In this document: positions 1 through 51,922 of the stretch, in pieces | Layout of the letters: each line of letters begins with the position of its first letter | Numbering within the stretch: position 1 is the first letter of the stretch | Assembly: GCA_964481885.1 (NCBI GenBank) | Contig: CAYZUS010000010.1 | Span: forward strand, 20,426-72,347 | DNA from: an uncultured Actinomycetota bacterium | Lineage (GTDB): Bacteria > Actinomycetota > Humimicrobiia > Humimicrobiales > Humimicrobiaceae | DNA: 51,922 nucleotides | Direction: 5' to 3' | Notes under the pieces: model-generated | Seen by the model: the letters and a program-made list of their open reading frames with translations, nothing else | Database searches by the model: none | Told to the model about the DNA's origin: nothing | Made by a program: the position numbers and the translations under genes

Positions 1-471
1 GGCTTTGGTTTTTCCTCGGTGCTTGACCCGATTAATAATTCCAATACTACTGTGACATCAGATTTTTATACCATTATTGCAACCACACTTTTTTTTACGA
101 TTGGCGGGCACAGGACACTGATAACAGGTATCGCGCAAAGTTATACACTTGTGCCGTTAGGCACTTTTACCATAAACTCCACCAGTATGCAGATGCTGGC
201 AAGGTCTTTCTCAGAAATATTTTTAGTCGCATTAAAAATTGCAGCTCCCTTAATGGCCGCACTTTTTCTTACAGAGGTGGTGCTTGCGCTTCTTTCCAGG
301 GCAATCCCGTCAATGAATATCTTTGTGATTGGTTTTCCCATAAAAATTGCAGTTTCGGTCCTTATAACCGGATTTACCCTTGTTAATACTGTTCCGTATT
401 TTGAAGTACTTTTTAAGGACAGCTTTATCAACATTGATTATTTTTTAAAAGCGATGCGCCTGAGGGGATAG
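1..471 (+). CDS. fliR: Flagellar export apparatus membrane protein FliR, C-terminal part (5' end upstream of window)
   Basis: Frame open from base 1 (GFGFSSVLDP...). Polytopic hydrophobic protein directly upstream of flhB-flhA in the canonical fliR-flhB-flhA order. TAG stop at 469-471. Confidence 0.85.
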   Translation, partial: GFGFSSVLDPINNSNTTVTSDFYTIIATTLFFTIGGHRTLITGIAQSYTLVPLGTFTINSTSMQMLARSFSEIFLVALKIAAPLMAALFLTEVVLALLSRAIPSMNIFVIGFPIKIAVSVLITGFTLVNTVPYFEVLFKDSFINIDYFLKAMRLRG

Positions 472-483
472 TGAGCTTTAAAT

Positions 484-1551
484 ATGTCAGAAAATGACGG
501 CCGTACTGAACCGGCAACAGGTAAAAAGCGATCAGAAGAAAGAAAAAAAGGGCATGTATGCAAAACAGCGGAGCTTAGCCCTGCCCTTATTCTCTTGATG
601 AGTTTTGTATTATTAAACGGTTATGGAAAAAATATTTTTGAAAGCCTTAAAGAATATATGTTTCAGACCATCAACAGCCTTCCATACAAAACCTTTTCTT
701 TTGAATATTTAAATGAGGTGGCGACCAACACAATGCTGGTCTTTGCCAAAGCTACGGCTCCTTTTCTGCTTGTAATAGTTTTTATCGGACTTGTTGCCAA
801 CATAGCCCAGGTCAAATGGCTGGTATCATTTAAATATATGGATGATTGGGCACAGAAATTTAATGTGGCAAAAGGGATAAAAAATATGTTTTCCCTAAAT
901 ATTTTTGTAAAACTTGCAAAAGATATTGTCAAGGTCTCGCTTGTAATACTTGTAGGATATAACCTTATAAAAAACAATCTTCTGCAGATTATTCTTTTTA
1001 CAGGCCAGGAACCTTCAGTGGTGATGGAACAGCTTGGCAAATTTATTTATCAGTTTGGATCAAGGGCCGCTTTTATACTTCTGGCGATAGCTTTTGTTGA
1101 TTATTTCTACCAGAAAAAACAGTTTGAAAAAAGCATAATGATGACCAAACAGGAAGTAAAAGATGAGTTTAAGAGCCAGGAAGGTGACCCGCTGGTCAAA
1201 TCAACGATCCGAGGCAAACAGCGTGCGCTTGCAAGAAAGAGAATGATGCAGGCAATCCCAACAGCCGATGTTGTTATTACGAACCCGACAACATTTGCTG
1301 TTGCATTAAAGTATGAGGCTGACAGTGAAGCGCCTGTAGTCGTTGCCAAGGGCATCAGGCTCGTTGCAGAGAAAATAAAAGAAATAGCAATTGAAAATGG
1401 AATACCGGTTGTGGAAAACGTTTTTGTTGCGCAGACTTTATACTGGCAGGTGGAGATAGGCCAGAAGGTTCCGCCATTTTTATATTATGCTGTTGCGGAA
1501 ATCCTGGCATATGTCTATAAGATGAAAAATAATTTTTCGATGGCACATTAA
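484..1551 (+). CDS. flhB: Flagellar type III export switch protein FlhB
   Basis: 355 aa with the N-terminal 'GRTEPATGKKRSEERKKG' box, 4 TM segments and a C-terminal domain with the autocleavage region 'VVITNPTTFAVALKY' (variant of NPTH). Confidence 0.95.
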   Translation: MSENDGRTEPATGKKRSEERKKGHVCKTAELSPALILLMSFVLLNGYGKNIFESLKEYMFQTINSLPYKTFSFEYLNEVATNTMLVFAKATAPFLLVIVFIGLVANIAQVKWLVSFKYMDDWAQKFNVAKGIKNMFSLNIFVKLAKDIVKVSLVILVGYNLIKNNLLQIILFTGQEPSVVMEQLGKFIYQFGSRAAFILLAIAFVDYFYQKKQFEKSIMMTKQEVKDEFKSQEGDPLVKSTIRGKQRALARKRMMQAIPTADVVITNPTTFAVALKYEADSEAPVVVAKGIRLVAEKIKEIAIENGIPVVENVFVAQTLYWQVEIGQKVPPFLYYAVAEILAYVYKMKNNFSMAH

Positions 1552-1587
1552 ATAGTTTTTAAAAAATAGAAAGCGGCAAAGAAGTAT

Positions 1588-3675
1588 ATGAACAGAGTCT
1601 CACTCGGAAAACTACTGGTTTCAAACAGGGATGTGCTTATAACCCTTATGATCGTAATGATCGTCCTTATGATGATTATTCCGTTGCCTGCATTTTTGCT
1701 GGACTTTTTGCTTTCATTTAACATAGCGTTGAGTGTAGTAATCTTTCTAATATCTCTTTACACTCTAAAACCCCTGGACTTTTCTATTTTTCCATCTGTT
1801 TTGCTGGTTTCGACACTTTTCCGGCTTTCCCTGAATATATCCACAACAAGGCTCATATTATTAAACGGCTATGCCGGCAAGGTAATAGAGTCTTTCGGTA
1901 ATTTTGTTATCGGCGGAAACTATATTGTAGGAATAGTTGTATTTATTATCCTTATTATAGTTAATTTTGTGGTAATAACACAGGGCGCAAGCAGGGTGGC
2001 AGAAGTTGCAGCCAGGTTTACCCTTGACGCAATGCCAGGCAAGCAGATGTCTATTGACGCAGACTTAAATGCGGGCATTTTAACCGACGAAGAAGCCAAG
2101 AGCCAGAGAAAAGATATTTCCAAACAGGCGGAATTTTATGGCGCAATGGATGGGGCCAGCAAGTTCGTGAGGGGAGATGCAACAGCAGGCATCCTTATTG
2201 TTGTAATAAATCTTATAGGAGGAGTGGCCATAGGAGCCATTCAGCAAAAGCTGCCAATAATGGAAGCTCTGCAGAAATATGCGCTTCTGACGGTTGGTGA
2301 CGGTATCGTAACACAGATACCGGCACTTCTTGTATCAGTGGCCACCGGAATGATAGTTACAAGAGCAGCATCTGACAGCAACCTTGGCGACCAGATATCA
2401 CTGCAATTCCTTGCTCAGCCAAGAGCGATCTCTATCAGCGGGGTAATAGTCTTTATGGTGGGATTTCTTCCGGGTATGCCCAAAGTAGCTTTTTTTGTTA
2501 TTGGACTGGTGCTTGTCGGAATTGCATTTTTACAGTTCAGGCGCATTAAAAAAGACACAGCAACAAAAAAACAGGAAACAGAGGATCAGGCTAAACTTGA
2601 AGCTTTGCCTGCAGATGATTATGAGGAAGTACTGAAAGTTGACAGTATAGAAATTGAGCTGGGATATGAACTTGTAAGCATAGTCGAATCAGGGGACCAT
2701 GGGAATTTATCCTTCAGGATAGACCTTATAAGAAAACAGATTATTTCTGAAACTGGATTTATAGTTCCGCCAATCAGGATAAGGGACAATATCCAGCTTC
2801 AGGACAACCATTATGTTGTCAAGATAAAAGGTGTTGAAATAACAGAAAACGAACTTTTTATCCAGGACTATCTGATATTAAATCCTGACAACGCCGGTTT
2901 TGAGATAGAAGGAAAGGATACTGTGGAGCCGGTGTTTAATCTTCCTGCCAGATGGATCAGCGCAAAGAACAGGCAGCTGGCAGATATAAAAGGTTATACG
3001 GTCATAGATCCTGTGTCACTTCTGGTAACCCATCTGACAGAAATAATAAAAGAATATGCAAGCGACCTTTTTGGTCTGCAGGATGTCCAGAAACTGCTTG
3101 ACAGACTGTCAGAGACTAATCCTGTTGTTGTAAAAGAGGTAATACCAAACCTTATTAGTTTAAGCGACCTGGCATTGGTTCTTAAAAATCTTTTAAATGA
3201 AAGAATTCCTATTAAGAATCTTGCAACAATTCTTGAAACCATTTCTTCAAAAGCCAAGGTTACAAAGAATGTCGAAGTGCTTACTGAATATGTAAGGCAG
3301 GGCCTTGCAAGGTCGATTACCAAAATGTATGAGAATCCTCCCGGTGCTCTTTCAGTTATAGTTGTTGACCCGGAAGTTGAACAGAAAGTAATCGATTCAC
3401 TGCAGCAGACCGAGCACGGCATACGAAGCATACTTGATCCTGAATACGTTAAAAACCTGATGACAAAAATAGAGGAAGAAGCAAAAAGGGTATCGGTCCA
3501 GGGATTTGTGCCGATAATATTATGCCTTACTCCGGTAAGGTCACAGTTCAAGCAGATTGCTGAAAGGATAAAACCAAAAGTCGTTGTCCTGTCATATGAT
3601 GAGATTATAAATGATATAAAAATAGAGCCTGTAGGAATGATAAGATTCAGGGAATTCTCAAAAGCAAGAACTTAA
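1588..3675 (+). CDS. flhA: Flagellar export gate protein FlhA
   Basis: 695 aa FHIPEP-family pattern ('RVAEVAARFTLDAMPGKQMSIDADL', 'FYGAMDGASKFVRGD'), an N-terminal TM domain and a large cytoplasmic domain. Confidence 0.97.
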   Translation: MNRVSLGKLLVSNRDVLITLMIVMIVLMMIIPLPAFLLDFLLSFNIALSVVIFLISLYTLKPLDFSIFPSVLLVSTLFRLSLNISTTRLILLNGYAGKVIESFGNFVIGGNYIVGIVVFIILIIVNFVVITQGASRVAEVAARFTLDAMPGKQMSIDADLNAGILTDEEAKSQRKDISKQAEFYGAMDGASKFVRGDATAGILIVVINLIGGVAIGAIQQKLPIMEALQKYALLTVGDGIVTQIPALLVSVATGMIVTRAASDSNLGDQISLQFLAQPRAISISGVIVFMVGFLPGMPKVAFFVIGLVLVGIAFLQFRRIKKDTATKKQETEDQAKLEALPADDYEEVLKVDSIEIELGYELVSIVESGDHGNLSFRIDLIRKQIISETGFIVPPIRIRDNIQLQDNHYVVKIKGVEITENELFIQDYLILNPDNAGFEIEGKDTVEPVFNLPARWISAKNRQLADIKGYTVIDPVSLLVTHLTEIIKEYASDLFGLQDVQKLLDRLSETNPVVVKEVIPNLISLSDLALVLKNLLNERIPIKNLATILETISSKAKVTKNVEVLTEYVRQGLARSITKMYENPPGALSVIVVDPEVEQKVIDSLQQTEHGIRSILDPEYVKNLMTKIEEEAKRVSVQGFVPIILCLTPVRSQFKQIAERIKPKVVVLSYDEIINDIKIEPVGMIRFREFSKART

Positions 3676-3737
3676 GCAAGAACTTAAAAATGAGATCAGG
3701 ACATTATTAAATGTTTTTACTTTTTATTAAATATTTG

Positions 3738-3779
3738 CCTGCAGATTAAAGAATTTTAGTCCTGCAGATTAAAGAATTT
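3738..3779. repeat. Perfect 19-bp direct repeat CCTGCAGATTAAAGAATTT x2 (3738-3756 and 3761-3779, 23-bp period)
   Basis: Read directly from the sequence. Lies 38-79 bp upstream of the ATG at 3817. Confidence 0.9.
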
Positions 3780-3816
3780 GGTCCCGGCGATTCGAAAATA
3801 TTAGAGGTGTGTAAAC

Positions 3817-4152
3817 ATGGCAGAAAATCCTATTAAGAACTTCCAGGATGATGAGGATGATAATAACGATATGGAAGAAAATAATGAAAACGCTGCCGGG
3901 GCAAATAAGCCGGGAGAATTTAACGCGCCCAATGATACGGACAGCCCGCCGTCAAAACCGAGTGTCAAAATAAATATGGTGAATTTTAAATGGCACTGGG
4001 TGGCCGTGTTTGCAGTGGCCGTCATTGTGATTTATCTAAGCCTTCTAAATGGCGTATCCCTCGAAACTGCTCTGATAAGGGCCCTGTACAGTACTGCAAT
4101 TTTCTGGGTTATTGCCGAGGTCGTAGACTGGGTAATTCATAAGATGAAATAG
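3817..4152 (+). CDS. Hypothetical small membrane protein (acidic disordered N-terminus, two C-terminal hydrophobic helices)
   Basis: 111-aa ORF with RBS-like GAGGTG 7 nt upstream of the ATG. I recognise no family. Confidence 0.5.
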   Translation: MAENPIKNFQDDEDDNNDMEENNENAAGANKPGEFNAPNDTDSPPSKPSVKINMVNFKWHWVAVFAVAVIVIYLSLLNGVSLETALIRALYSTAIFWVIAEVVDWVIHKMK

Positions 4153-4178
4153 CTTCCATTCAGGGGTATTCTTCTTGT

Positions 4179-4252
4179 TACTGCAATTTTCCCGGTTATT
4201 AAAGAGAATACAGACCGGGCAAATCATAAGATAAAACAGCTTCCACACAAGG
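4179..4252 (+). repeat. Degenerate (~75 % identical) direct duplicate of the last ~73 nt of the 3817-4152 gene (copy A 4092-4164)
   Basis: By-eye alignment: 'tactgcaattttc..ggttatt....gac.ggg.aa.tcataagat.aaa.agcttcca' is shared by both copies. Confidence 0.8.
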
Positions 4253-4253
4253 T

Positions 4254-5117
4254 TTACTCTTTTTTATATGCCAAGGTCCCGGGAAATAAGAATAATTTAA
4301 AATCAGGTGTCACTCCGTGCAGCGACTCCTCTTCGCCAAGGAACAGAAATCCTCCAGGCTTTAGTAAAGAATAAAGGTTTTCGGCCAACAAAGTCTTATA
4401 CTGTTTTTCATAAAAAAGCATTATATTCTTGCAAAATATTAAATCATAAAGATTTAATGATTCTTTTCTGCATGGGCTGAGAAAATCAAAATTTAAAAAT
4501 GAGACAGCATTCAAATAATCATCTTTTATTCTGTATTCAGTTTCACTGCTTTTTAAAAAATATTTTTTTACATCGGCGGCATCCATATTCTGGAGATATT
4601 TTTTATTATAACTGACATCGGATGGTTTTTCTGCAGCGTTTACATCCAGATTACAAGCCTGTATCTGAAAGGACCAGTCGGGTTTTTTATTTCGGAAGGC
4701 ATTTTCCAAGGCAAAAAATACAGAGTAAGACTGAATAAGACTGCTTTTCCCGACTACCAAAGTGCTGATTATTTTGTCTTTCTGCCTTGAATAATTTTCG
4801 AAAATATCCGGAAGTATTTCACTTATTACAGCATCTGTCTGATCAGGAGAAGATTTGAAATAATATTCATTGAAATCCAGTATATCAAACAGGCTGTTTT
4901 TTTCACTTTCATATTCGAAATCTCTGCTGAGAAGGTAGAGATAATCGTTTATTGCTTTTAGGTTCAGCTGCTCCATTCTCTCGTGAAGTTTTGCTGTTAC
5001 TGATTCTTTTTTATCAAGATTAATGAAAATGCCATGTTCCTCATATAAATAGTTCCTGAATCCAAAGAAAAGTTTATCATTGTATTCCGAAATATCGTTA
5101 TTAATGTCTATACTCAT
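4254..5117 (-). CDS. CheR-like methyltransferase-fold protein with a degenerate SAM-binding loop
   Basis: CheR N-terminal helical pattern and C-terminal 'YDLIFCKNIMLFY...LLKPGGFLFLGEEESL'. The canonical 'WxAGCSTGEEAYS' is replaced by 'LVVGKSSLIQSYS'. Confidence 0.7.
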   Translation of the reverse strand: MSIDINNDISEYNDKLFFGFRNYLYEEHGIFINLDKKESVTAKLHERMEQLNLKAINDYLYLLSRDFEYESEKNSLFDILDFNEYYFKSSPDQTDAVISEILPDIFENYSRQKDKIISTLVVGKSSLIQSYSVFFALENAFRNKKPDWSFQIQACNLDVNAAEKPSDVSYNKKYLQNMDAADVKKYFLKSSETEYRIKDDYLNAVSFLNFDFLSPCRKESLNLYDLIFCKNIMLFYEKQYKTLLAENLYSLLKPGGFLFLGEEESLHGVTPDFKLFLFPGTLAYKKE

Positions 5118-5311
5118 CTGCTTATTCCTGTTTGACTATTAAAATGTTTAATGAAAAATTAAATGGTCCAAATAACCGCACGATCTCCGTTGACCTTAAT
5201 CAACTCCGGCAAACCCAACCACCTCAACCAAATCATACAATTCCACCGAAACAAACAATCCAATTAATATTATAAAAAATGTATTCAGAAAACTTCCCAA
5301 AGAAGCATTGC

Positions 5312-6205
5312 TTAAAAAAACTTTGACGAATACATTTTTATTACGTCATGAGAGTTTTTTAAATCATCGTCCACCTCAAAAAATATTTTTTCGATATCTA
5401 TTTTTTTAAAGTAAGGTGAGCTCTTTTCCAGATTCATCCAACCCTGATTATTTTTAATATCCATTCCTTTGCTGGATTGGACGACTCCAATTTTTTTGGC
5501 ATTAGTAAGAAGATCTGCAAGTTTTATTATTGATATCATGCTGGTGTCATTGATATCTGTTAACTCGCTGTGATGATATTTTATGGCATCTGATATATTA
5601 TCTGGGAAATGCCATATTTTTGACAGCATCCCGCCTATCTCTGCATGGTCTATTCCCAATATCTGTCTTTCAGCCTCATAGAAGAAAATATTCTTTTTCC
5701 TTGTTTCTTTAATAACTGCCAGAAACTCAACATGCGCATACTGGTCAAGGCAAATCTTGCCAATATCATGTAAAAGCCCGCATATAAATGGGCTTGAACT
5801 GAATTCGATATTTAAAACCTGCGCAAGCTTATTTGCAGTAATTGCAGTCATTATTGAATGTTTCAGATAGTCTGCTTTGTCAAAAGCATATTCTCCGTCC
5901 TGGGGAAACAGCTTAAAAAGCGACATCATGAAAACTATGTTTTTGATCTCTCTAAGTCCAAGTATTATCAGTGCGGAATCAAGTGAGCCGACATTCTTTT
6001 TCAGGCCGTAAAATGCCGAGTTGGCCACTTTCAATATACCTGCTGTAATAGAAGGATCTCTTGAGACAAGGTCAGATATCTGTTTCATTGACCTTATATC
6101 ATTTTCAGACATGCCCATAATTTCAAAAGCAATATCCGGCAGTATAGGCAGCGAGTCGATTTCAAGCATTTTTTCAAGTATTCTTTGTCTTGTGTCTCTT
6201 ATCAT
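5312..6205 (-). CDS. HDOD domain signalling protein
   Basis: 'LPILPDIAFEIMGMSENDIRSMKQISDLVSRDPSITAGILKVANSAFYGL' plus the HD-like 'GLLHDIGK' is typical of the HDOD family. Confidence 0.8.
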   Translation of the reverse strand: MIRDTRQRILEKMLEIDSLPILPDIAFEIMGMSENDIRSMKQISDLVSRDPSITAGILKVANSAFYGLKKNVGSLDSALIILGLREIKNIVFMMSLFKLFPQDGEYAFDKADYLKHSIMTAITANKLAQVLNIEFSSSPFICGLLHDIGKICLDQYAHVEFLAVIKETRKKNIFFYEAERQILGIDHAEIGGMLSKIWHFPDNISDAIKYHHSELTDINDTSMISIIKLADLLTNAKKIGVVQSSKGMDIKNNQGWMNLEKSSPYFKKIDIEKIFFEVDDDLKNSHDVIKMYSSKFF

Positions 6206-6253
6206 TTTAGTTTAAAAAATCATGTTTATTAAAGTTTATTAAAACATAAAATG

Positions 6254-6721
6254 TTATTTTACTTTATAGCTGAATTCAATATAAAATTTTCCGCAATCGA
6301 CCTCAAAAGGTATTACAATAGGCTCCATCTCGTTTAGAGGCGGTATTTCAAAATCTTTTCCCTGTATAACCAGGGGAAGAGATAAAGCCATTTCCTCACC
6401 GGTGATAAGCGCTATCTCATTTTTCATTCCGCCGGCTACCATATTGGATATTTCGCCGATGGCGTCGTTTACATCTCCATCAATTTCTTTATATTCCATT
6501 CCAAGCATGTTTGAAGTTACTTTTAACGCAACAGCCTTTTCAAAATGCGACAAAACAGACATTGTAACCTTACCGGTCAAACCCATTATACCTGTTATTT
6601 CACTGCGCAGTTTTATTTTGTCTTTATTAAAAGGAAGGCTGTCCTTAGGGTCCATCATTATCATTGTACCAAAAACATCTTTGACTATCTTTATGATTGC
6701 TGCTATATATTTTTCTTTCAT
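6254..6721 (-). CDS. cheX: CheY-P phosphatase CheX
   Basis: 155 aa. 'ALKVTSNMLGMEYKEIDGDVNDAIGEISNMVAGGMK' closely parallels the Thermotoga/Borrelia CheX ExxN active-site helix. Confidence 0.88.
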   Translation of the reverse strand: MKEKYIAAIIKIVKDVFGTMIMMDPKDSLPFNKDKIKLRSEITGIMGLTGKVTMSVLSHFEKAVALKVTSNMLGMEYKEIDGDVNDAIGEISNMVAGGMKNEIALITGEEMALSLPLVIQGKDFEIPPLNEMEPIVIPFEVDCGKFYIEFSYKVK

Positions 6722-6859
6722 ACGGCTCCCAACATATTTTATGCCTCTGCATTTTTTTATTTTTTTTGCGTCTCAGGATATCTTTACTTTATTCCAATAT
6801 AAAAAGTTTAGTTAGTATTACAATTTTATGTTTTATCCTTTGCGTTTTATACTATTTTT

Positions 6860-7237
6860 TTATGACCCAAAACATCTGTCTATTTTTTTCTCAAGAGCTA
6901 TGGATGTGAAGGGTTTTGTAATATAGTTATCCACACCATTATCCATAGCTTCCTCCATTTTGCCGGTACTTCCCTCAGTTGTTATCATCATTATAACAAT
7001 CTTTTTTTTCGTTCTTATGGCTCTTACTTTTTTTACAAATTCAAGTCCGTCAAGGTTTGGCATGTTCCAGTCACTTAAGATCAGGTCAGTTTTACCTGGA
7101 TTAAATACTTTTAACCCCTCCACTCCGTCTCCTGCTTCAGTTATGGTGGCATCAGCATACTTGCCCTCTTCAATTGCCCGTTTTATTATTTTTCGCATTA
7201 CTGCAGAATCATCAACCACAAGTATATTGAGCCCCAT
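6860..7237 (-). CDS. cheY: Chemotaxis response regulator CheY
   Basis: 125-aa single REC domain: 'VVDDS', 'SDWNMPNLDG', 'ITKPF'. Confidence 0.9.
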   Translation of the reverse strand: MGLNILVVDDSAVMRKIIKRAIEEGKYADATITEAGDGVEGLKVFNPGKTDLILSDWNMPNLDGLEFVKKVRAIRTKKKIVIMMITTEGSTGKMEEAMDNGVDNYITKPFTSIALEKKIDRCFGS

Positions 7238-7310
7238 AGTTACCTCCCATAAAATTAAATCAATAAAACCAATAAAATAATATTTATTTTATATTATTAT
7301 TCATTACATT

Positions 7311-7338
7311 ATATCGGAATATTTTAAACATAAATTTA
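7311..7338 (-). promoter_or_regulatory. Sigma-28 (FliA)-type promoter candidate for the cheY-cheX-HDOD-cheR-like operon
   Basis: The minus strand reads TAAA-N16-TCCGATAT (consensus TAAA-N15-GCCGATAA/T), 74 nt upstream of the cheY ATG. Confidence 0.5.
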
Positions 7339-7781
7339 ATTATTTTTTTCAATAATATATTCAAATATATTTTAACATAATTAATTATTATTTCAAATTA
7401 TCCCGATATATTTTCAATATTTGGAATTACTGCCATATAAGCTGAATCTGAGCCATTGGGCAGATTTTTCAGCAGTAATTTACCTGATATTATATGTATA
7501 GTTGCTTTGGAAACAGTTCAGGCAATCGGGCATTGCCTTGCACCGATAATGCTCAGGAAACGTTTTTGAAAGGATAATATTGGTAATATTGGCATTGTTA
7601 TTTTGGAAAACAAGCTGTTGGTCAGGTATGGATATATTGAGATTTTAGTTGCAGAATGGCCCACAGTTAATCTTAAGAATTCAATAAAGATTTAAATATT
7701 GATTCAAAAATATCTTTAATAAATGATGAATAATATTTATAAACATTTTTACAAATTTTATTTTACTATTTTAAATAAAAT

Positions 7782-7789
7782 GCCGATAA
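7782..7789 (+). promoter_or_regulatory. Sigma-28-type -10 box GCCGATAA upstream of the chemoreceptor operon
   Basis: 8/8 match to the -10 consensus, 83 nt upstream of the ATG at 7872. No convincing TAAA -35 at the expected spacing. Confidence 0.4.
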
Positions 7790-7871
7790 ATTCTATAAGT
7801 TAAATACATTTATGTGTTTAAGATGTTTCTATGAAAAATAGAAAAAATAAAAAAGAGAAAAAGGAGTCGAA

Positions 7872-9809
7872 ATGGCAATTACAGCTGATAGAAAATTAGC
7901 CAGGCCGGGATCACAGTCCATGGATCTTGCAAAAAAGGAAGACCTGACTGAGAGAAGGGACGTAGCCAAAAAGCTTGCCCAGGAAAAAACAAAAGCCAGA
8001 ACGCTTGCCAAGACACAGCAGATAGCTGAAAGGCTCGCAGCAGCAACAGAACAGTCTGCTTCAAGCATCCAGGAAATAAGGGCAAGTGCAGAAGAGCTTG
8101 TTTCAGCAGTGGACCAGGTTTCCAATGCAGTGGAACAGGTTTTAAGTGAAGTCGAACAGGCAGAGGTTGTTATTAAAGCAGGAAACGTGGCAGCCAAAGG
8201 CGCTGATGTAAAAGCATCATCTGCTGCAAATTATGCTGAAACCATTGCCAAACTGCTAAACAAGAATATTGCAGATATTAATGTGGCAATTGAAGGTGTG
8301 CAAAAAGCTGCGCAGTTAAATGCGGAAGCTGTTAAAAGTGGTAATGAACTTATAAAACAGGGTGAAGAAATCGGTGAAATAGTCCAGTCTGTAACCCAGA
8401 TTGCTGACCAGACAAACCTGTTGGCACTAAATGCTGCAATAGAAGCAGCGCGTGCAGGTGAGCATGGCCGTGGTTTTGCTGTTGTTGCTGATGAAGTAAG
8501 AAACCTTGCAGAGGTCAGCGAAAAATCAGCAAGACAGATAAACGAGCTGGTTGAAAAAGTCCAGAACAGCATAAAAGAAGCTGCAGAAAAGGTTACAAAA
8601 ACCGGAAACAATGCCCAGAAAGCAACCACGGAGGCTGGAGAAATTGCATTAGGTCTCGGTACAATAATTGCTGCAGTAAATGACCTTCAGTCAGTTGCAA
8701 AAGAAGTGGCCACACAGTGCAGAGAAATGAGCGCCCTTATGGGTGATCTTACTTCTACTACAGGCTCAATAACTAAAAATACTGAGGAAGTAAGCACAGC
8801 CATAAAGCAAATTGATGCCTCACTCAGGGAGCAGACAAAAGCATTTGCAGATATTGAAAAAGCATCTGATGAGCTGGTTGAAATGGCTGACAGGATCAAG
8901 ACCTCCACGACCGATAACAAAGCCGCTGAAGAAATAGCTGCATCATCTGAAGAACTTTCTGCAACAATAGAAGAGACAAATTCAAGCATGGAACAGATTG
9001 TCACAGGCATTACCCAGGTGGCAAAAGGCGCAAGTGGTGTTGCCGAAGGAACTGATACTGCAAACGAACAGGCAAAGACAATAGGTACCCAGACAAATTT
9101 TGTAAGAGAAAGCGCCGAAAAATTTGCAAAAGTTTTGCAGGCCAATGAGACTGATTACAGCAAAGCAAAAGATGCATTTACAGAAATTGTCAAACAGGTC
9201 GGTGATATGGGAAATGACAACCTCACAGTAGCAACAGAACTTGCAACACTTGTTTCCGATTTAAGAAATATTTTAAAGATTGTTGATAATATAACAATGG
9301 TAGCTGTACAAACCAACCTTCTTGCCGTAAATGGTTCAATTGAAGCTGCAAGGGCAGGAGAATACGGCCGTGGATTTTCAGTTGTAGCCGCAGATGTTAG
9401 GACCCTGGCAAATGAATCTTCCGAAGCTGCTGACAAGATCCAGGCTATGATACAGAATGTTGAAACACAGATAATCCAGGTTACAGACGATGTAAGAAAA
9501 GCCGGAGATTTGGCAATTGAACAGCAGAAAAGAGGAGTTGTAATTCTTGAAGATGCTGAAGTAATAATAAAAACTTCGGGTGAAGCAACCGGTGTTGCCA
9601 ATGAGGTTGAAGCCGCAGCAGTCGAACAGGTAAAAAGAGTCGAGCAGGTAAGCAAAGCAACCGAACAGATAGCAGCCGCAGCAGAAGAGGCATCATCCGC
9701 AGTAGAGCAGTCAACCAAGGCAGCAGATGAACAGAAACGTGCCATGAATGAAATAGCTGAGGCAGTTGAAGAGATAGCCGGAATAGCTGACGAACTCCAG
9801 GCTCTGTAG
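7872..9809 (+). CDS. Soluble methyl-accepting chemotaxis protein with two tandem signalling (MA) domains
   Basis: AAGGAG RBS and no TM segments. There are two hairpin-tip motifs: '[35 protein letters not shown]' and '[36 protein letters not shown]'. Confidence 0.9.
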
Positions 9810-9873
9810 AATTTTTAGCTAGACTAAAGATTCCTGTAATAATTTTATTTAATTATTGAATTGGAGTATTTAT

Positions 9874-11967
9874 ATGATTGAGACAATGGAAGAAATAAAA
9901 ACTGAAAAGCAGGTGAAAAACGTCGCTAAGAAGGAAAGGGAGCTGGTCATATTTAAACTCGGAGACGAAGAATTCGGTGTAAGTATTGAATACGTCAAAG
10001 AGATTGTGAAACTGCCGGAAATTACCCTGATTCCTAACAGCATAGATTACATAGCAGGTATATGTAATCTAAGAGGCAGCGTATTGCCTGTAATTGATAC
10101 AAGGATAAGGTTTAACCTCTCAAAAAAAGAAACAACCGCACAGACAAGGCTGCTGGTTGTCGATTTGGGTGGGGAAACAACGGGCCTGATTGTTGATGCC
10201 GTATCACAGGTATTAAGCATCAGTGAGGATATCGTGGACCCGGCTCCGAGAGCGGCGGCGGGCATTGATAAAGATTTCCTTGATGGTGTCGTAAAGCTTA
10301 ATGACGGGAAAAGGCTCGTTTTGCTTCTAAATCTTACAGAAGTATTTTCGGCCCAGACTGAAAAAGCCAAAGTAAAAGGAAAAACAAGCTATGGGATGAA
10401 AAACGAGACAGAAGAGTCCAATCTGGCAAAGCAGGCCATGGACGAAGAGCAGCTTGTATCATTTCTTTTATCTGATGAGGAATATGCTTTTGATATTGAC
10501 AGTGTAAGGGAAATATTAAGGGTCATAGAAATAACGGAAGTTCCTAATGTTCCAAATTATGTACTCGGCCTTTTAAACATAAGGGACCAGATACTGCCAA
10601 TACTTGACTTAAGGACAATGCTTTCAATCAAGCATCTCGGTAAAGAATTATATGATGTTCTTGATGAAGTAAAAACTGTTCATAATGAATGGGTATCTTT
10701 GCTTGAACAATGTGTCAATGACGGCACTGGCTTTTCCGGCCAGAAAGATCCTCACTTTTGCAGGCTCGGAATGTGGATAGAAAGCTTTAAGAGCAATAAC
10801 AATAACTTAACAGCAATGGTGGCCAAGCTTGTCGAACCGCATAATGCGCTCCATAGTTATTCAGACGTGGTGACAGCCGAAGCGGCAAAATCAAAAGAGG
10901 GCGCACTCAAGATGATAAATGACAAAGTTATCCCGCTGAAAAACAACATACTGGATACATTTACAAAGATTGTTGAGAGTTTTTATTCTACAATCAAAGA
11001 CGAACAGAGGATACTTGTTATAGAATCAGCCGGTACGACCATAGGACTTGTTGTTGACCATGTAAATGAAGTAGTAAGGATACCAAAAAATATTATTGAT
11101 GAGACCCCTTCAATAATTGCTTCTTCAGGCAAGGAGATAAGCGGCGTTGCAAAGATGAACGGCGGCAAAAGAATAATCATGATAATGGATGAAAAAACAC
11201 TTTTTAAAGGTGATAAACAAATGTTAAACGAGATGGCCAAAGGCAGTTCAGGATCGGATAAGAATGTTTCAGAAGCAAAAAAAGATCTGGACGAGGATCA
11301 GTTCGTGACATTTAAAATTGGAAATGAGGAGTATGGCGTACAGATAATGAAGGTTCAGGAAATAAACCGCCTTTCAGAAATCACCTCTATTCCAAAAGCT
11401 CCATATTTTATTGATGGAGTTACCAATTTAAGAGGCAATGTCATCCCTATCATTGATATAAGAAAAAGATTTGCCATGGATATCAAAACAGACGATTACC
11501 GAACAAGAATTATTGTAGTCGATATCGCAGGAAAAAAGACGGGCCTTAAAGTCGATATGGTAAACGAAGTACTGCGCCTTTACAGAAGTGATATTGAAGA
11601 AGCACCGGGCATCATTTCAACTAATGTTGATTCTGATTTCATTGAAGGAATAGGGAAAATCGATAATGGTAAGAGGATGATAATACTTTTAAATGTTGAA
11701 AAGATCCTTACCAATAAGGAAATCGATGCTTTAAAGTCAATGGACAAGAGTGATTCATCAGAGAAAAATGTAAAACCTCAGGCAAAAAAAGAAGAGCCGG
11801 TGGAAGAAGTAAAACAAAAAAGCCAGGCATTAGAAATTTCTGAGGAGAAATCTGAAGAACCGGAAGCAATAGCAGAACCTGTAAAAGCTGTAAGCGCAAA
11901 AAACGGTGCAAAGAAAAAAGCTGCAGATGACGATGACAAGGATACGGGTTTTACAATGTCTGAATAG
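9874..11967 (+). CDS. Multi-domain CheW scaffold (three CheW domains, a CZB-like insertion in the second, K/E-rich tail)
   Basis: Three 'xFxLGxEEYGVxIxxVxEI...NLRGxVxPxIDxR' units. I prefer the ATG at 9874 (GGAG 8 nt upstream) over the TTG at 9856 in the ORF track. Confidence 0.85.
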   Translation: MIETMEEIKTEKQVKNVAKKERELVIFKLGDEEFGVSIEYVKEIVKLPEITLIPNSIDYIAGICNLRGSVLPVIDTRIRFNLSKKETTAQTRLLVVDLGGETTGLIVDAVSQVLSISEDIVDPAPRAAAGIDKDFLDGVVKLNDGKRLVLLLNLTEVFSAQTEKAKVKGKTSYGMKNETEESNLAKQAMDEEQLVSFLLSDEEYAFDIDSVREILRVIEITEVPNVPNYVLGLLNIRDQILPILDLRTMLSIKHLGKELYDVLDEVKTVHNEWVSLLEQCVNDGTGFSGQKDPHFCRLGMWIESFKSNNNNLTAMVAKLVEPHNALHSYSDVVTAEAAKSKEGALKMINDKVIPLKNNILDTFTKIVESFYSTIKDEQRILVIESAGTTIGLVVDHVNEVVRIPKNIIDETPSIIASSGKEISGVAKMNGGKRIIMIMDEKTLFKGDKQMLNEMAKGSSGSDKNVSEAKKDLDEDQFVTFKIGNEEYGVQIMKVQEINRLSEITSIPKAPYFIDGVTNLRGNVIPIIDIRKRFAMDIKTDDYRTRIIVVDIAGKKTGLKVDMVNEVLRLYRSDIEEAPGIISTNVDSDFIEGIGKIDNGKRMIILLNVEKILTNKEIDALKSMDKSDSSEKNVKPQAKKEEPVEEVKQKSQALEISEEKSEEPEAIAEPVKAVSAKNGAKKKAADDDDKDTGFTMSE

Positions 11968-11974
11968 CTTAAAC

Positions 11975-12010
11975 ATTATTGTTAAATGAGTAAACGCCTT
12001 TAACAATAAT
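11975..12010. other. Perfect 12-bp inverted repeat (ATTATTGTTAAA / TTTAACAATAAT, 12-nt loop) between cheW-like and cheB
   Basis: Read directly. AT-rich stem with no U-tract, so at most an intra-operon RNA structure. Confidence 0.3.
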
Positions 12011-12076
12011 AAATGAGCAATTCAAACTGAAGAGTGGATTTTTTAGTAAAAGTATTTGGAAAAGCTATTTTAGACA

Positions 12077-13192
12077 ATGTATACAAAACAAATAAATGTA
12101 TTGATTTGTGATGACTCTGCATTGATGCGGAAGATTTTAAGATCAATAATAGAAGAAGATCCTGGGCTTGTTGTTATCGGGACAGCAAGGGATGGGTTGG
12201 ATGCTGTAGAAAAAGCAAGAGACCTCAAACCTGATGTAATAACGATGGATATCAACATGCCCAGGCAGGACGGCATCACTTCGATGCAGCAAATAGTTTC
12301 TGAAGGACTTGCTCCTGTGATTATGCTTTCGTCACTTACCCAGGAAGGCGCCATGGCGACTTTTGAAGCGTTGGAACTGGGAGCTTTTGATTATGTTGCA
12401 AAACCCGGCGGTACGATTTCTACAAACTTAGATGTGATATCAGACGAATTAAGATCAAAGATAAAGGCTGCTGCCACTTCAGATGTTTTAAGAAAGTTAA
12501 GAAAGAGCACAGACTATTATGAAAGCGTAAGAAACAGATCTGACAGACAACTGAAAAAAGAAAAAGACAGAAGCGCTCTTTCAAGAATTTTAACACAGAG
12601 AAAAGGAGCAGGTCTTGGATATAAGGCGGTAGCAATAGGCATCTCCACAGGCGGGCCTAAAACAATTTTAAATGTACTGCCTTATCTGCCGAAAGATTTA
12701 AATGCTGCAATATTTCTGGTGCAGCATATGCCGCCTAATTTTACGGCAACATTTGCTGCAAGGATCAATACTGCATCTGAAATGGTGTGTGTGGAAGCTG
12801 AAAATGGCATGCTGGTAAAACCGGGCGTCATATATCTGGCAAGAGGCGGTCGGCACCTCACCCTTTTTAAAAAAAGTACCGGAGAAATAATAATAAGAAC
12901 ACCTGACAGGCCTGAGCATCTTTTTGTACCTTCGGTGGATGTTATGATGCAGTCAGTACTGTCAACTTACAAGGCGGACACAGTGGGAGTTATCATGACA
13001 GGAATGGGTCATGACGGAGCAGCGCAGATGGCCAAAATAAAGGAGGCAGACGGAATTACGATCGCTGAAAGTGAGGAAAGCGCAATAGTTTTCGGGATGC
13101 CTGCTGAAGCAATCAAGCTTGGCTGTATTGACAGTATTCTGCCATCATGGAAGATAGCTGATGAAATAATAAGATCCGTGAAAAGTAACTAA
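12077..13192 (+). CDS. cheB: Chemotaxis methylesterase/deamidase CheB (REC + esterase)
   Basis: REC 'LICDDS...MDINMPRQDG', with esterase catalytic motifs 'GISTGGP', 'VQHMP' and 'GMGHDGA'. Confidence 0.95.
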   Translation: MYTKQINVLICDDSALMRKILRSIIEEDPGLVVIGTARDGLDAVEKARDLKPDVITMDINMPRQDGITSMQQIVSEGLAPVIMLSSLTQEGAMATFEALELGAFDYVAKPGGTISTNLDVISDELRSKIKAAATSDVLRKLRKSTDYYESVRNRSDRQLKKEKDRSALSRILTQRKGAGLGYKAVAIGISTGGPKTILNVLPYLPKDLNAAIFLVQHMPPNFTATFAARINTASEMVCVEAENGMLVKPGVIYLARGGRHLTLFKKSTGEIIIRTPDRPEHLFVPSVDVMMQSVLSTYKADTVGVIMTGMGHDGAAQMAKIKEADGITIAESEESAIVFGMPAEAIKLGCIDSILPSWKIADEIIRSVKSN

Positions 13193-13207
13193 AAAAAGGA
13201 AATTGGA

Positions 13208-14293
13208 ATGGACATAGAAAAATTAAGAGAAAAACTACTATCTTCAGAAAAATCAGATGTTTCTGAAGCGCTGGATATAATATATGAAGATGAAATTATC
13301 GAGCTTGCAGACGTGATGGTCGATGTTTTAAAGAGGGAGACCTCCCGTGCCATGAGGGAAAAAATACTTGTTACGATCGGCAAATTATTTAACAAGCTTG
13401 GTTCTTTTAACAAACTTGGCTTTGAAACAATAAAACAGATGTTTTTTGCTGAGGATGCTTTTATAAGAAACGGAATAATCTCACTTATCAAAAGAAGTGA
13501 CGGGACGGATTACTCACACTTAAGAGAATTATCAAGATGCAACGACAAGGACATCAGAAAATTTGTAATCGATGCTTTAAGTAATGACAACTGTGCCCAA
13601 TCCATTGAAATAATACATGAGCTTTTAACAGATGAAGATATCAATATCAGGATAACTTCAGTTGATTACCTGGGGGATTTCAAGACCGAGCAGTATTGCG
13701 ATGAAATTACAGATATCTTTTTAAATACAGATAACCCGATGCTGAAAATATCCTGCCTTGAATCTGTTGCAAAAATCGGGAAAAAACCCAAAAAATTTGA
13801 CCTGGTTTATAAGGAGCTTACTGAAAAACCGAATAACCTGATGATATTTTCGTTTTTAAAAATTCTGGGAGCTTTCGGAGGAGAGGAATCTTTTTCCTTC
13901 CTTGAAAATATATTACTGGATGAGAAAACCTTTTTTTTGAAGAATGTAATTGATGCAGTTGAGTCAATTCTGGTAAATAGTGATTTAAAAATGCCGGACA
14001 ATTTGAAAAATGCCTTTATAAAAAGAGTTGATACTGCATCAAGCAATGACAAATATGAGATTATGAAACTTCTGGCTAAAGATGATGGTGACGAGATGTC
14101 GCAGAATGCCAGAGAAAACCTTAAAAGTGAAGATGAAATGATACTGCTTTCGGCAATTGAGATACTTGCAGATACCGGCAGTCTTTGCGACATTGACAAA
14201 CTTGAAGATGTGGCCTCTGAGTCTGAGTCTGATGATATTCTTGAAGCTATAGGCGACGCCGTGATGAAAATTAAAGCAAGATTAAAACAATAA
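13208..14293 (+). CDS. HEAT/PBS-lyase-like repeat protein embedded in the che operon
   Basis: Repeated ~30-aa helical units ('DKDIRKFVIDALSN', 'DEDINIRITSVDYLGD', 'NPMLKISCLESVAKIG'). AAGGA RBS. Confidence 0.6.
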   Translation: MDIEKLREKLLSSEKSDVSEALDIIYEDEIIELADVMVDVLKRETSRAMREKILVTIGKLFNKLGSFNKLGFETIKQMFFAEDAFIRNGIISLIKRSDGTDYSHLRELSRCNDKDIRKFVIDALSNDNCAQSIEIIHELLTDEDINIRITSVDYLGDFKTEQYCDEITDIFLNTDNPMLKISCLESVAKIGKKPKKFDLVYKELTEKPNNLMIFSFLKILGAFGGEESFSFLENILLDEKTFFLKNVIDAVESILVNSDLKMPDNLKNAFIKRVDTASSNDKYEIMKLLAKDDGDEMSQNARENLKSEDEMILLSAIEILADTGSLCDIDKLEDVASESESDDILEAIGDAVMKIKARLKQ

Positions 14294-14317
14294 TAAACAG
14301 AAAATAAACACAGCAAA

Positions 14318-15157
14318 ATGGAAGAAATAAGTTTTTCGGAATTTATAAATTTAAGAAATTTTATTTATGAGAGTACCGGTATTTTTTTCGAAGAGAAAAA
14401 AATATATTTTATAAAAAAAAGGGTTGAAAAAAGGCTCATTGAATTAAACCTTGATTCCGCTGCTACTTACCTGAGGATGCTAAAGACTTCCAGGGAAAGT
14501 TCAAAAGAGCTGCAGACTTTGACAAATCTGCTTACAACCAATGAGACATATTTTTTCAGGGAATACGATCAGCTTGCAGTATTTGGAGAACACTGCCTTA
14601 CTGAGATTATTGAGGACAAAAAGAAGAAATTTGTCAGGAATTTAAATATCTGGTGCGCCGGCTGCTCAACCGGAGAAGAGGCTTATACATTATCAATAAT
14701 ACTCCAGGAAATGCTTCCCAATTTAACTTATTGGAACATAATTATTTATGCAACGGACATAGACACTGAGGTCCTTCAAAAGGCAAAAGTCGGGCTGTAT
14801 TCGGACCGTTCCGTAAAGGACGTGCCGCAGGAATATCTGGAGAAGTATTTTACCAGTGAAGGGGACGAGTGGAAAGTCTCAGAACAGGTCAAAAAATATG
14901 TAAAATTTTTAAATATAAATCTTATAGACGACTTTAAAATGAGGGCATTTAAAAGTATTGATTTTATATTCTGCAGGAATGTTCTTATATATTTTGATGA
15001 AGCTTCAAGAAAGCGTGTTGTCGGTAATTTTTTTGAAAGTTTGAATAAGGGCGGATATATTTTTCTTGGACATTCTGAGTCAGTAAGCAGGATATCAACT
15101 GCATTTACAACAAAAAGAAAAGGTGATCTGATTGTTTATCAAAAGACTGAGGTGTAA
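14318..15157 (+). CDS. cheR: Chemotaxis methyltransferase CheR
   Basis: 'NETYFFRE', 'IWCAGCSTGEEAYTLSIIL', 'ATDID', 'FIFCRNVLIYFD', 'LNKGGYIFLGHSES'. Confidence 0.93.
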   Translation: MEEISFSEFINLRNFIYESTGIFFEEKKIYFIKKRVEKRLIELNLDSAATYLRMLKTSRESSKELQTLTNLLTTNETYFFREYDQLAVFGEHCLTEIIEDKKKKFVRNLNIWCAGCSTGEEAYTLSIILQEMLPNLTYWNIIIYATDIDTEVLQKAKVGLYSDRSVKDVPQEYLEKYFTSEGDEWKVSEQVKKYVKFLNINLIDDFKMRAFKSIDFIFCRNVLIYFDEASRKRVVGNFFESLNKGGYIFLGHSESVSRISTAFTTKRKGDLIVYQKTEV

Positions 15158-15162
15158 ATAAT

Positions 15163-15531
15163 ATGAAAAAAGTTTTAATTTGTGATGATTCTGAAATGGT
15201 GAGAAATTTTCACTATTACATATTAAAAACTGCAGGGTTTGAAGTCATATCCGCCATAGATGGCGCGGATGGCCTGGAGAAGCTTTGGCTCAACAAAGAT
15301 ATCGGGCTTGTAATAACAGATATAAATATGCCAAATATGGACGGATATTCCATGATTGAAAAAATAAGGATGGAAGATGAATTTGAGGATATACCCATCA
15401 TTATTATTTCCACAGAGGATCAGCTTAAAGACAAACAAAAAGGGTATGATGCAGGTGCCAATATTTATATAGTCAAGCCTACTGCTCCTGAACAGCTGGT
15501 TGAAAGTGTAAAGCTTTTAATGGAAGAATAG
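15163..15531 (+). CDS. cheY: Chemotaxis response regulator CheY (second copy)
   Basis: 122-aa REC: 'LICDDS', 'TDINMPNMDG', 'IVKPT'. GAGGTG RBS. Confidence 0.9.
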   Translation: MKKVLICDDSEMVRNFHYYILKTAGFEVISAIDGADGLEKLWLNKDIGLVITDINMPNMDGYSMIEKIRMEDEFEDIPIIIISTEDQLKDKQKGYDAGANIYIVKPTAPEQLVESVKLLMEE

Positions 15532-15785
15532 GGTTGGAAATCAGCACAGACGGTTCTTTATGCAGAAACAGGCAGACGCACATCTCTGGCAGGCAGCAAG
15601 CAGTATTTTAAGGGTACATTTTAAAGAGCCGGAGCCTTAAATTAAAATCAGAGCCCCTGATAAAAAAGGGCATGCGGGGGCATACAGGTGAAATTAAAAT
15701 TAGTCGTTCTTTAGTACAAAGAATAAATAACACGCATTTATACAAAGCCAAAGCAACCAAACAGGTAAAAAGGTAAAATCTTAAA

Positions 15786-18374
15786 ATGGAACTTAATGTA
15801 GACAAAGGCGATCTGGAAATTTTAGCAGGATTTATTGAAGAATCCATTGAACATTTTGAAGGTATAGAAGAAAAGATACTTCAGCTGGAGCAATCAAGAG
15901 ACAGCGAGCTTATAAACAGTATTTTCAGGTCAGTTCACACAGTGAAAGGAACCTCCTCATTTCTGGGCCTGAAAGAAATCGAGTATTTCAGCCATAAGCT
16001 TGAAACGCTTCTTGATGAAGTCCGAAATAACCGCATCGAGATTAACTCTGACATTATAGACATACTTCTTGAGGGTGCCGATATCCTTTTTAAAATGATA
16101 CTTGAATTAAAGGCGGCACTTAACAGCCCGGACTCACAAACTGATAAGGAAGGCAAAGTTGTACTGAATATAAAAGAGGTTGATTTTTCTGAATCGGAAA
16201 CAAAGATAAAAGAACTGCTGGCAAGTACGGAAAAAACACTTGAAACTCCGGCAGCAGCAAAAGAAAAAGTGGCAGCCGAACCACCAAAAGAAAAAACATC
16301 TGTCAAATTTGAATTCGATAAAAGCCTTAAAACCGATTATATACAGGAAGCCGAAGAGCATGTTACAAATATAGAAGAACTGCTTTTAAAACTGGAGACA
16401 AATAATAAAGACTTTGAATTGTACAACGACCTGTTCAGGGCGCTGCACAGTATCAAAGGAAATACGGACCTCGTAATTTCGACAATAACTGATGAGGAGC
16501 AAAAGAAAAGCCACCCCCTAAACTACATGAGGGAGATTGCGCATAAAGCCGAAAGCATTATTCAGCTAAAAAGAGACAAAAAAAATCCTATAAATTTACC
16601 GGAATTTGACCTGTTTTTTTCAGCCTGTGATGCTTTAAAAATACTTTTGGGTGAATTTAAAAATGGTAAAGGTTTAAACTTTAATCCTGTGGCGGTCATA
16701 GAGAATTTAAAAAGCGCCAGTGAAAGCAAGAAAGATCCAAAGGGCAAAAACGATAATGCAATTCTGGAGAATGTTTTTAACAGCGCACAGTCAGCTACAG
16801 AATTTGCAGTGGCAAATACAATAATTCAATGCATAGAAGCATTTGCAGACGGGATAGATGGCCTTAATGATATCGAGAAGATGGACAAATCCCAGAAAAA
16901 AATCAGCCGAAGTTTAAAGACTCTTTTAAACCTCGGTAAAAAAATATCTCATACTCTTCTAATTGAGACGAGTGAAAAATCAATCGAGCTGATTAACATT
17001 TTTTCAGATCCTGAATCAGATGATGTTGAAAAAAACCGTATCATAACAGAGCTTGCTAATAATCTTGACACATTAAAAGAAAAAGGTGAAAGAAGAAAAG
17101 CTTCAGTAACTGCTCAAAAAGTTGCTGGCGAGCAGGAAGATGCTGAGAAGGGTCCTGATAAAAAAACAGAGTTAACAACCATAAAGGTACCGCTTGAAAG
17201 ACTCGATAAAATGATGAACCTTGTCGGTGAGCTCGTGGTATTTAAGAATAATTTCCAGTATGTTTACAAAGAGCTTTCTGTCATAGATAATATCGGATCC
17301 ATTAATAAAAAAATAAAAAACATTGGAGATTCATTAAGCAGAGTTTCAGAAGAACTTCAGATTACCATCATGTCGGCCAGGATGATCCCTGTTAACAGTG
17401 TGTTTTCCAAGTTCCCCAGAATGGTAAGGGACCTTTCCAAGAAAATGAACAAGAAAATAAATCTTGTAATAGAAGGCGAGGAAACAGAGCTTGACAAAAC
17501 AGTCATAGAAGCAATAGGCGACCCAATGGTCCACCTTATAAGAAATTGCGTCGATCATGGCATAGAACTGCCGGCTGATCGCCAAAACTGTGGCAAACCT
17601 GAAGAAGGGACCATCAGGCTGAAAGCGTATAATTTTGGCCAAAGCGTAATAATAGAAATAATTGATGACGGGAAAGGTGTTAACCCCGAAGTCATAAGGA
17701 AGAAAGTACTGGAAAAGGGCCTGCTTTCTGAAGAAGTTTTAAACAAGATGTCGGAAGGCGATATTAAAAATCTTATCTTCCTGCCGGGATTTTCAACTGC
17801 TGCGGCTGTAACTGAAGTGTCGGGCAGGGGCGTAGGTATGGATGTGGTTAAAACCAACATTGAAAAAATAGGCGGTTCTGCAAGGCTTGAAAGCGAATTG
17901 GGCGTTGGAACGACAATTACCCTTGTACTGCCACTGACTCTTTCAATAAGCAGGGGACTAAATGTGGAGTGCTGCGGCCAGAATTTCTATCTCCCACTGG
18001 ATTATGTAATAGAGACTGTAAAAATCCCTGTTGACAGTATAGTAAAACACAAGGATATGGAAATCATTATGATAAGGGACAAGCTCGTGGCATTTTTCAG
18101 GCTGGAAAAATTGCTTGGCCTGGCAAGAAATAATGGAAATAATAAGGACGAGGCAGCTTCGGGCAGTAAAAAAAGTAATAATTTAAATGTCGTAATGCTG
18201 GAAATAAATAATAACACAATCGCAATGGAAGTGGACAGAGTTCTTGATGAAAGCAGCTTTATGGTAAAGCCATTAACAGGCATCGTCAGTAATATTGAAG
18301 TTGCTTCCGGGGCAGTTATTAGTGCAAAAGGTGATCTTATACTTGTACTTAATCCCCCATTATTATTTGCCTAA
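15786..18374 (+). CDS. cheA: Chemotaxis histidine kinase CheA with two HPt (P1) domains
   Basis: Two HPt boxes ('FRSVHTVKGTSSFLG' and 'FRALHSIKGNTDLV'). Also has P3 'IKVPLERLDKMMNLVGELV', P4 'HLIRNCVDHGIE...DDGKGV...GRGVGMDVV' and a C-terminal CheW-like P5. Confidence 0.95.
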   Translation: MELNVDKGDLEILAGFIEESIEHFEGIEEKILQLEQSRDSELINSIFRSVHTVKGTSSFLGLKEIEYFSHKLETLLDEVRNNRIEINSDIIDILLEGADILFKMILELKAALNSPDSQTDKEGKVVLNIKEVDFSESETKIKELLASTEKTLETPAAAKEKVAAEPPKEKTSVKFEFDKSLKTDYIQEAEEHVTNIEELLLKLETNNKDFELYNDLFRALHSIKGNTDLVISTITDEEQKKSHPLNYMREIAHKAESIIQLKRDKKNPINLPEFDLFFSACDALKILLGEFKNGKGLNFNPVAVIENLKSASESKKDPKGKNDNAILENVFNSAQSATEFAVANTIIQCIEAFADGIDGLNDIEKMDKSQKKISRSLKTLLNLGKKISHTLLIETSEKSIELINIFSDPESDDVEKNRIITELANNLDTLKEKGERRKASVTAQKVAGEQEDAEKGPDKKTELTTIKVPLERLDKMMNLVGELVVFKNNFQYVYKELSVIDNIGSINKKIKNIGDSLSRVSEELQITIMSARMIPVNSVFSKFPRMVRDLSKKMNKKINLVIEGEETELDKTVIEAIGDPMVHLIRNCVDHGIELPADRQNCGKPEEGTIRLKAYNFGQSVIIEIIDDGKGVNPEVIRKKVLEKGLLSEEVLNKMSEGDIKNLIFLPGFSTAAAVTEVSGRGVGMDVVKTNIEKIGGSARLESELGVGTTITLVLPLTLSISRGLNVECCGQNFYLPLDYVIETVKIPVDSIVKHKDMEIIMIRDKLVAFFRLEKLLGLARNNGNNKDEAASGSKKSNNLNVVMLEINNNTIAMEVDRVLDESSFMVKPLTGIVSNIEVASGAVISAKGDLILVLNPPLLFA

Positions 18375-18526
18375 ATGACTAAAGATTTAAAAAACAGTTT
18401 TTTCAAATCTGTTTTTATTCCGTCCGACTGTGGATCTACTCAGGATCAGATCAGGTTTTAATCCCGGCTTTTTAAGGCAGTGGCGGAATATTTAATTACC
18501 GGGGTTTTATACAAGAAGCCGATTTT

Positions 18527-18534
18527 CCGATAAC
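18527..18534 (+). promoter_or_regulatory. Weak sigma-28-like -10 box TCCGATAA upstream of the kinase-J-domain gene
   Basis: 7/8 match, 117 nt upstream of the ATG at 18651. No clear -35. Confidence 0.25.
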
Positions 18535-18650
18535 ATGATACCCACAGACTTTGTCCTTTTAATTATTTCCAAACTATTGTATTTATACTAAGATATAATT
18601 CAAAAATATATTTCAAAATTGTTTTCAAAACCCGATTGCATTTTGTTTTT

Positions 18651-20315
18651 ATGAAAGATAAATTTTTTTCTTATTATGAGATCCTTTCCGAAGGAGAAGT
18701 AGGCAACACTTACACCGTTTATAAAGCAAGGAACATAAATAACGGCCAGCCTGTAACTGTCAAATTCCTTAGGGGGGATCTTTCACTGGATAAAAATATC
18801 CTTGAGAATTATTTTATCAAGGAAGTTGAAAATTTCAGGCTGCTTGTACATCCTAATATATTAAAAATACTGGATTACGGTAAGGCAGAATCATCCTACT
18901 ACCTGGTCTATGAATTCTTTGAATCACGGACCCTTCTGGATATTTTTAAAGCCAAAGAGGTGCTGCCTACAGCTACAATTGAATACATGGCAAAACAGAT
19001 AATACGTGGGTTAAATTATGCAGCCGGCAATAATGTACTTCACAGGGACCTAAAACCTTTAAATATACTTGTAGGCGAAGGAGGAAGAGTAAAGATATCA
19101 GATTTCAGTATTCTGGAGAGTTCTATTTCAAGGGCGCTTTCAAATACTGTCACTGCAAGAAGAACGCTTTTTTTAGGTTCACCCTGCTACATTTCTCCAG
19201 AGCAGGCCCTGGGTTTAAAAATTGACTTCAAGTCAGACATTTATTCTTTTGGAATTCTTCTTTTTGAGATGCTGACCGGAAAAACTCCCTTTAACTCCGA
19301 TACTTCCTGGGGGCTGCTATACAAACATATTAAAGAAATACCTCCGGACCTTAAAAAAATAAAAGACAACATTCCGGAGTATTTAAATTATATTTTTAAA
19401 AGATCTCTTTCAAAATCACAGGCCAAACGCTTTAACAGCTATGAGGAGATCCTGAATATACTCAGCATTAAAAATTACGACCCGGATGAGTTTTTGGAAA
19501 AAGAAAAAAGCTCTATTGTGGAACGAATAAAGCTTTTTGATGATTCTGGCTTATTCGAAATTGAGGAATTAAAGTCAATAATAAACGAGAGAAAAAAGTT
19601 TTTCGTTGACCTGGTAGAGGAAGTTGAAGACTTAAAAACTGACCTGCTATTTATAAAAAGGGAGTATGACCTCAGGATCGAAAAACTCTACCTGGATATG
19701 GAGTACGCAGATTTAAAAATACTGGAGTTCAAAAAGATTATCAGGATGAAAAACAAGGGATTTTCCGAGGTTAGCGCCAAGAGATCAGTTCGGGAAAAAA
19801 TAAAGGAACGTTTTGATGAACTTGAAGGCAAATATAAAGTAATAGATGATGAGACCAAGATCGAGAAAGATTTAAAAAATGTTTACCAGATAGAACGCAG
19901 CGGTATTAAAAAAATCTGGAAGCAGCTTGCTCTGAAATATCATCCGGATTTCGCAAAAAACAATGAAGAAAGAGAAATTCTTGAAAAGATAATGAAAAGG
20001 ATCAACACTGCTTATGATAAAAATGACATAAAAATATTAAGTACTTTTAAAAAGATTGATTTTTTTGTTGACGGTGAAAATGATACTGTCCAAAGCTTAA
20101 ACAGGAAACTTCTTTCCATAAACAAATCATTAAAGCTTATTATTGAGGAAGAAGCCCAATTAAAGAAATCTGAATGGTTTTCATGGAGGGAAGATATGAA
20201 CAGGGCAACACTGGTGGGAGAGGACCTCTTTGTAGAGCTCGAGAAAAATTTAAGCCAGGACATACTTTACAAGGAGAGATACCTGGAAAAATTAAAATCA
20301 GGGCTTAAAAATTAA
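18651..20315 (+). CDS. Hanks-type Ser/Thr protein kinase with coiled-coil middle region and C-terminal J-domain
   Basis: Kinase motifs are 'GEVGNTYTVYKA', 'VTVKF', 'HRDLKPLNILV', 'ISDFS' and 'SPCYISPEQ'. The J-domain reads 'IKKIWKQLALKYHPDFAKNNEEREILEKIMKRINTAYD' (HPD). I prefer the ATG at 18651 over the TTG at 18636. Confidence 0.8.
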   Translation: MKDKFFSYYEILSEGEVGNTYTVYKARNINNGQPVTVKFLRGDLSLDKNILENYFIKEVENFRLLVHPNILKILDYGKAESSYYLVYEFFESRTLLDIFKAKEVLPTATIEYMAKQIIRGLNYAAGNNVLHRDLKPLNILVGEGGRVKISDFSILESSISRALSNTVTARRTLFLGSPCYISPEQALGLKIDFKSDIYSFGILLFEMLTGKTPFNSDTSWGLLYKHIKEIPPDLKKIKDNIPEYLNYIFKRSLSKSQAKRFNSYEEILNILSIKNYDPDEFLEKEKSSIVERIKLFDDSGLFEIEELKSIINERKKFFVDLVEEVEDLKTDLLFIKREYDLRIEKLYLDMEYADLKILEFKKIIRMKNKGFSEVSAKRSVREKIKERFDELEGKYKVIDDETKIEKDLKNVYQIERSGIKKIWKQLALKYHPDFAKNNEEREILEKIMKRINTAYDKNDIKILSTFKKIDFFVDGENDTVQSLNRKLLSINKSLKLIIEEEAQLKKSEWFSWREDMNRATLVGEDLFVELEKNLSQDILYKERYLEKLKSGLKN

Positions 20316-20368
20316 ATCATAAAAGGGACCGTAACAGATTCTGGGCGAAACTGGATTGTTGTCAGATT

Positions 20369-21211
20369 CTAGCTAAACCTGTAGTTATCTTTCGTAAACA
20401 GCTCTATGCATGCATCAACTGCTTCCTCGTCATATAGCCTTCCACTGTTTGATTCCAGTGTTTCAAAAACCTTTTGCACATCATAAGCGCCACCATACGG
20501 CCTTTTGGCAGTCATTGCTTCAAAAACATCAGCTACTGCTATTATCCTTGCTTCTATCATTATTTCAGAACCGCTAAGCCCTTCAGGATATCCGGAACCG
20601 TTAAGCCTTTCGTGATGCTGAAGTATTATTCTGGCCATAATATCAAAATTATGTATTCCTTTTATTATTTCATAACCTACAGACGGGTGGGACCTTATCT
20701 GCAGGAATTCTGCTTCGTCAAGTTTGGTTGTTTTGTTAAGAACATCCGGAGTGATGCCCAGCTTTCCAATATCGTGAATAAGGCCAGTTCGGTATATAAG
20801 CTTGATTTTTTCATCCGGCAGTCCCATTTTTTCTGCAATCCTTATTGAAAGCCTGGCAACATTTCTGTGGTGCTCAGCAGTGTAGTCATCCTTGCTTTCA
20901 ACAAAAACAAGAACGGCCTTTATAAGGGATTCCAAAGATCTCTTTTCATTTTTGATAATTACATTTTTTCTGATAAGCGTAAAACCTATTGTCGTCAAAC
21001 CTAAAAGCAGAAGCAGTAAAACAGCCACGAATATTTCAAAAGCATTCAAAGTGACAAGACTTTTAAAAAAATTTGTACTCCTGTTCGTAACAGAATCTAC
21101 AACTGCGGTTATTATAATCATCAGAATAAATATAACCAGGAAGGCAACGGAGGCAAAATTAATCCAATTATTTTTTTTTGAGAAGCTGTTAAAGAAGTTT
21201 TTGAGATTCAT
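20369..21211 (-). CDS. Membrane-anchored HD-GYP domain c-di-GMP phosphodiesterase
   Basis: Two N-terminal TM helices. 'AEHHRNVA', 'GLIHDIGKLGI', 'HHERLNGSGYPEGL'. Confidence 0.9.
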   Translation of the reverse strand: MNLKNFFNSFSKKNNWINFASVAFLVIFILMIIITAVVDSVTNRSTNFFKSLVTLNAFEIFVAVLLLLLLGLTTIGFTLIRKNVIIKNEKRSLESLIKAVLVFVESKDDYTAEHHRNVARLSIRIAEKMGLPDEKIKLIYRTGLIHDIGKLGITPDVLNKTTKLDEAEFLQIRSHPSVGYEIIKGIHNFDIMARIILQHHERLNGSGYPEGLSGSEIMIEARIIAVADVFEAMTAKRPYGGAYDVQKVFETLESNSGRLYDEEAVDACIELFTKDNYRFS

Positions 21212-21373
21212 ATGTTTGTATAACCCTTAAAAAGCGCTGTTTGTTAAAAATAGTAATCAGTTACAATATAAAAATTCGATAAAAAGGCTGAACAAAAAAT
21301 ACCGGACAGGCTCTAAAATAAAATTCATAAGGACCTGTCTTCTCAATAGAAATTATTGCCCAGGCTATAATAT

Positions 21374-21381
21374 TTATCGGC
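21374..21381 (-). promoter_or_regulatory. Sigma-28-type -10 box GCCGATAA (minus strand) upstream of the HD-GYP gene
   Basis: 8/8 match on the minus strand, 163 nt upstream of the ATG at 21211. No clear -35. Confidence 0.35.
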
Positions 21382-21542
21382 ATTAGTTGAAAAAATCTTG
21401 AAAATAATTTTTAATTAATTATTTAATATAATGTTTAAATGTTTTTTATGTGGCTTTAAAAGAACGGACAGTATACCAGACCTTAGGCAGGGCTCTGTAA
21501 AAAGAATAAATCACAGGAGCTGCAGTGGTTTTATCCTAGTGG

Positions 21543-22058
21543 CTAATAGTAAATATCAATACCCAGCGATTGAGGTTTTTTTTCATTTACTTTGTCATAA
21601 AAAGAAAACATGTAAGAGCGTATTGGAGCAGATTTTTTATTTGAACTAATATTCTGTGTCTTTAATAATTGCTCAAGCAATTCGTAATTGTCATTGCCCA
21701 GAGATTTTAAATCCATCAAGGTTTGGTCAAGGTTGCCTGAACTTAGATTTTCCTTAAGTAACCTGAGGCTGCAGACAAGGTTTTTGAGGTCGTCAAGATA
21801 CTCATCCAGAATTCCGCCGGGCCCTTCGATTGACTGGAACCCATATATTTTATTTTCCAGAGCATCAATAAGAATATCCAGATTCCTGTATGTCTCGAAT
21901 AATTGTTCATTGTAATCATTCAAAGGAGGAGCCGACAATCGTTTTTTTGAGTAGTTATTTTGCCCATCCGGAAATCGGTATGTCGAATGAGTATTTTGAA
22001 CAGTTTTTGTGCCATAGTTGTTATTTATAAAACTATTATTACCCAAAGCTGCTTCCAT
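21543..22058 (-). CDS. Hypothetical protein (N/Q-rich N-terminus, helical C-terminal half)
   Basis: 171-aa ORF with a GGGAG-like RBS. I recognise no family. Confidence 0.4.
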   Translation of the reverse strand: MEAALGNNSFINNNYGTKTVQNTHSTYRFPDGQNNYSKKRLSAPPLNDYNEQLFETYRNLDILIDALENKIYGFQSIEGPGGILDEYLDDLKNLVCSLRLLKENLSSGNLDQTLMDLKSLGNDNYELLEQLLKTQNISSNKKSAPIRSYMFSFYDKVNEKKPQSLGIDIYY

Positions 22059-22622
22059 TACTCTCTACCACTCCCTACCCCATACTATTATAAATATCTT
22101 GTAGTGATATTTTTATTATATAATAAAAGTTTAATTAATTAAATAAAAAGTTTAGTTACTTAAAAGAGGAATATTGTTTTATTTTGGCAAGTAGCCAGGT
22201 TACTGTCAATAATATTCCAAATAGATAAGCTGACAGTAATTATGGCATTATTCCGGTAAAGCATTCTCTGAAAATGGCACTCATAGAAAAAAATGTGTGG
22301 CTTAAAAGTTAGCAAACTTAATACTTAAGGTGTATTATTATCACGATATACTTAATTATTATTTGGATTTGCTGATTTTTTGTATTAACTGGTTTAAATG
22401 AAAAGTATTGCGGTATTTTTGCATAGTTAACCGGATGAATTTTGGGTTTTAGAGTCCTGAGATTTTCATACCATGGGATAAAGCATTTTAAGATTTTAGT
22501 TTAAAAAAACTTAAGTTTTACATACAGCTCTGCAGTTAAAAGCATACAAATAATAAAAGAAAGCGGGTAGTGTGTTGTAATTAAATAAAGAGGCGTCACA
22601 GTTTATCAGATCAAATGCTGAT

Positions 22623-23030
22623 ATGATAGCCAGTGAAATCCTTAATGCTCAGTACGGGATTCAGAAGAAATCCAAGACAGGCCATAACGAGGCCCAGATT
22701 GAATATGCCCTTAAGGGCATAAAATATCATATAGGTTATCTCGCAGAAAGCATCTCATACTCAAAGCCAGAGCTCTTCTATCAATATTTAAAATGGGCAA
22801 AAACTCTTTTTGCTTCCATAGAAGTTCCTGATAGAGATCTGGCAGTAACTCTTTCAGTGACTGCAAATACTTTAGACAGGGTAATGCCGGAAAATATTAA
22901 AAACATACCAGAGATTTATTTAAAAGGAGGCCTGGAGTTTTTAAATGATACTTCAATTGAATTGCCTTACTTGATAGATGAAGAAAAAACCTCGGTAGCT
23001 CATGCAGGAAATACCTGGGTTATCTCATAG
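22623..23030 (+). CDS. Helical N-terminal domain fragment, probably the upstream part of a frame-split B12-binding protein
   Basis: 135-aa ORF ending 27 nt before the B12-module ORF. The downstream frame is already open from 23000 and encodes conserved-looking sequence. Confidence 0.5.
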   Translation: MIASEILNAQYGIQKKSKTGHNEAQIEYALKGIKYHIGYLAESISYSKPELFYQYLKWAKTLFASIEVPDRDLAVTLSVTANTLDRVMPENIKNIPEIYLKGGLEFLNDTSIELPYLIDEEKTSVAHAGNTWVIS

Positions 23031-23056
23031 AGAATAATAAGGCTGCAGCCTCAAAA

Positions 23057-23635
23057 TTGATAATGGACCTTGTAAAACAGGGTGTAGAGATAAAAAGGAT
23101 TTACATTGACATATTTCAGATGTCCCAGTATGAGTTGGGACAACTGTGGCAATCAGGCAAAATCAATGTGGCTCAGGAACATTACTGCACTGCAGCCACC
23201 CAGCTTATAATGTCCCAGCTTTACCCCTATATTTTTAAAACGAAAAAAGGAAAACATTTTTTTGTAGGGGCATGCATAAATGGAGAAATGCATGAAATTG
23301 GTATAAGGATGCTGGCTGATTTGCTTGAACTTGATGGCTGGAACACAATGTATCTGGGAGCAAATGTTCCTGATGAGAGCATTGTAAAGACACTGATAGA
23401 TAATAAAGCAGATGTTTTGGGAATTTCTGCGACAATGACATTTCATCTGGGCAAAGTTGAGAAACTTATAAAAACAGTCAGGCAGTCTGAAATAGTCGGT
23501 AAAATAAAGATATTTGTCGGAGGATATGTTTTTAACAATAACAGTGAACTATGGAGACAGGTAGGCGCTGACGGATTTGCGACTGATGCAGAGGAGTCTC
23601 TTGTAAAAATAAACAGCATTGTTAAATTAATCTGA
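23057..23635 (+). CDS. Cobalamin-binding module of CarH/photoreceptor type (four-helix bundle + Rossmann B12-binding domain)
   Basis: 'LWQSGKINVAQEH' is a Wx9EH motif. 'GEMHEIG' is the E/DxHxxG lower-ligand motif, followed by 'VLGISATM'. The TTG start in the ORF track is doubtful, because the frame is open back to 23000. Confidence 0.8.
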   Translation: MIMDLVKQGVEIKRIYIDIFQMSQYELGQLWQSGKINVAQEHYCTAATQLIMSQLYPYIFKTKKGKHFFVGACINGEMHEIGIRMLADLLELDGWNTMYLGANVPDESIVKTLIDNKADVLGISATMTFHLGKVEKLIKTVRQSEIVGKIKIFVGGYVFNNNSELWRQVGADGFATDAEESLVKINSIVKLI

Positions 23636-23695
23636 TTTTACCTCCTGTTTTTTAAAATTTTATAAAACAGCAAAATATATTCATTGAATAAATAA

Positions 23696-24721
23696 ATGGA
23701 AACACAAAGCAAGAATACCGGAAGGGGATTAATACTGCTCTGCGACCTTAACGGTTATGTTAAGGATATAATCAGTTTGGATTTGCCTGTTCGAAAAGAA
23801 TATCTTTTGGGAAGTCCGCTTATTGATTTGGTAAAAATTACCGGTATTTCCAAAATAAACGATTTTTTTAATACTATTAAGACTAATGGCTACGCTTTTG
23901 ACTGGGAATTCAGTATCTGCATCGGACAGGAAGATATACAGCTGCTTTTTACAGGATTAAACATTGTTAATAATATACTAATTATTGCAACAACTGCTTA
24001 TACCGGTGTCAATGGCTTGTTAGAAGAGATGACCAGGATAGTAAATGAACAGACAAACAGCATAAGGTCCCTTGTCAAAGAAAATAAACAAAATCTAACC
24101 TCAGCTTCAAAAACCGAAGAACTTTATGATGAGCTTAGTTTACTCAATAATGAGCTTGCCAATAATCAGAGGATGCTTGCCAAGAAAAATTTTGAACTTG
24201 AAGGCTTGAATCTCAAGCTGGAAGAGATAAACAGGATAGATGTGCTGACCGGGCTTTTTAACAGGAAATTTTTTTATGAGAAGATAAAGGAAGAAATTGC
24301 CAAATCAAAGCGCATTGGTTACAGCCTTGTTCTTGCTTACATTGACATAAACAGCTTCAAAAGAGTAAATGATGAGCAGGGCCATGTAGCAGGTGACATA
24401 CTGCTGCAGGAATTTGCAGGAATCCTAAAAAATTTTTTAAGAGAAGATAACGATTTTATTTTCAGATTTGGCGGAGATGAATTCATAATAATCCTTACAA
24501 ACTGCAGTGAGGCAGACGCAGAAGATGCAATGAAAAGAACAAATATGGCAATCGCTCTGATTGATGAAACCATCAGCATCTCCTACGGTTTAATTGAACT
24601 TCCGGTAAAAACTAAAAAAAATATTCTGGAAAATATCGACAAATACATAAAAAGCGCTGACAGGAAAATGTATCAGTTTAAGAAAAAACTTAAAAAATCA
24701 GCTGCCGCTGACCCCGGTTAA
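23696..24721 (+). CDS. Diguanylate cyclase (PAS-like N-terminal region, coiled coil, GGDEF domain)
   Basis: 'DVLTGLFNRKFF', 'DINSFKRVNDEQGHVAGD', 'RFGGDEFIIIL'. Confidence 0.9.
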   Translation: METQSKNTGRGLILLCDLNGYVKDIISLDLPVRKEYLLGSPLIDLVKITGISKINDFFNTIKTNGYAFDWEFSICIGQEDIQLLFTGLNIVNNILIIATTAYTGVNGLLEEMTRIVNEQTNSIRSLVKENKQNLTSASKTEELYDELSLLNNELANNQRMLAKKNFELEGLNLKLEEINRIDVLTGLFNRKFFYEKIKEEIAKSKRIGYSLVLAYIDINSFKRVNDEQGHVAGDILLQEFAGILKNFLREDNDFIFRFGGDEFIIILTNCSEADAEDAMKRTNMAIALIDETISISYGLIELPVKTKKNILENIDKYIKSADRKMYQFKKKLKKSAAADPG

Positions 24722-24899
24722 ATGTATTTGCAGCCATCAACCCCTGCATTATTGTGAGGCTGAATTATTTGCCCATATCACTTATTTACTTATGTTATTT
24801 ATATAATTTCCGGGTCCTGATAAGATTATTGCTGAGTTAATTATTTTATTAATATAATACAAAATACCTTACCATAATGAGAGAAATGAGCATTACTTT

Positions 24900-25763
24900 A
24901 TGGAAATAATAACTTCAAGGGTTTTTAATCTGCTTTATGTTTATCTTGACAGTGCCTGGCTGATAGTATTGCTTATAATATTTTTAATAAAAAAGAGATA
25001 TCTGGCAATAATTGCAGGATTAATCGGCGGACTGATTTATTTCGCCGTTGATTATGGCATATTTTATCTTGCGCTTGGGACAAGAGTTGTTGATGGCGCC
25101 CCACCCCTAATCCTGCTGCTATGGCTCAGCGTGAGTTACGGTTTTACAAATTTTGCCTGGATATGGCTGTGGCTTGACAGAGACAGCCATGCATTTGAAT
25201 GGTCCCTCCTTATAATCTTCGGGTGGCTCACTACTGCTTTATTGAGCAATAACTTTGGCAGCGCTTTTCAAATTATCTCAATTTCCCGGGGAACTTCCAG
25301 CTATCACGGCGTTATGGCTTTAATATTGCTGGTTGGCTACGGAATTCTGATAATAAAAAACATAAAAACTGTAAATAATGTGCACATATACAGTAACCGG
25401 GATGCTGACAATACAGGTGAAAGTATTTATCTTAAAAGCCTGCAAAGCAAAATTACTGCCGGGAGCAATACCAAAAACAATATTTCTCAAAAAAACAATC
25501 CTGAAACAATTATTCCGCCTGACAGCATGGTTTCCGGCAGTTATTCTCAGCATGAGAAAATAAATATTTTGTGGATACTGGCCATAGGAATACTTGTGCA
25601 GTTTTCATGGGAATCGGTTCTGCTTGTCACAGGGATAAGGCCGGTAGGGATTTTACCGCTGATAGTTAATTCTATTCTTGAGACCAACCTTGGGCTCCCA
25701 TATCTGTTCCTGATTCATCGTGCAGTTACAAAAAGATTCAGTGAGAATCTGTCAAAAGTTTAA
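24900..25763 (+). CDS. Hypothetical 7-TM membrane protein with a ~65-aa low-complexity loop between TM5 and TM6
   Basis: Seven hydrophobic segments by eye. I recognise no family, and there is no Lys in the last helix. Confidence 0.55.
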   Translation: MEIITSRVFNLLYVYLDSAWLIVLLIIFLIKKRYLAIIAGLIGGLIYFAVDYGIFYLALGTRVVDGAPPLILLLWLSVSYGFTNFAWIWLWLDRDSHAFEWSLLIIFGWLTTALLSNNFGSAFQIISISRGTSSYHGVMALILLVGYGILIIKNIKTVNNVHIYSNRDADNTGESIYLKSLQSKITAGSNTKNNISQKNNPETIIPPDSMVSGSYSQHEKINILWILAIGILVQFSWESVLLVTGIRPVGILPLIVNSILETNLGLPYLFLIHRAVTKRFSENLSKV

Positions 25764-26026
25764 AAACAACACAAAAAAATTTCGAAATGAAAAATAAAGT
25801 GATTGAATATTTGCTTTACTTTATTTAGAATAATAAAATCTGCAGTAAGACTGACATTTCAGAGTAAAGAACTAATAACTGGCAAATAAAAGGCAGAAAC
25901 AGCTATATCTATAGTTGTTTCTAAAAAATCAGGGGTAAATTACAGATTAATGTATCTTTGTTTAAAAAAACAAAGGTTATAAATTTTTTTTAAATTATTT
26001 TATCAAATCATTATCAGGGAGTTTAA

Positions 26027-27802
26027 ATGGAAATAATACATGAAAAATTATCAGCATGGGTTAAAGAAATGGCTTCAATGTGCAATCCTGATTCCTTTGT
26101 CTGGATAGATGGTTCAGAAAGCCAGAAGAACCAGCTGCAAAAACAGGCCATAGAGACTGGCGAAATACTGGAGCTCAATCAGGAAAAACTCCCGGGATGC
26201 CTTTTTCACAGGACGGCACTTAACGATGTCGCAAGAACTGAACATCTTACATACATATGCACCCCTGACAAAAATGAAGCAGGCCCTACAAATAACTGGA
26301 TGGCCCCTGATGAAGCTTATGCAAAAGCCGGCGAGATATTTAAGGATTCCATGGTTGGCAGGACCATGTATGCCATACCTTTTTCAATGGGTCCGGTCAA
26401 TTCTGAGTTCAGCAAAATTGGCGTGGAACTTACTGACAGCATTTATGTTGTTCTTAATATGCTGATAATGACAAGAGCCGGTGTTGAAGTATTAAAAGCT
26501 CTTGGAGAAACCGGCGAATTTACAAAATGTCTTCATTCAAAGGCTGACCTTGATATAAACAGGAGGCTCATTCTTCATTTTCCGCTTGATAATACAATAT
26601 GGAGCGTGGGCTCAGGCTACGGTGGCAATGTTCTTCTAGGTAAAAAATGTCTTTCGTTGCGGATTGCAAGCTTTCTTGGAAAAACTGAAGGCTGGCTGGC
26701 CGAACACATGCTTATCATCGGTATTGAAGATAAGAAAGGCAACGTTACATATCTTGCCGCCGCTTTTCCAAGCGCCTGTGGAAAGACAAATCTTGCGATG
26801 CTTATACCGCCTGAAAGTATGAAGAAAAAAGGCTATAAAGTCTGGACCGTTGGTGACGACATCGCCTGGCTGAGAATAAGGGATGACGGCTCATTGTGGG
26901 CCGTTAATCCTGAGAGCGGATTTTTTGGAGTCCTTCCGGGGACCAACAGCAAAACCAATTATAATGCCGTTGCAACAATGCAGAAAAATACAATATACAC
27001 CAACGTCCTTTTAAAAGAAGATGGGACCGTGTGGTGGGAAGATGCAGATGGTCCGGTTCCCCAGGAAGGAATTGACTGGACAGGAAAGCCATGGAAACCT
27101 GGAACAAAAGACGAAAACGGGAACATAATTAAAGGGGCAAATCCAAACAGCAGGTTTACCGCGCCCATTAAGCAATGCCCTGTTGCATCGCCACACATAG
27201 ATTCACCTCAGGGTGTGCCTATATCTGCCATTATATTCGGCGGGAGAAGGGCACATGTTGCCCCACTTGTTTATGAATCCTTTGACTGGCAGCATGGAGT
27301 TTTCGTAGGCTCCACAATGGCTTCTGAAATTACTGCTGCACAATACGGAGCGCAGGGAGCTGTAAGAAGAGACCCGATGGCAATGATTCCATTCTGTGGA
27401 TACAACATGGCTGATTATTTTTCACACTGGTTAAATGTCGGAAAAAAGATAAAAAACAAACCCGGAATATTCCACGTAAACTGGTTCAGGACAGGTAAAG
27501 ACGGGAAATTTTTATGGCCCGGATATGGCGATAATCTGAGGGTTCTTGAATGGATAATAAAGAGATGCAAAAAAGAGGTTGATGCAGACAGGACTTGCAT
27601 TGGCTTTATTCCAGAAGCCAAAGATCTTGACTTTGAAGGTTTAAATCTGTCCCCGGACACCATTAAAGAACTGCTGGAAATAGATATTTCAGACTGGACC
27701 AATGAAGCACAGGAAGTAAAAAGTTTTTACGATAAATTTGAAGGCAGGATTCCGCAGGAACTGAATGATGAACTTGCAAACCTTGTTAAAAGACTGAAAT
27801 AA
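26027..27802 (+). CDS. pckG: Phosphoenolpyruvate carboxykinase (GTP)
   Basis: 591 aa. 'AAFPSACGKTNLAML', 'VGDDIAWL', 'NPNSRFTAP', 'IFGGRR'. Confidence 0.97.
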   Translation: MEIIHEKLSAWVKEMASMCNPDSFVWIDGSESQKNQLQKQAIETGEILELNQEKLPGCLFHRTALNDVARTEHLTYICTPDKNEAGPTNNWMAPDEAYAKAGEIFKDSMVGRTMYAIPFSMGPVNSEFSKIGVELTDSIYVVLNMLIMTRAGVEVLKALGETGEFTKCLHSKADLDINRRLILHFPLDNTIWSVGSGYGGNVLLGKKCLSLRIASFLGKTEGWLAEHMLIIGIEDKKGNVTYLAAAFPSACGKTNLAMLIPPESMKKKGYKVWTVGDDIAWLRIRDDGSLWAVNPESGFFGVLPGTNSKTNYNAVATMQKNTIYTNVLLKEDGTVWWEDADGPVPQEGIDWTGKPWKPGTKDENGNIIKGANPNSRFTAPIKQCPVASPHIDSPQGVPISAIIFGGRRAHVAPLVYESFDWQHGVFVGSTMASEITAAQYGAQGAVRRDPMAMIPFCGYNMADYFSHWLNVGKKIKNKPGIFHVNWFRTGKDGKFLWPGYGDNLRVLEWIIKRCKKEVDADRTCIGFIPEAKDLDFEGLNLSPDTIKELLEIDISDWTNEAQEVKSFYDKFEGRIPQELNDELANLVKRLK

Positions 27803-27868
27803 TTAACAAATTCATGTTGAATAATTTTTTTTTGAAGTTGTAAATTTTAGTTTCCTGTCAGGCAGAAA

Positions 27869-29209
27869 CTAATTATCAAATGCATACATTACAAGACCGC
27901 TGCAGGGTTTGGGATAAAAATATGTTGATTTCTGAGGCATTACCAGCCCTTTCTCAGAAAGATTTTCAACAGTCTGTATGGAAGCTGCATTAATTATAAA
28001 TCCGGCATCAAAATCTGTTTGCTGCGCTTCAGGGTCAAAGCTTTCAAGGATTTCACCTACAGTGTGAATAAATTTTATTTCCGCTGTTTCGTTATCCTTC
28101 AGCAAAGTTGAAAGGAGCAGTTTATGCAAAATATTTACATCAAGATTCTCAAATTCCGCATCGAATTGTTCCAGGCTGATTTCCAAATCCCTGTAAGCAG
28201 ACTCAATGCTTGTTTTTAAAACTGCAAAAATGCATTCCTGATTAGAAAAAACAATGCAAATACCTTTCTGTCCCGCAGCCAGGCAGGAGGACATTTTTTC
28301 GGATATGTCAGGCATTGTTGCTGGAATTATTTCTACTGTAAAATATTTGCAGATTTTTTCAGTCATTTCTTCGGGGCTGATTTTCCTTTCAAATTTTACA
28401 AGCCTGTGAGTCGGATGTATTGATATGTCCTTCTGGTTTGCAGATACGAAAAGTGAAAGTATAAAGTCTTCAGGCCTGATATCTTCTTCTTCTGTGCTAT
28501 TGTCGGTATAAGCACGGGTCTTTATCGGGACTGATTCCCTGTAAAGCCTGGATGTTTCATATCTGTGGTGACCGTCTGCAATCAGCAATGTTTTTGATTT
28601 CATGGCTTTTATAATAGAAGACAGAGTTTCTCTATCAGATATCTTCCAGAATTTAAATTTAAGCAGTGAATCGTAATCTGCACCGGAAGATATCATGGGC
28701 TCTGCCTGTTTTCCCTTATCGATGATATCCAGAACATTTGAATCTGAATCATTGTAGATGGTATATATAAATTCAAAATTGGTTCTGCAGGCATTAAGAA
28801 GATTAAGCCTGTCTTCCTTTGGTTTGGCAAGGGTTTTTTCATGTCTTAACACCTTCCCGATACCATAGTCTTCAATTTTTAAAAGACCTATAAGTCCGGT
28901 AAAACTCCTGGAACTTCCATCATCGCCCGTAAAAGACTCTTCAAAGATATAGAAGCATTTTTCAGGGTCAACTTTTAATATTCCTTTTTTTATAAAATCC
29001 TGAAGAATTATTTTTGCATTTTCGTATCGACTCCTGTCGCTTGTGTCATCAGGAAGAGTCAGGTTTACAATATTGTACTGGGATTGATCTTTCAGCTGTT
29101 GTTTTTGCAAAGGTGAAATGATGTCATATGGTGGAGCAATGTTTTTAGACAAACCTCCTGCAAGATTCAAATCATAACGCAAACCATTAAAAGGCAGTAT
29201 GTCAACCAT
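27869..29209 (-). CDS. DUF1015 family protein
   Basis: 446 aa. 'LLIADGHHRYETS' and the overall pattern are typical of DUF1015. Confidence 0.8.
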   Translation of the reverse strand: MVDILPFNGLRYDLNLAGGLSKNIAPPYDIISPLQKQQLKDQSQYNIVNLTLPDDTSDRSRYENAKIILQDFIKKGILKVDPEKCFYIFEESFTGDDGSSRSFTGLIGLLKIEDYGIGKVLRHEKTLAKPKEDRLNLLNACRTNFEFIYTIYNDSDSNVLDIIDKGKQAEPMISSGADYDSLLKFKFWKISDRETLSSIIKAMKSKTLLIADGHHRYETSRLYRESVPIKTRAYTDNSTEEEDIRPEDFILSLFVSANQKDISIHPTHRLVKFERKISPEEMTEKICKYFTVEIIPATMPDISEKMSSCLAAGQKGICIVFSNQECIFAVLKTSIESAYRDLEISLEQFDAEFENLDVNILHKLLLSTLLKDNETAEIKFIHTVGEILESFDPEAQQTDFDAGFIINAASIQTVENLSEKGLVMPQKSTYFYPKPCSGLVMYAFDN

Positions 29210-29464
29210 TATTTTAATTCCTTTTTAGTCTTTTGAAAAATTTCAAATAAATTATAATTTAAAAAAGCTGAAATTATAACAACTATTTTTTAAAGTGTAA
29301 CAGCCATCTGGAAATATCCTGTTCCCGGCAAAGTTGAAATGTCCGCTTTAAATATTTTGCCTGCAGATAATCCTCTGCCTTTTATTTTATCACGCAGGAA
29401 GTGGGAACGCTCTGATTCTGCATCAACCCTGTGCTTGCTTTGGTTAAGATATTATTGTTTCTGA

Positions 29465-29512
29465 ATGTATCATAAATCCTTATTTTTGCAGTTAAAATAT
29501 TTTTGTGGCAGC
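29465..29512. repeat. Copy 1 of a ~48-nt imperfect direct repeat in the DUF1015/hypB divergent intergenic region
   Basis: 'atgtatcataaa...gca(g/a)ttaa...tttttgtg(g/t)cagc' is shared with 29598-29646 (~69 % identity by eye). Confidence 0.7.
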
Positions 29513-29597
29513 CTGTATTAGAAAACCCTGCTGCTGCAGTTAAGGTGTAACTGCTGCATAAAACCTTAATCCCTCAGTCAAAATGTTATGTATCTGC

Positions 29598-29646
29598 ATG
29601 TATCATAAAACTTTGTTACCGCAATTAAGAAGTTTTTGTGTCAGCT
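29598..29646. repeat. Copy 2 of the ~48-nt imperfect direct repeat
   Basis: See copy 1. In addition, GCAGTTAAAATA occurs exactly at 29488-29499 and 29665-29676, with related GCAGTTAAGG at 29536 and GCAATTAAGA at 29621. Confidence 0.7.
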
Positions 29647-29750
29647 TTTACAAGGTTGAATAAAGCAGTTAAAATAGTATAATTCATAATCTGTCAGGCA
29701 TTTAAAAGAGCGTAATTTTATAATAATAAGGTGGATGAGTTTGGAGAAAA

Positions 29751-30422
29751 ATGAAAATAGAAGTCATTGAAAATGTAATGCAATACAATAAGGAAGAAGC
29801 AGACATTAACAGGGTTCTGTTTGAAACCAGCAAAGTGCTTGTCGTAAACATACTGTCAGCTCCGGGTGCAGGCAAGACAACTCTCATAATGGAGACCATC
29901 AGGAGGATTGGCAAACAATATAATATCGGAGTAATTGAGGGAGACATCTCATCAACTCACGATTCTGAAAAAATAAAATCATTGACAGATGATGTAGTAC
30001 AGATCAACACTGGCGGGACGTGCCATCTTAATGCTTCAATGGTTGCAAAAGCTGTTGAAAAGCTGGACATCAAAAAGATTGATATATTATTTATAGAAAA
30101 CGTTGGAAACCTGATTTGTCCAGTAGGTTTTGACCTCGGAGAGTCCTGCAGGCTGCTTCTTTCTTCTGTGAGTGAGGGGGATGACAAACCTGTAAAATAC
30201 CCCAAAGCCTTTATTAAAACGGATCTTGTCATACTGAATAAAACTGACATGCTTCCTTACAGTGATTTTAATGATGACTTTTTTTCCGGAAAGATAAGAG
30301 AACTAAATCCTGAAATTGAAATAATCAGGCTTTCCAGTAAAAATGGCCAGGGATTCGGTGACTGGATAAGCTGGATAGAGAAAAAAGCAGCAGCAAAAAT
30401 CAGCGGCAAAATAGAAAAGTAA
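29751..30422 (+). CDS. hypB: Hydrogenase nickel-insertion GTPase HypB
   Basis: 'SAPGAGKTTL', 'ENVGNLICP', 'LNKTD'. GGAG RBS. Confidence 0.93.
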   Translation: MKIEVIENVMQYNKEEADINRVLFETSKVLVVNILSAPGAGKTTLIMETIRRIGKQYNIGVIEGDISSTHDSEKIKSLTDDVVQINTGGTCHLNASMVAKAVEKLDIKKIDILFIENVGNLICPVGFDLGESCRLLLSSVSEGDDKPVKYPKAFIKTDLVILNKTDMLPYSDFNDDFFSGKIRELNPEIEIIRLSSKNGQGFGDWISWIEKKAAAKISGKIEK

Positions 30423-30709
30423 TTCGGCTCAAAAATATATTAGCTTTTTAAAAAGGGTCTAATTTTAATACGTTTAAGTTTTTAAAAACATTCTTCAGTC
30501 TTTGAACAATAAGGAGGACACCGCTGAATTATCTGACAGCATTTGACCCTGAATTTTTTATGAAGGCTTGAGTCCGGTAAATCATCCGGCAGGGTGTAAA
30601 GTAACCTGCTGCTTTTTTCAGGAATGCCATCAGTAAATCAACTTTATCCGGTACAGTTTAAACCCCAAATATTTACAATTAAGCGGCTCCTGACAAGCAG
30701 TCAGGTATT

Positions 30710-30728
30710 GTTACAAACTCATTACAAA
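30710..30728 (+). promoter_or_regulatory. Phased direct repeat GTTACAAA-N3-ATTACAAA (11-bp period), distal site
   Basis: Read directly from the sequence. Confidence 0.45.
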
Positions 30729-30787
30729 TTTACATTTTATTATTGCTATAATTATTTAGAAGTGATAATATTGCATGGTTTTGAAAA

Positions 30788-30806
30788 GTTACAAAAATGT
30801 TACAAA
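30788..30806 (+). promoter_or_regulatory. Phased direct repeat GTTACAAA-N3-GTTACAAA (11-bp period), proximal site, 27 nt before the ATG at 30833
   Basis: Read directly. Same architecture as the 30710-30728 site 78 bp upstream. Confidence 0.45.
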
Positions 30807-30832
30807 TAAAAATATTTTGACGGCAAAATAAA

Positions 30833-31696
30833 ATGCGAATAAGGCTTGGAAAATATTTTATAGATATAAAAAGAAGCTATGTCGGCAGCATGGACCAACC
30901 GGCAGATTCAGCTGATAATAATTCTTTGCCTCTGGCCATTGCTGATAAAGCAGCATCGGATACCTCTAAATCTGCAACCGTCAATCCTGTTTTAAGTAAA
31001 GATACCAATTCCAGTGATATAAACACAATAGAGTTTGTGTCACATGAATTAAAAGGAGTTCTTGGTTCCACGATTCTATGTGTGTATTCAATAAGGGATG
31101 GTTTGCTGGGAATGCTTAATTTCAAACAGAGGGCCAGCGTGGAGACCACCATAAGAAACTTAAGAAGGCTTGAATCGACAATTAAAGATTTCCTGGACAT
31201 ATCCCGGCTGGAAAATGGAAAATTAAAAGTGCGGAAAACCAGTATTAAAGTATCCGAAGAAATTATAAATGAGGTTGAAGATGCATTTTTAACTGAGATT
31301 TATGAAAACAGGGTCGTTTTTGAAAACAGGATACCAAAGGACCTGGTAATAGTCTCAGACAGGACCCTTCTTATGACTATTTTTAATAATCTTGTCAGTA
31401 ATGCAATCAAATACGGCGTTAATGGCGGCAATATAGTTATAGATACCCATGATGGGGAAACTGAAAATAATATCAGCTTTAGTGTATATAATGACGGGAT
31501 ACCGATAACAGAGGAAGATAAATCAAAATTGTTTAAAAAATTTTCGAGACTTGAAAGAGAGCAGGATAAAAAAATAAAAGGAACAGGGCTTGGGCTGTTT
31601 ATAATAAATGATATAATCGAAAGCCTCGGCGGGAGCATCAGGGTTGAAACAAAAGATAATGGCAATGAGTTTATATTTGAGATAGAAAGGGTTTAG
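30833..31696 (+). CDS. Soluble histidine kinase (HisKA + HATPase_c) without a recognisable sensor domain
   Basis: H-box 'FVSHELKGVL', N-box 'NLVSNAIKYG', G-boxes 'YNDGIPI' and 'GTGLGLFIINDIIESLGG'. The stop lies 2 nt before the next ATG. Confidence 0.85.
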   Translation: MRIRLGKYFIDIKRSYVGSMDQPADSADNNSLPLAIADKAASDTSKSATVNPVLSKDTNSSDINTIEFVSHELKGVLGSTILCVYSIRDGLLGMLNFKQRASVETTIRNLRRLESTIKDFLDISRLENGKLKVRKTSIKVSEEIINEVEDAFLTEIYENRVVFENRIPKDLVIVSDRTLLMTIFNNLVSNAIKYGVNGGNIVIDTHDGETENNISFSVYNDGIPITEEDKSKLFKKFSRLEREQDKKIKGTGLGLFIINDIIESLGGSIRVETKDNGNEFIFEIERV

Positions 31697-31698
31697 TT

Positions 31699-34600
31699 AT
31701 GGCTACAGCTATAGAAAACCTGAAAAGTATCAAACAGAATGCTATACAGGACCTTATTGAAAAAGGTCTGCTGTCTGCCACTCGAATTTATGTGGGTATG
31801 TCCACTTGCGAGATTGCAGCCGGAAGCAAAGATGTATGGGATACTTTTCAGAAAGAAATCGCAGACAATTCAATAAAAGATGTACAGTTAAAACAGAAAG
31901 GTTGTGCGGGCAGATGCAATCTTGAACCGACTGTTGAAGTTTTACAGGCGGGAAAGGTACCTTTCAAGTACATAAACGTAAACAGTGAAAAAGCAAAAGA
32001 GATTATAAAAAAACACCTTCTCGAAAACAGCGCCCAGTCTGCAGAAAGATCAGTAAATTTAAAAACGGATCCTTTTGTACTGACTGACAGGTCAAAGTTT
32101 GTCTTCGGAGATGTTGATTTTTTCAGCAAACAAAAAAGAATAACACTTAGAAACTGTGGGATCATTGATCCTGAAAGCATAGATGATTATTTATCAGTAA
32201 GAGGCTATGAATCCCTGGCCAAAGTTCTTACAGATTATACTCCGGGACAGGTCGTGGAAGAGATAACAAAGTCCGGCTTAAGAGGCAGAGGCGGCGGCGG
32301 TTTCCCAACAGGACTTAAATGGAAGCTTGTCGCAAAAGAAGAAGAAAAGGAAAAATATGTAATCTGTAACGCAGATGAGGGTGACCCGGGTGCATTTATG
32401 GACAGAAGTGCCCTTGAAGGAGATCCGCATATCGTCATTGAGGGAATGGTGATTGCCGGCTATGCAGTAGGCGCAAAAAAAGGTTTTGTCTATATCAGGG
32501 CCGAATATCCTCTTGCAATTGAAAGGTTAAGAATAGCAATAAAAGATGCTGAAAAGAATGGTTTCCTGGGTAAAAATATTCTTGGAACAGATTTTAGCTT
32601 TGATATAGAGCTTGTACTTGGTGCAGGCGCATTTGTTTGCGGCGAAGAAACCGCGCTGATACACTCGATAGAGGGTGGCAGAGGCGTCCCGACTACCAAA
32701 CCTCCTTATCCTGCGGTAAGCGGGCTTTGGAACAAGCCGACACTTATAAATAATGTGGAAACATTTGCAAATATTGGCGTTATAATCCTTGATGGTTATG
32801 AGAATTTTGCTTTAATCGGCACAGAAGAAAGCAAAGGTACCAAGGTTTTTGCGCTTTCAGGCAAGGTCAATAACACAGGTCTTATCGAAGTTCCGATGGG
32901 AATTACTTTAAGGGAGATTGTTTATGATATTGGCGGCGGAATAAAAGATAATAAGAAATTCAAGGCATTGCTGACAGGCGGACCTTCCGGAGGCTGTATT
33001 CCTGAGGAATTTCTTGACAGTAAAGTAGATTATGATTCATTAAAGGCACTTGGCTCGATAATGGGCTCCGGTGGAATGATAGTGCTTGATGAAGATGATT
33101 GCATGATAGACATTGCAAGGTATTTTCTTGAGTTTACTCAAAACGAATCCTGCGGCAAATGTACGCCCTGCCGTGAAGGGACCAAAAGAATGCTTGAGAT
33201 ACTTACCAGGATAACTTCCGGAAAAGGGGAAGAAATAGATATTGAAAATCTGATGCGACTTGCCAATCTTATAAAAAAGACTGCACTTTGCGGACTCGGA
33301 CAATCTGCGCCTAACCCGGTACTGACAACAATGAAGTATTTTAAAAATGAATACGACGAACATGTGAAGTTGAAAAAATGTACTGCTGCAGTTTGCAAGG
33401 GAATAATCTCATCACCGTGCCAGCATTCATGCTTTATCGGCGGCAGCGGGATACCTTCCTATATAGGCCTTATAGCTCAGGAAAAATTTGATAAAGCAGT
33501 AAAGATACTTTACAGCGAAAATCCTCTGCCAATTATATGCGGAAGGGTATGCCACCATCCGTGTGAAAGCAAATGCAGAAGAGGAAAGATAGACAAACCT
33601 ATAGCAATCAGGGAAATAAAAAGATTTCTTACCGATTATGCCATGGAAAATAAGATGGATGGCATGCCGGTTCCCGGTACAGTAAAAGAAGGAAAAGTGG
33701 CCATCATCGGTTCCGGCCCCTCCGGACTTACATGCGCCTACTATCTTGCGCTTGAAGGTTATAAAGTTACTATTTTTGAAAAACTACCTGTCGCAGGGGG
33801 GATGCTTGCTGTTGCAATACCTGAATACAGGCTTCCAAAAGCATTACTGCAATACGAGATAAACAATATCCTAAGCCTCGGAGTTGAGCTTAAGTTAAAT
33901 ACTGAGATTGGAAAAGACATAAGTTTTTCGGATCTCAAAAAAGAGTTTAAAGCGATATTTATTGCAGCAGGCGCACACAAAGGACTGAAACTTTCGATAC
34001 CGGGTGAAGATTTGCCCGGTGTTATGGATGCAGTTGACCTGCTCAGAGATATAAACCTTGGGAAAAAAGTAAATATTGGAGAGAGAGCAGCTGTCATTGG
34101 CGGTGGAAATGCTGCAATCGATGCAGTAAGGACGCTTTCGAGACTTGGCGTAAAAGCCAGCCTTCTATACAGGAGGACAAAAAATGAAATGCCTGCATGG
34201 CAGGAAGAGGTAGATGAAGCCATAAATGAAGGTATCGACATACAATACCTTGTCGCACCGGTCAGGGCGATTGCAGAAAATGGCAGAATCAAAAAACTTG
34301 AGTGTATCAGGATGGAGCTTGGTGACATTGATAAAAGTGGCAGGAGAAGGCCCGTTCCAAAGCAGGGCTCTGAATTTATAATTGAGATAGATACGCTTGT
34401 GCCGGCCATAAGCCAGGAACCTGATATTGAATTTATTTCAAATGAAAAAAATGGAATAAAGCTTTCGAAATGGAAAACCATAGAGGTTAATGAAGAAACT
34501 TACTATACAGGAGCGGACGGTATTTTTGCAGGCGGAGATGTTGTTCTTGGTCCCAAAACAGTTACCGAAGCCATGTCACACGGAAAAGTAGCTGCCCTGA

Positions 34601-34848
34601 TGATAGACAAATACATAAAGGGTGAAGAACTTACAAGGAAATACAGCGTTACAAAGCCTGCTGCTGATGTTGCCATTATTGAAATGACTGAAGAGGAAAT
34701 CGAGAGTCTTGAAAGATTTGACGTACCAATGCTTGAAATGGCACAAAGAAAAGGCAATTTTATTGAAACAGAACTAGGGTTTTCCATGCACCAGGCTGTA
34801 TGTGAAGCAAAGCACTGCTTAAGGTGCGATAAGGAGGAAAAAGAATAA
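31699..34848 (+). CDS. Fusion protein: thioredoxin-like [2Fe-2S] domain + NuoF/HydB-like flavin/NADH module + GltD/NfnB-like FAD/NADPH oxidoreductase module
   Basis: The NuoF part has 'GLRGRGGGGFPTGLKW', 'CNADEGDPGAF' and 'ESCGKCTPCREG'. The GltD part has 'NPLPIICGRVCHHPCESKCRR', 'VAIIGSGPSGLTCAYYLA' and 'AAVIGGGNAAIDAVRT'. Confidence 0.9.
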   Translation: MATAIENLKSIKQNAIQDLIEKGLLSATRIYVGMSTCEIAAGSKDVWDTFQKEIADNSIKDVQLKQKGCAGRCNLEPTVEVLQAGKVPFKYINVNSEKAKEIIKKHLLENSAQSAERSVNLKTDPFVLTDRSKFVFGDVDFFSKQKRITLRNCGIIDPESIDDYLSVRGYESLAKVLTDYTPGQVVEEITKSGLRGRGGGGFPTGLKWKLVAKEEEKEKYVICNADEGDPGAFMDRSALEGDPHIVIEGMVIAGYAVGAKKGFVYIRAEYPLAIERLRIAIKDAEKNGFLGKNILGTDFSFDIELVLGAGAFVCGEETALIHSIEGGRGVPTTKPPYPAVSGLWNKPTLINNVETFANIGVIILDGYENFALIGTEESKGTKVFALSGKVNNTGLIEVPMGITLREIVYDIGGGIKDNKKFKALLTGGPSGGCIPEEFLDSKVDYDSLKALGSIMGSGGMIVLDEDDCMIDIARYFLEFTQNESCGKCTPCREGTKRMLEILTRITSGKGEEIDIENLMRLANLIKKTALCGLGQSAPNPVLTTMKYFKNEYDEHVKLKKCTAAVCKGIISSPCQHSCFIGGSGIPSYIGLIAQEKFDKAVKILYSENPLPIICGRVCHHPCESKCRRGKIDKPIAIREIKRFLTDYAMENKMDGMPVPGTVKEGKVAIIGSGPSGLTCAYYLALEGYKVTIFEKLPVAGGMLAVAIPEYRLPKALLQYEINNILSLGVELKLNTEIGKDISFSDLKKEFKAIFIAAGAHKGLKLSIPGEDLPGVMDAVDLLRDINLGKKVNIGERAAVIGGGNAAIDAVRTLSRLGVKASLLYRRTKNEMPAWQEEVDEAINEGIDIQYLVAPVRAIAENGRIKKLECIRMELGDIDKSGRRRPVPKQGSEFIIEIDTLVPAISQEPDIEFISNEKNGIKLSKWKTIEVNEETYYTGADGIFAGGDVVLGPKTVTEAMSHGKVAALMIDKYIKGEELTRKYSVTKPAADVAIIEMTEEEIESLERFDVPMLEMAQRKGNFIETELGFSMHQAVCEAKHCLRCDKEEKE

Positions 34849-36608
34849 TGAGCGACACTATAAAAATTAATGTAAATAACAAGGATTACGATGTTGAATC
34901 CGGCCAGACAATTATGCAGGCCCTTGACAAAATAGGCTTTCACCTTCCAAGGCTGTGTTATCATCCAAAGCTTTCAGTTGAAGGCGCATGCAGGATATGT
35001 ATTGTAGAGGTAGAAGGCGCTGCAAATTATGTTACAAGCTGCACTTCAAAAGTTGTTGAAGGAATGAAGGTAAAGACAAATACTGCAGATTTAAGAAAAG
35101 CAAGAAGAGATTTGCTGGAGCTGATTTTGGATAACCATCCGATTGACTGCAATACCTGTGAAAGGGACAGCAACTGTGAACTTCAGGGACTTTCCAGGTC
35201 AATTGGCATTAAAAAGAGGCATTTTACCGGTGAAAAGAAGCTTTATGATATAGATCTTTCATCGCCGTCAGTTACAAGGGACCCCAATAAATGCATCCTT
35301 TGCGGAAGATGTGTAAGGCTTTGTGCAGAGATTCAGGGTGTCAATGCAATAAACTTTGCCGGCAGGGGATTTAACAGTGTGGTTATGACCGCATACAACA
35401 ATCCCATAAGCAGCTCGGTCTGCATAAATTGCGGCCAGTGCATAAATGTATGCCCAACTGCTGCTCTTTCTGAAAAATACTATACTGTAGAGCTTTTCAG
35501 GGAGTTGTCCAGCGATAAAAAACTGAAAATAGTACAGGTTGCGCCTGCTGTAAGGGCAGCAATAGGGGAAGCGTTTGGATTTCCTGCAGGAACCAATTTT
35601 GAAAAACAGACGGTAGCTGCACTCAGAAAACTCGGTTTTGACCTTGTATTTGATACACAGTTTTCTGCCGATCTGACTATTATGGAAGAAGGCTATGAAT
35701 TTCTGGAAAGATATACCACAGGAAAAAATCTTCCAATGATTACATCATGTTCGCCGGCCTGGATAAAGTATGCTGAGCAGTTCCATCCTGATATACTGCC
35801 GAATATATCAACCTGCAAGTCTCCGATGAGCATGCAGAGCTCCGTGCTAAAGACTTATTATGCACAGAAGAGGGGCATTGACCCAAAAGATATATTAAGC
35901 GTTGCCATAATGCCATGCACAGCAAAGAAATATGAGGCCGAAAGAGAAGAACTCAGCCTTGACGGCGTAAAGCTTACAGACATAGTAGTGACGACAAGAG
36001 AAATCGCATGGATGATAAAATCAGCTGGAATTGATTTGTCAAAAACTGAAGGTGAAGAATTTGATAATCTTTTCGGGTTCTCAAGCGGCGCCGCCACCAT
36101 TTTCGGTGTAACAGGCGGAGTAATGGAAGCAGCCCTAAGAACAGCTTATGAAGTATATATGGGTGAGTCAATCATTGATATAGAGTTTTCAGATCTGCGT
36201 GGTTTCAAGGGAATAAAGGAAGCAAAAGTCATGCTGGGAGATAAAGAAGTCAGGGTGGCAGTTGCGCATGGCCTTGGAAATGCAAATACAGTAATTGATA
36301 TGATAAAAGAAGATCCGAACAGGTTTCATTTTATTGAGATAATGTCTTGTCCCGGAGGATGTATTAACGGCGGAGGGCAGCCCTATGCCGGTTCAGAATA
36401 CGTTGCTTTGGACGAAGAATTTCTCAAGAAAAGGGCAAGTGTTTTATATTCGCTGGACAGGGCCAAAACTATAAGAAGAAGCCACGAAAATCCTGAGGTT
36501 CAGAGAATATACAAGGAATTTTTCGAAAGACCTTTGGGTCCAAAATCGCATAAAATCCTGCATACACATTATAAGCAGAAATATCCGACCGGTGTGTACA
36601 AGAAATAA
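34848..36608 (+). CDS. hydA: [FeFe]-hydrogenase catalytic subunit HydA (M3-type domain set)
   Basis: Has an N-terminal 2Fe-2S domain, an 'HPIDCNTCERDSNCELQ' cluster and 2x CxxCxxCxxxCP. H-cluster motifs are L1 'TSCSPAW' (atypical), L2 'MPCTAKKYE' and L3 'EIMSCPGGCINGGGQP'. The ATG overlaps the upstream stop (TAATG), with an AAGGAGG RBS. Confidence 0.95.
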   Translation: MSDTIKINVNNKDYDVESGQTIMQALDKIGFHLPRLCYHPKLSVEGACRICIVEVEGAANYVTSCTSKVVEGMKVKTNTADLRKARRDLLELILDNHPIDCNTCERDSNCELQGLSRSIGIKKRHFTGEKKLYDIDLSSPSVTRDPNKCILCGRCVRLCAEIQGVNAINFAGRGFNSVVMTAYNNPISSSVCINCGQCINVCPTAALSEKYYTVELFRELSSDKKLKIVQVAPAVRAAIGEAFGFPAGTNFEKQTVAALRKLGFDLVFDTQFSADLTIMEEGYEFLERYTTGKNLPMITSCSPAWIKYAEQFHPDILPNISTCKSPMSMQSSVLKTYYAQKRGIDPKDILSVAIMPCTAKKYEAEREELSLDGVKLTDIVVTTREIAWMIKSAGIDLSKTEGEEFDNLFGFSSGAATIFGVTGGVMEAALRTAYEVYMGESIIDIEFSDLRGFKGIKEAKVMLGDKEVRVAVAHGLGNANTVIDMIKEDPNRFHFIEIMSCPGGCINGGGQPYAGSEYVALDEEFLKKRASVLYSLDRAKTIRRSHENPEVQRIYKEFFERPLGPKSHKILHTHYKQKYPTGVYKK

Positions 36609-36812
36609 CCTGTTTTGCCAGAATTCGTTTTACTGACAGACAATATTGCCTGCCGGTTTGTCCGGAGATTAAATTAGAGGTTTGTCAGTAAGTTTGTTTG
36701 AAACAGCCTAAAAAAGATTGTGCACATGAGGTGGTTTTAGCTAAAGCGGGTGCAAAAGTTTTGTTGGAATTATTTTTAATTAAGTGAAAATTGTTAAGAT
36801 AAGAGGTAAGAA

Positions 36813-37349
36813 ATGGAAAATGTTATACAAATAAGTGAAACTGACAGCAGTAAGAAATCAGAGCTTGTAAGTTTTATTTCTGAAAAGCATGAAAAGGGTT
36901 ATTATAACGCAGCACTGATGTCTATTCTTCATAAAGCGCAGGAAATTTACGGTTATATAAATGAGGAAGCCATAGATACGATAAGTACTGAGATGGAAAT
37001 ACCTTCTGCGCGTATCTGGGGGATAGTGACTTTTTATCACTACTTTACATTGATTCCAAGAGGGAAATATATAATATCTGTTTGTCTTGGAACTGCATGC
37101 TATGTCAAAGGTTCAAAGCGTGTTCTAAACAAACTTAAAGAAATACTTGGTACCGAGCTTAACGAAACAACTTCGGATGGATTGTTTACAATTGAGGCAA
37201 AATACTGTCTTGGATGCTGTGGGTTGGCGCCGGTAATGATGATAAATGGCAAAGTATATGAAAAACTGACAACAAAGAAAATAGCGGCAGTTATACAGGA
37301 ATTAAGGGCTGAAAACAGTTTGGACCTGGCCGCTGCTGCAGCAAATTAA
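36813..37349 (+). CDS. NuoE/HydC-like thioredoxin-fold [2Fe-2S] subunit
   Basis: 'CLGTACYVKG' ... 'CLGCCGLAPVMMING'. 178 aa. Confidence 0.9.
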   Translation: MENVIQISETDSSKKSELVSFISEKHEKGYYNAALMSILHKAQEIYGYINEEAIDTISTEMEIPSARIWGIVTFYHYFTLIPRGKYIISVCLGTACYVKGSKRVLNKLKEILGTELNETTSDGLFTIEAKYCLGCCGLAPVMMINGKVYEKLTTKKIAAVIQELRAENSLDLAAAAAN

Positions 37350-37508
37350 TAAAAATTTCTTGAAGCGAATACTGTTTTGATAGAAATTTACAATTATATT
37401 TGTAGAAATTGTTACATTCTTTATTAATAATTTTGCAGTTTTTGTTTGTTTAAATTTAAATAATTTAGTATCTTAATAAAAGTTTAATTTTACAGGAGGT
37501 ATATCCAA

Positions 37509-37895
37509 ATGAGTGGAAAAAAAATTCTTATTATTGACGATGATCCGGATTTTGTAGATTCGATAAGAGCGGTGCTTGAAGCAAGAGATTATAAAGTTGA
37601 ATCTGCTCCTGATGGAACAGAAGGTTTTAAAAAAGCAAAGGAAATAATTCCTAACCTTATAATTCTTGACGTAATGATGACAAAAAATACTGAAGGTTTT
37701 GAGGTAAGCAGGGAATTTCAAAAAGACCCTGATTTAAAATCAGTTCCAATAATAATGATTACAGGCATCAGGGAACAGATGAACCTGGCTTTTGGTTTTG
37801 AGCCCGATGGCACATGGCTCCCGGTCAAGGCTGTTCTTGAAAAAACAATAAAACCCGATCAGCTTTTGGCAAAGGTTGCAGAGTTCATTAATTAG
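37509..37895 (+). CDS. Stand-alone response-regulator receiver protein
   Basis: 'ILIIDDD', 'ILDVMM', 'IMITG', 'IKPDQL'. AGGAGG RBS. Confidence 0.9.
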   Translation: MSGKKILIIDDDPDFVDSIRAVLEARDYKVESAPDGTEGFKKAKEIIPNLIILDVMMTKNTEGFEVSREFQKDPDLKSVPIIMITGIREQMNLAFGFEPDGTWLPVKAVLEKTIKPDQLLAKVAEFIN

Positions 37896-38021
37896 TAACA
37901 AGTTATTGATAAAAAATCAGAGTTCTCTAAAAGATACTGACAGGTTCAATGATTTTGTTGAATGGATTTATAATTGAAGTATATCTCTAACAAAGTATTT
38001 ATAATTTAAGAAGGGAGTCCA

Positions 38022-39050
38022 ATGCTTTATAAAGTTCTGGACAAGAATAATTACAGGGATTTCTTATCCGGCCTTATTAAGAGTTACAATGTTACGGGGC
38101 CAAAGAAAATAAATAATTTCCTTCACGATTTTGTACCGATTAAAAATGTTGAAGAAATCGATACGGGATACTTAAAAACAACACTTCCTCCAGCCAAAAA
38201 AATATTGTTTCCATCCAAAGAAGGGCTTGTCAGCTATACCACAGATACTATCAAAACAGAATCTCTAAATAACAGCGAAGAACTGATACTTTTTGGTATA
38301 AATGCCTGGGATTTAAACGGGATGAATTTTCTTGACAAAATATTTACCACAGATTTCATAGATGACAATTATGTGGAAAAAAGAAACAAATTAATTGTTA
38401 TCGGAATGGATACCACACCTTCTGAAACTAATTTTGCCGTAGAAATGGGTGCTTCTTATGCAAAATCCGGCTTTGATCTTTTCATGACAGATATCGGAAG
38501 CAAATACTTTATCAGGGTCGCCACACCAAAAGGGACAGAGCTTTTGTTAAAATACGCAAAAGTAAGTGAAGCTCTTACTGCAGATTTCAATGCCTACGAT
38601 AAGTTTACAGAGGAATATGCCGGCAAGTTTAAAGTTTCTGCTGATCTAGGTAATTTCCATGAAAATTTCGAAGTAACATATAGTAAAAATGATCTCTGGG
38701 AAGGTCTTTCAAAAAACTGTTTTTCCTGTGGTTCATGCAACCTTGTATGCCCAACCTGTTTTTGTTTTAACGTTAAAGATGATATGAAAATAGATTTAAA
38801 GACAGGCATCAAATCGCGTGAATGGGACTCCTGCATGATTCCCGATTACGGACTTGTTGCAGGCGGCCATAATTTCAGGCCCACAAAAGCGAACAGGCTG
38901 AAACAGCGCTACAGGTGCAAGCTTAAAACATTCGTTGATAAATTTGGCAGTTATTCCTGCGTCGGATGTGGAAGATGTGCTGAAGCCTGCCTTGCCAAAA
39001 TAAATATTTGTGAAGATATTAATGCAATAAAGAAAGAGGTGAGTTTGTAA
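38022..39050 (+). CDS. Group-3b-type [NiFe]-hydrogenase Fe-S subunit (sulfhydrogenase beta / AsrA-like)
   Basis: 'CFSCGSCNLVCPTCFCF' and 'CVGCGRCAEAC'. First gene of a tightly packed four-gene operon. Confidence 0.8.
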   Translation: MLYKVLDKNNYRDFLSGLIKSYNVTGPKKINNFLHDFVPIKNVEEIDTGYLKTTLPPAKKILFPSKEGLVSYTTDTIKTESLNNSEELILFGINAWDLNGMNFLDKIFTTDFIDDNYVEKRNKLIVIGMDTTPSETNFAVEMGASYAKSGFDLFMTDIGSKYFIRVATPKGTELLLKYAKVSEALTADFNAYDKFTEEYAGKFKVSADLGNFHENFEVTYSKNDLWEGLSKNCFSCGSCNLVCPTCFCFNVKDDMKIDLKTGIKSREWDSCMIPDYGLVAGGHNFRPTKANRLKQRYRCKLKTFVDKFGSYSCVGCGRCAEACLAKINICEDINAIKKEVSL

Positions 39051-39052
39051 AA

Positions 39053-39913
39053 ATGGTACAGCAAATGGCAGAAAAAACAAAAGACAAGCCTTTATATGTT
39101 CCCTACATAGCCACTATTACAGAAACTGAAAATCTCACCCCTACCGAAAAAAAATTTGTCATCCAGTTTGATGATAAAGAAAAAAGAGAAAGTTTTACTT
39201 TTTTACCCGGACAATTTTTGGAGGTCACAGTTTTTGGAATCGGTGAGGCTCCATTTTCCATTCCTTCATCGCCAAACCAGAAGGGTTCTTTTGAATTATG
39301 CGTAAGAAACATTGGAAGTGTCTCTGGTGCAATGCACAAAATGCAGGTCGGAGCCAAAATAGGGATAAGGGGACCATTTGGAAAAGGCTATTTCCCATAT
39401 GAGAAAATGAAGGGAAATAATGTTGTTATAATTGCAGGAGGACTAGGGCTGGCTCCGGTAAGATCACTTATTAAGCTTATTCTTGAGGATAGAAAAAGCT
39501 ATAAGGGCGTAACACTGATATATGGTTGTGTTGAACCAAATCTTTTACTCTACAAAGATGAAGTGGCAGAATATCAAAAAAGAGATGACATCGACGTCCT
39601 TCTGACAGTTGACAGGCCTGATGAGAGCTGGAAGGAATCGGTTGGCGTATGCACAAACCTCATTCCGGGACTTAAGTATCTTCCTGAAGAGACTTATGCA
39701 GTTGTGTGCGGTCCGCCGATAATGTATAGATTTGTAATGATCGAACTTGAGGAAAAGAAATATAAACCGGAAAATATTTTTCTTGATATGGAAAGAAGAA
39801 TGGAATGCGGAGTCGGCAAATGCAACCACTGCCATATTGGTGATAAATTATGCTGTGTTGATGGCCCGATATTCAGTTTATGGGAAATAAAGAATTTAAA
39901 GGAGGCATTATAA
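39053..39913 (+). CDS. Group-3b-type [NiFe]-hydrogenase FAD/NAD(P)-binding subunit (sulfhydrogenase gamma / AsrB-like)
   Basis: FNR-like fold ('PGQFLEV', 'GPFG', 'IAGGLGLAP') with a C-terminal 'CGVGKCNHCHIGDKLCCVDGP' 2Fe-2S motif. Confidence 0.85.
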   Translation: MVQQMAEKTKDKPLYVPYIATITETENLTPTEKKFVIQFDDKEKRESFTFLPGQFLEVTVFGIGEAPFSIPSSPNQKGSFELCVRNIGSVSGAMHKMQVGAKIGIRGPFGKGYFPYEKMKGNNVVIIAGGLGLAPVRSLIKLILEDRKSYKGVTLIYGCVEPNLLLYKDEVAEYQKRDDIDVLLTVDRPDESWKESVGVCTNLIPGLKYLPEETYAVVCGPPIMYRFVMIELEEKKYKPENIFLDMERRMECGVGKCNHCHIGDKLCCVDGPIFSLWEIKNLKEAL

Positions 39914-40663
39914 ATGAGTAAGCCAAAAGTTGGAGTATTTGGTCTGACAGGCTGTGGCGGATGCCAGCTTGAAATACTAAATCTTGAAGATCAGCTGATT
40001 GATTTTATTAGTGCCGTAGATATTGTACATTTTACCGAAGCAATTTCCGAGCATAGCGATACATATGATATTGCCCTGATTGAAGGCTCTGTTTCAACAA
40101 TGCATGATGTCGAGAGGCTCGAGCACATCGGTAAAATCGCAAAAATTATTATTGCTGTTGGTGCTTGTGCATGCACAGGCGGCCTGAATTGTCTTAAAAA
40201 CTTATATGGCACTGAAAAGGCCAAAGAGCTTGTATATGGTGATAAAAAAGGATGGATAGATGCCATAGATACAAAACCAATAAGTGAATATGTAAAAGTT
40301 GATTATCAGGCAAGGGGATGCCCTCCTACAAGATCTGAAATTGTAGATATAGTCAGTGCCCTGATAGTTGGTAAAGTTCCTGAGATACCAACATATCCTG
40401 TTTGCGTTGAGTGTAAAAGGCTTGGTAATACATGCCTTTATGAATTTGGAATCAGTTGTCTTGGGCCTGTTGCAAGAGCCGGATGCGACGCAAGGTGCCC
40501 AAGCGCAAAATCAGGCTGTGAAGCTTGCCGGGGATCTGTTGATAATCCGAACGTAAATGCTCAGAAAGAATTGCTTACCCAATACGGGCTTACAGTTGAG
40601 GATATTATGGAGGGTTTCAATCTTTATAATGCCTGTGTAAAAATAGAACAAAAATCTAAATAA
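39914..40663 (+). CDS. [NiFe]-hydrogenase small (delta) subunit, cytoplasmic group 3 type
   Basis: 'GLTGCGGCQLE', 'GACACTGG', 'GCPP' and distal Cys clusters. No Tat signal. Confidence 0.9.
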   Translation: MSKPKVGVFGLTGCGGCQLEILNLEDQLIDFISAVDIVHFTEAISEHSDTYDIALIEGSVSTMHDVERLEHIGKIAKIIIAVGACACTGGLNCLKNLYGTEKAKELVYGDKKGWIDAIDTKPISEYVKVDYQARGCPPTRSEIVDIVSALIVGKVPEIPTYPVCVECKRLGNTCLYEFGISCLGPVARAGCDARCPSAKSGCEACRGSVDNPNVNAQKELLTQYGLTVEDIMEGFNLYNACVKIEQKSK

Positions 40664-40685
40664 TTATTTTTTGGAGGTCAATGAT

Positions 40686-41987
40686 ATGGCGACAAATTTA
40701 AATATAGAAGTAGCTCCTCTGCCAAGGGTAGAGGGCCATGGTGATTTGGTTTTAAATGTAAAGGATAAGAAAATAGAAAAACTCCAGATGAGGATTCCTG
40801 AATCACCAAGGTTTTTTGAAGCGATGCTTGTAGGCAGGAATTATACTGAACCATCACAAATAACATCAAGGATTTGCGGCATATGCTCAGTTGCTCATAC
40901 CTTTACGTCAATTCAGGCAACAGAAGCTGCTCTTGATGTTAAGCTTAATGAACAGATCATCAGGCTGAGAAAACTTGTAAACCACGGAGAATATATTCAG
41001 AGCAACAGCCTTCACGTATTCTTCCTGGCTGCACCGGATTTTCTTGGTATTGGCAGCGTATTGCCTTTGCTTGAAACAAATCCCGCAGTTGTAAATATTG
41101 CCGTAAAAGTAAAAAAGATAGGAAATGAAATAGTCAGGATAATCGGCGGCAGGGCGGTTCACCCAATTACTACTGTAGTTGGAGGTTTTACAAAACTCCC
41201 GGCAGAAGAAGGGCTCCTGAAATTAAGGGAAATGCTTGTTTCGCTTTATCCGGACGTAGTGACTTCTGTCGCTGTTTTAAAGACTTTAAAGATTCCCGAT
41301 TTTGAAAGGGAAACAGAGTATATCTGCCTGAGGAATAATGAGGACTATTCACTTTATGATGGCGATATTGTATCGTCTGATGGGTGGACAATAAAGCCTG
41401 CAGACTACCTCAGCAAAATTAAAGAAAAAGTTGTACAACATTCTACCGGAAAGCATTGCAGCGCTTCACGTGATTCATACATGGTAGGCGCGCTTTCAAG
41501 GGTAAATAACAATTATTCACAGCTATCTGACAATGCAAAGACCTATGCTGAAGAACTTGGCCTGAAAGTGCCATGTTATAATACTTATATGATCAGCATT
41601 GCCCAGTTTGTAGAAATTGTCCATTGCGTTGATGACAGCATAAGGCTTATTGATGAGATTCTTGCAGCCGGGCTTGACGAAGAGAAATTCATGGCTCCAG
41701 TAAAGGTAAAAGCCGGAAGGGGAGTTGGAGCCGTTGAGGCGCCAAGAGGCCTTTTAATACATGACTATACTTACGATGAAAAAGGCAAAGTCACCAAAGC
41801 CAATCTTATAATACCGACAAACATGAACTATGCAAATATTGAACTCGACATGGCTCAGCTGGTACCGGCGATAATGGAGAAAACTGAGGATGAAATAAGA
41901 CTTGCATGTGAGATGATGATTAGGGCATATGATCCCTGTATTTCATGTTCGACTCATCTGCTGAATGTTGAGTTTGTAAATAAATAG
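40686..41987 (+). CDS. [NiFe]-hydrogenase large (alpha) subunit
   Basis: N-terminal 'RICGICSVAH' and C-terminal 'DPCISCSTH' followed by a 9-aa tail for proteolytic maturation. I prefer the ATG at 40686 (GGAGG 8 nt upstream) over the TTG at 40671. Confidence 0.93.
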   Translation: MATNLNIEVAPLPRVEGHGDLVLNVKDKKIEKLQMRIPESPRFFEAMLVGRNYTEPSQITSRICGICSVAHTFTSIQATEAALDVKLNEQIIRLRKLVNHGEYIQSNSLHVFFLAAPDFLGIGSVLPLLETNPAVVNIAVKVKKIGNEIVRIIGGRAVHPITTVVGGFTKLPAEEGLLKLREMLVSLYPDVVTSVAVLKTLKIPDFERETEYICLRNNEDYSLYDGDIVSSDGWTIKPADYLSKIKEKVVQHSTGKHCSASRDSYMVGALSRVNNNYSQLSDNAKTYAEELGLKVPCYNTYMISIAQFVEIVHCVDDSIRLIDEILAAGLDEEKFMAPVKVKAGRGVGAVEAPRGLLIHDYTYDEKGKVTKANLIIPTNMNYANIELDMAQLVPAIMEKTEDEIRLACEMMIRAYDPCISCSTHLLNVEFVNK

Positions 41988-42262
41988 AATAACATTTAGG
42001 GTTAGCGGGCCTTTAATAAAACTGAGCTTCTGACATTAAACGTGTCTGGAAATTGTTTTTTTAGATTTGTTCAGTAATTGTTTGCTTGTATTTTGTATTT
42101 TGAATCAACCATAGTTATTTTATAAAATTTGCTTGAGTTTGGCGTGTTCTGCAGCTGCCAATCAGGATATTCGGATTTTATTGATATTTTAACTGTTTAA
42201 CGGGATTTATGGCCATTGTGTTTTTCAGGAGGCCAGAACCCATCCGTACAGGAGATACTTGA

Positions 42263-43591
42263 GTGACAAAACAAATCAAAGACCTGGCCATAGTTAATAC
42301 GAAAGATGAAGAAGACGTCCCAATGCTGATAATGCCCGAAGAAGCTTTTGAAGGGGATTACATTATTGCTTCCTATTATTATGCATCCAGGATTGCCGGC
42401 GAGGATATATATGAGAAAGCCAAATCATTTGCAGCGGGCCAGACAATAGGGACATGGGTGCCTATACCGGGTATTACCAGACAAATGAAGGAGCTGCATG
42501 GCGGAAGGCTCGTAAGCATTTACGACATACCTCCGACAGAACTTACAACGGATGAGCCAGTGTTTAATTCCCACATTGTTCAAATCGCATTTCCGGATAA
42601 TAATTTTTCTCCACAGTTTCCAATGATGTTTACCACTCTTTTGGGTAATGATGTTTCCACATCTGCACAGGTAAAACTTATTGACATCAGATTTTCCAGG
42701 AATTATTTAAAAGCCTTCAAAGGTCCTCGATTTGGAATAGACGGCATCTATAAATATCTTGATATTCCAATAAGAAGACCCGTGGTCCTTAACATGATAA
42801 AGCCTTGCCTGGGTTACAGTCCCTCCGAAGGTGCACAATTCTTCAAAGAGATAGCACTGGGTGGTGTTGACATCATCAAAGATGACGAACTGCTTGCAGA
42901 TACGACCTACAGTTCAATAGTCGACAGGGTAAAGGCATATAATCTGGCGGCAAAAGAAGTACATGCCGGTACCGGCCATAAAACTGTCTATTGCGTCAAC
43001 ATAACAGACAGGCTTGACAGGTGCATTGAAAACGCCGTAAGGGCCATTGACGCAGGTGCTGAAATGCTCATGGTTAACTTTATAGCCTCAGGCCTTTCAA
43101 CCTTACAGGCATTGTCGGAAGACAGCAGAATAACTGTGCCGATTGTAGGGCATTATGCAAGTGCGGGTTCAATTACGGAATCCTGCAATACCGGTATTTC
43201 AACTCCAATACTTCTGGGAAAACTGGCAAGAATGGCAGGAGCTGATATTGTTTTATTCAGTTCTCCTTACAGTACTTATCCTTTCCTTAAAAGAAGATAC
43301 AGGCAGATAGCGGACATGCACAGGCTTTCCTTTTGCGGACTTCAGACAACAATGCCGGCAGTCGGCGGCGGAGTCCATCCAAACAGTGCTGAAAAAATAG
43401 TAAAAGATCTTGGTAAAGAGATTATACTGGCAGTTGGCGGCGCTATACTGGGACACCCCAATGGTCCGACCGAGGGGGCAAAAGCAATGATGCAGGCGGC
43501 ACATGCTCTGGGACAGGGTATAAATCTTTATGAAATTGCCGGGAACAAAGGATATGAATCCTTAAAGATATCCCTGGAAAAGTGGCAGTAA
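42263..43591 (+). CDS. RuBisCO large-subunit-like protein (form IV RLP)
   Basis: 'AAGQTIGTW', 'MIKPCLGYS', 'GGVDIIKDDE' and 'GGGVHP' show the RuBisCO fold with substitutions at several carboxylase residues. GTG start with AGGAGA RBS. Confidence 0.8.
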   Translation: MTKQIKDLAIVNTKDEEDVPMLIMPEEAFEGDYIIASYYYASRIAGEDIYEKAKSFAAGQTIGTWVPIPGITRQMKELHGGRLVSIYDIPPTELTTDEPVFNSHIVQIAFPDNNFSPQFPMMFTTLLGNDVSTSAQVKLIDIRFSRNYLKAFKGPRFGIDGIYKYLDIPIRRPVVLNMIKPCLGYSPSEGAQFFKEIALGGVDIIKDDELLADTTYSSIVDRVKAYNLAAKEVHAGTGHKTVYCVNITDRLDRCIENAVRAIDAGAEMLMVNFIASGLSTLQALSEDSRITVPIVGHYASAGSITESCNTGISTPILLGKLARMAGADIVLFSSPYSTYPFLKRRYRQIADMHRLSFCGLQTTMPAVGGGVHPNSAEKIVKDLGKEIILAVGGAILGHPNGPTEGAKAMMQAAHALGQGINLYEIAGNKGYESLKISLEKWQ

Positions 43592-43594
43592 AAT

Positions 43595-44302
43595 TCAGAA
43601 CAGCTCCACAAGTGTTTTTTTGATTTCTCTGACTGACTGGTAATCATCAAGTCTTTCCTGAAAGCTTTTTTCTATCTGTATTGTATTTTTAATTTTTGTG
43701 GGGAAACTGTCTTCAAGCACATAGACAAAATTGCTGACATAAGCCGCTTCTTCAATATCATGGGTTACAAAAACCACGGTCCTCTTATCTGCATCCCAGA
43801 GCGACATAAAGGAATAAAGCAGATTTTTCTTTAATTTTGCGTCGAGGCTTTTGAATGGCTCATCCATCAAAAGTATTTCAGAAGGATAGGCAAACGCTCT
43901 GGCAATGGAAACTCTCTGCTGCATTCCACCGCTAAGCTTGTTAGGATAATAATCCTTATATTTGTAAAGACCTACAATTTCAAGATAATTGTTTACCCTG
44001 GATATTAACTCTTTTTCTTTATAAATATCCTTTAGTGCAAAATTGATATTTTCATAGACTGTCTTCCAGTATAAAAGTCTTGGCTCCTGAAATATGTAAG
44101 AGAAGTCCCTGCTTTTAAAATCTGAAATATCGCCGCTGTCAGGGGCCGTAAGTCCGCTTATAATGTTTAAAAGAGTTGTTTTGCCAATGCCAGAAGGCCC
44201 AAGAATGCAGGTGATTTTATTTTCCACAACATCCATGTCAAGCCCGTCAAAAATATAAGAGCTGTCATAACTCTTACACAAGTTTTTAATAGCCAGCACC
44301 AT
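43595..44302 (-). CDS. ABC transporter ATP-binding protein (NitT/TauT, SsuB-like)
   Basis: Walker A 'GPSGIGKTT', signature 'LSGGMQQRV', Walker B 'LLMDEP'. Confidence 0.93.
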   Translation of the reverse strand: MVLAIKNLCKSYDSSYIFDGLDMDVVENKITCILGPSGIGKTTLLNIISGLTAPDSGDISDFKSRDFSYIFQEPRLLYWKTVYENINFALKDIYKEKELISRVNNYLEIVGLYKYKDYYPNKLSGGMQQRVSIARAFAYPSEILLMDEPFKSLDAKLKKNLLYSFMSLWDADKRTVVFVTHDIEEAAYVSNFVYVLEDSFPTKIKNTIQIEKSFQERLDDYQSVREIKKTLVELF

Positions 44303-45062
44303 ATTCTCTTTTCCATTTTAAAGATTTTTTTTCAATGAGCCTTATGAGCCTTTCAAACAAATATCCTATAAGTACCGCAATTATTGTCCAGGCAAAAACA
44401 TCGCTGATATTAAGATATATTTTAGAATCCTGCAGGCTGGTTCCTATGGCATACCTGGGCTGGCTCAGTACTTCAGCTGCTATAACTACTTTCCATCCTA
44501 TTCCAAATGACGTGGAAATTGCTGCCGTTAAAAATGGGACGATAGAAGGCATGTATATTTCTTTTATAACCCTTGTTCTTTTAACTTTGTATATTTTTGC
44601 CATATCCAGAAGCTTCGGATCAATATTTTTAATGCCCTCAATTACATTAGTGCAGATGATTGGAAAGGACATAAGAAAGCTTGCAAATATGGGAACATTG
44701 TTTGCCTTAAACCATATAAGCGCTATCAGTATTATTGTCATTACAGGAGTGGACCTGATAATAACCAGAAAAGGCTCAAATATTTTGCTGAATACCCTGT
44801 TAAAACCAGCGGTAAAACCTATTATCAGCCCAAGAACAAATGATATTGCAAAACCGATAAGGCCTCTTACAAGGGAAAAAAGAATTATAACAAAAAAATC
44901 CCGGGTTTTTACGAGGTTAAAAAGACTTACAAGGGTACTTTCAGGAGAAGGCAGGATGATTGCAGAATTTACTATAAGGGATATTATTTTCCATATCGCA
45001 AGCAGCAATACAAAAGATATAAAAGTATATAGTGTGTCTTTTTTAGAAATAGAAGTTTTCAT
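44286..45062 (-). CDS. ABC transporter permease (NitT/TauT, SsuC-like)
   Basis: Six TM segments and an EAA-like loop. The start is trimmed to the ATG at 45062 ('MKTSISKK'), because the longer ORF-track start runs deep into the upstream gene. Confidence 0.88.
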   Translation of the reverse strand: MKTSISKKDTLYTFISFVLLLAIWKIISLIVNSAIILPSPESTLVSLFNLVKTRDFFVIILFSLVRGLIGFAISFVLGLIIGFTAGFNRVFSKIFEPFLVIIRSTPVMTIILIALIWFKANNVPIFASFLMSFPIICTNVIEGIKNIDPKLLDMAKIYKVKRTRVIKEIYMPSIVPFLTAAISTSFGIGWKVVIAAEVLSQPRYAIGTSLQDSKIYLNISDVFAWTIIAVLIGYLFERLIRLIEKKSLKWKREYGAGY

Positions 45063-46167
45063 CCGGCATTTTTCCTCCCACATCTTCAGGGGAAAATCCC
45101 AAAATGGTATTGATGTAGTTTTTAATAATTTCCTTTGATTGGCCCAGTGTTGTAAAACGTATATTACATCTCGGTATCGCTTCTTTTGCAGTGGCGGCAT
45201 CCATTCCTATCTTAAATTCCTCAACCAGAAGTGAAGCCTCAGGGATATTATTATTGGCCCACAAGGTGCTCAATTCATACTGCTTTAAAAATTCTTCGAC
45301 AACTTCTCTGTTTTTATCTGCAAACTCAGAATTGACAACAACGCATGACATCGGCATAGGATCACCGTTGCCGGCTTTTTTCCATTCCTGCTCTACATCA
45401 AACGCGATTGTCACATTGGGATTCTTTTTTGTGATCATTGTCACAAATGGTTCCGGCAGTATTGCAATATCTGCTTTGCCGGCAATCATAAGCTGAGAGA
45501 GCTCCACCTGTTCAAGGGTGTAATCCAGAGTCACATCAGCAAGTGGGTCGAGCCCGTTTTTTCCAAGAAGGTAGCGCAACGCTATATCAGGAGTTGAACC
45601 TTTGGAAATCACATTAATTTTTTTATTTTTTAAATCGGTCCAGTCAGTTATATCCGTATTCTGCTGCAAAATATATAGCACTCCATATCCTGTAATAGCG
45701 GCTATTCTGTAGCCGGAGCCTTTATTGTATAGCTTTACTGCGACATTAGTAGGCAGCGCAGCAATCTGGACTTCATTGGAAAGTATTTTTGAAACCATAA
45801 TCTCGGGGCTTGCAGCTATTTCATAGGTCGAGATTATATTATTTCCAAGAGAAGGATTTTCCTTGTGAAGCTTTAGCATGCCAATGGAAGTAGGACCCTT
45901 GAGGGAAGCTATCTTTACATTAACCAAAGCATTGGTATCCAGTGATTCCTGACGTTCGCCGGAATCTATAGTAATTTCAGCTGATCCAGACTCTGCGATA
46001 TTTTCCGTATCTGCACCTTTTGCTGGTTCTGAAGATGTTGCTGGCACATTGCTTCCGTCTGCAGCCGTATTGCCTGAATTGATTGTCACATTTTTAACAC
46101 AACCTGTAAAAAACAGTACCGAAAGTACCAGAAATATACAAAATAATATTATAATAAATTTTTTCAT
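45043..46167 (-). CDS. ABC transporter substrate-binding lipoprotein (NMT1/SsuA-like)
   Basis: Start placed at 'MKKFIIILFCIFLVLSVLFFTGC' (signal peptide plus lipobox). A low-complexity linker is followed by a periplasmic-binding fold. Confidence 0.85.
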   Translation of the reverse strand: MKKFIIILFCIFLVLSVLFFTGCVKNVTINSGNTAADGSNVPATSSEPAKGADTENIAESGSAEITIDSGERQESLDTNALVNVKIASLKGPTSIGMLKLHKENPSLGNNIISTYEIAASPEIMVSKILSNEVQIAALPTNVAVKLYNKGSGYRIAAITGYGVLYILQQNTDITDWTDLKNKKINVISKGSTPDIALRYLLGKNGLDPLADVTLDYTLEQVELSQLMIAGKADIAILPEPFVTMITKKNPNVTIAFDVEQEWKKAGNGDPMPMSCVVVNSEFADKNREVVEEFLKQYELSTLWANNNIPEASLLVEEFKIGMDAATAKEAIPRCNIRFTTLGQSKEIIKNYINTILGFSPEDVGGKMPDENFYF

Positions 46168-46379
46168 TTGTTTAATTACTTGCCTTTGTAGTTTAAAAAT
46201 CATTATATTAAAAAAATTACAGACATACTTCATATCCAAAAAATCAGCACACGATCCAAAACATTTTCAGACATTTCGGAAGAATAATGTTACTGGAAAA
46301 TGCTAAAAAAATTTAAGAGACACTGTGCTCCATAATAATAATTGAAGTTTAATATCAATGGAAAATGATATTTATTAAT

Positions 46380-47840
46380 TTACCAGCTGCCGGTTTTAAT
46401 ATAATCGTCCATTGCGATTGCAGCAATTCTCCCGGCACCCATGGCGAGTATTACTGTGGCCGTGCCTGTCACTATGTCTCCACCGGCAAAAACACCTTTT
46501 TTGCTTGTTTTGCCTGATGAGTCCGCGACAATATTGCCTCTCTTGTTTAAACTTATATCAGGAGATGTCTGCATAAGTACAGGGTTTGGACCCTGGCCTA
46601 TTGCAATTACAACAATATCTGTATCAATATCATACTCAGAGTCTTTTACGGGAACCGGTCTTCTGCGCCCTGAATCATCGGGCTCGCCAAGCTCCATCCT
46701 GATACATCTTACTTTTTTGACCCATCCTTTTTCTCCAAGAAGTTCAACCGGGTTTGTCAAAAACACCATTTCAATGCCTTCTTCTATTGCATGGTGTATT
46801 TCTTCAATCCTGCCCGGCATTTCAACTTCGCTTCTTCTGTAAATAATATATACTTTTTTGGCTCCAAGTCTTTTGGCAGTCCTGGCTGAGTCCAGGGCAA
46901 CATTGCCGCCGCCAACAACTGAAACTATATTACCCTTTATAACCGGAGTATCCCACTGGGGGAAAAGATATGCTTTCATGAGGTTTACTCTTGTAAGGTA
47001 TTCATTTGCAGAATATACACCATTAAAGTTTTCTCCGGGAATTCCAAGGAAATAGGGGAGTCCTGCGCCTGTACCTACAAATATACTTTTATAACCGCTC
47101 TCCAGCAGTTCATCAATTGTATAAGTTTTTCCAACTATCATGTTAAGCTTTAAGTCCACTCCAAGGCTCTTGACAAAATCAACCTCCTGCTGGACAATTG
47201 CCTTCGGAAGCCTGAATTCCGGAATACCATACACAAGAACTCCTCCGGCATAATGAAGAGCTTCAAACATTGTGACTGCATATCCAAGCCTTGCAAGCTC
47301 ACCCGCACATGTCAGCCCTGCCGGTCCGGAACCTATAACTGCTGTCTTTATTTTTTCTTTTTTATTTTTCTGTCCGGCATTTAAACTGTCTTCAGGAACA
47401 CCTTCCAAAGACTTGCCGACATAAAGTTTTTCCTTTTCACTGTCAGCCACAAATCTTTCAAGCTTTCCTATTGCGACAGGATCATCTTTAATACCAAGTA
47501 TACACACCTTTTCACACTGATCCTCCTGAGGGCATACCCTTCCGCAGACACCCGGCAGTGCATTTTTTTCCCTGATTTTTTCAAGAGCCTTTTTATATTC
47601 CTTTTGACTTATAAGGGCAATAAAGCTCTTGATGTCGATTTCAACCGGGCAGCCATCTATACATTTGGGTTTTTTGCACATGAGGCATCTGGAACTTTCA
47701 AGCAAAGCTTCCTGCTCAGTATAGCCCAGCTCGACTTCATTAAAATTATTTACCCTCACTTCGGGCTTCTGCTGTGCTATTTTGGTCCGGGGGGTTTTGA
47801 TTTTTTTTGGTTTTTTCTCGTTTGTTATATCATCTTGCAT
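46380..47840 (-). CDS. nfnB: GltD-family NADPH-dependent oxidoreductase, NfnB/SudA-like large subunit
   Basis: 'CLMCKKPKCIDGCPV', 'GRVCPQEDQCEKVC', 'VIGSGPAGLTCAGELA', 'VVGGGNVALDSART'. Overlaps the upstream partner gene by 16 nt. Confidence 0.85.
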   Translation of the reverse strand: MQDDITNEKKPKKIKTPRTKIAQQKPEVRVNNFNEVELGYTEQEALLESSRCLMCKKPKCIDGCPVEIDIKSFIALISQKEYKKALEKIREKNALPGVCGRVCPQEDQCEKVCILGIKDDPVAIGKLERFVADSEKEKLYVGKSLEGVPEDSLNAGQKNKKEKIKTAVIGSGPAGLTCAGELARLGYAVTMFEALHYAGGVLVYGIPEFRLPKAIVQQEVDFVKSLGVDLKLNMIVGKTYTIDELLESGYKSIFVGTGAGLPYFLGIPGENFNGVYSANEYLTRVNLMKAYLFPQWDTPVIKGNIVSVVGGGNVALDSARTAKRLGAKKVYIIYRRSEVEMPGRIEEIHHAIEEGIEMVFLTNPVELLGEKGWVKKVRCIRMELGEPDDSGRRRPVPVKDSEYDIDTDIVVIAIGQGPNPVLMQTSPDISLNKRGNIVADSSGKTSKKGVFAGGDIVTGTATVILAMGAGRIAAIAMDDYIKTGSW

Positions 47841-48685
47841 TTGTGTTTCTCCGTATATTCTTTAAAAGCCACGTTTTCTTCATTACAATAAATATTAAGC
47901 CTGTCCAAAAGCAGGCCAAAATCAACAAGGTGCCCGTCAAATTCAGGGCCATCCACACATGCAAATTTTGTTTTTTTATCAACTTCAACCCTGCATGAGC
48001 CGCACATACCTGTGCCGTCAACCATTATGGGGTTTAACGATACAATAGTATGGATTCCGTGTGGCCTGGTTACTTCACTAACAGCTTTCATCATTAAAGC
48101 AGGTCCAATTGCAATGACCCGTGAAAATATTCTTTCAGGATTGCTTTTAAGGTAGTCAGCCAAAAAGCCTGACACAAAGCCTTTGTAACCAATACTTCCA
48201 TCATCAGTGCAGATATAAAATTCACTGCTGTTTTCTTTTATAATATCCTCGAAAATAAGCCCATCAGTATTTTTTGCACCTAGGATGGAAACAACATAAT
48301 TTCCTGCTTGCTTCATTGCTTTGATTATTGGAAGGGTAGGAGCAATTCCGACACCTCCACCAATAATTGCCACATTGCCGAAATTATCTATTTCTGTATT
48401 TTTCCCCAAAGGCCCGGCGACATCAGGCAAAACGTCGCCCACATTTAGGTCTGCCAAAAGGTGTGTCGATTTCCCCCTCTTAAGAATCGTCAGGTTAATC
48501 AGTCCTTCAGTTTTGTCACTGTCAGCTATTGTCAAAGGAATCCGTTCGCCTGTTTGTGTGGCCCTTACCACGACAAACTGTCCTGCAAGAGCTTTTGCAG
48601 CAATTACATCGTTAAATACTTCAAGGCTGGTGATGTCTTTTGATAGTATTGATTTTTTAATAATTTTATTAAAATTACTCAACAT
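47825..48685 (-). CDS. nfnA: FNR-like flavoprotein with C-terminal 2Fe-2S, NfnA/SudB-like small subunit
   Basis: 'GQFVVV', 'GPLG', 'IIGGGVGIAP', 'GTGMCGSCRVEVDKKTKFACVDGPEF'. Confidence 0.85.
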   Translation of the reverse strand: MLSNFNKIIKKSILSKDITSLEVFNDVIAAKALAGQFVVVRATQTGERIPLTIADSDKTEGLINLTILKRGKSTHLLADLNVGDVLPDVAGPLGKNTEIDNFGNVAIIGGGVGIAPTLPIIKAMKQAGNYVVSILGAKNTDGLIFEDIIKENSSEFYICTDDGSIGYKGFVSGFLADYLKSNPERIFSRVIAIGPALMMKAVSEVTRPHGIHTIVSLNPIMVDGTGMCGSCRVEVDKKTKFACVDGPEFDGHLVDFGLLLDRLNIYCNEENVAFKEYTEKHKCKMI

Positions 48686-48861
48686 GGCCCCTTTTTATAT
48701 TTTCTGTGTTATATTTTAATTTGTGCTAAATCTTATAAATAGAAAAATGAAGTTATAAAAAACATTAAAACATTGGAAAAGAAGTATACACATTTATACA
48801 CAAAAAACAATAAAATCATACAAAAGACTTGCAGACTGCAGGAGATAAAGGGCAGTAAATA

Positions 48862-49368
48862 GTGAAAAAAATAGAAGTTAACGCTCCAAACAGAAAAATT
48901 ATAAAAATAATTGGATTTGGCAATATTTTTATGGGAGATGACGGCATCGGTATCCGAGTAATTGAAGAGATGACAAAGCAGCAGATTTTTAAGGACGAAG
49001 AAGAGATCGAGATTGTTGACGGGGGTACCTCTGGAGTTGATCTGATTTTTATGCTCCAGGACGTGTCTCTGGCCATTATTATTGATGCTGTTGATGCCGG
49101 CCAGGAAATTGGCAGGATTGTTGTTTTTGCGCCTCATGAGATAGCAGGTTTTAAAAAACAGGTATTTAAAAGTTATTCACTTCATGACATCGACCTTGCT
49201 GAAGCATTTGAGCTTGTAAAAACACTTAATTTACCCGCTAAAATCAAAATAATCGGCATTAAACCAAAACATATCGGCTACAGTGACAAGCTAAGCCCTG
49301 AAATAGAAAACAGTATACCGGCAATAATAGAAATGATAAAAAAAGAAGTATCAGCAGAAATATTTTAA
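48862..49368 (+). CDS. [NiFe]-hydrogenase maturation endopeptidase (HycI/HoxW/FrhD family)
   Basis: 'IIGFGNIFMGDDGIGIRV', 'VDGGTSG', 'IIIDAVD', 'SLHDIDL'. The GTG start is uncertain. Confidence 0.85.
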   Translation: MKKIEVNAPNRKIIKIIGFGNIFMGDDGIGIRVIEEMTKQQIFKDEEEIEIVDGGTSGVDLIFMLQDVSLAIIIDAVDAGQEIGRIVVFAPHEIAGFKKQVFKSYSLHDIDLAEAFELVKTLNLPAKIKIIGIKPKHIGYSDKLSPEIENSIPAIIEMIKKEVSAEIF

Positions 49369-50540
49369 CAAATACGTGGGAGCTGCTCGCTGTAGTAAAG
49401 GTCAAGCATTCTTTTCGTACCGATTTCTGTGTTTAAAATAACTCTTCCGCTGCCCTTTTTGGTGACTTTTCCTATGATGCAGGCATCTTTGCCGTATTTA
49501 TTTTTTCGGGCAGCTTCAAGGACCACTGGGGCATCTTCTGCGGATACGAAAAATACCATTTTCCCTTCGTTTGCTACATATAATGGGTCCATTCCAAGAA
49601 ACTCGCAGATACCCCTGGTTTCTCTTTTGACAGGGATTGACTCATTTGAGATCTCAAAATCATGTCTGGAGGCAAGGGCAAGTTCAAATAATACTCTTGC
49701 AAGTCCGCCCCTTGTAGCATCTCTTATTGCGTGAATATTTCCTGATACTGAAATCAGTTCAGCAACCAGAGGGCTTAAGGGGGCGCAATCACTTTGAAGG
49801 GCCGTTTTAAAATCGAATTCTTTCCTTTTGCTTAAAATAGCAATACCATGATCTCCAACAGTTCCGCTGACAATAATAATATCATTTGTTTCTATTCTTG
49901 AGGGCGAGATATTAACTTCTTCATCAATTAACCCTATGCCGGCTGTATTTATATATATTTTGTCGGCACTACCTTTCTCAACAACTTTTGTATCGCCTGC
50001 AACTATTTTTAGTATTATTTCATTATTAATCTTTGTGTTATTGTTGCTTTTATTATCATTTTTATAATTGCTGTCTTTCGGATGGCTGCCGGCAACACTG
50101 CTGTTAATATCATTCAGTGTGGCGCTGACTGACTTCATTATCATTTCAAGGTCCTTTATCGGGAATCCTTCTTCAAGTATAAGTGAAAAGCTTAAAAAAC
50201 AGGGCATGGCCCCGCTTGACGCAAGGTCATTTACAGTGCCGCATATGCTAAGCTTTCCAATATCCCCTCCGGGAAAAAAGATGGGGTTTATTACAAAGCT
50301 GTCGGTAGTAAAGGCAATTTTTTTTCCGGGAAGCCTAAGAACAGCGCTATCTTCAAATCTGTCAAGAATATCATTATTTATATGTTTTGAAATGATATTG
50401 CTTATAAGCTCACTGCTTTTCAGGCCTCCGTCACCATGAGACATAAGGATAACTTCGCCCTGTTTTTTTACACCCTGAAGTTTTACTGGTCCGTTTTGTT
50501 TCTTTTCGTTTTCAGCTATCTCTTTTTGATGTTTTGGCAT
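49365..50540 (-). CDS. hypE: Hydrogenase maturation protein HypE (with a ~30-aa N/K/S-rich insertion)
   Basis: 'MSHGDGG', 'GDTKVV' and the C-terminal 'PRIC'. Its stop overlaps the protease stop within a shared TTAA (convergent 4-bp overlap). Confidence 0.93.
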   Translation of the reverse strand: MPKHQKEIAENEKKQNGPVKLQGVKKQGEVILMSHGDGGLKSSELISNIISKHINNDILDRFEDSAVLRLPGKKIAFTTDSFVINPIFFPGGDIGKLSICGTVNDLASSGAMPCFLSFSLILEEGFPIKDLEMIMKSVSATLNDINSSVAGSHPKDSNYKNDNKSNNNTKINNEIILKIVAGDTKVVEKGSADKIYINTAGIGLIDEEVNISPSRIETNDIIIVSGTVGDHGIAILSKRKEFDFKTALQSDCAPLSPLVAELISVSGNIHAIRDATRGGLARVLFELALASRHDFEISNESIPVKRETRGICEFLGMDPLYVANEGKMVFFVSAEDAPVVLEAARKNKYGKDACIIGKVTKKGSGRVILNTEIGTKRMLDLYYSEQLPRIC

Positions 50541-50598
50541 ATTGGATTAGTTCTCCTAATGGTAAAAGTGATTTTCTATCGTATTAGTTAAAAAGTTC

Positions 50599-51876
50599 TT
50601 AAGATCGTAATTTCAGGTACTTGAAATATGCTGCACAGGTGCCCTCGCTTGATACCATGCAAGGCCCCACCGGATTATCGGGCCTGCAGGAGTTTCCAAA
50701 GAGTAAGCATTCAACAGGTTTCAGTATTCCCTTTAAAACCATTCCGCATTTGCATCCGGCCGGCTCTTTTGAGGAGAATTTCCTGACAGGGAACAATATT
50801 TTTGCATCAAATTCTGCAAAGCTTTCTTTTATTTTTAATCCACTCTGCGCAATCATACCCAGTCCTCTCCAGGAACAATCCTGTGTTTCAAAAACTTCGT
50901 ATATTGCCTTAACAGCTGTCGGGTTTCCTTCGGGTCGAACAACTCTTTGGTATTCTATTTCAACTTTTGCCTCTGTATTCTTTATCTGCTTTAAAATCAT
51001 TAAAATAGAAATCAGGACATCATAAGCATCAAAACCTGCTATGACTCCGGGAATATTATAATCCTTTGCTGTAAACAGATATGGGTCCGAGCCTATTATT
51101 ACAGACACATGCCCGGGAAGTAAAAATCCACTGATGTTGACCTCTTTGTCTGCAAGCAGAGCTTTCAGCGCAGGAGGAACTATCTTGTGTGTTGAAAAAA
51201 CAGAAAAATTCTTAATGTTTTTTTCACGGGCCCGTTTGATAATAACAGATGTCATTGGCACGGTTGTCTCAAAACCTATGGCAATAAATACCACTTTTTT
51301 ATCCGGGTTGTCGGCTGCAAAATTCAGTGCATCAAGGGGAGAGTAGCATATCCTGATATCTTTTCCTGAAGATTTTTCCAAAAACAGGCTCGAATGGGTC
51401 CCGGGAACCCTGAACATGTCCCCAAATGTAAATGCTGTAACCTCATAACTCTTAATCATTTCTATCATAGTGTCAATATCTGAAGCTGAAGTCACGCAGA
51501 CGGGGCAGCCGGGGCCGCTTATTAAAGAAATTTCAGGAGGGAGAAGCTGTGAGATGCCATTTCTTGCAATTGACATCGTGTGGGTTCCACATACTTCCAT
51601 TATATTGATTTTGTCCGGTTTGTTTGTGCCGGGCTTTTCAGACAGCATAGTATTTCGAACTGCAACTGATTGTCGGGATATGTCCGCCGAAACGCTATTT
51701 ATTTCAGAAACAATATTGTTTATATTCCAGTCAGAATCGCCTGGGTTACTGCTGTTGCCGCCACCCGGACCACCGCCGCTGCCTCTGTCATGGTTACTGT
51801 CGCAACTTTTCATATCACAATCAGCATTTCCGGGATCGCTGTTGTCTACACCTGGCTTCCTGCCACTACTTTTCAT
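50599..51876 (-). CDS. hypD: Hydrogenase maturation protein HypD with a low-complexity repeat-containing N-terminal extension (frame stays open to the window edge)
   Basis: 'IMEVCGTHT', 'GPGCPVCV', 'GFETT', 'PGHVS' and the C-terminal Cys-rich 'CKCG...CMVSSEGTC'. The start is uncertain (ATG at 51876, ATG at 51813, or beyond the window). Confidence 0.9.
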   Translation of the reverse strand: MKSSGRKPGVDNSDPGNADCDMKSCDSNHDRGSGGGPGGGNSSNPGDSDWNINNIVSEINSVSADISRQSVAVRNTMLSEKPGTNKPDKINIMEVCGTHTMSIARNGISQLLPPEISLISGPGCPVCVTSASDIDTMIEMIKSYEVTAFTFGDMFRVPGTHSSLFLEKSSGKDIRICYSPLDALNFAADNPDKKVVFIAIGFETTVPMTSVIIKRAREKNIKNFSVFSTHKIVPPALKALLADKEVNISGFLLPGHVSVIIGSDPYLFTAKDYNIPGVIAGFDAYDVLISILMILKQIKNTEAKVEIEYQRVVRPEGNPTAVKAIYEVFETQDCSWRGLGMIAQSGLKIKESFAEFDAKILFPVRKFSSKEPAGCKCGMVLKGILKPVECLLFGNSCRPDNPVGPCMVSSEGTCAAYFKYLKLRS

Positions 51877-51922
51877 ATCACAATCAGCATTTCCGGGATC
51901 GCTGTTGTCTACACCTGGCTTC
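51807..51922. repeat. 63-bp tandem repeat (53-nt cores at 51807-51859 and 51870-51922) at the 5' end of hypD, truncated by the window end
   Basis: Both cores are identical where visible. The period is 63 nt (21 codons), encoding KPGVDNSDPGNADCDMKSSGR on the minus strand. Confidence 0.9.

Follow-up and report, generated by a model that had tools for sequence, protein, structure and literature searches.

In the window, that is, the whole 51,922-nt stretch of DNA analysed here, a chemosensory gene cluster directly adjoins fliR–flhB–flhA and is laid out as two divergent operons with the following features.

19–3675, upstream of the che genes: FliR', FlhB and FlhA.
4254–5117, minus strand: degenerate CheR-like protein (Pfam CheR, a weak 90 bits).
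5312–6205, minus strand: HDOD protein (Pfam HDOD, 185 bits).
6254–6721, minus strand: CheX, CheY-P phosphatase (Pfam CheX, 86 bits).
6860–7237, minus strand: the other CheY, of DWNMP type, which opens the divergent operon (Pfam; same divergent position in the relative L083).
7238–7871, both directions: divergent intergenic region of 634 bp with sigma-28-like -10 boxes (motif search, comparison with L083).
7872–9809, plus strand: DosM-type soluble receptor, 645 aa, two tandem MCP signalling domains (Pfam MCPsignal, two stretches).
9856–11967, plus strand: CheW3, 703 aa, three CheW domains and a low-complexity tail (Pfam CheW, 331 bits, four stretches).
10636–11004, plus strand: CZB four-helix-bundle insert in the second CheW domain (W2), aa ~261–383 (Pfam CZB, AF2, Foldseek).
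12077–13192, plus strand: CheB methylesterase with receiver domain (Pfam; position conserved in F9 loci).
13208–14293, plus strand: HEAT-repeat protein, the '.' of the F9 operon (Pfam HEAT_2).
14318–15157, plus strand: CheR methyltransferase, active-type (Pfam CheR, 202 bits; motif AGCSTGEEAYT intact).
15163–15531, plus strand: CheY-like receiver, the F9 'Y' (Pfam; DD, D53, T/S and K legible in the sequence).
15786–18374, plus strand: CheA with two Hpt (P1), dimerisation, ATPase and P5 domains (Pfam).

The plus-strand operon runs DosM, triple CheW, CheB, HEAT protein, CheR, CheY and CheA. Pfam scans recovered, each in its place, all the components that the original prediction had listed, while an NCBIfam scan of the locus returned generic Che names and nothing further, with CheX_Thtogales (65 bits) falling below its cut-off. 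The window had also been said to encode no transmembrane receptor, which is borne out: no further ORF with an MCP signalling domain was found across its 52 kb, and the maximum hydrophobicity over 19-residue windows (KD19) is at most 1.6 in all che proteins of the locus. CheA is double-HPt, as proposed, with H-x-x-K-G present in both Hpt domains (HTVKG at aa 51, HSIKG at aa 221; hence H51 and H221), and the double Hpt motif recurs in the F9-linked CheAs of seven other loci (L011, L014, L053, L061, L063, L075 and L077).

The hairpin tips of DosM read RAGEHGRGF at aa 194 and RAGEYGRGF at aa 494. Their spacing of 300 aa, common to 66 of the 79 DosM homologues, is close to the 308 aa of 44 heptads, as a rough distance proxy for the heptad class. 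With a maximum KD19 of 1.46 the receptor has no transmembrane segment, and since a Pfam scan returned no domain beyond MCPsignal, it has no sensor domain. The F9 class, to which Vibrio cholerae cluster I belongs, has two published hallmarks, DosM and three CheW domains concatenated in one protein (CheW3) (PMC9321776; PMC7534058), and its published gene order is 'DosM W3 B. R Y A' or 'MWB...RYA' (S6 Table, PMC9321776). The operon in the window matches this order gene for gene, with the HEAT protein in the '.' position, and many F9 clusters of the same published list also carry a CheY–CheX pair ('YX').

A phmmer map of 78 other genome loci found the order DosM–CheW3–CheB–HEAT–CheR–CheY–(CheY)–CheA in about 55 of them, or about 60 with local rearrangements, and most of the remaining loci lie on contigs that end early. 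These loci span Desulfobacterota, Acidobacteriota, Verrucomicrobiota, Planctomycetota, KSB1, Fibrobacteres and Firmicutes, and in most of them a HEAT homologue sits between CheB and CheR; a plasmid of Methylosinus OB3b shows the same F9 order, with the HEAT protein annotated in the cluster. The CheA, CheB and CheR homologues in the fetched loci belong to DosM/CheW3-linked operons, which serves as a proxy for class HMMs. Judged from signature architectures and synteny, the locus probably encodes a complete F9-class chemosensory system, a reading to which we give a probability of about 80%.

The closest described counterpart, V. cholerae cluster I, consists of VC1403 (DosM), VC1402 (triple CheW), VC1401 (CheB), VC1400 (hypothetical), VC1399 (CheR), a CheY and VC1397 (CheA). 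Like it, the window has a sensor-less double-signalling soluble receptor and a triple CheW, the order DosM–W3–B–(non-Che gene)–R–Y–A, an extra CheY, and soluble parts throughout; unlike it, the window adds a divergent CheY–CheX–HDOD–CheR-like operon, and its cluster has no flanking MCP gene and lies beside flhBA. A layout unlike that of Vibrio cluster I had been claimed for this locus, a view contradicted by the presence of DosM and CheW3 in an identical gene order. The description of a self-contained, soluble cluster stood, and by homology in array geometry it would be of the kind that builds membrane-free arrays; a two-layered cytoplasmic array has been seen by cryo-ET for V. cholerae cluster I only (PMC7534058).

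Of the parts of the locus, only two are lineage-specific, namely the degenerate CheR and the HDOD protein. The CheR-like ORF at 4254–5117 is recognizable as a CheR fold in Pfam (90 and 28 bits; CheR_N plus SAM-binding domain) and in PDB comparison (CheR matches at E 1e-14), and its identity to the active CheR of the same locus is 25%. It lacks nucleotide-binding motif I (A-x-C/S-S-x-G-E-E-x-Y), reading VGKSSLIQSYS, as well as the GxSES motif, reading GEEES; the corresponding stretches are AGCSTGEEAYT and GHSES in distant homologues and in the active CheR of the locus. From the Salmonella CheR structure, we take both to be SAM-binding motifs. Seven close homologues (67–75% identity) share the losses, with GKSSLIQSYS or similar in place of SSGEE, and the proposed pairing of one active and one degenerate CheR, with motif I intact in one and lost in the other, is thereby upheld. 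The protein database holds about ten relatives of the degenerate CheR, and a metagenome scan with it returned none.

Co-occurrence of these two proteins with CheW3 did not materialize: among the 78 other loci, no HDOD gene lies within 10 kb of CheW3 and no degenerate CheR stands beside it. The relative L084 has no F9 cluster, yet its HDOD and CheR-like genes still lie beside flhA, and in another relative the two adjoin a different che operon that contains neither DosM nor CheW3. Because they are kept where F9 is absent, they belong to the flagellar backbone rather than to the F9 array; the F9 cluster itself is a segment that some close relatives carry and others lack. A spirochaete origin, raised by CheX, found no support among the FlhA relatives.

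The less common trait of the locus is an intact CZB inside the second CheW domain. CheW3, encoded directly downstream of dosM, comprises W1 (aa ~27–164), W2 (aa ~197–255 and 385–449) and W3 (aa ~480–631), so that the four Pfam CheW stretches amount to three domains, one of them split by the insert. The AF2 model accordingly has three CheW folds (three beta-barrel pairs), and its top Foldseek matches are CheW structures. The original prediction had named a CheW carrying a CZB; the domain is real, but it is inserted within the second CheW domain and not appended. It scores above the Pfam CZB (PF13682) cut-off of 29.4 bits both in the full protein (31.6 bits) and as an isolated insert (35.4 bits), and it holds the complete 3His/1Cys ligand set (H276, C302, H329 and H333), invariant in alignment A3. 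All 16 of the 16 HCHH-type inserts match Pfam CZB, and a profile built from 16 inserts reaches the CZB structure of DgcZ (3T9O) at E 2.7e-6 with His/Cys/His/His in register, while a single-sequence PDB search with the insert gave chance matches only, such as Cas8 at E 0.1. In the AF2 model the insert forms helices at 261–289, 303–310, 316–345 and 347–383 (pLDDT ~90), with 3t9o_B as the best non-CheW Foldseek match (probability 1.00, TM 0.67, E 0.047). By sequence and model, this is a genuine, ligand-complete CZB on a CheW scaffold, for which zinc binding is predicted.

Like the CZBs of DgcZ (YdeH) and Helicobacter pylori TlpD, the insert has a His in helix 1, HxxxH in helix 3 and a Cys in the short turn before helix 2 of a four-helix bundle; unlike them, it is only ~12% identical to the DgcZ CZB in the structural alignment and sits in a CheW loop, whereas DgcZ/TlpD-type domains are N-terminal to a GGDEF or C-terminal to a receptor. 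CheW-CZB proteins make up 1.4% of CZB proteins (Perkins et al. 2021, mBio; PMC8262984), and the window shares with them a CZB fused to CheW-like domains and a conserved zinc motif, whose position 2, in most of this class, is a residue other than the Arg usual in soluble receptors (PMC8262984). The window differs from the class as described in that its CZB interrupts the second of three CheW domains, and the class is most abundant in Clostridia (PMC8262984), whereas insert-bearing CheW3 proteins come mainly from Desulfobacterota-like lineages. No experimental test of a CheW-CZB was found in the literature searched, nor did the papers searchable tie CheW-CZB to the CheW3 of F9. A CheW scaffold that carries a sensor domain beneath the baseplate, with proposed modulation of CheA, is also known from CheWS of Treponema denticola (Muok et al. 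2023, PMC10653840), although CheWS differs from CheW3 in having a CheR-like SAM sensor, a single CheW and a membrane-bound F2 array.

The search for CheW3 homologues retrieved 609 proteins, and about 87% of homologues carry the ~120-residue insert, while only about a fifth, the window among them, keep the complete ligand set (HCHH quartet in 27 of 121 members of one homologue set and in 11 of 83 of another). In roughly three-quarters of insert-bearing homologues the zinc ligands are gone, with patterns such as ETRY, HTRF and Y-N-, and the ligand-less inserts still hold the bundle residues W279, G305 and W307. This wide loss of ligands from a retained bundle indicates that zinc sensing is not the insert's conserved role. 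The closest homologues, P0001 (91% identity) and P0002 (61%), retain all four ligands; apart from two metagenomic relatives, other F9 CheW3 proteins are at most 47% identical to that of the window. Intact zinc sites lie on several deep branches of an NJ tree, the subgroup comprising the window, some Desulfobacterota including Electrothrix, and a Thermodesulfovibrio MAG. The Firmicutes CheW3 proteins examined have no insert. It is absent from the 511-aa F9 CheW3 of Methylosinus OB3b and present but degenerate in Acetobacteraceae MAGs, which makes the alphaproteobacterial state mixed. A Photobacterium match in PLSDB proved to be an F6-type single CheW and not a CheW3.

Upstream of the receptor gene, an exact GCCGATAA occupies 7782–7789 on the plus strand, 82 nt before the ATG, though a good -35 element is missing; across the window, GCCGATAA occurs six times against 1.25 expected. 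On the minus strand, TAAA-N16-TCCGATAT precedes cheY. Both -10 boxes are conserved in L083, where GCCGATAA appears as ACCGATAA. The sigma-28-like boxes proposed for the divergent promoter are thus supported in both -10 elements, but the plus-strand -35 is poor. The intergenic region also contains an extra segment of ~210 bp (7437–7646) missing in L083; it gave a null result in Rfam and a folding z of -1.1 as a candidate RNA element, and no convincing terminal repeats as a candidate MITE, and on these results both readings were rejected.

By homology with V. cholerae, DosM dimers would assemble into rods whose two ends are both kinase-binding tips, bridging two baseplates of CheA and triple CheW in a putative two-layered, free cytoplasmic array. 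Adaptation would fall to CheR and CheB together with the conserved HEAT protein, and the double-P1 CheA would phosphorylate the CheY proteins, which CheX would dephosphorylate. An output to the flagellar motor is suggested by the sigma-28-like promoters and by adjacency to flhBA; because no chemotaxis phenotype is known for F9 in V. cholerae (PMC7534058), we infer motor control here from the boxes and gene linkage only. As DosM has no sensor, input must come from other receptors and/or the CZB, that is, it might enter through co-assembling soluble receptors encoded elsewhere, in keeping with the published F9 view, through the CZB bundle in W2, or through both. Since the zinc site is complete, a Zn2+ or thiol-oxidation signal could pass from the CZB to CheA through W2. 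That the CZB of the window is a true input seems to us conceivable but somewhat improbable. What stands of the proposal of sensing through CheW is an intact zinc/redox-type domain on the scaffold; the idea itself had already been published (PMC10653840).

For the F9 system, an explanation whose chances we put slightly short of even is that the insert is a structural module, for example a dimerizing bundle tying CheW3 molecules together under the baseplate, and that stimuli enter via co-assembling soluble receptors encoded elsewhere. This would fit an insert that is nearly ubiquitous in CheW3 with its fold residues conserved and its ligands mostly lost. The authors of the F9 survey reported that 98% of DosM homologues have no sensors, expected added receptors, and concluded that such arrays must draw their signal from other proteins (PMC9321776); cryo-ET in V. 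cholerae places DosM in every other trimer of dimers, so that other receptors are needed there (PMC7534058). However, retention of the four ligands in the window, P0001 and P0002, together with the spread of intact sites over several deep branches, argues for selection on metal binding in the subgroup. Metal binding in that subgroup could still be purely structural. A bolder proposal, which we regard as unlikely, is that in the intact-CZB subgroup the scaffold acts as the primary sensor, with CheA switched by zinc occupancy of the W2 bundle or by oxidation of its cysteine.

It is also unlikely, though not implausible, that the cluster steers something other than the flagellum, for example a response in stress, c-di-GMP signalling or development; a role of that sort is suspected for the F9 system of V. 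cholerae, whose expression is conditional. Deletion of the F9 cheA in V. cholerae has no motility phenotype and expression of that system is linked to stress (PMC9321776; PMC7534058), genes for HD-GYP, GGDEF and Ser/Thr kinase proteins lie near the cluster in the window, and the cluster comes and goes among close relatives; against this, it directly adjoins the flagellar genes, both operons are preceded by sigma-28-like -10 boxes, CheX and a DWNMP-type CheY are carried, and 97% of F9-bearing species are flagellated (PMC9321776). The original notion of an undescribed variant, in which the stimulus arrives via CheW and both the degenerate CheR and the HDOD protein are integral, is largely refuted by synteny, and we consider it very improbable. 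It could draw on the intact CZB on the CheW scaffold and on the two proteins' absence both from published F9 gene lists (PMC9321776) and from the vicinity of CheW3 in the other loci. Yet the core operon has the published F9 order, V. cholerae included, so the claim of an undescribed combination fails; the accessories, HDOD and degenerate CheR excepted, are shared with F9, these two remain by flhA in L084, and CheW-CZB and 3xCheW proteins are already catalogued (PMC8262984; PMC10653840).

Read as an F9 system, the locus, from an uncultured anaerobe, adds an ordinary case to a class already described. A CZB-fold insert in most CheW3 proteins, ligand-complete in a definable minority, provides a testable hypothesis, namely kinase control by Zn2+ or oxidants. 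If in the intact-CZB subgroup the scaffold were indeed the primary sensor, this would answer for that subgroup what sensor-less F9 arrays detect, and the ligand-less inserts so common elsewhere would be degenerate leftovers kept for the architecture of the array.

The locus is a real feature, and the original prediction described its parts correctly: when components were located by an ORF map and Pfam scans, every one of them was found where its coordinates had placed it.

Components of the chemosensory locus and adjoining flagellar genes (coordinates within the window; assignments by Pfam)
4254-5117, minus strand: weak CheR-like protein (90 bits vs 202 bits for its paralogue)
5312-6205, minus strand: HDOD protein
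6254-6721, minus strand: CheX
6860-7237, minus strand: CheY
634 bp between the minus-strand cheY operon and the plus-strand receptor operon: divergent intergenic region
7872-9809, plus strand: 645-aa receptor with two MCPsignal stretches (DosM)
9856-11967, plus strand: 703-aa protein with CheW in four stretches and a CZB (CheW3)
between the 703-aa CheW protein and CheA, plus strand: CheB, HEAT protein, CheR and CheY
ending at 18374, plus strand: CheA, 862 aa, with two Hpt stretches
just upstream of the che genes: FliR', FlhB and FlhA

Both Hpt domains of CheA retain the H-x-x-K-G motif. The predicted lack of a transmembrane receptor also held, as no TM-like segment occurs in any che protein of the window and no further MCP-signal ORF is found in its 52 kb. 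Directly 3' of cheA, on the same strand and within the segment shown below to be variable, lies a Ser/Thr protein kinase gene (18636-20315, plus strand) whose product carries a C-terminal DnaJ-like J-domain fragment.

With these parts, the locus joins a class already known and is not a new kind of system. The signature proteins of the F9 class are DosM, a receptor whose two signalling domains stand in tandem and which lacks a sensor domain in 98% of homologues, and CheW3, a concatenated triple CheW (PMC9321776). Its type example is V. cholerae cluster I, where VC1403 (DosM) spans two baseplates of CheA and the triple CheW VC1402 in a two-layered, cytoplasmic array visualised by cryo-ET (PMC7534058). 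The gene order appears in print as 'MWB...RYA', and [DosM W3 B. R Y A] is given for 72 species, often with '.Y', 'YX' or 'YXX' after it (PMC9321776 S6 Table). The plus-strand operon of the window follows this order gene for gene, with the HEAT protein in the position of the '.'; the counterpart of its gene is annotated 'hypothetical' in V. cholerae (VC1400) and as a HEAT-repeat protein in Methylosinus trichosporium OB3b. The supposed mismatch with the Vibrio cluster I layout was therefore wrong, and the locus, with its published signatures and order, is not the undescribed variant that had been proposed.

The same arrangement recurs widely. A CheW3 alignment, used to scan 185,579 species genomes, yielded 78 loci, in which gene order was mapped by phmmer with the window proteins: DosM-CheW3-CheB-HEAT-CheR-CheY-(CheY)-CheA is present in ~55 of the 78 (~60 including local rearrangements), and the remainder are mostly contigs that end early. 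The groups concerned include Desulfobacterota, Acidobacteriota, Verrucomicrobiota, Planctomycetota, KSB1, Fibrobacteres, Calditrichaceae and Firmicutes, and two gene-context look-ups returned the F9 order again. The hairpin tips of DosM are spaced by exactly 300 residues in the window and in 66/79 homologues, so rod length is conserved down to the single residue. In several loci the F9-linked CheAs likewise have two H-x-x-K-G motifs; a 2026 preprint reports an additional structured insertion in CheA-F9. Taken together, the signatures, the matching gene order and the synteny identify the core of the locus as a standard F9 cluster. Among the other loci, four (L035, L037, L078 and L080) carry 2 or 3 tandem DosM-CheW3 gene pairs inside one cluster. 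In Desulfobacterota (loci L001, L008, L013 and L022), several clusters with a complete H-C-H-H ligand set in CheW3 have CheB separated from the HEAT gene by an extra short CheA (~560 aa) and a receiver, and have more CheA genes after the main CheA.

Of the minus-strand genes, CheY-CheX pairs are common F9 accessories (PMC9321776 S6 Table), but the HDOD and CheR-like proteins, which had been counted as parts of the system, are absent within 10 kb of CheW3 in 78/78 loci. The reading of the second CheR as degenerate was itself borne out: two motifs, the nucleotide-binding SSGEE and GxSES, are missing from the window protein and from 7/7 aligned close homologues (~10 are available, all metagenomic, at 67-75% identity), and both are present in the active paralogue and in more distant CheR relatives. 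Given this loss, the conserved protein is probably a non-catalytic CheR derivative.

Two relatives place these genes elsewhere. On the JGI contig of another relative, which carries protein P0123, the module flhA - small TM ORF - CheR-like - HDOD - CheX - CheY is arranged as in the window, and the operon facing it (CheB-HEAT-HDOD-CheR-CheY-CheA(657 aa)-PilZ-CheW(160 aa)) encodes adaptation and kinase proteins like those of F9 but neither DosM nor CheW3. The second relative, L084, has 80-85% DNA identity to the window and is syntenic on both flanks, but lacks the whole cheX-to-Ser/Thr-kinase segment (approximately window 6321-20378 vs L084 7455-8943), and has a second HD_5 gene there instead; HDOD and the CheR-like gene, the latter split (178 and 110 aa), still adjoin flhA. 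From these neighbourhoods, HDOD and the CheR-like gene are part of this lineage's flagellar-locus backbone; the F9 cluster is, in the same lineage, a ~14-kb segment that varies by presence or absence, in agreement with the frequent horizontal transfer reported for F9 (PMC9321776). The small ORF between flhA and the CheR-like gene (3817-4152, plus strand; 111 aa) has an acidic low-complexity N-terminus, one TM segment and no family match, and the two relatives keep it in this position (112 and 111 aa).

Sigma-28-like boxes had been predicted around the divergent region, and they are indeed there. An exact GCCGATAA lies at 7782-7789, 82 nt 5' of the receptor ATG (6 copies in the window vs 1.25 expected), TAAA-N16-TCCGATAT precedes cheY on the opposite strand, and both -10 boxes are kept in L083, a 91%-related metagenomic contig with the same divergent layout. 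The intergenic region also contains a relatively GC-rich stretch of ~210 bp (7437-7646) that bears a ACCGATAA box and is absent from L083, where its flanks are ~90% identical; it has no Rfam match, a fold z-score of -1.1 and no clear terminal repeats. Another exact GCCGATAA (21374-21381, minus strand) is situated ~160 nt 5' of the start of a gene for an HD-GYP-type (HD_5) protein with an N-terminal hydrophobic segment (20369-21211, minus strand; KD19 3.07), which may be a c-di-GMP phosphodiesterase belonging to the flagellar regulon. Positions 23696-24721 hold a GGDEF gene.

For both CheW3 and FlhA, the closest relatives are metagenomic sequences. Among named FlhA proteins, those of MAGs labelled Actinomycetota are nearest (65-67% identity), and identity to Firmicutes and others falls to ~50%. 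The remainder of the window (26027-51876) encodes GTP-PEPCK, a DUF1015 protein, NuoF-like/[FeFe]-hydrogenase and [NiFe]-hydrogenase sets, a RuBisCO-like large-subunit homologue and HypD/HypE-like maturation genes, a gene content that indicates an anaerobic, hydrogen-cycling organism.

CheW3 also carries the CZB. The original prediction had a triple CheW carrying this domain; the domain and its four ligands are there, but it is not appended. In the alignment and the AF2 model it is inserted within the second CheW domain (W2), rather than fused terminally, which accounts for Pfam finding CheW in four stretches: the N-terminal half-barrel (approximately aa 197-255) ends '...LPILDLRTMLSIK', four helices follow (261-289, 303-310, 316-345 and 347-383; pLDDT ~90), and the barrel restarts at 'RILVIES' (aa 385). 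The insert scores above the Pfam gathering threshold for CZB; a profile of 16 HCHH-type inserts has the DgcZ CZB crystal structure 3T9O as its top PDB match (E 2.7e-6), and 3t9o_B is the best non-CheW Foldseek match of the AF2 model (TM 0.67). H276, C302, H329 and H333 align with the DgcZ His, Cys, His and His in the profile alignment to 3T9O, and these positions are invariant among the 16 inserts. Judged by Pfam, PDB profile, Foldseek and ligand alignment, the predicted domain is a genuine CZB.

Such fusions have been noticed before: 'CheW-CZB' makes up 1.4% of CZB proteins (Perkins et al. 2021), and 2xCheW, 3xCheW and CheW-CZB are known architectures, with sensing via CheW-fused domains proposed to be possibly widespread (Muok et al. 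2023). In the literature searched, only these two papers mention CheW-CZB, neither connects it with the CheW3 of F9, and no experimental test of it was found; the F9 survey noted CZB on two DosM homologues only (PMC9321776). Within that literature, the presence of a CZB-fold insert in F9 CheW3 may thus have gone unremarked.

An insert of ~120 residues is present in ~105/120 database homologues and in 72/83 CheW3 ORFs of the genome loci, and is absent from the CheW3 of Firmicutes (~490 aa) and Methylosinus (511 aa). Only 27/121 database homologues and 11/83 genome-locus ORFs have the complete H-C-H-H set. Ligand-incomplete inserts show recurrent, clade-specific replacements (CheW3 homologues in loci L005-L082 and proteins P0001-P0120), namely E-T-R-Y and H-T-R-F in Desulfobacterales-type sequences and Y-gap-N-x in Acidobacteriota and Verrucomicrobiota, and they retain W279, G305 and W307; FCHH and HC[D/E]H patterns belong to other groups. 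In a neighbour-joining tree of the CheW columns, without support values, ligand-complete forms sit on several deep branches with degenerate forms nested within, a pattern that fits an ancestral zinc site with repeated loss but is suggestive only. Because the insert and its three structural residues are kept while the ligands are mostly replaced, its conserved role is likely architectural, and zinc or redox sensing is possible only in the minority with a complete site, the window included. The idea that the stimulus enters through CheW is supported by an intact CZB on the scaffold but tempered by the rarity of that site among homologues. The residual interest of the locus lies here, in an intact CZB within W2 as a testable candidate input for F9 arrays.

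Follow-up and report, generated by a model that had tools for sequence, protein, structure and literature searches.

A probable DosM ortholog, with two signalling hairpins in one soluble chain, in an F9-class chemosensory operon of an uncultured freshwater anaerobe

The 645-aa protein encoded by the dosM-like gene of the window (that is, of the whole 51,922-nt stretch of DNA analysed, from an uncultured Actinomycetota bacterium) is quite probably the DosM ortholog of a freshwater anaerobe and would serve as scaffold receptor in a chemosensory system of the F9 class. A preliminary description, made from the letters of the DNA, had likened it to DosM of Vibrio cholerae, and the likeness has held up: the protein has two signalling domains and neither a transmembrane segment nor a sensor, its gene adjoins that of a triple-CheW adaptor (CheW3) in an operon with the F9 gene order, and it is homologous over its full length to a listed DosM. 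Two subsidiary points fared less well. DosM of V. cholerae had been taken for the sole characterised precedent, but Mcp2 of Rhodospirillum centenum has been characterised genetically; and the architecture is less rare than was implied, because it is catalogued in about 2% of species. The DosM family has already been described, and the protein of the window is a divergent but ordinary member of it. The contribution, of modest significance, is that the DosM/F9 family now takes in an uncultured freshwater anaerobe and that transcription of the operon is seen in nature.

Scanned as a whole, the protein matches the Pfam family MCPsignal in two stretches (E 9.7e-68). Each half, when scanned separately, passes the curated cut-off of 34.6 bits by itself: aa 1-345 with 136.6 bits (E 1e-39) and aa 346-645 with 105.2 bits (E 4e-30). 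The halves resemble each other far beyond chance (31% identity over ~294 aa, E 5e-25). The chain holds two complete signalling hairpins, ancient and diverged. There is no hydrophobic or transmembrane segment in the protein (the maximum 19-residue Kyte-Doolittle mean is 1.46), and no Pfam or NCBIfam domain other than MCPsignal, sensor domains included, reaches its cut-off; weak matches to Syntaxin, ATG17, Rad50, SMC and ZorA lie far under theirs and are coiled-coil noise. In these respects the first account was accurate: the reading frame with its ATG start, the pair of tip motifs at the positions given in the table, and the lack of a hydrophobic segment and of a recognisable ligand-binding domain are all as it had them, and the Ala/Glu-rich arms, put there at ~130-150 aa, measure ~147-148 aa each (17% Ala and 12% Glu in the protein).

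Homologs of the protein number in the thousands in the databases. The best 120 are 635-697 aa long, with query coverage of 96-100%, and beyond the lineage of the window identity reaches no more than 41-42%. One full-length homolog, WP_062408673.1 of Paenibacillus naphthalenovorans (39% identity, 99% query coverage, E 2.2e-103), is tabulated together with 77 other DosM homologs by Mo et al. 2022 (PLoS Genet, S6 Table, PMC9321776); its tips are likewise 300 residues apart and its C-arm likewise 148 residues long, and its operon has a slightly different order, [DosMW3B.YRA.W3]. (A technical note on sampling: the metagenome scan based on the DosM alignment had generic MCP tip peptides as its queries, and its matches are mostly single-domain MCPs; only L085-L088 and L092 among them are DosM-like.)

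Variation in length within the family is confined to the N-terminus, before tip 1; the remainder has a fixed geometry. Tip-to-tip spacing is 300 residues in all 34 aligned homologs in which both tips match the motif, and also in seven DosM-like ORFs from other loci (three of these seven proteins are already among the 34), while the C-arm after tip 2 is exactly 148 aa in 35 of 36 sequences. Methylation-type sites, matched by the pattern [ASTG]2-x2-[EQ]2-x2-[ASTG]2, lie 137 residues ahead of each tip; E60 in the first hairpin and E360, E361, E367 and E368 in the second are nearly invariant among homologs. An exact 300-residue spacing would fit a strut or spacer of fixed length. One can think of its retention across phyla as a "molecular ruler" constraint, which sharpens a numerical discrepancy: a straight 300-residue helix measures ~44 nm, as against the 35 nm reported for the separation of the V. 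cholerae baseplates, a point that counts against the strut.

The AF2 model of the monomer (mean pLDDT 89.4, pTM 0.64) consists of two long helical elements on either side of a single non-helical break, S345-D348. Foldseek superimposes one hairpin of the model, which of the two being unspecified, on the cytoplasmic domain of TM1143 from Thermotoga maritima (PDB 2ch7, a 44H receptor): the whole model matches 2ch7_A over 308 columns (308 of 309 residues) with TMt 0.88 and rmsd 2.7 A. Query residues 73-290 (protein aa 112-329, in hairpin 1) align at equal length with residues 71-288 of the 2ch7 chain, whereas the second hairpin aligns with heptad-sized gaps; the repeat unit of the DosM-like protein measures 300 aa, as against 308. 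The hairpins may accordingly be called 44H-like, a designation based on likeness of fold and length to 2ch7 rather than on class HMMs; VC1403, the V. cholerae DosM, and F9 receptors are classed as 44H. TM1143 itself has a single hairpin, a membrane anchor and a periplasmic sensor, in contrast to the two hairpins in series of the soluble protein considered here.

Conservation peaks at both tips (0.93-1.0) and, next, in three segments, aa 46-60, 346-360 and 631-645 (0.80-0.88). The conserved junction, presumably at mid-rod, has three parts: 1) The basic N-terminal helix, in which R29, A36, K39 and Q49 are invariant, carries a net charge of +6 over aa 28-47 (family mean +6.25). 2) The helix break has the form K-x-S-T-x-D; K343 and K350, at its flanks, are invariant, and conservation is 90% or higher for S345, T346 and D347. 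3) The conserved acidic C-terminus has a net charge of -6 over aa 626-645. The junction is an obvious target for mutagenesis. The second tip has a signature of its own, ending in [YF]GRGFSVVA, that differs from that of tip 1 and is specific to the family, being kept across orthologs. Positions of all features are collected in the table.

Table. Features of the dosM-like gene, its product and the surrounding operon (nucleotide positions in the window; aa, amino acids of the respective protein)
Feature	Position	Strand	Basis
sigma-28 (FliA) -10-box-like GCCGATAA, possible promoter	7782..7789	+	exact match, 82 nt 5' of dosM ATG
dosM-like gene, 645-aa soluble chemoreceptor with two signalling domains	7872..9809	+	ATG start; Pfam, homologs
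Disordered N-terminus (predicted), aa 1-21	7872..7934	+	pLDDT <50 for aa 1-22
Basic N-terminal helix, aa 22-49, extending past hairpin 1; proposed junction splint	7935..8018	+	AF2 helix from residue 22
Signalling hairpin 1 (44H-like), aa 50-344	8019..8903	+	equal-length alignment to TM1143 (2ch7)
Two overlapping methylation-consensus matches, Glx pairs aa 60-61 and 67-68, hairpin 1 N-arm	8037..8087	+	pattern match
Tip 1, aa 180-214, E197; near-canonical kinase-control tip	8409..8513	+	conservation 0.97-1.0, 36 homologs
Inter-hairpin linker, aa 345-348 (S-T-T-D), helix-N-cap-like	8904..8915	+	DSSP break, pLDDT dip to 68
Signalling hairpin 2, aa 349-645	8916..9806	+	MCPsignal 105.2 bits by itself
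Two methylation-consensus matches, aa 360-361 and 367-368	8937..8987	+	exactly 300 aa past first pairs
Tip 2, aa 480-515, E497	9309..9416	+	conservation 0.93-0.96 across homologs
Methylation-consensus match, aa 605-606, hairpin 2 C-arm	9672..9701	+	pattern match
Triple-CheW adaptor (CheW3) with nested CZB, 697 aa	9874..11967	+	Pfam, AF2, Foldseek
CZB (chemoreceptor zinc-binding) helical domain, aa 255-377, inside CheW domain 2	10636..11004	+	Pfam, Foldseek
cheB (receiver + methylesterase)	12077..13192	+	Pfam
HEAT-repeat protein, conserved non-che gene ('.') of F9 operons	13208..14293	+	HEAT_2 E 3e-18
cheR	14318..15157	+	Pfam
cheY	15163..15531	+	Pfam
cheA, two Hpt (P1) domains	15786..18374	+	Pfam

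The genes of the operon follow one another in the order DosM, CheW3, CheB, HEAT, CheR, CheY, CheA, with DosM first, and this order recurs in four distant related loci, the position of the HEAT gene included. Judged by gene content and order, it corresponds to the published order of the F9 class (Wuichet and Zhulin 2010), [DosMW3B.RYA], which is tabulated, for V. cholerae among others, in the S6 Table of Mo et al. 2022 (PMC9321776). The CheA of the window has Hpt domains scoring 55.0 bits (aa 11-100) and 30.7 bits (from ~aa 183) against a cut-off of 24.6, and H-kinase_dim, HATPase_c and CheW domains besides. No partner receptor is encoded in the window.

In V. cholerae, according to published accounts of the cryo-tomography (Briegel et al. 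2016, as summarised in PMC7534058 and PMC9321776), DosM reaches from one baseplate to the other, and the array depends on it; the F9 system of that organism is summarised there as having no phenotype under standard conditions. Tandem MCP signalling domains with neither transmembrane segment nor sensor are common to V. cholerae DosM, as outlined in those accounts, and the window protein, and so are the position of the gene directly 5' of one for a triple CheW and the gene order, DosM-W3-B-.-R-Y-A; the comparison is one of architecture and gene order. The differences are several. The host there is a gamma-proteobacterium and here an uncultured freshwater anaerobe; VC1402 is described in reviews only as a concatenated triple CheW, whereas the CheW3 of the window carries a nested CZB domain; two Hpt domains set the window CheA apart; and the array, imaged in V. 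cholerae, is a prediction for the present system. Membrane-free arrays with two baseplates and hexagonal packing are also formed by TlpC/TlpT of Rhodobacter sphaeroides and, in vitro, by fragments of Tar (Briegel et al. 2014, eLife), but those sandwiches consist of single-hairpin receptors that abut head to head and lack a covalent strut, in contrast to the DosM type, in which both layers are held by one polypeptide. The Che2 system of R. centenum shares the F9 class, the order [DosMW3B.RYA] and the tripartite CheW; in the published summaries (Berleman and Bauer 2005; PMC6943060, PMC2890560) it controls lateral flagellum biosynthesis rather than taxis, and deletion of mcp2 is recorded there as causing hyper-flagellation.

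By analogy with V. cholerae DosM, the protein would form dimers, each a long rod of four helices that ends on both sides in a kinase-control tip; each tip would join trimers of dimers and plug into a CheA/CheW3 baseplate. Two hexagonal lattices of receptors would in this way be stapled together by the rod as a sandwich array free of any membrane. Array, dimer and rod topology are thus extrapolated from the homolog of one organism. The basic N-terminal helix would probably bridge the junction at mid-rod, where it would rest on two acidic stretches, the C-terminal helix and the beginning of hairpin 2, and make the junction stiffer. CheR and CheB of the operon would have the Glu pairs close to the junction as their substrates.

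If the chain has two hairpins joined by a break, why should it not simply fold at the break? The single-chain pseudo-dimer, raised as an alternative in the preliminary description, would turn at S345-D348 and pack hairpin 2 onto hairpin 1, giving a monomeric four-helix bundle of ~22 nm whose two tips, unlike in sequence, would lie together at the same end; the bundle would act as a heterodimer-like receptor in an ordinary single-layer lattice. The conserved linker, four non-helical residues resembling a helix cap, would suit such a turn; halves that are only 31% identical, each with a conserved tip signature of its own, are what heterotypic packing predicts; and a folded form would do away with the discrepancy of 44 against 35 nm. 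The monomer model may itself be folded back, since a rod of 44 nm with a hinge would be expected to have a pTM lower than 0.64. That fold-back, however, is the expected artefact of modelling an obligate dimer as a monomer, its contacts being equal to those of an antiparallel extended dimer. Two further points count against the folded form: the basic helix (aa 22-47) would jut past the bundle without a partner, whereas in the extended form it is level with the conserved acidic C-terminus; and in V. cholerae, cryo-tomography with fitting puts DosM across both baseplates, and its deletion abolishes the array. We regard the pseudo-dimer as improbable, and less favoured than the DosM strut.

Somewhat less credit still is due to an asymmetric receptor, in which only tip 1 couples to CheA/CheW3, the protein sits in one baseplate only, and hairpin 2 has been re-purposed for regulation or for docking of the HEAT protein, CheR/CheB or another partner. 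Tip 2 does carry family-conserved substitutions (NAA to NGS, H to Y/F, GFAVVA to GFSVVA and EVR to D[VI]R), the MCPsignal score of the C-terminal half is the lower of the two (105 and 137 bits), and a HEAT protein of unknown role is always present in the operon. Yet tip 2 is conserved much like tip 1 (0.93-0.96 against 0.97-1.0), the two hairpins have arms of exactly matching length, and methylation-type sites precede both tips at an equal offset. Tip 2 also keeps the N, E, R and F residues that serve in Tsr for trimer and CheW contacts. Tomography of V. cholerae, moreover, has both ends of DosM in baseplates.

That two neighbouring MCP genes were fused by misassembly or a sequencing frameshift, the error that might have undone the preliminary description, is refuted as far as sequence data reach and has next to no probability left, with no supporting evidence found and with much against it: four metatranscriptome assemblies cover the ORF in full, and a DNA contig from an independent run spans 7554-9937, all with no indels or joints; an ENA contig (L083) encodes a gapless 645-aa ortholog of 95% amino acid identity; length and architecture are the same in the best 120 homologs; and the inter-hairpin junction motif is itself conserved. 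The gene is under purifying selection (dS 0.43 and dN/dS 0.05 against the L083 ortholog), and an AGGAG lies 5-9 nt 5' of its ATG.

To return to the DosM strut: from where would a sandwich array of this kind receive its input? Members of the DosM family are without a sensory domain in 98% of cases (PMC9321776), and since the DosM of the window has none, its input must come from elsewhere. Candidates would be other soluble receptors (none is encoded in the window) or the CZB domain within CheW3, which could supply input to a sensor-less DosM. CheW3, for which ATG 9874 is taken as the start (the mechanical ORF begins at TTG 9856), matches Pfam CheW in four stretches (E 4e-100) as well as CZB. Its AF2 model has beta-rich CheW domains at aa 22-158, 191-249 + 379-443, and 474-606, and the best Foldseek matches of the model are CheW structures. 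The CZB insert, whose pLDDT of 85-93 is the highest in the model, scores 35.4 bits alone against a Pfam cut-off of 29.4. It contains the motifs HNEW, FCRLGMW and PHNALH, with H270, C296 (of CRLGMW), H323 and H327 as candidate zinc ligands in a 3His/1Cys pattern. That pattern is shared with CheW-CZB proteins and with the CZB domains of DgcZ and TlpD, and the fold is nearest to that of DgcZ, which provides the first non-CheW Foldseek match of CheW3 (3t9o_B, TMt 0.68). (Another technical note: phmmer of PDB sequences against the insert matched none of the solved CZB domains, the similarity being too low; the assignment is based on Pfam, the ligand motifs and Foldseek.) CheW3 can on these grounds be classed as a CheW-CZB adaptor with a zinc site that is predicted to be intact.

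CheW-CZB proteins make up 1.4% of CZB proteins (Perkins et al. 2021, mBio). In the CZB literature we found none that had been characterised experimentally, and we did not find a CZB nested in the middle domain of an F9 triple CheW described in the literature. The insert is absent from the CheW3 of Desulfosporosinus; among the 120 best homologs of CheW3, about one in four has a CZB that Pfam detects; and several others of those aligned keep the insert but have lost the zinc ligands. Retention of ligand-less inserts suggests, from the alignments, that the CZB-type insert is there for structure, sensing being an optional extra. Where the ligands are present, a CZB of the type that senses zinc, redox state or HOCl would sit in the baseplate ring that touches the receptor tips and the P5 domain of CheA, and a ligand-driven shift of the four-helix insert could change kinase control directly. 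The fullest form of the proposal, namely that in this lineage the DosM array is signalled through its scaffold, movement of the CZB insert altering kinase control, and that DosM is purely a 300-residue ruler, we hold only tentatively and think rather doubtful. The source of input to sensor-less F9 arrays is a published question, to which the large CheW3 subfamily with a CZB-type domain nested in CheW domain 2 offers a candidate answer.

dosM is transcribed in situ, as is evident from RNA contigs of four metatranscriptomes. These begin at 7816-7821 in three of the four runs and at 7863 in the fourth. The GCCGATAA box upstream would be at most a weak candidate for the dosM promoter: boxes of this type occur six times in the window where 1.25 are expected, and the sigma-28 assignment is weak because no TAAA -35 box stands at the canonical spacing of 13-17 nt from it. 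Neither the sequence 3' of cheW3 nor position 12273, where the RNA contigs share their 3' end, showed a terminator, and no Rfam family reaches its gathering score anywhere in the window. The operon adjoins flhB and flhA; this adjacency and the possible sigma-28-type box are the only hints here at a flagellar output like that of R. centenum. The FlhA of the window is at most 51% identical to that of any species representative.

Two signalling domains in one soluble polypeptide had been read from the sequence of the dosM-like gene, and domain searches agree. Pfam finds MCPsignal in two stretches of the whole protein (E 9.7e-68), and the halves, scanned separately, both pass the curated cut-off of 34.6 bits, at 136.6 bits (aa 1-345) and 105.2 bits (aa 346-645). 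The tip motifs lie exactly where the preliminary description placed them (aa 180-214 and aa 480-515), with E197 and E497 as tip glutamates. Half aligns with half at 31% identity across about 294 residues (E 5e-25): the gene was duplicated internally long ago, not recently. The absence of a hydrophobic segment and of a recognisable sensor domain is likewise borne out: the top 19-residue window has a mean Kyte-Doolittle value of 1.46, and nothing besides MCPsignal reaches threshold in Pfam or NCBIfam. (Matches to Syntaxin, ATG17, Rad50, SMC and ZorA, far under their cut-offs, are coiled-coil noise.)

Might the gene be two ORFs joined by an assembly error, as the preliminary description allowed? 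Three lines of evidence argue that it is not: 1) Many public runs from freshwater and lakes contain the dosM stretch; 7554-9937 is covered by a single DNA contig from an independent run, and contigs of four metatranscriptomes span the whole of dosM and run on into cheB, with no indels and no joints. 2) The ortholog on an ENA contig (L083) has the same 645 aa and aligns gaplessly at 95% aa identity (90.7% at the DNA level); dS of 0.43 and dN/dS of 0.05 indicate strong purifying selection on an intact frame. 3) The best 120 database relatives are full-length (635-697 aa, query coverage 96-100%).

Features of the chemosensory locus and of the DosM protein (nucleotide positions in the window; aa, residues of DosM)
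Feature	Position	Strand	Remark
Box GCCGATAA	3510-3517	+	upstream of ORF 3817-4152, same orientation
Second, more divergent CheR	4254-5117	-	
HDOD protein	5312-6205	-	
CheX phosphatase	6254-6721	-	
CheY-like receiver	6860-7237	-	
Box GCCGATAA	7782-7789	+	sigma-28-type -10 consensus; upstream of dosM, same orientation
dosM-like ORF, 645 aa	7872-9809	+	ATG start, AGGAG before ATG
Disordered N-terminus	aa 1-21		AlphaFold2
Long helical elements	aa 22-344 and aa 349-644		AlphaFold2
Sole non-helical break, S-T-T-D	aa 345-348		AlphaFold2
Methylation-consensus Glx pairs	aa 60/67 and aa 360/367		each 137 and 130 residues ahead of own tip
Methylation-consensus match	aa 605		
Triple-CheW adaptor (CheW3)	9874-11967	+	Pfam
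CZB insert within second CheW domain	10636-11004	+	
CheB	12077-13192		downstream of dosM
HEAT-repeat protein	13208-14293		downstream of dosM
CheR	14318-15157		downstream of dosM
CheY	15163-15531		downstream of dosM
CheA	15786-18374	+	two Hpt (P1) domains, aa 11-100 and from about aa 183 of CheA, both over Pfam cut-off
Box GCCGATAA	21374-21381	-	upstream of HD-GYP-type gene 20369-21211, same orientation

The hallmark of F9-class chemosensory systems is the pairing of tandem signalling domains (DosM) with a concatenated triple CheW, named CheW3 (PMC9321776). In Mo et al. (2022, PMC9321776), 64 of 2781 species have a full F9 cluster, and 78 DosM homologs are tabulated, 98% of them without a sensor; the commonest gene order is [DosMW3B.RYA], and that of V. 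cholerae is [DosMW3B.RYA.YM]. The window operon has the commonest order, gene for gene. The order DosM-CheW(multi)-CheB-HEAT-CheR-CheY-CheA is repeated at distant homologs: on a JGI metagenome contig, in Desulfosporosinus hippei, in a Pseudomonadota MAG and at the related locus L084. One database homolog (P0086, WP_062408673.1; 39% identity, 99% query coverage) is the DosM of Paenibacillus naphthalenovorans in Mo et al. 2022 (PMC9321776), and the heptad class of V. cholerae DosM (VC1403) and the F9 receptors is 44H. Operon order, homology to a listed DosM and a 44H-like fold thus support the original DosM-like reading: the protein is a further member of an already described family. V. cholerae DosM is not, as had been supposed, its only characterised precedent: Che2 of Rhodospirillum centenum, also of the F9 class, has been studied, and PMC6943060 and PMC2890560 describe a tripartite CheW, a hyper-flagellated mcp2 deletion and control of flagellum biosynthesis. 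A divergently transcribed accessory set (4254-7237, minus strand) sits between flhBA (484-3675) and the F9 operon, and the second Hpt domain of CheA sits elsewhere than the extra region of Vibrionales CheA-F9, which lies between P2 and P3 (2026 preprint).

AlphaFold2, given 36 homologs, models the protein as all-helical and with confidence (mean pLDDT 89.4, pTM 0.64). Foldseek superimposes 2ch7_A, the cytoplasmic domain of the Thermotoga maritima 44H receptor TM1143, onto one model hairpin over 308/309 residues (TMt 0.88, rmsd 2.7 A). By sequence, hairpin 1 aligns with 2ch7_A at equal length and hairpin 2 with gaps of heptad size, and because of these gaps the class is named no more than "44H-like". 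The consensus methylation-site glutamates are almost invariant in the alignment of 36 homologs; these putative sites fit the presence of cheR and cheB in the same operon.

How would such a protein be deployed? In V. cholerae, according to PMC7534058 and PMC9321776, cryo-tomography shows DosM to be a drawn-out rod that has a signalling domain in each of two CheA/CheW3 baseplates; the array requires DosM, which occupies alternate trimers of dimers. On grounds of homology, an assembly of this type is the best-supported mechanism for the window protein: its homodimer would form a rod with a kinase-control tip at either end, the rod would staple one receptor lattice to another in a sandwich that has no membrane, and CheR and CheB would modify sites near the middle of the rod. 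A straight 300-residue helix measures ~44 nm, which exceeds the 35 nm reported between V. cholerae baseplates, and the figures disagree. (In 40H membrane arrays the membrane-to-baseplate distance is 25 nm, placing the baseplate near the tips.) For a 44-nm rod with a hinge, such a pTM would be higher than expected, and the AlphaFold2 monomer model may therefore be folded back, as would befit a single chain that packs hairpin 2 on hairpin 1 as a pseudo-dimer. Fold-back is, however, a likely outcome when an obligate dimer is modelled as a monomer; its contacts are those of the antiparallel extended dimer, and it would leave the conserved basic helix (aa 22-47) without a partner. We regard the pseudo-dimer as improbable.

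Two points are worth passing on, and the first is the invariant 300-residue ruler of DosM. The family alignment (36 homologs, 37-42% identity to the window protein) shows hardly any variation at either tip: tip 1 is near-canonical, and tip 2 has its own conserved signature ending [FY]GRGFSVVA. The E-to-E spacing of the tips is exactly 300 residues in 34/34 sequences in which both match the pattern, 35 of the 36 have an arm of exactly 148 residues beyond tip 2, and all variation in length lies ahead of tip 1. The spacing recurs in seven DosM-like ORFs from fetched loci, three of which (L081, L082, L083) encode proteins already among the 34; at L084, the sole exception, it is 402 residues because a segment resembling the chemoreceptor zinc-binding domain (CZB) is inserted in hairpin 2. 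(The L084 protein, 7732-9978 of that locus and 748 aa long, has this insert, with C-A-F-G-A-W and H-D-T-V-H, in the N-arm of the hairpin; the L084 CheW3, 10001-11839, likewise bears a CZB.)

Besides the tips, conservation peaks at aa 46-60, aa 346-360 and aa 631-645, and K343, S345, T346, D347 and K350 are invariant or nearly so. Net charge is +6 for the helix aa 28-47 (family mean +6.25), -6 for the last 20 residues (family mean -5.7) and -5 for aa 349-372. If the hairpins are collinear, these segments are all level with one another along the axis, at 150-175 residues from tip 1, and the basic N-terminal helix would cross the break against two acidic helices, as a proposed splint. Alternatively, the helix aa 22-47 (7935-8012) is a candidate for nucleoid binding: conserved and strongly basic, it recalls the basic N-terminus of FrzCD, which binds DNA, the nucleoid serving as array scaffold.

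The second point is a CZB nested in CheW3. Pfam reports four CheW stretches and a CZB; alignment and the AlphaFold2 model resolve three CheW domains, with a helical insert (aa 255-377) interrupting the second, and nowhere is the model more confident than in this insert. Scanned by itself, the insert reaches 35.4 bits against CZB (cut-off 29.4), its nearest solved fold after CheW structures is 3t9o_B, the CZB of DgcZ (TMt 0.68), and H270, C296, H323 and H327, in the pattern H / CxLGxW / HxxxH, are candidate zinc ligands. The best 120 CheW3 homologs (563-701 aa, the window protein having 697; at least 86% query coverage save P0233, with 34%) come, where sources are named, mostly from Desulfobacterota, plus KSB1 and the FCB group. 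All 20 such homologs aligned against an insert-less Desulfosporosinus CheW3 (486 aa) have the insert; a CZB match is recorded in 30 of the 120, and several homologs with no such match (e.g., P0124, P0127, P0182) have the ligand Cys and His replaced. "CheW-CZB" is a catalogued, uncharacterised architecture making up 1.4% of CZB proteins (Perkins et al. 2021, mBio), and Mo et al. report CZB in just two DosM homologs (PMC9321776); we came across no account of a CZB that sits inside the CheW3 of an F9 operon. The source of input to sensor-less F9 arrays is posed as a question in PMC9321776, which makes the nested CZB the most interesting lead here: hypothetically, it could be that source. Some of the "W4" (quadruple CheW) adaptors placed in two F9 operons (Mo et al., Supplement S6 of PMC9321776) may be split W3, since the divided domain 2 yields four CheW stretches in the window protein.

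Word depth in four metatranscriptome assemblies is 12.6-15.6 for the dosM-cheW3 contig vs 0-5 for flanking che genes; it is 3-5 times that of cheB-to-cheA and the upstream genes. Since the depth of a contig reflects expression poorly and DNA can be present in libraries of this kind, the values are read as evidence of transcription alone. The contig starts at 7816-7821 in three of four runs (7863 in the fourth) and ends at 12273/12274 in three of four, inside cheB, with no terminator-like site at that end. The excess could be a stoichiometric surplus of the two scaffold proteins, or an assembly break. The box GCCGATAA occurs six times in the window, where 1.25 would be expected. Three of the copies are found upstream of genes and in their orientation, and at these three, the dosM copy included, a canonical TAAA -35 box is absent.

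The lineage is poorly sampled, FlhA being at most 51% identical to that of any species-representative genome. Directly 3' of cheA is a gene (18636-20315, plus strand) for a 559-aa protein with Ser/Thr protein kinase and DnaJ (J) domains. Anaerobe-type genes lie at 26027-43591: GTP-dependent PEPCK, a RuBisCO-like large subunit, a 1049-aa NuoF-like/GltD-like fusion adjoining an [FeFe]-hydrogenase, and a module for a [NiFe]-hydrogenase that looks like group 3.

What the first reader, a model, noticed from the sequence alone, without database searches (positions are those of the whole stretch)
18651..20315. Bacterial Hanks kinase fused to a C-terminal J-domain (GAK/auxilin-like architecture)
The N-terminal ~270 aa have the Hanks motifs: a Gly-rich loop, 'VTVKF' Lys, 'HRDLKPLN', 'DFS' in place of DFG, and 'SPE'. 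After ~130 aa of predicted coiled coil comes 'IKKIWKQLALKYHPDFAKNNEEREILEKIMKRINTAYD' (HPD at nt 19941-19949). This aligns well with helices II-III of DnaJ J-domains, including the HPD tripeptide that stimulates Hsp70 ATPase. Kinase plus J-domain is known from eukaryotic GAK. I am not aware of a characterised bacterial example. It suggests phosphorylation coupled to DnaK recruitment. The gene follows the che cluster and has a weak sigma-28-like box upstream.
Basis: partly seen in the sequence, partly recalled or inferred. Interest (0 to 1): 0.6.

Follow-up and report, generated by a model that had tools for sequence, protein, structure and literature searches.

The report
Ser/Thr kinase fused to J-domain module
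A real 554-residue gene in an uncultured low-GC actinobacterium joins a PknB-type protein kinase to a conserved 260-residue helical module with a chaperone-recruiting J-domain core, a fusion I found in no other genome and whose function is only inferred.

Summary
Window 18651-20315 (+) is one open frame of 554 aa. It has a Hanks kinase domain (Pfam Pkinase, E 5e-41) and a J-domain match (PF00226, 28.7 bits against a cut-off of 27.8).

The C-terminal half is more than a coiled coil followed by a J-domain. All 270 residues form one conserved all-helical module (AlphaFold2 pLDDT 89.6). Elsewhere this module is a stand-alone, unnamed protein of about 260 aa, found in Patescibacteria, high-GC actinobacteria and other groups. 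HPD is invariant in 50 aligned members. A profile of the family hits only J-domains in the PDB (best E 4.5e-8), but it covers only helices II-III. Canonical helix I is replaced by the end of a long helix.

I found no other kinase fused to this module among 150 module representatives, 38 module loci and the 120 best kinase homologues. No orthologue turned up in 40 related genomes. The gene sits at the end of a flagellar and chemotaxis island that same-genus genomes lack.

The kinase keeps all catalytic residues but has a degenerate Gly-rich loop and DFS with an insertion. DnaK recruitment is inferred, not shown. Any likeness to GAK is in domain order only. Earlier notes of this scan report other prokaryotic J-kinase fusions on other DNA, with the J-domain at the N-terminus.

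The parts
18651..20315 (+). Whole gene, 554 aa plus stop (P0001). An alternative TTG start lies at 18636.
   Evidence: The kinase alignment with PknB begins near residue 9-17, which favours the ATG at 18651.
18702..19451 (+). Hanks-type Ser/Thr kinase domain (aa 18-267). Present: K38, E58, HRDLKPLN 131-138, D151, SPE 182-184. The Gly-rich loop is EVGNTYTV, with only the middle Gly. DFG reads DFS and is followed by a ~5-residue insertion relative to the closest homologues.
   Evidence: Pfam 5.4e-41. NCBIfam PknB_PASTA_kin, kinase part only, 3.6e-67 and below its cut-off. PDB PknB 2.8e-39, with alignment. Alignment with the closest kinases.
19545..19883 (+). Two long helices (aa 299-368 and 373-411), the N-terminal coiled-coil part of the module. 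They carry the family motifs EY..RI..LY and G.S...A.
   Evidence: AlphaFold2 model, pLDDT 89.6. Family alignment A1.
19899..20018 (+). J-domain core (aa 417-456): basic helix II (IKKIWKQLALKY), HPD at 19941-19949, and helix III. A short helix IV equivalent follows at aa 460-468.
20088..20309 (+). Three C-terminal helices of the module (aa 480-553), with the conserved SEW(F/Y).W motif. The second Trp is invariant.
18375..18650 (+). 276-nt intergenic region after cheA. It holds an A/U-rich hairpin just after the cheA stop and the weak sigma-28-like -10 (tTCCGATAAc, 18526-18533). It has no Rfam match and no unusual fold.

Best explanation
The gene encodes a soluble, cytoplasmic multi-domain signalling protein. 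A PknB-type Ser/Thr kinase domain replaces whatever N-terminus (if any) the module has elsewhere. It is followed by a complete copy of an uncharacterised ~260-aa helical module whose centre is a J-domain core (basic helix II, invariant HPD, helix III).

Shown: both parts are real, intact and in one frame. The module is a conserved family in its own right. The genome has one DnaK.

Inferred: the long helices dimerise the protein, which would favour trans-autophosphorylation. The HPD core docks ATP-bound DnaK and triggers its ATPase, as in class C J-domain proteins. DnaK would then be brought to the kinase itself (chaperone-gated kinase activity) or to the kinase's bound substrates. Alternatively, DnaK or its clients are phosphorylated.

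Because the gene lies at the end of a strain-specific flagellar, chemotaxis and c-di-GMP island, the likely targets are motility or signalling proteins.
For: One ORF with two significant domain matches. All catalytic kinase residues are present and there is a Thr-containing activation loop. The J-domain core is supported in four ways: by Pfam above its cut-off, by PDB sequence hits that are J-domains only, by HPD being invariant in 50 family members, and by the local structural fit of helix II-HPD-III to solved J-domains. That fit includes DnaJ bound to DnaK, 5nro_B at rmsd 1.7 A over 41 residues and 39% identity, and 2y4t at rmsd 0.9 A over 38. By my numbering of E. coli DnaJ, the helix II residues equivalent to R22, Y25 and K26 are K, W and K here, and W and K are invariant in the subset alignments A2 and A3. 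The module model is confident (pLDDT 89.6, pTM 0.76). The genome has one DnaK with DnaJ beside it. Base composition is the same in both halves and in the neighbours. The gene lies between cheA and an HD-GYP gene, in a region carrying FlhB, FlhA, CheR, CheX, CheY, an MCP and a GGDEF protein.
Against: Nothing has been measured for function. The Pfam J score is only 0.9 bits above the cut-off and covers 37 of 63 model positions. Helix I of the J fold is not detectable, and neither Foldseek nor VIA-align gave a significant whole-domain match. The Gly-rich loop keeps only one of three glycines. DFG is DFS with an insertion that the closest relatives lack, so the kinase may be weak or inactive. No orthologue is available to show that the fusion is kept by selection; there is only a 132-aa fragment, P0122. 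Module genes elsewhere have no conserved neighbour that would reveal a pathway.
Confidence: 0.55

Rival explanations
1. The protein is a J-protein whose kinase fold is a binding domain. The kinase domain would be catalytically impaired and serve as the client- or nucleotide-binding part of a class C J-domain protein that hands a specific target to DnaK.
For: The Gly-rich loop is reduced to EVGNTYTV. DFG reads DFS with a ~5-residue insertion, whereas the closest homologues keep DFG. Earlier notes of this scan report a J-domain fused to a dead kinase fold in another genome (not checked here).
Against: K38, E58, D133, K135, N138 and D151 are all intact. The middle glycine of the loop, the most conserved one, is present. 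Close relatives also lack some loop glycines.
Confidence: 0.2
2. The J core is a structural relic. The module would be a coiled-coil scaffold or localisation device that no longer talks to DnaK, and the protein would simply be a kinase with a dimerising tail.
For: Helix I is missing, the Pfam score is marginal, and no whole-domain structural match was found.
Against: HPD is invariant across 50 diverged members (about 25-35% identity). The basic face of helix II is conserved, which is hard to explain without Hsp70 contact.
Confidence: 0.15
3. The gene is an anti-phage defence kinase. It would be a PD-T4-6- or Mokosh-like defence kinase carried on a variable island.
For: PADLOC kinase models match the kinase domain strongly (PD-T4-6, 3e-64). 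The gene is in a strain-specific region.
Against: The PADLOC hits cover only the generic kinase fold. The module has no PADLOC hit, only weak J-region PHROGs hits, and no match in the phage or plasmid collections. The island is a flagellar and chemotaxis cluster, not a defence island.
Confidence: 0.05
4. The fusion is an assembly or gene-calling artefact that joins two separate genes in a metagenome-assembled genome.
For: The genome is a MAG of 89 contigs. The only near-orthologous sequence (P0122) diverges upstream of aa ~462, as if frameshifted.
Against: The frame is continuous for 554 codons. The junction lies inside a predicted helix. GC and GC3 are alike on both sides. Module genes elsewhere never have a kinase gene next to them that could have been merged.
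Confidence: 0.03

Closest known systems
PknB/Stk1/StkP-type bacterial Hanks kinases (e.g. M. tuberculosis PknB, PDB 3f69/1mru)
   Same: They are the best sequence matches in the PDB (E 2.8e-39). The same catalytic residues and an activation loop with Thr are present.
   Different: There is no transmembrane segment and there are no PASTA domains. The Gly-rich loop and DFG are atypical. The C-terminus is the J module. The closest homologues (45-41% identity: P0004, P0005, G016) end in other tails; those of P0004 and G016 contain hydrophobic stretches that look like membrane segments by eye (not tested with a predictor).
Class C J-domain proteins (DnaJ PF00226 core; e.g. DjlA, HscB, phage Rki)
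   Same: HPD loop between a basic helix II and helix III. The J element is combined with an unrelated targeting region, as in class C proteins (PMC10410713 for the class definition).
   Different: The J core sits in the middle of a larger helical module, not at a terminus. Helix I is not recognisable. There is no Gly/Phe-rich region, zinc finger or DnaJ C-terminal domain.
Unnamed ~260-aa 'J domain-containing / hypothetical' protein family (e.g. P0123-P0128; loci L044-L062)
   Same: It aligns over residues 17-266 of the 270-aa C-terminal half at 25-37% identity and shares the invariant positions A, HPD, N, A and W.
   Different: Those proteins stand alone or carry other N-termini: weak, below-cut-off matches to HTH and FtsK-gamma, DUF6804 above its cut-off, or a second J-domain. 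None has a kinase.
Eukaryotic GAK (cyclin G-associated kinase) / auxilin
   Same: Order of parts: kinase at the N-terminus and an Hsp70-recruiting J element towards the C-terminus.
   Different: GAK has a NAK-family kinase, PTEN-like and C2 domains, clathrin-binding motifs and a terminal four-helix J-domain (established knowledge). None of the extra domains is present here and the kinase is PknB-like. The similarity is convergent at most.
Other prokaryotic J-domain::kinase fusions noted earlier in this scan (CPR/DPANN three-gene module; Chthonomonadales receptor kinase), and the human DNAJB1-PRKACA chimera
   Same: A J-domain and a Hanks kinase in one polypeptide (these are AI notes that I did not check).
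   Different: In all of those the J-domain is N-terminal and canonical. Here it is C-terminal, embedded in a different module, and there is no vWA or pyruvate-kinase-like partner gene nearby.

Membership tests
Hanks-type protein kinase (PF00069) | Profile match above the curated cut-off over the whole domain | tested here: met
   141.2 bits against 31.7, HMM positions 10-257 of 263.
Hanks-type protein kinase (PF00069) | Catalytic residues: VAIK Lys, alpha-C Glu, HRD Asp, catalytic-loop Lys and Asn, DFG Asp | tested here: met
   K38, E58, D133, K135, N138 and D151 align with PknB K40, E59 and the equivalent residues.
Hanks-type protein kinase (PF00069) | Gly-rich loop GxGxxG and an intact DFG | tested here: not met
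   The loop is E-V-G-N-T-Y, with only the middle Gly. DFG is DFS followed by an insertion that the closest homologues lack.
Hanks-type protein kinase (PF00069) | Phosphotransfer activity | not testable with these tools
   Needs an in vitro kinase assay.
J-domain (PF00226) | Profile match above the curated cut-off | tested here: met
   28.7 bits against 27.8, which is marginal, over HMM positions 15-51 of 63. The family profile against PDB J-domains gives E 4.5e-8.
J-domain (PF00226) | HPD tripeptide in the loop between helices II and III | tested here: met
   H431-P432-D433. It is invariant in 50 homologues and lies in the loop between two helices in both models.
J-domain (PF00226) | Complete four-helix J fold including helix I | tested here: inconclusive
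   Helices II, III and a short IV are modelled. The helix I position is occupied by the end of a 39-residue helix. J-domains head the Foldseek list but with E >= 0.78; the local rmsd is 0.9-2.2 A over 38-41 residues.
J-domain (PF00226) | HPD-dependent stimulation of Hsp70/DnaK ATPase | not testable with these tools
   Needs biochemistry. DnaK is present in the genome.
GAK/auxilin | PTEN-like and C2 domains plus a clathrin-binding region between the kinase and the J-domain; NAK-family kinase | tested here: not met
   Pfam reports only the kinase and DnaJ matches. The best kinase matches are bacterial PknB, Stk1 and StkP.
Unnamed ~260-aa J-module family | End-to-end alignment with the conserved motifs (EY..RIG.LY, G.S...A, LWKKL..KFHPDL, MK.IN.AY, SEWY.WK) | tested here: met
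   86 representatives at E<=1e-10, most of them aligned over query residues ~17-266. Alignment A1 has invariant A92, H147, P148, D149, N168, A170 and W225.

The most novel reading that the evidence does not exclude
The ~260-aa helical J module is an undescribed, widespread DnaK-docking regulatory device. Fused to a kinase, it makes a chaperone-gated Ser/Thr kinase: free DnaK, engaged through HPD, would hold or remodel the coiled-coil dimer. Proteotoxic stress that titrates DnaK away would then switch phosphorylation of flagellar, chemotaxis or c-di-GMP targets. That would be a direct wire from proteostasis to motility signalling.
Probability: 0.2. Interest if true: 0.7.

Novelty: new variant of a known kind. 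Interest (0 to 1): 0.5.

Why it matters
Bacterial Hanks kinases are known for swapping sensor tails, and J-domain proteins for swapping targeting domains. A natural protein that joins the two would be a ready-made test of whether bacteria couple Hsp70 chaperone cycles to Ser/Thr phosphorylation. In eukaryotes that coupling is known from GAK and, in disease, from the DNAJB1-PRKACA fusion. The work also brings to light a conserved family of J-module proteins with no Pfam, NCBIfam, PADLOC or literature description that I could find. The family is present in Patescibacteria and in Streptomyces-like genomes, and this fusion gives a first functional hint for it. The limit is that this is a single gene in a single MAG, with no functional data.

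Tried and rejected
- **Orthologue search.** A word-indexed search with the C-terminal half found nothing; only the exhaustive HMMER search found the family. A metagenome scan with P0001 gave one unrelated kinase.
- I could not fetch the contigs of P0122 or of the stand-alone members from that source, and used genome contigs instead.
- **Structure searches.** Whole-module searches (Foldseek against the PDB, VIA-align wide) returned only generic helical bundles. The J sub-model gave J-domains at the top of the list but without significance.
- **Other libraries.** The ESM Atlas search with the full protein returned only kinases. PADLOC, PHROGs and NCBIfam gave no specific family for the module. 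The phage and plasmid collections gave no match.
- **Gene neighbourhood.** No conserved neighbour of module genes was found.
- **Upstream region.** No Rfam family and no unusual RNA fold.
- **Literature.** Searches found no bacterial kinase-J description. The supplements of the J-domain-protein census paper are not held.
- **Rejected idea.** Contig C10 is not mis-binned: genes downstream in the window are 81-94% identical to same-genus genomes.
- **Not done.** I could not run a true InterPro-style census of PF00069 plus PF00226 architectures.

Full report
**Observation.** Window 18651-20315 (+) is a single open frame of 554 codons. An alternative TTG start lies five codons upstream. Pfam finds Pkinase at aa 18-267 (E 5.4e-41) and DnaJ PF00226 at aa 417-456. 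The DnaJ match scores 28.7 bits against a gathering score of 27.8 and covers HMM positions 15-51 of 63. NCBIfam gives the same picture: PknB-type kinases for the N-terminus, and DnaJ, HscB and ActJ J regions for 412-463. The upstream genes are a chemotaxis cluster (four-CheW protein, CheB, HEAT-repeat protein, CheR, CheY, CheA). Downstream, on the other strand, lies an HD-GYP-type HD domain protein.

**Is the J match real?** Three further results say yes.
- A phmmer search of the C-terminal 270 aa against all PDB sequences returned 26 hits at E<=1, every one a J-domain.
- An exhaustive HMMER search of 1.84 billion cluster representatives found 338 relatives at E<=1e-3, 86 of them at E<=1e-10.
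- In an alignment of 50 of these, HPD is invariant. A profile of that alignment hits 37 PDB sequences at E<=1e-3, all J-domains, the best at 4.5e-8.

The matched stretch always corresponds to J-domain residues ~12-55, that is helix II, the HPD loop and helix III. By my numbering of E. coli DnaJ, which rests on HPD = 33-35, residues R22, Y25 and K26 of helix II correspond to K, W and K here. The W and K are invariant in the subset alignments A2 and A3.

**What the C-terminal half really is.** The relatives do not align only at the J core. Most are proteins of 255-280 aa that align with query residues ~17-266. They share motifs before and after the J core: EY..RIG.LY, G.S...A, SEWY.WK and an invariant Trp. 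The whole 270-aa tail is therefore one conserved module.
- AlphaFold2 with this alignment gives a confident all-helical model (mean pLDDT 89.6, pTM 0.76). It has two long helices (15-84, 89-127), then helix II (132-145), HPD (147-149), helix III (154-172), a short helix IV (176-184), and three more helices (196-269).
- Neither Foldseek nor VIA-align found a specific fold for the whole model.
- A separate model of residues 112-195 (pLDDT 72.8) put J-domains at the top of the Foldseek list, but none was significant (E >= 0.78). The local fits are good: 5nro_B, DnaJ bound to DnaK, at rmsd 1.7 A over 41 residues, and 2y4t at 0.9 A over 38.
- The place of canonical helix I is taken by the end of the long helix. 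I therefore call this a J-domain core rather than a complete J-domain.

**The module family.** It has no specific entry in Pfam, NCBIfam, PADLOC or PHROGs. Sources call its members 'hypothetical' or 'J domain-containing'.
- Named genomes that carry it are Patescibacteria (Levyibacteriota, Microgenomates, Paceibacterota) and MAGs labelled uncultured Gammaproteobacteria.
- In a sample of 300 genomes of the window's phylum, full-length matches occur in genomes of 7-10 Mb and 71-72% GC (Streptomyces-like by size and GC) and in a second high-GC family.
- Some members carry other N-termini: weak, below-cut-off matches to HTH and FtsK-gamma, DUF6804 above its cut-off, or a second J-domain.
- No neighbour is conserved. 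Four of 19 loci have a response regulator beside the gene, three of them with a histidine kinase. Others have FKBP, MsrB or MerR/TipAS genes, largely through synteny among related genomes.
- The phage and plasmid collections gave no match.

**Is the fusion unique?** I found no kinase in 150 module representatives, in 19 module ORFs from the phylum sample, or in 19 named-genome loci. None of the 120 best kinase homologues contains the module.
- The full protein has no orthologue in 40 related genomes. Only the kinase part matches, at most 43% identity.
- One 132-aa metagenomic protein (P0122) is 79% identical to the last 114 aa as BLASTP aligned them. Nearly all of the mismatches fall before aa ~462, upstream of which it diverges, as a frameshifted or mis-called orthologue would.
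- The closest kinases (P0004 45%, P0005 43%, G016 41%) end in unrelated tails. Those of P0004 and G016 contain hydrophobic stretches that look like membrane segments by eye; I did not test them with a predictor. If they are membrane anchors, the J module has replaced such a tail here.
- Earlier notes of this scan list other prokaryotic J-domain::kinase fusions, with the J-domain N-terminal, in CPR/DPANN three-gene modules and in a Chthonomonadales receptor kinase. I did not check them. If they are right, 'kinase plus J' has arisen several times, and this is a further, architecturally different instance.

**The kinase.** Aligned with M. tuberculosis PknB, the residues K38, E58, D133, K135, N138, D151 and the SPE motif are in place, and the activation loop has threonines where PknB is phosphorylated. 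Two ATP-site motifs are atypical. The Gly-rich loop reads E-V-G-N-T-Y, with only the central Gly. DFG reads DFS and is followed by a ~5-residue insertion that the closest homologues lack. The kinase is probably active, but this is not assured.

**Genome context.** DnaK homologues name the organism as an uncultured 'Actinobacteria bacterium' of the anaerobic-digester type (85% identity to ADurb.Bin346). The genome is a 2.39-Mb MAG of 89 contigs.
- It has one DnaK with DnaJ beside it, a second J protein, two other Hanks kinases, one PP2C and two FHA proteins.
- The contig is not mis-binned: a gene at 31699-34848 is 94% and 81% identical to same-genus genomes.
- Window 1 to ~25,700 has no DNA match in four same-genus genomes, while 25,785 onwards is syntenic. 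The unmatched part carries FlhB, FlhA, CheR, HDOD, CheX, CheY, an MCP, the che cluster, this gene, the HD-GYP gene, two orphans, a B12-binding protein and a GGDEF protein.
- CheA and FlhA were found in none of the five genus genomes. They are present in two other genera of the family, with FlhA at 62-67% identity. The gene therefore belongs to a patchily retained flagellar, chemotaxis and c-di-GMP island.
- GC and GC3 are uniform across the gene and its neighbours.
- CCGATAA occurs 17 times in the window against 4.4 expected. Clear atGCCGATAAat boxes precede the MCP gene (7783) and the HD-GYP gene (21374, minus strand). The box before this gene is weaker.

**Mechanism.** Shown: an intact fusion, a conserved module, an invariant HPD, and DnaK in the genome. 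Inferred: the coiled-coil helices dimerise the kinase, and the HPD core engages DnaK-ATP. DnaK then either regulates the kinase or is delivered to the kinase's substrates, which are plausibly motility or signalling proteins of the island. That DnaK, DnaJ and GrpE are needed for flagellum synthesis in E. coli is established knowledge, recalled from memory and not checked here, and it makes such a link reasonable. Rival readings are a pseudokinase used as a client-binding domain, a relic J core, a defence kinase, and an assembly artefact; each is weighed in its own section.

**Comparison and verdict.** The protein is a member of the Hanks kinase superfamily with atypical ATP-site motifs, and a member of the unnamed J-module family. 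It works like a class C J-domain protein only by inference. It is not a GAK/auxilin homologue.
- Novelty: a new variant of known kinds.
- Interest: moderate. It is a single gene in one MAG, but a clean natural experiment and a first handle on an undescribed J-module family.

**Note on sources.** The tallies include genomes flagged unpublished (G032, G076, G113, G172, G196). No specific claim here rests on them.

Noticed in passing
window 1-25700: A flagellar, chemotaxis and c-di-GMP island (FlhB, FlhA, CheR, HDOD, CheX, CheY, MCP, che cluster, HD-GYP, GGDEF) has no DNA match in four same-genus genomes, while the window is syntenic with them from ~25,785 on. In at least three of those assemblies (G003, G005, G001) the matching contig begins only 1.5-3.4 kb before this boundary. 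FlhA is 62-67% identical in two other genera of the family.
   Followed up: partly
window 7783-7789 (+), 21374-21380 (-), 18527-18533 (+): CCGATAA is enriched in the window: 17 copies against 4.4 expected, and 0 of 100 shuffles reach 17. Two intergenic copies share atGCCGATAAat before the MCP gene and the HD-GYP gene, like a sigma-28 -10 element.
   Followed up: partly
window 9856-11967 (+): A 703-aa protein with four CheW domains and a chemoreceptor zinc-binding (CZB) domain.
   Followed up: no
window 13208-14293 (+): A HEAT-repeat protein is encoded between cheB and cheR.
   Followed up: no
window 21543-22058 (-), 22623-23030 (+), 24900-25763 (+): Three ORFs in the island have no Pfam family.
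   Followed up: no
G000 contig 43, 13692-15830: There is a second CheA, 40% identical to the one in the window. It resembles the CheA of the two flagellated genera of the family.
   Followed up: no
L057, L058, L060, L054: In 4 of 19 named-genome loci, a stand-alone J-module gene sits next to a response regulator. In three of them there is also a histidine kinase; the one scanned (L060) has CHASE, PAS and histidine-kinase domains.
   Followed up: partly
P0122 (JGI metagenome protein, 132 aa): This is the only near-orthologue. It is 79% identical over the last 114 aa as aligned, nearly identical from aa ~462 on, and unrelated upstream, which suggests a frameshift or a mis-called start in that contig.
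   Followed up: partly

Follow-up and report, generated by a model that had tools for sequence, protein, structure and literature searches.

A HydABC-type B subunit with a predicted NADP(H)-type flavin module in place of its ferredoxin-like domain in an uncultured Actinomycetota bacterium

Results

A hydrogenase gene cluster with a fused B subunit

The window analysed here is a stretch of 51,922 nucleotides (contig CAYZUS010000010.1, positions 20,426 to 72,347; assembly GCA_964481885.1) from an uncultured Actinomycetota bacterium of the Humimicrobiaceae. It carries a unit encoding a histidine kinase, HydB, HydA, HydC and a response regulator, in this order, with HydB fused to a GltD/NfnL-like module (Table 1). 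Independent assemblies at 78-94% identity show a single HydB ORF of 1045-1057 aa with the same gene neighbours, and the gene order is kept in three independent assemblies; the closest genome is GCA_040961035.1. The position of the kinase is kept in three relatives (L081-L083) and also in loci with unfused HydB (L056, L058, L060), and that of the response regulator in L081-L083, L056 and L058. The window also encodes a canonical NfnSL pair, as well as flagellar and chemotaxis genes, which show the bacterium to be motile. No tRNA was found in it.

Table 1. Features of the hydrogenase locus and of the fused HydB protein (window coordinates)
Feature	Coordinates	Strand	Remarks
Histidine kinase, 287 aa	30833..31696	+	HisKA and HATPase_c; sensor domain not recognised; next gene upstream of HydB
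HydB-GltD fusion ORF, 1049 aa	31699..34848	+	ATG start, no internal stop; BfuB-like with NfnL-like C-terminal module
N-terminal thioredoxin-like domain (aa ~25-110)	31771..32028	+	C37, C69, C73, matching the B5 site of BfuB subunits
NuoF/HydB core (aa ~135-556)	32101..33366	+	PF01512, PF10531, PF10589; CGEETAL kept
Hinge motif EHVKLKKCTAAVC	33361..33396	+	H555, C561, C566, with C468: B2 Zn/[2Fe-2S] site
Fe-S part of module (aa 567-652)	33397..33654	+	Ligands C574, C578, C618, C622, C626, K641; PF14691
FAD domain and predicted NADP(H) domain	33676..34623	+	GSGPSG, R711; GGGNAA (GxGxxA), Y824-R825-R826; PF07992
C-terminal tail (aa 1009-1044) NFIETELGFSMHQAVCEAKHCLRCD	34723..34830	+	Permuted first half of NfnL Cys motif (C1040, C1043)
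HydA, M3-type [FeFe]-hydrogenase catalytic subunit, 586 aa	34848..36608	+	Start overlaps HydB stop (TAATG)
HydC, NuoE-like [2Fe-2S] subunit, 178 aa	36813..37349	+	PF01257, 1e-48; Cx4C...Cx3C; 204 bp after HydA
Single-domain response regulator, 128 aa	37509..37895	+	PF00072; closes the unit
NfnL of the canonical NfnSL pair	46380..47840	-	

HydA has the Pfam domains Fer2_4, NADH-G_4Fe-4S_3 (the NuoG His-cluster motif), two Fer4, Fe_hyd_lg_C and Fe_hyd_SSU, and the H-cluster motifs L1 TSCSPAW (the variant of A. woodii HydA1), L2 MPCTAKKYE and L3 EIMSCPGGCINGGGQP. It scored 823.5 bits against NF040763 ("NADH-dependent [FeFe] hydrogenase, group A6"; cutoff 765), and its best solved matches are the HydA subunits of T. 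kivui and A. woodii (~50% identity, E 1e-173 to 1e-181). An earlier reading made from the sequence alone had described a HydABC-type [FeFe]-hydrogenase operon in which HydA overlaps HydB by TAATG and HydC follows 204 bp further on. The setting is borne out by the NF040763 score of HydA and the PF01257 match of HydC, and both spacings are exact. The A and C subunits are thus those of a Bfu enzyme: a NuoG-like A with an H-cluster domain and a NuoE-like C with the C1 cysteines. The comparison with glutamate-synthase-linked hydrogenases of group A2, made in the same reading, did not hold. HydDB reserves A2 for cases in which the protein encoded directly after HydA bears a GltA/GltD domain "but not NuoF"; here a NuoE-like gene follows HydA and it is the NuoF protein that bears the GltD domain, so that the rule's own wording rules the label out. 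Where the GltD-bearing neighbour also carries NuoF, the rule leads to A3; the HydA itself is classed in NF040763 (group A6).

The fusion is a genuine single gene

All motifs quoted in the sequence-only reading are present in the 1049-aa translation: GRGGGGFPTGLKW (195-207), CNADEGDPGAF (223-233) and ESCGKCTPCREG (483-494) in the NuoF part, and CQHSC (574-578), GRVCHHPCESKCRR (615-628), IIGSGPSGLTCAYYL (669-683) and VIGGGNAAIDAVRT (799-812) in the GltD part. Of the Pfam families it had proposed for mapping the domains, four were matched, with PF01512 at 189-359 (1e-47) and PF10589 at 471-555 (9e-35), the SLBB domain (PF10531) lying between them at 383-432, followed by PF14691 at 561-652 (1e-19, profile positions 19-112 only) and PF07992 at 666-962 (8e-31). 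Together with alignments to solved chains, these matches uphold its division into a thioredoxin-like N-terminus, a NuoF/HydB core and a GltD/NfnB-like FAD/NADP(H) module. In Foldseek searches only the N half matched solved bifurcating B chains (TM 0.81-0.96) and the C half matched NfnA, StnC and NfnL; no solved chain spanning both halves was found. The inter-module linker (564-571) has a pLDDT below 50 in the AF2 monomer, which has a pTM of 0.56.

A frameshift or an assembly error could have merged separate NuoF-like and GltD-like genes, as the earlier reading had itself considered. Nothing was found in favour of such an artefact, and comparative data rule it out. The same intact ORF recurs in the independent assemblies (78-94% identity), and the same domain set is seen in over 120 full-length homologues, 1000-1100 aa long, which come from more than 15 phyla, including archaea. 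In species-representative genomes, 54 fused loci were found, and the junction is conserved. We regard its probability as negligible.

The ferredoxin-like domain is exchanged at the hinge

Residues 29-110 of the fusion align with residues 2 to ~90 of StnB (8oh5_B) and NfnB (9n5u_B, 9bov_B) and share the same three cysteines, of which C69 and C73 are kept in at least 90% of the fusions. This region folds as a beta-alpha unit (AF2, pLDDT 82-92) and gave no Pfam match at 1e-3. What had been called a PF01257-like N-terminus is thioredoxin-like by its fold and by alignment to StnB, NfnB and HydB, without a match to the Pfam family. The aligned cysteines mark the B5 site, which might hold a cluster or Zn.

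Residues 29-572 are ~55-65% identical to the solved bifurcating B subunits (7q4v_B, 8oh5_B, 7t2r_B, 9n5u_B, 9bov_B), and ~47-65% to HydB of A. woodii, T. kivui and T. maritima. PF01512 and PF10589 mark a NuoF-type FMN/NAD(H) domain with the [4Fe-4S] cluster B1; in the 24 fusions compared, none of its cysteines (C485, C488, C491, C531) varies. The hinge site B2 of bifurcating enzymes, which precedes the C-terminal domain, consists of a conserved His and three Cys (H524, C529, C534 and C437 in Tsi), and the His is missing from nonbifurcating HydB homologues (PMC12018979). H555, C561, C566 and C468 of the fusion align to the Tsi site; these residues are present in all the solved BfuB chains that were aligned, and invariant in the 24 fusions.

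The alignment to solved B subunits passes H555, C561 and C566 and then ends. Eight residues beyond the hinge, the 2x[4Fe-4S] domain has been replaced: the C-terminal ferredoxin-like domain, with its two CX2CX2CX3CP motifs (B3/B4), is absent, and the GltD/NfnL-like module follows directly. In the junction alignment, unfused relatives go on with two CxxCxxCxxxC motifs and fused ones with SPCQHxC, which confirms the earlier proposal that the module stands in place of the C-terminal ferredoxin domains of HydB. Because the B3/B4 domain is absent, the fusion is Bfu-derived, yet not a canonical Bfu B subunit. We are highly confident that it is the B subunit of a heterotrimeric HydABC (Bfu-type) enzyme in which the ferredoxin-like domain was exchanged for an NADP(H)-type flavin module. 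Compared with the HydABC (FeFe-Bfu) enzymes of A. woodii, T. kivui and T. maritima (7q4v, 8a6t, 7p5h), which have the same HydA, HydB and HydC subunits, HydB of the window lacks the B3/B4 ferredoxin docking domain and has instead a ~480-aa FAD/NADP(H) module with two predicted clusters.

The module is of the permuted StnC/NfnA kind

Among solved structures, the C half comes closest to the GltD insert of Csac NfnA (9bov_A 99-567, E 4e-124); the match to the large subunit of NfnSL (4ylf_B) is weaker (3e-98). Aligned to 9bov_A, 9n5u_A and 8oh5_C, the Fe-S part is predicted to hold two [4Fe-4S] clusters. Its cysteines are invariant in 55 of 55 fused modules, and position 641, whose equivalent in NfnL is a Glu cluster ligand, is Lys in 47 and His in 8; in the 24 fusions, C574, C578, C618, C622, C626, K641, C1040 and C1043 are all invariant. 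The Cys motif is split by circular permutation, with C574 and C578 opening the module and C1040 and C1043 ending the protein. The C-terminal tail accordingly aligns near the start of NfnL, both that of T. maritima (4ylf_B residues 7-43) and that of the window (residues 12-57, E 3e-6), and with residues ~530-567 of NfnA/StnC. The FAD and NADP(H) motif residues are kept in 54-55 of the 55 modules, GxGxxA being read as an NADP(H) motif (PMC7483475).

From these alignments the module is a circularly permuted, Lys-type module of the StnC/NfnA kind, with FAD and a predicted GxGxxA/YRR NADP(H) site. The "complete GltD-type module" of the sequence-only reading thus stands as regards FAD/NADP(H) binding of the GltD/NfnL type; its classical order does not, half of the Cys motif being C-terminal. 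NfnL of NfnSL (4ylf_B, 5jca_L) has the same fold and FAD/NADPH motifs, and that of the window is 43% identical to the fused module. It differs in that its N-terminal CxxCx4Cx3C motif is unbroken, its ligand is Glu, its FAD bifurcates and NfnS is its partner, whereas the fused module is permuted, has K641 in place of Glu and adjoins no NfnS. The permutation and the Lys ligand rule out a classical NfnB identity.

The Stn/Nfn-Bfu enzymes (StnABC of S. ovata, 8oh5; NfnABC of C. saccharolyticus, 9bov, and T. sibiricus, 9n5u) contain the same type of permuted module, with a Lys ligand on the cluster next to the FAD and with GxGxxA and YRR motifs, and also share the BfuB/BfuC-like core. There, the module interrupts the NuoG-like A subunit behind the N-terminal [2Fe-2S] domain and serves as mid-potential electron input, and B3/B4 are kept on B; in the window, it forms the end of the B subunit, where B3/B4 would be, and a true hydrogenase takes the part of the A subunit. 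The genuine Stn-type loci L074, L078 and L017 show the A-subunit insertion.

Distribution, partners and earlier descriptions

The fused B subunit accompanies, among other partners, [FeFe] and [NiFe] hydrogenases, formate dehydrogenases, and HdrA-like and glutamate-synthase-like proteins. In L001, L033, L051 and the Lokiarchaeon L040, for example, it adjoins a PF01645 (Glu_synthase) protein and a small 2Fe-2S protein, and the GltD part of the window's protein is closest to L001 and L003 in a neighbor-joining tree and in pairwise identities (the trees are distance trees without bootstrap, used only alongside such identities). A true glutamate-synthase link, in which the module would feed a GltB-like subunit with H2-derived electrons, might be read into these neighbourhoods. 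We consider it very improbable here: the partner is a complete [FeFe] HydA in conserved synteny, and coupling of this kind is ruled against by the lack of a PF01645 gene among the window ORFs scanned, which comprise all but a few of those of about 150 aa or more. The cluster of the window appears from such comparisons to be of mosaic origin.

The fusion is common, not rare, and has already been noticed. In the open full-text literature searched, only two papers, from 2018 and 2024, describe HydB-GltD fusions: peg.3895 of Vallitalea guaymasensis L81, known from genome annotation (PMC6163223), and HydB of archaeal group F hybrid hydrogenases, which carries a GltA domain and was studied with AlphaFold models (PMC11216029). 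Compared by their descriptions, these show the same substitution of the two-[4Fe-4S] domain by GltD or GltA within a hydrogenase cluster, and the cluster of the window differs in gene order (HK-B-A-C-RR). The protein of the window is a further member of this known architecture. Word searches for GltD, glutamate synthase or a fusion gave no match in the Bfu survey (PMC9304861), in the Hydrogenedentota paper, in the HydB paper of Losey or in a 2022 [FeFe]-hydrogenase review; our search of the open full-text literature found no biochemistry for any fused member.

Discussion

Anaerobic energy metabolism relies centrally on bifurcating HydABC/Bfu enzymes, about whose mechanism debate continues. Nature's exchange of their ferredoxin-output domain at the hinge makes it possible to test directly which reactions the low-potential branch can drive, and to see whether coupling of H2 to the two pyridine-nucleotide pools can do without ferredoxin. 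In the solved Bfu enzymes, the low-potential route runs from FMN to C1, which the NuoE-like subunit carries on a mobile domain, and through B3/B4 to ferredoxin (PMC12018979); the FAD of StnC is nonbifurcating (PMC10482914). Since C574 lies only 8 residues past the hinge Cys, the distal [4Fe-4S] cluster of the new module most likely sits where B3 was. Electrons would pass from there to the Lys-ligated cluster, to FAD and to NADP+. Since the replaced domain ends the low-potential, ferredoxin-reducing branch in solved relatives, NADP(H) may assume the role of ferredoxin, with the overall reaction 2 H2 + NAD+ + NADP+ <-> NADH + NADPH + 2 H+.

In vivo, the potential of NADP(H) is about -380 mV and that of NAD(H) about -280 mV. 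NADP(H) would then be the lower-potential partner, NAD(H) staying the higher-potential one; in the H2-forming direction, the oxidation of NADPH would help to pull that of NADH, which would be feasible only at low H2 pressure. The energetic benefit of the coupling would be modest, because the gap between the two potentials is small. Resting on domain homology and on analogy with solved relatives, the coupling of H2 to NAD(H) and NADP(H) via the fused module is put forward tentatively, at somewhat below even chances; for the explanation as a whole, architecture and mechanism taken together, we judge the case evenly balanced. Also to be set against the mechanism, the window's own NfnSL already links NADH, NADPH and ferredoxin, and the modules are joined by the poorly modelled linker described above.

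Ferredoxin or flavodoxin might instead stay the low-potential partner, docking at the distal [4Fe-4S] of the module, so that the enzyme would have four substrates or a regulatory NADP(H) site. This is how ferredoxin docks on NfnL in NfnSL, where the corresponding clusters make up the ferredoxin branch, and "likely ferredoxin" was assumed at the GltA domain of the archaeal fused HydB (PMC11216029). However, StnC/NfnA-type modules such as this one relay electrons inward through their clusters and bind no ferredoxin, and the near-complete conservation of the FAD/NADP(H) motifs argues for a working nucleotide site. Moreover, the ferredoxin-docking domain of the solved relatives is the very domain that was lost, which makes ferredoxin a less likely substrate; we consider this alternative unlikely. 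The sequence-only reading had predicted one complex linking H2, NAD(H), NADP(H) and possibly ferredoxin; the first three remain a reasonable prediction, and the doubt falls on the last.

Another alternative is a nonbifurcating hydrogenase of dual specificity, in which electrons from the H-cluster reach FMN/NAD+ or FAD/NADP+ independently, with no energetic coupling, and the fusion is an extra NADPH outlet. Two reports describe nonbifurcating HydAB(C) enzymes without the B3/B4 domain in S. wolfei and S. aciditrophicus (PMC7311640, PMC5626996), and the Bfu authors deem the B3/B4 cofactors, lost here, conserved in all bifurcating members. Yet neither the hinge His, the hallmark of bifurcating BfuB, nor any of its Cys partners varies, and an ungated wire between NADH and NADPH would short-circuit both pyridine-nucleotide pools. 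Such an enzyme is in our view improbable.

Coupling of H2 to both nucleotides would make the enzyme a ferredoxin-independent Bfu member, bifurcating or confurcating between the two pools. Because the same fused B subunit joins varied partners across more than 15 phyla, we suggest, more speculatively still, that it might define, within the Bfu family, a general "NADP-output" branch. A soluble hydrogenase making NADPH straight from H2 would be of interest to biocatalysis. The fusion is abundant in uncultured anaerobes, in which it is annotated only as "NuoF" or "FAD-dependent oxidoreductase"; under these labels, metabolic reconstructions that assume NADH/ferredoxin bifurcation may misjudge the electron carriers.

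The HydB-GltD fusion and its operon

The sequence-only reading had placed a NuoF-like HydB and a GltD-like module in a single 1049-aa ORF, and translation bore out both the intact frame and all the motifs quoted from it. Domain mapping with Pfam HMMs recovered Complex1_51K, SLBB, NADH_4Fe-4S, Fer4_20 and Pyr_redox_2 along the protein, and the downstream genes were found as described, with the HydA start overlapping the fusion stop as TAATG and HydC (PF01257) lying 204 bp further on. This spacer (36609..36812) is AT-rich and holds no ORF; it is longer than in two relatives, L081 and L082, where it spans 26-52 bp. A missed stop or frameshift is contradicted by relatives from independent assemblies, which keep the single fusion ORF at 78-81% identity. 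They also keep the order histidine kinase (HK)-HydB(GltD)-HydA-HydC-response regulator (RR), after which come the four [NiFe]-hydrogenase genes seen in the window.

Features of the fusion ORF and its surroundings (window coordinates unless marked aa)
Feature	Position	Strand	Remarks
Flagellar export and chemotaxis genes	484..18374		FlhB, FlhA; MCP, multi-CheW protein, CheB, CheR, CheA
[NiFe] maturation genes HypB, HypE, HypD	29751..30422; 49365..51876	+; -	flank the region
Histidine kinase, sensor-less	30833..31696		directly upstream of fusion ORF
HydB-GltD fusion	31699..34848	+	ATG start, intact, 1049 aa
Complex1_51K	aa 189-359		Pfam
SLBB	aa 383-432		Pfam
NADH_4Fe-4S	aa 471-555		Pfam
Fer4_20	aa 561-652		Pfam, profile positions 19-112 only
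Pyr_redox_2	aa 666-962		Pfam
HydA	34848..36608	+	Fer2_4, NuoG-type cluster motif, two Fer4, H-cluster domain, small-subunit domain
HydC	36813..37349	+	PF01257
Response regulator, single-domain	37509..37895		directly downstream of HydC
Four-gene [NiFe]-hydrogenase cluster	38022..41987	+	directly after response regulator
RuBisCO-large-subunit-like protein	42263..43591	+	best NCBIfam match MtnW-type 2,3-diketo-5-methylthiopentyl-1-phosphate enolase, below cutoff
NfnSL-type pair, canonical	46380..48685	-	PyrK-like NfnS beside NfnL
Window NfnL	46380..47840	-	intact N-terminal CxxCx4Cx3C, Glu ligand (IGKLERF)

The class named earlier, group A2, was the wrong one: the window hydrogenase fails the HydDB A2 rule, and NCBIfam assigns HydA to 'NADH-dependent [FeFe] hydrogenase, group A6' with a score above cutoff. 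The window HydB passed no cutoff among the NCBIfam families. Judging by the clause 'but not NuoF' in the A2 rule, the HydDB authors may have met such NuoF-GltD proteins. The L1 motif of HydA reads ITSCSPAW, that is, TSCSPxW in place of the textbook TSCCPxW, whose second Cys is usually regarded as a cluster ligand. The variant is probably harmless, since the characterized A. woodii HydA1 (7q4v_A) has it as well.

Domain replacement at the hinge

Residues 29-572 of the fusion share about 55-65% identity with the solved B subunits of bifurcating enzymes (A. woodii HydB, S. ovata StnB, A. mobile NiFe-HydB, and T. sibiricus and C. saccharolyticus NfnB), in an alignment that extends through EHVKLKKCTAAVCKG and ends thereafter. 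In the electron-bifurcating Bfu family, the His and Cys of this motif constitute the B2 hinge (Zn or [2Fe-2S]), the ferredoxin-like B3/B4 domain comes after it, and low-potential electrons pass from FMN via C1, in the NuoE-like subunit, and B3/B4 to ferredoxin (PMC12018979). The window HydB lacks the B3/B4 domain, one of the features by which a canonical Bfu B subunit is defined. When aligned directly, the unfused proteins of six NuoF-type loci (L053, L056, L058, L060, L061 and L070) show two CxxCxxCxxxC motifs past the hinge and then end, whereas in the window protein and other fusions SPCQHxC comes eight residues past the hinge Cys. One domain has thus been cleanly exchanged for another at the hinge, which upholds the earlier claim that the GltD module stands in place of the HydB ferredoxin domains.

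A permuted module of the StnC/NfnA type

The best match of the C-terminal half is the GltD insert of C. saccharolyticus NfnA (9bov_A 99-567, E 4e-124), followed by T. sibiricus NfnA and S. ovata StnC; NfnL of the classical NfnSL pair ranks behind all three. The last 40 residues of the fusion (NFIETELGFSMHQAVCEAKHCLRCD) line up with the N-terminal end of classical NfnL and also match that of the window's canonical NfnL (E 3e-6), a copy against which the permutation could be checked internally. The classical CxxCx4Cx3C motif is therefore split, with C574-x3-C578 at the start of the module and C1040-x2-C1043 at the end of the protein, a circular permutation shared by StnC and NfnA. At the position of K641, NfnL has Glu, whereas NfnA, StnC and the window protein have Lys. 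The description of a complete GltD-type module thus holds as far as the match to GltD/NfnL goes, but not for the order, which is permuted, nor for the Lys ligand, both placing the module with StnC/NfnA.

C574, C578, C618, C622 and C626 are kept in all 55 fused modules compared, as are the FAD GxGxxG glycines and R711 (55/55), while 54/55 retain C1040, C1043 and the GxGxxA and YRR residues of the NADP(H) site. At position 641, the non-Cys ligand position of the FAD-proximal cluster, 47 of the 55 have Lys and the other 8 have His. By homology to DPD and NfnL, we take the ligands of the distal cluster to be C1040, C1043, C574 and C626, and those of the proximal cluster C578, C618, C622 and K641.

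An AlphaFold2 model of the fusion, built on 24 fusions, reached a mean pLDDT of 80.9 with a pTM of only 0.56; because the linker (564-571) has pLDDT <50, the relative placement of the two halves is undefined in the model. Foldseek matched the N-terminal half to BfuB chains (TM 0.81-0.96) and the C-terminal half to NfnA/StnC/NfnL, and found no solved chain spanning both. The window enzyme would operate as a cross between a HydABC/Bfu hydrogenase and the Stn/Nfn-Bfu transhydrogenases.

Distribution, partners and origin of the fusion

The fusion is genuine and frequently found. A collection of 5.8 billion proteins holds at least 120 full-length homologues of about 1000-1100 aa with the same Pfam combination (49-94% identity), annotated merely as 'NuoF' or 'FAD-dependent oxidoreductase'. 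Our census of the 80 best NuoF-type loci (contigs, one genome per species) found 54 fused, from Omnitrophota, Armatimonadota, Chloroflexota, Desulfobacterota, Nitrospirota, Verrucomicrobiota, Bacteroidota, Acidobacteriota, Planctomycetota, Spirochaetota, Gemmatimonadota and Bacillota, plus two archaeal MAGs. The earlier interpretation was right in the main but overstated the novelty of the protein: the architecture has already been noted twice in the literature, and the window protein is a further member. An archaeal group F hybrid hydrogenase has a HydB with a GltA domain, described from an AlphaFold model only (PMC11216029), and we found no enzymology of the HydB-GltD architecture in the literature. 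Added here are the exact replacement at the hinge, the permuted, Lys-ligated module of StnC/NfnA type, and the breadth of partners.

An H-cluster HydA adjoins the fused B subunit in about 16 of 51 fused loci drawn from the 80 species representatives. Other fused B subunits occur with molybdopterin formate dehydrogenases (L009, L027, L037, L066), a [NiFe] large subunit (L047), an HdrA-like protein (L003), or a small 2Fe-2S protein together with a PF01645 glutamate-synthase-like protein (L001, L033, L051, L040). The last of these loci belongs to the Asgard archaeon Promethearchaeota Loki_b31, a Lokiarchaeon. For the window enzyme, a glutamate synthase link of this kind is unlikely.

The NuoF part of the window protein is closest to a fused Omnitrophota protein (L002, 66%) and to the unfused L056 (64%) and L058 (62%), both in HK-B-A-C-RR loci, with L001 (54%) and L003 (50%) more distant. 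Its GltD part is closest to L003 (54%) and L001 (53%), with L002 at 39%. The window's HK-HydB-HydA-HydC-RR order is common to L056, L058, L060 and L053, in which HydB retains its usual ferredoxin-like domain. Since the two halves differ in their nearest relatives, the sequences suggest that modules were exchanged at the hinge, and not one ancient fusion; the trees being unbootstrapped neighbor-joining trees, this is a lead.

A possible coupling of H2 to NAD(H) and NADP(H)

The locus encodes three redox sites that serve soluble substrates (H-cluster, FMN/NAD(H) and FAD/NADP(H)), and its HydB has lost the ferredoxin-docking domain. We suggest that the distal cluster of the GltD module would take the place of B3 and receive electrons from C1 of HydC, and that the module FAD would gather two low-potential electrons and then reduce NADP+. 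Bfu hydrogenases use 2 H2 + NAD+ + 2 Fd(ox); because one NADP+ would take up the two ferredoxin electrons, the proposed reaction is 2 H2 + NAD+ + NADP+ <-> NADH + NADPH + 2 H+. Under physiological conditions the potential is usually about -280 mV for NAD and about -380 mV for NADP, and from literature values and calculation that of H2 is about -300 to -355 mV at 10-1000 Pa. H2 would therefore lie between the two acceptors, and the coupled reaction would be thermodynamically sensible but modest. Alternatively, ferredoxin might dock on the clusters of the GltD module, as seen in NfnSL and guessed for the archaeal hybrid (PMC11216029), or the enzyme might be an uncoupled dual-cofactor hydrogenase. 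The idea open to test is that NADP(H) stands in ferredoxin's place. The canonical NfnSL-type pair means that the window genome already has a classical NADH/Fd:NADP transhydrogenase.

Surrounding genes

The [NiFe] cluster, which is group 3b-like, comprises a Fer4_22 subunit, a PyrK-like FAD/NAD subunit, Oxidored_q6 and a NiFeSe large subunit, with best NCBIfam matches to NADPH-dependent sulfhydrogenase HydB/G/D/A, all below cutoff; its arrangement is kept in the close relatives L081-L083. As it lies beside HydB(GltD)-HydA-HydC, two hydrogenases putatively linked to NADP(H) adjoin here, bracketed by the HK/RR pair. Among the scanned ORFs, which were part of those in the window, no HydE/F/G-type [FeFe] maturase was found. 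Because its best match is an MtnW-type enolase, the RuBisCO-large-subunit-like gene is predicted to encode a RuBisCO-like protein, not a carboxylase. The flagellar and chemotaxis genes predict a motile bacterium; after the chemotaxis cluster come genes for a Ser/Thr kinase and a GGDEF protein.
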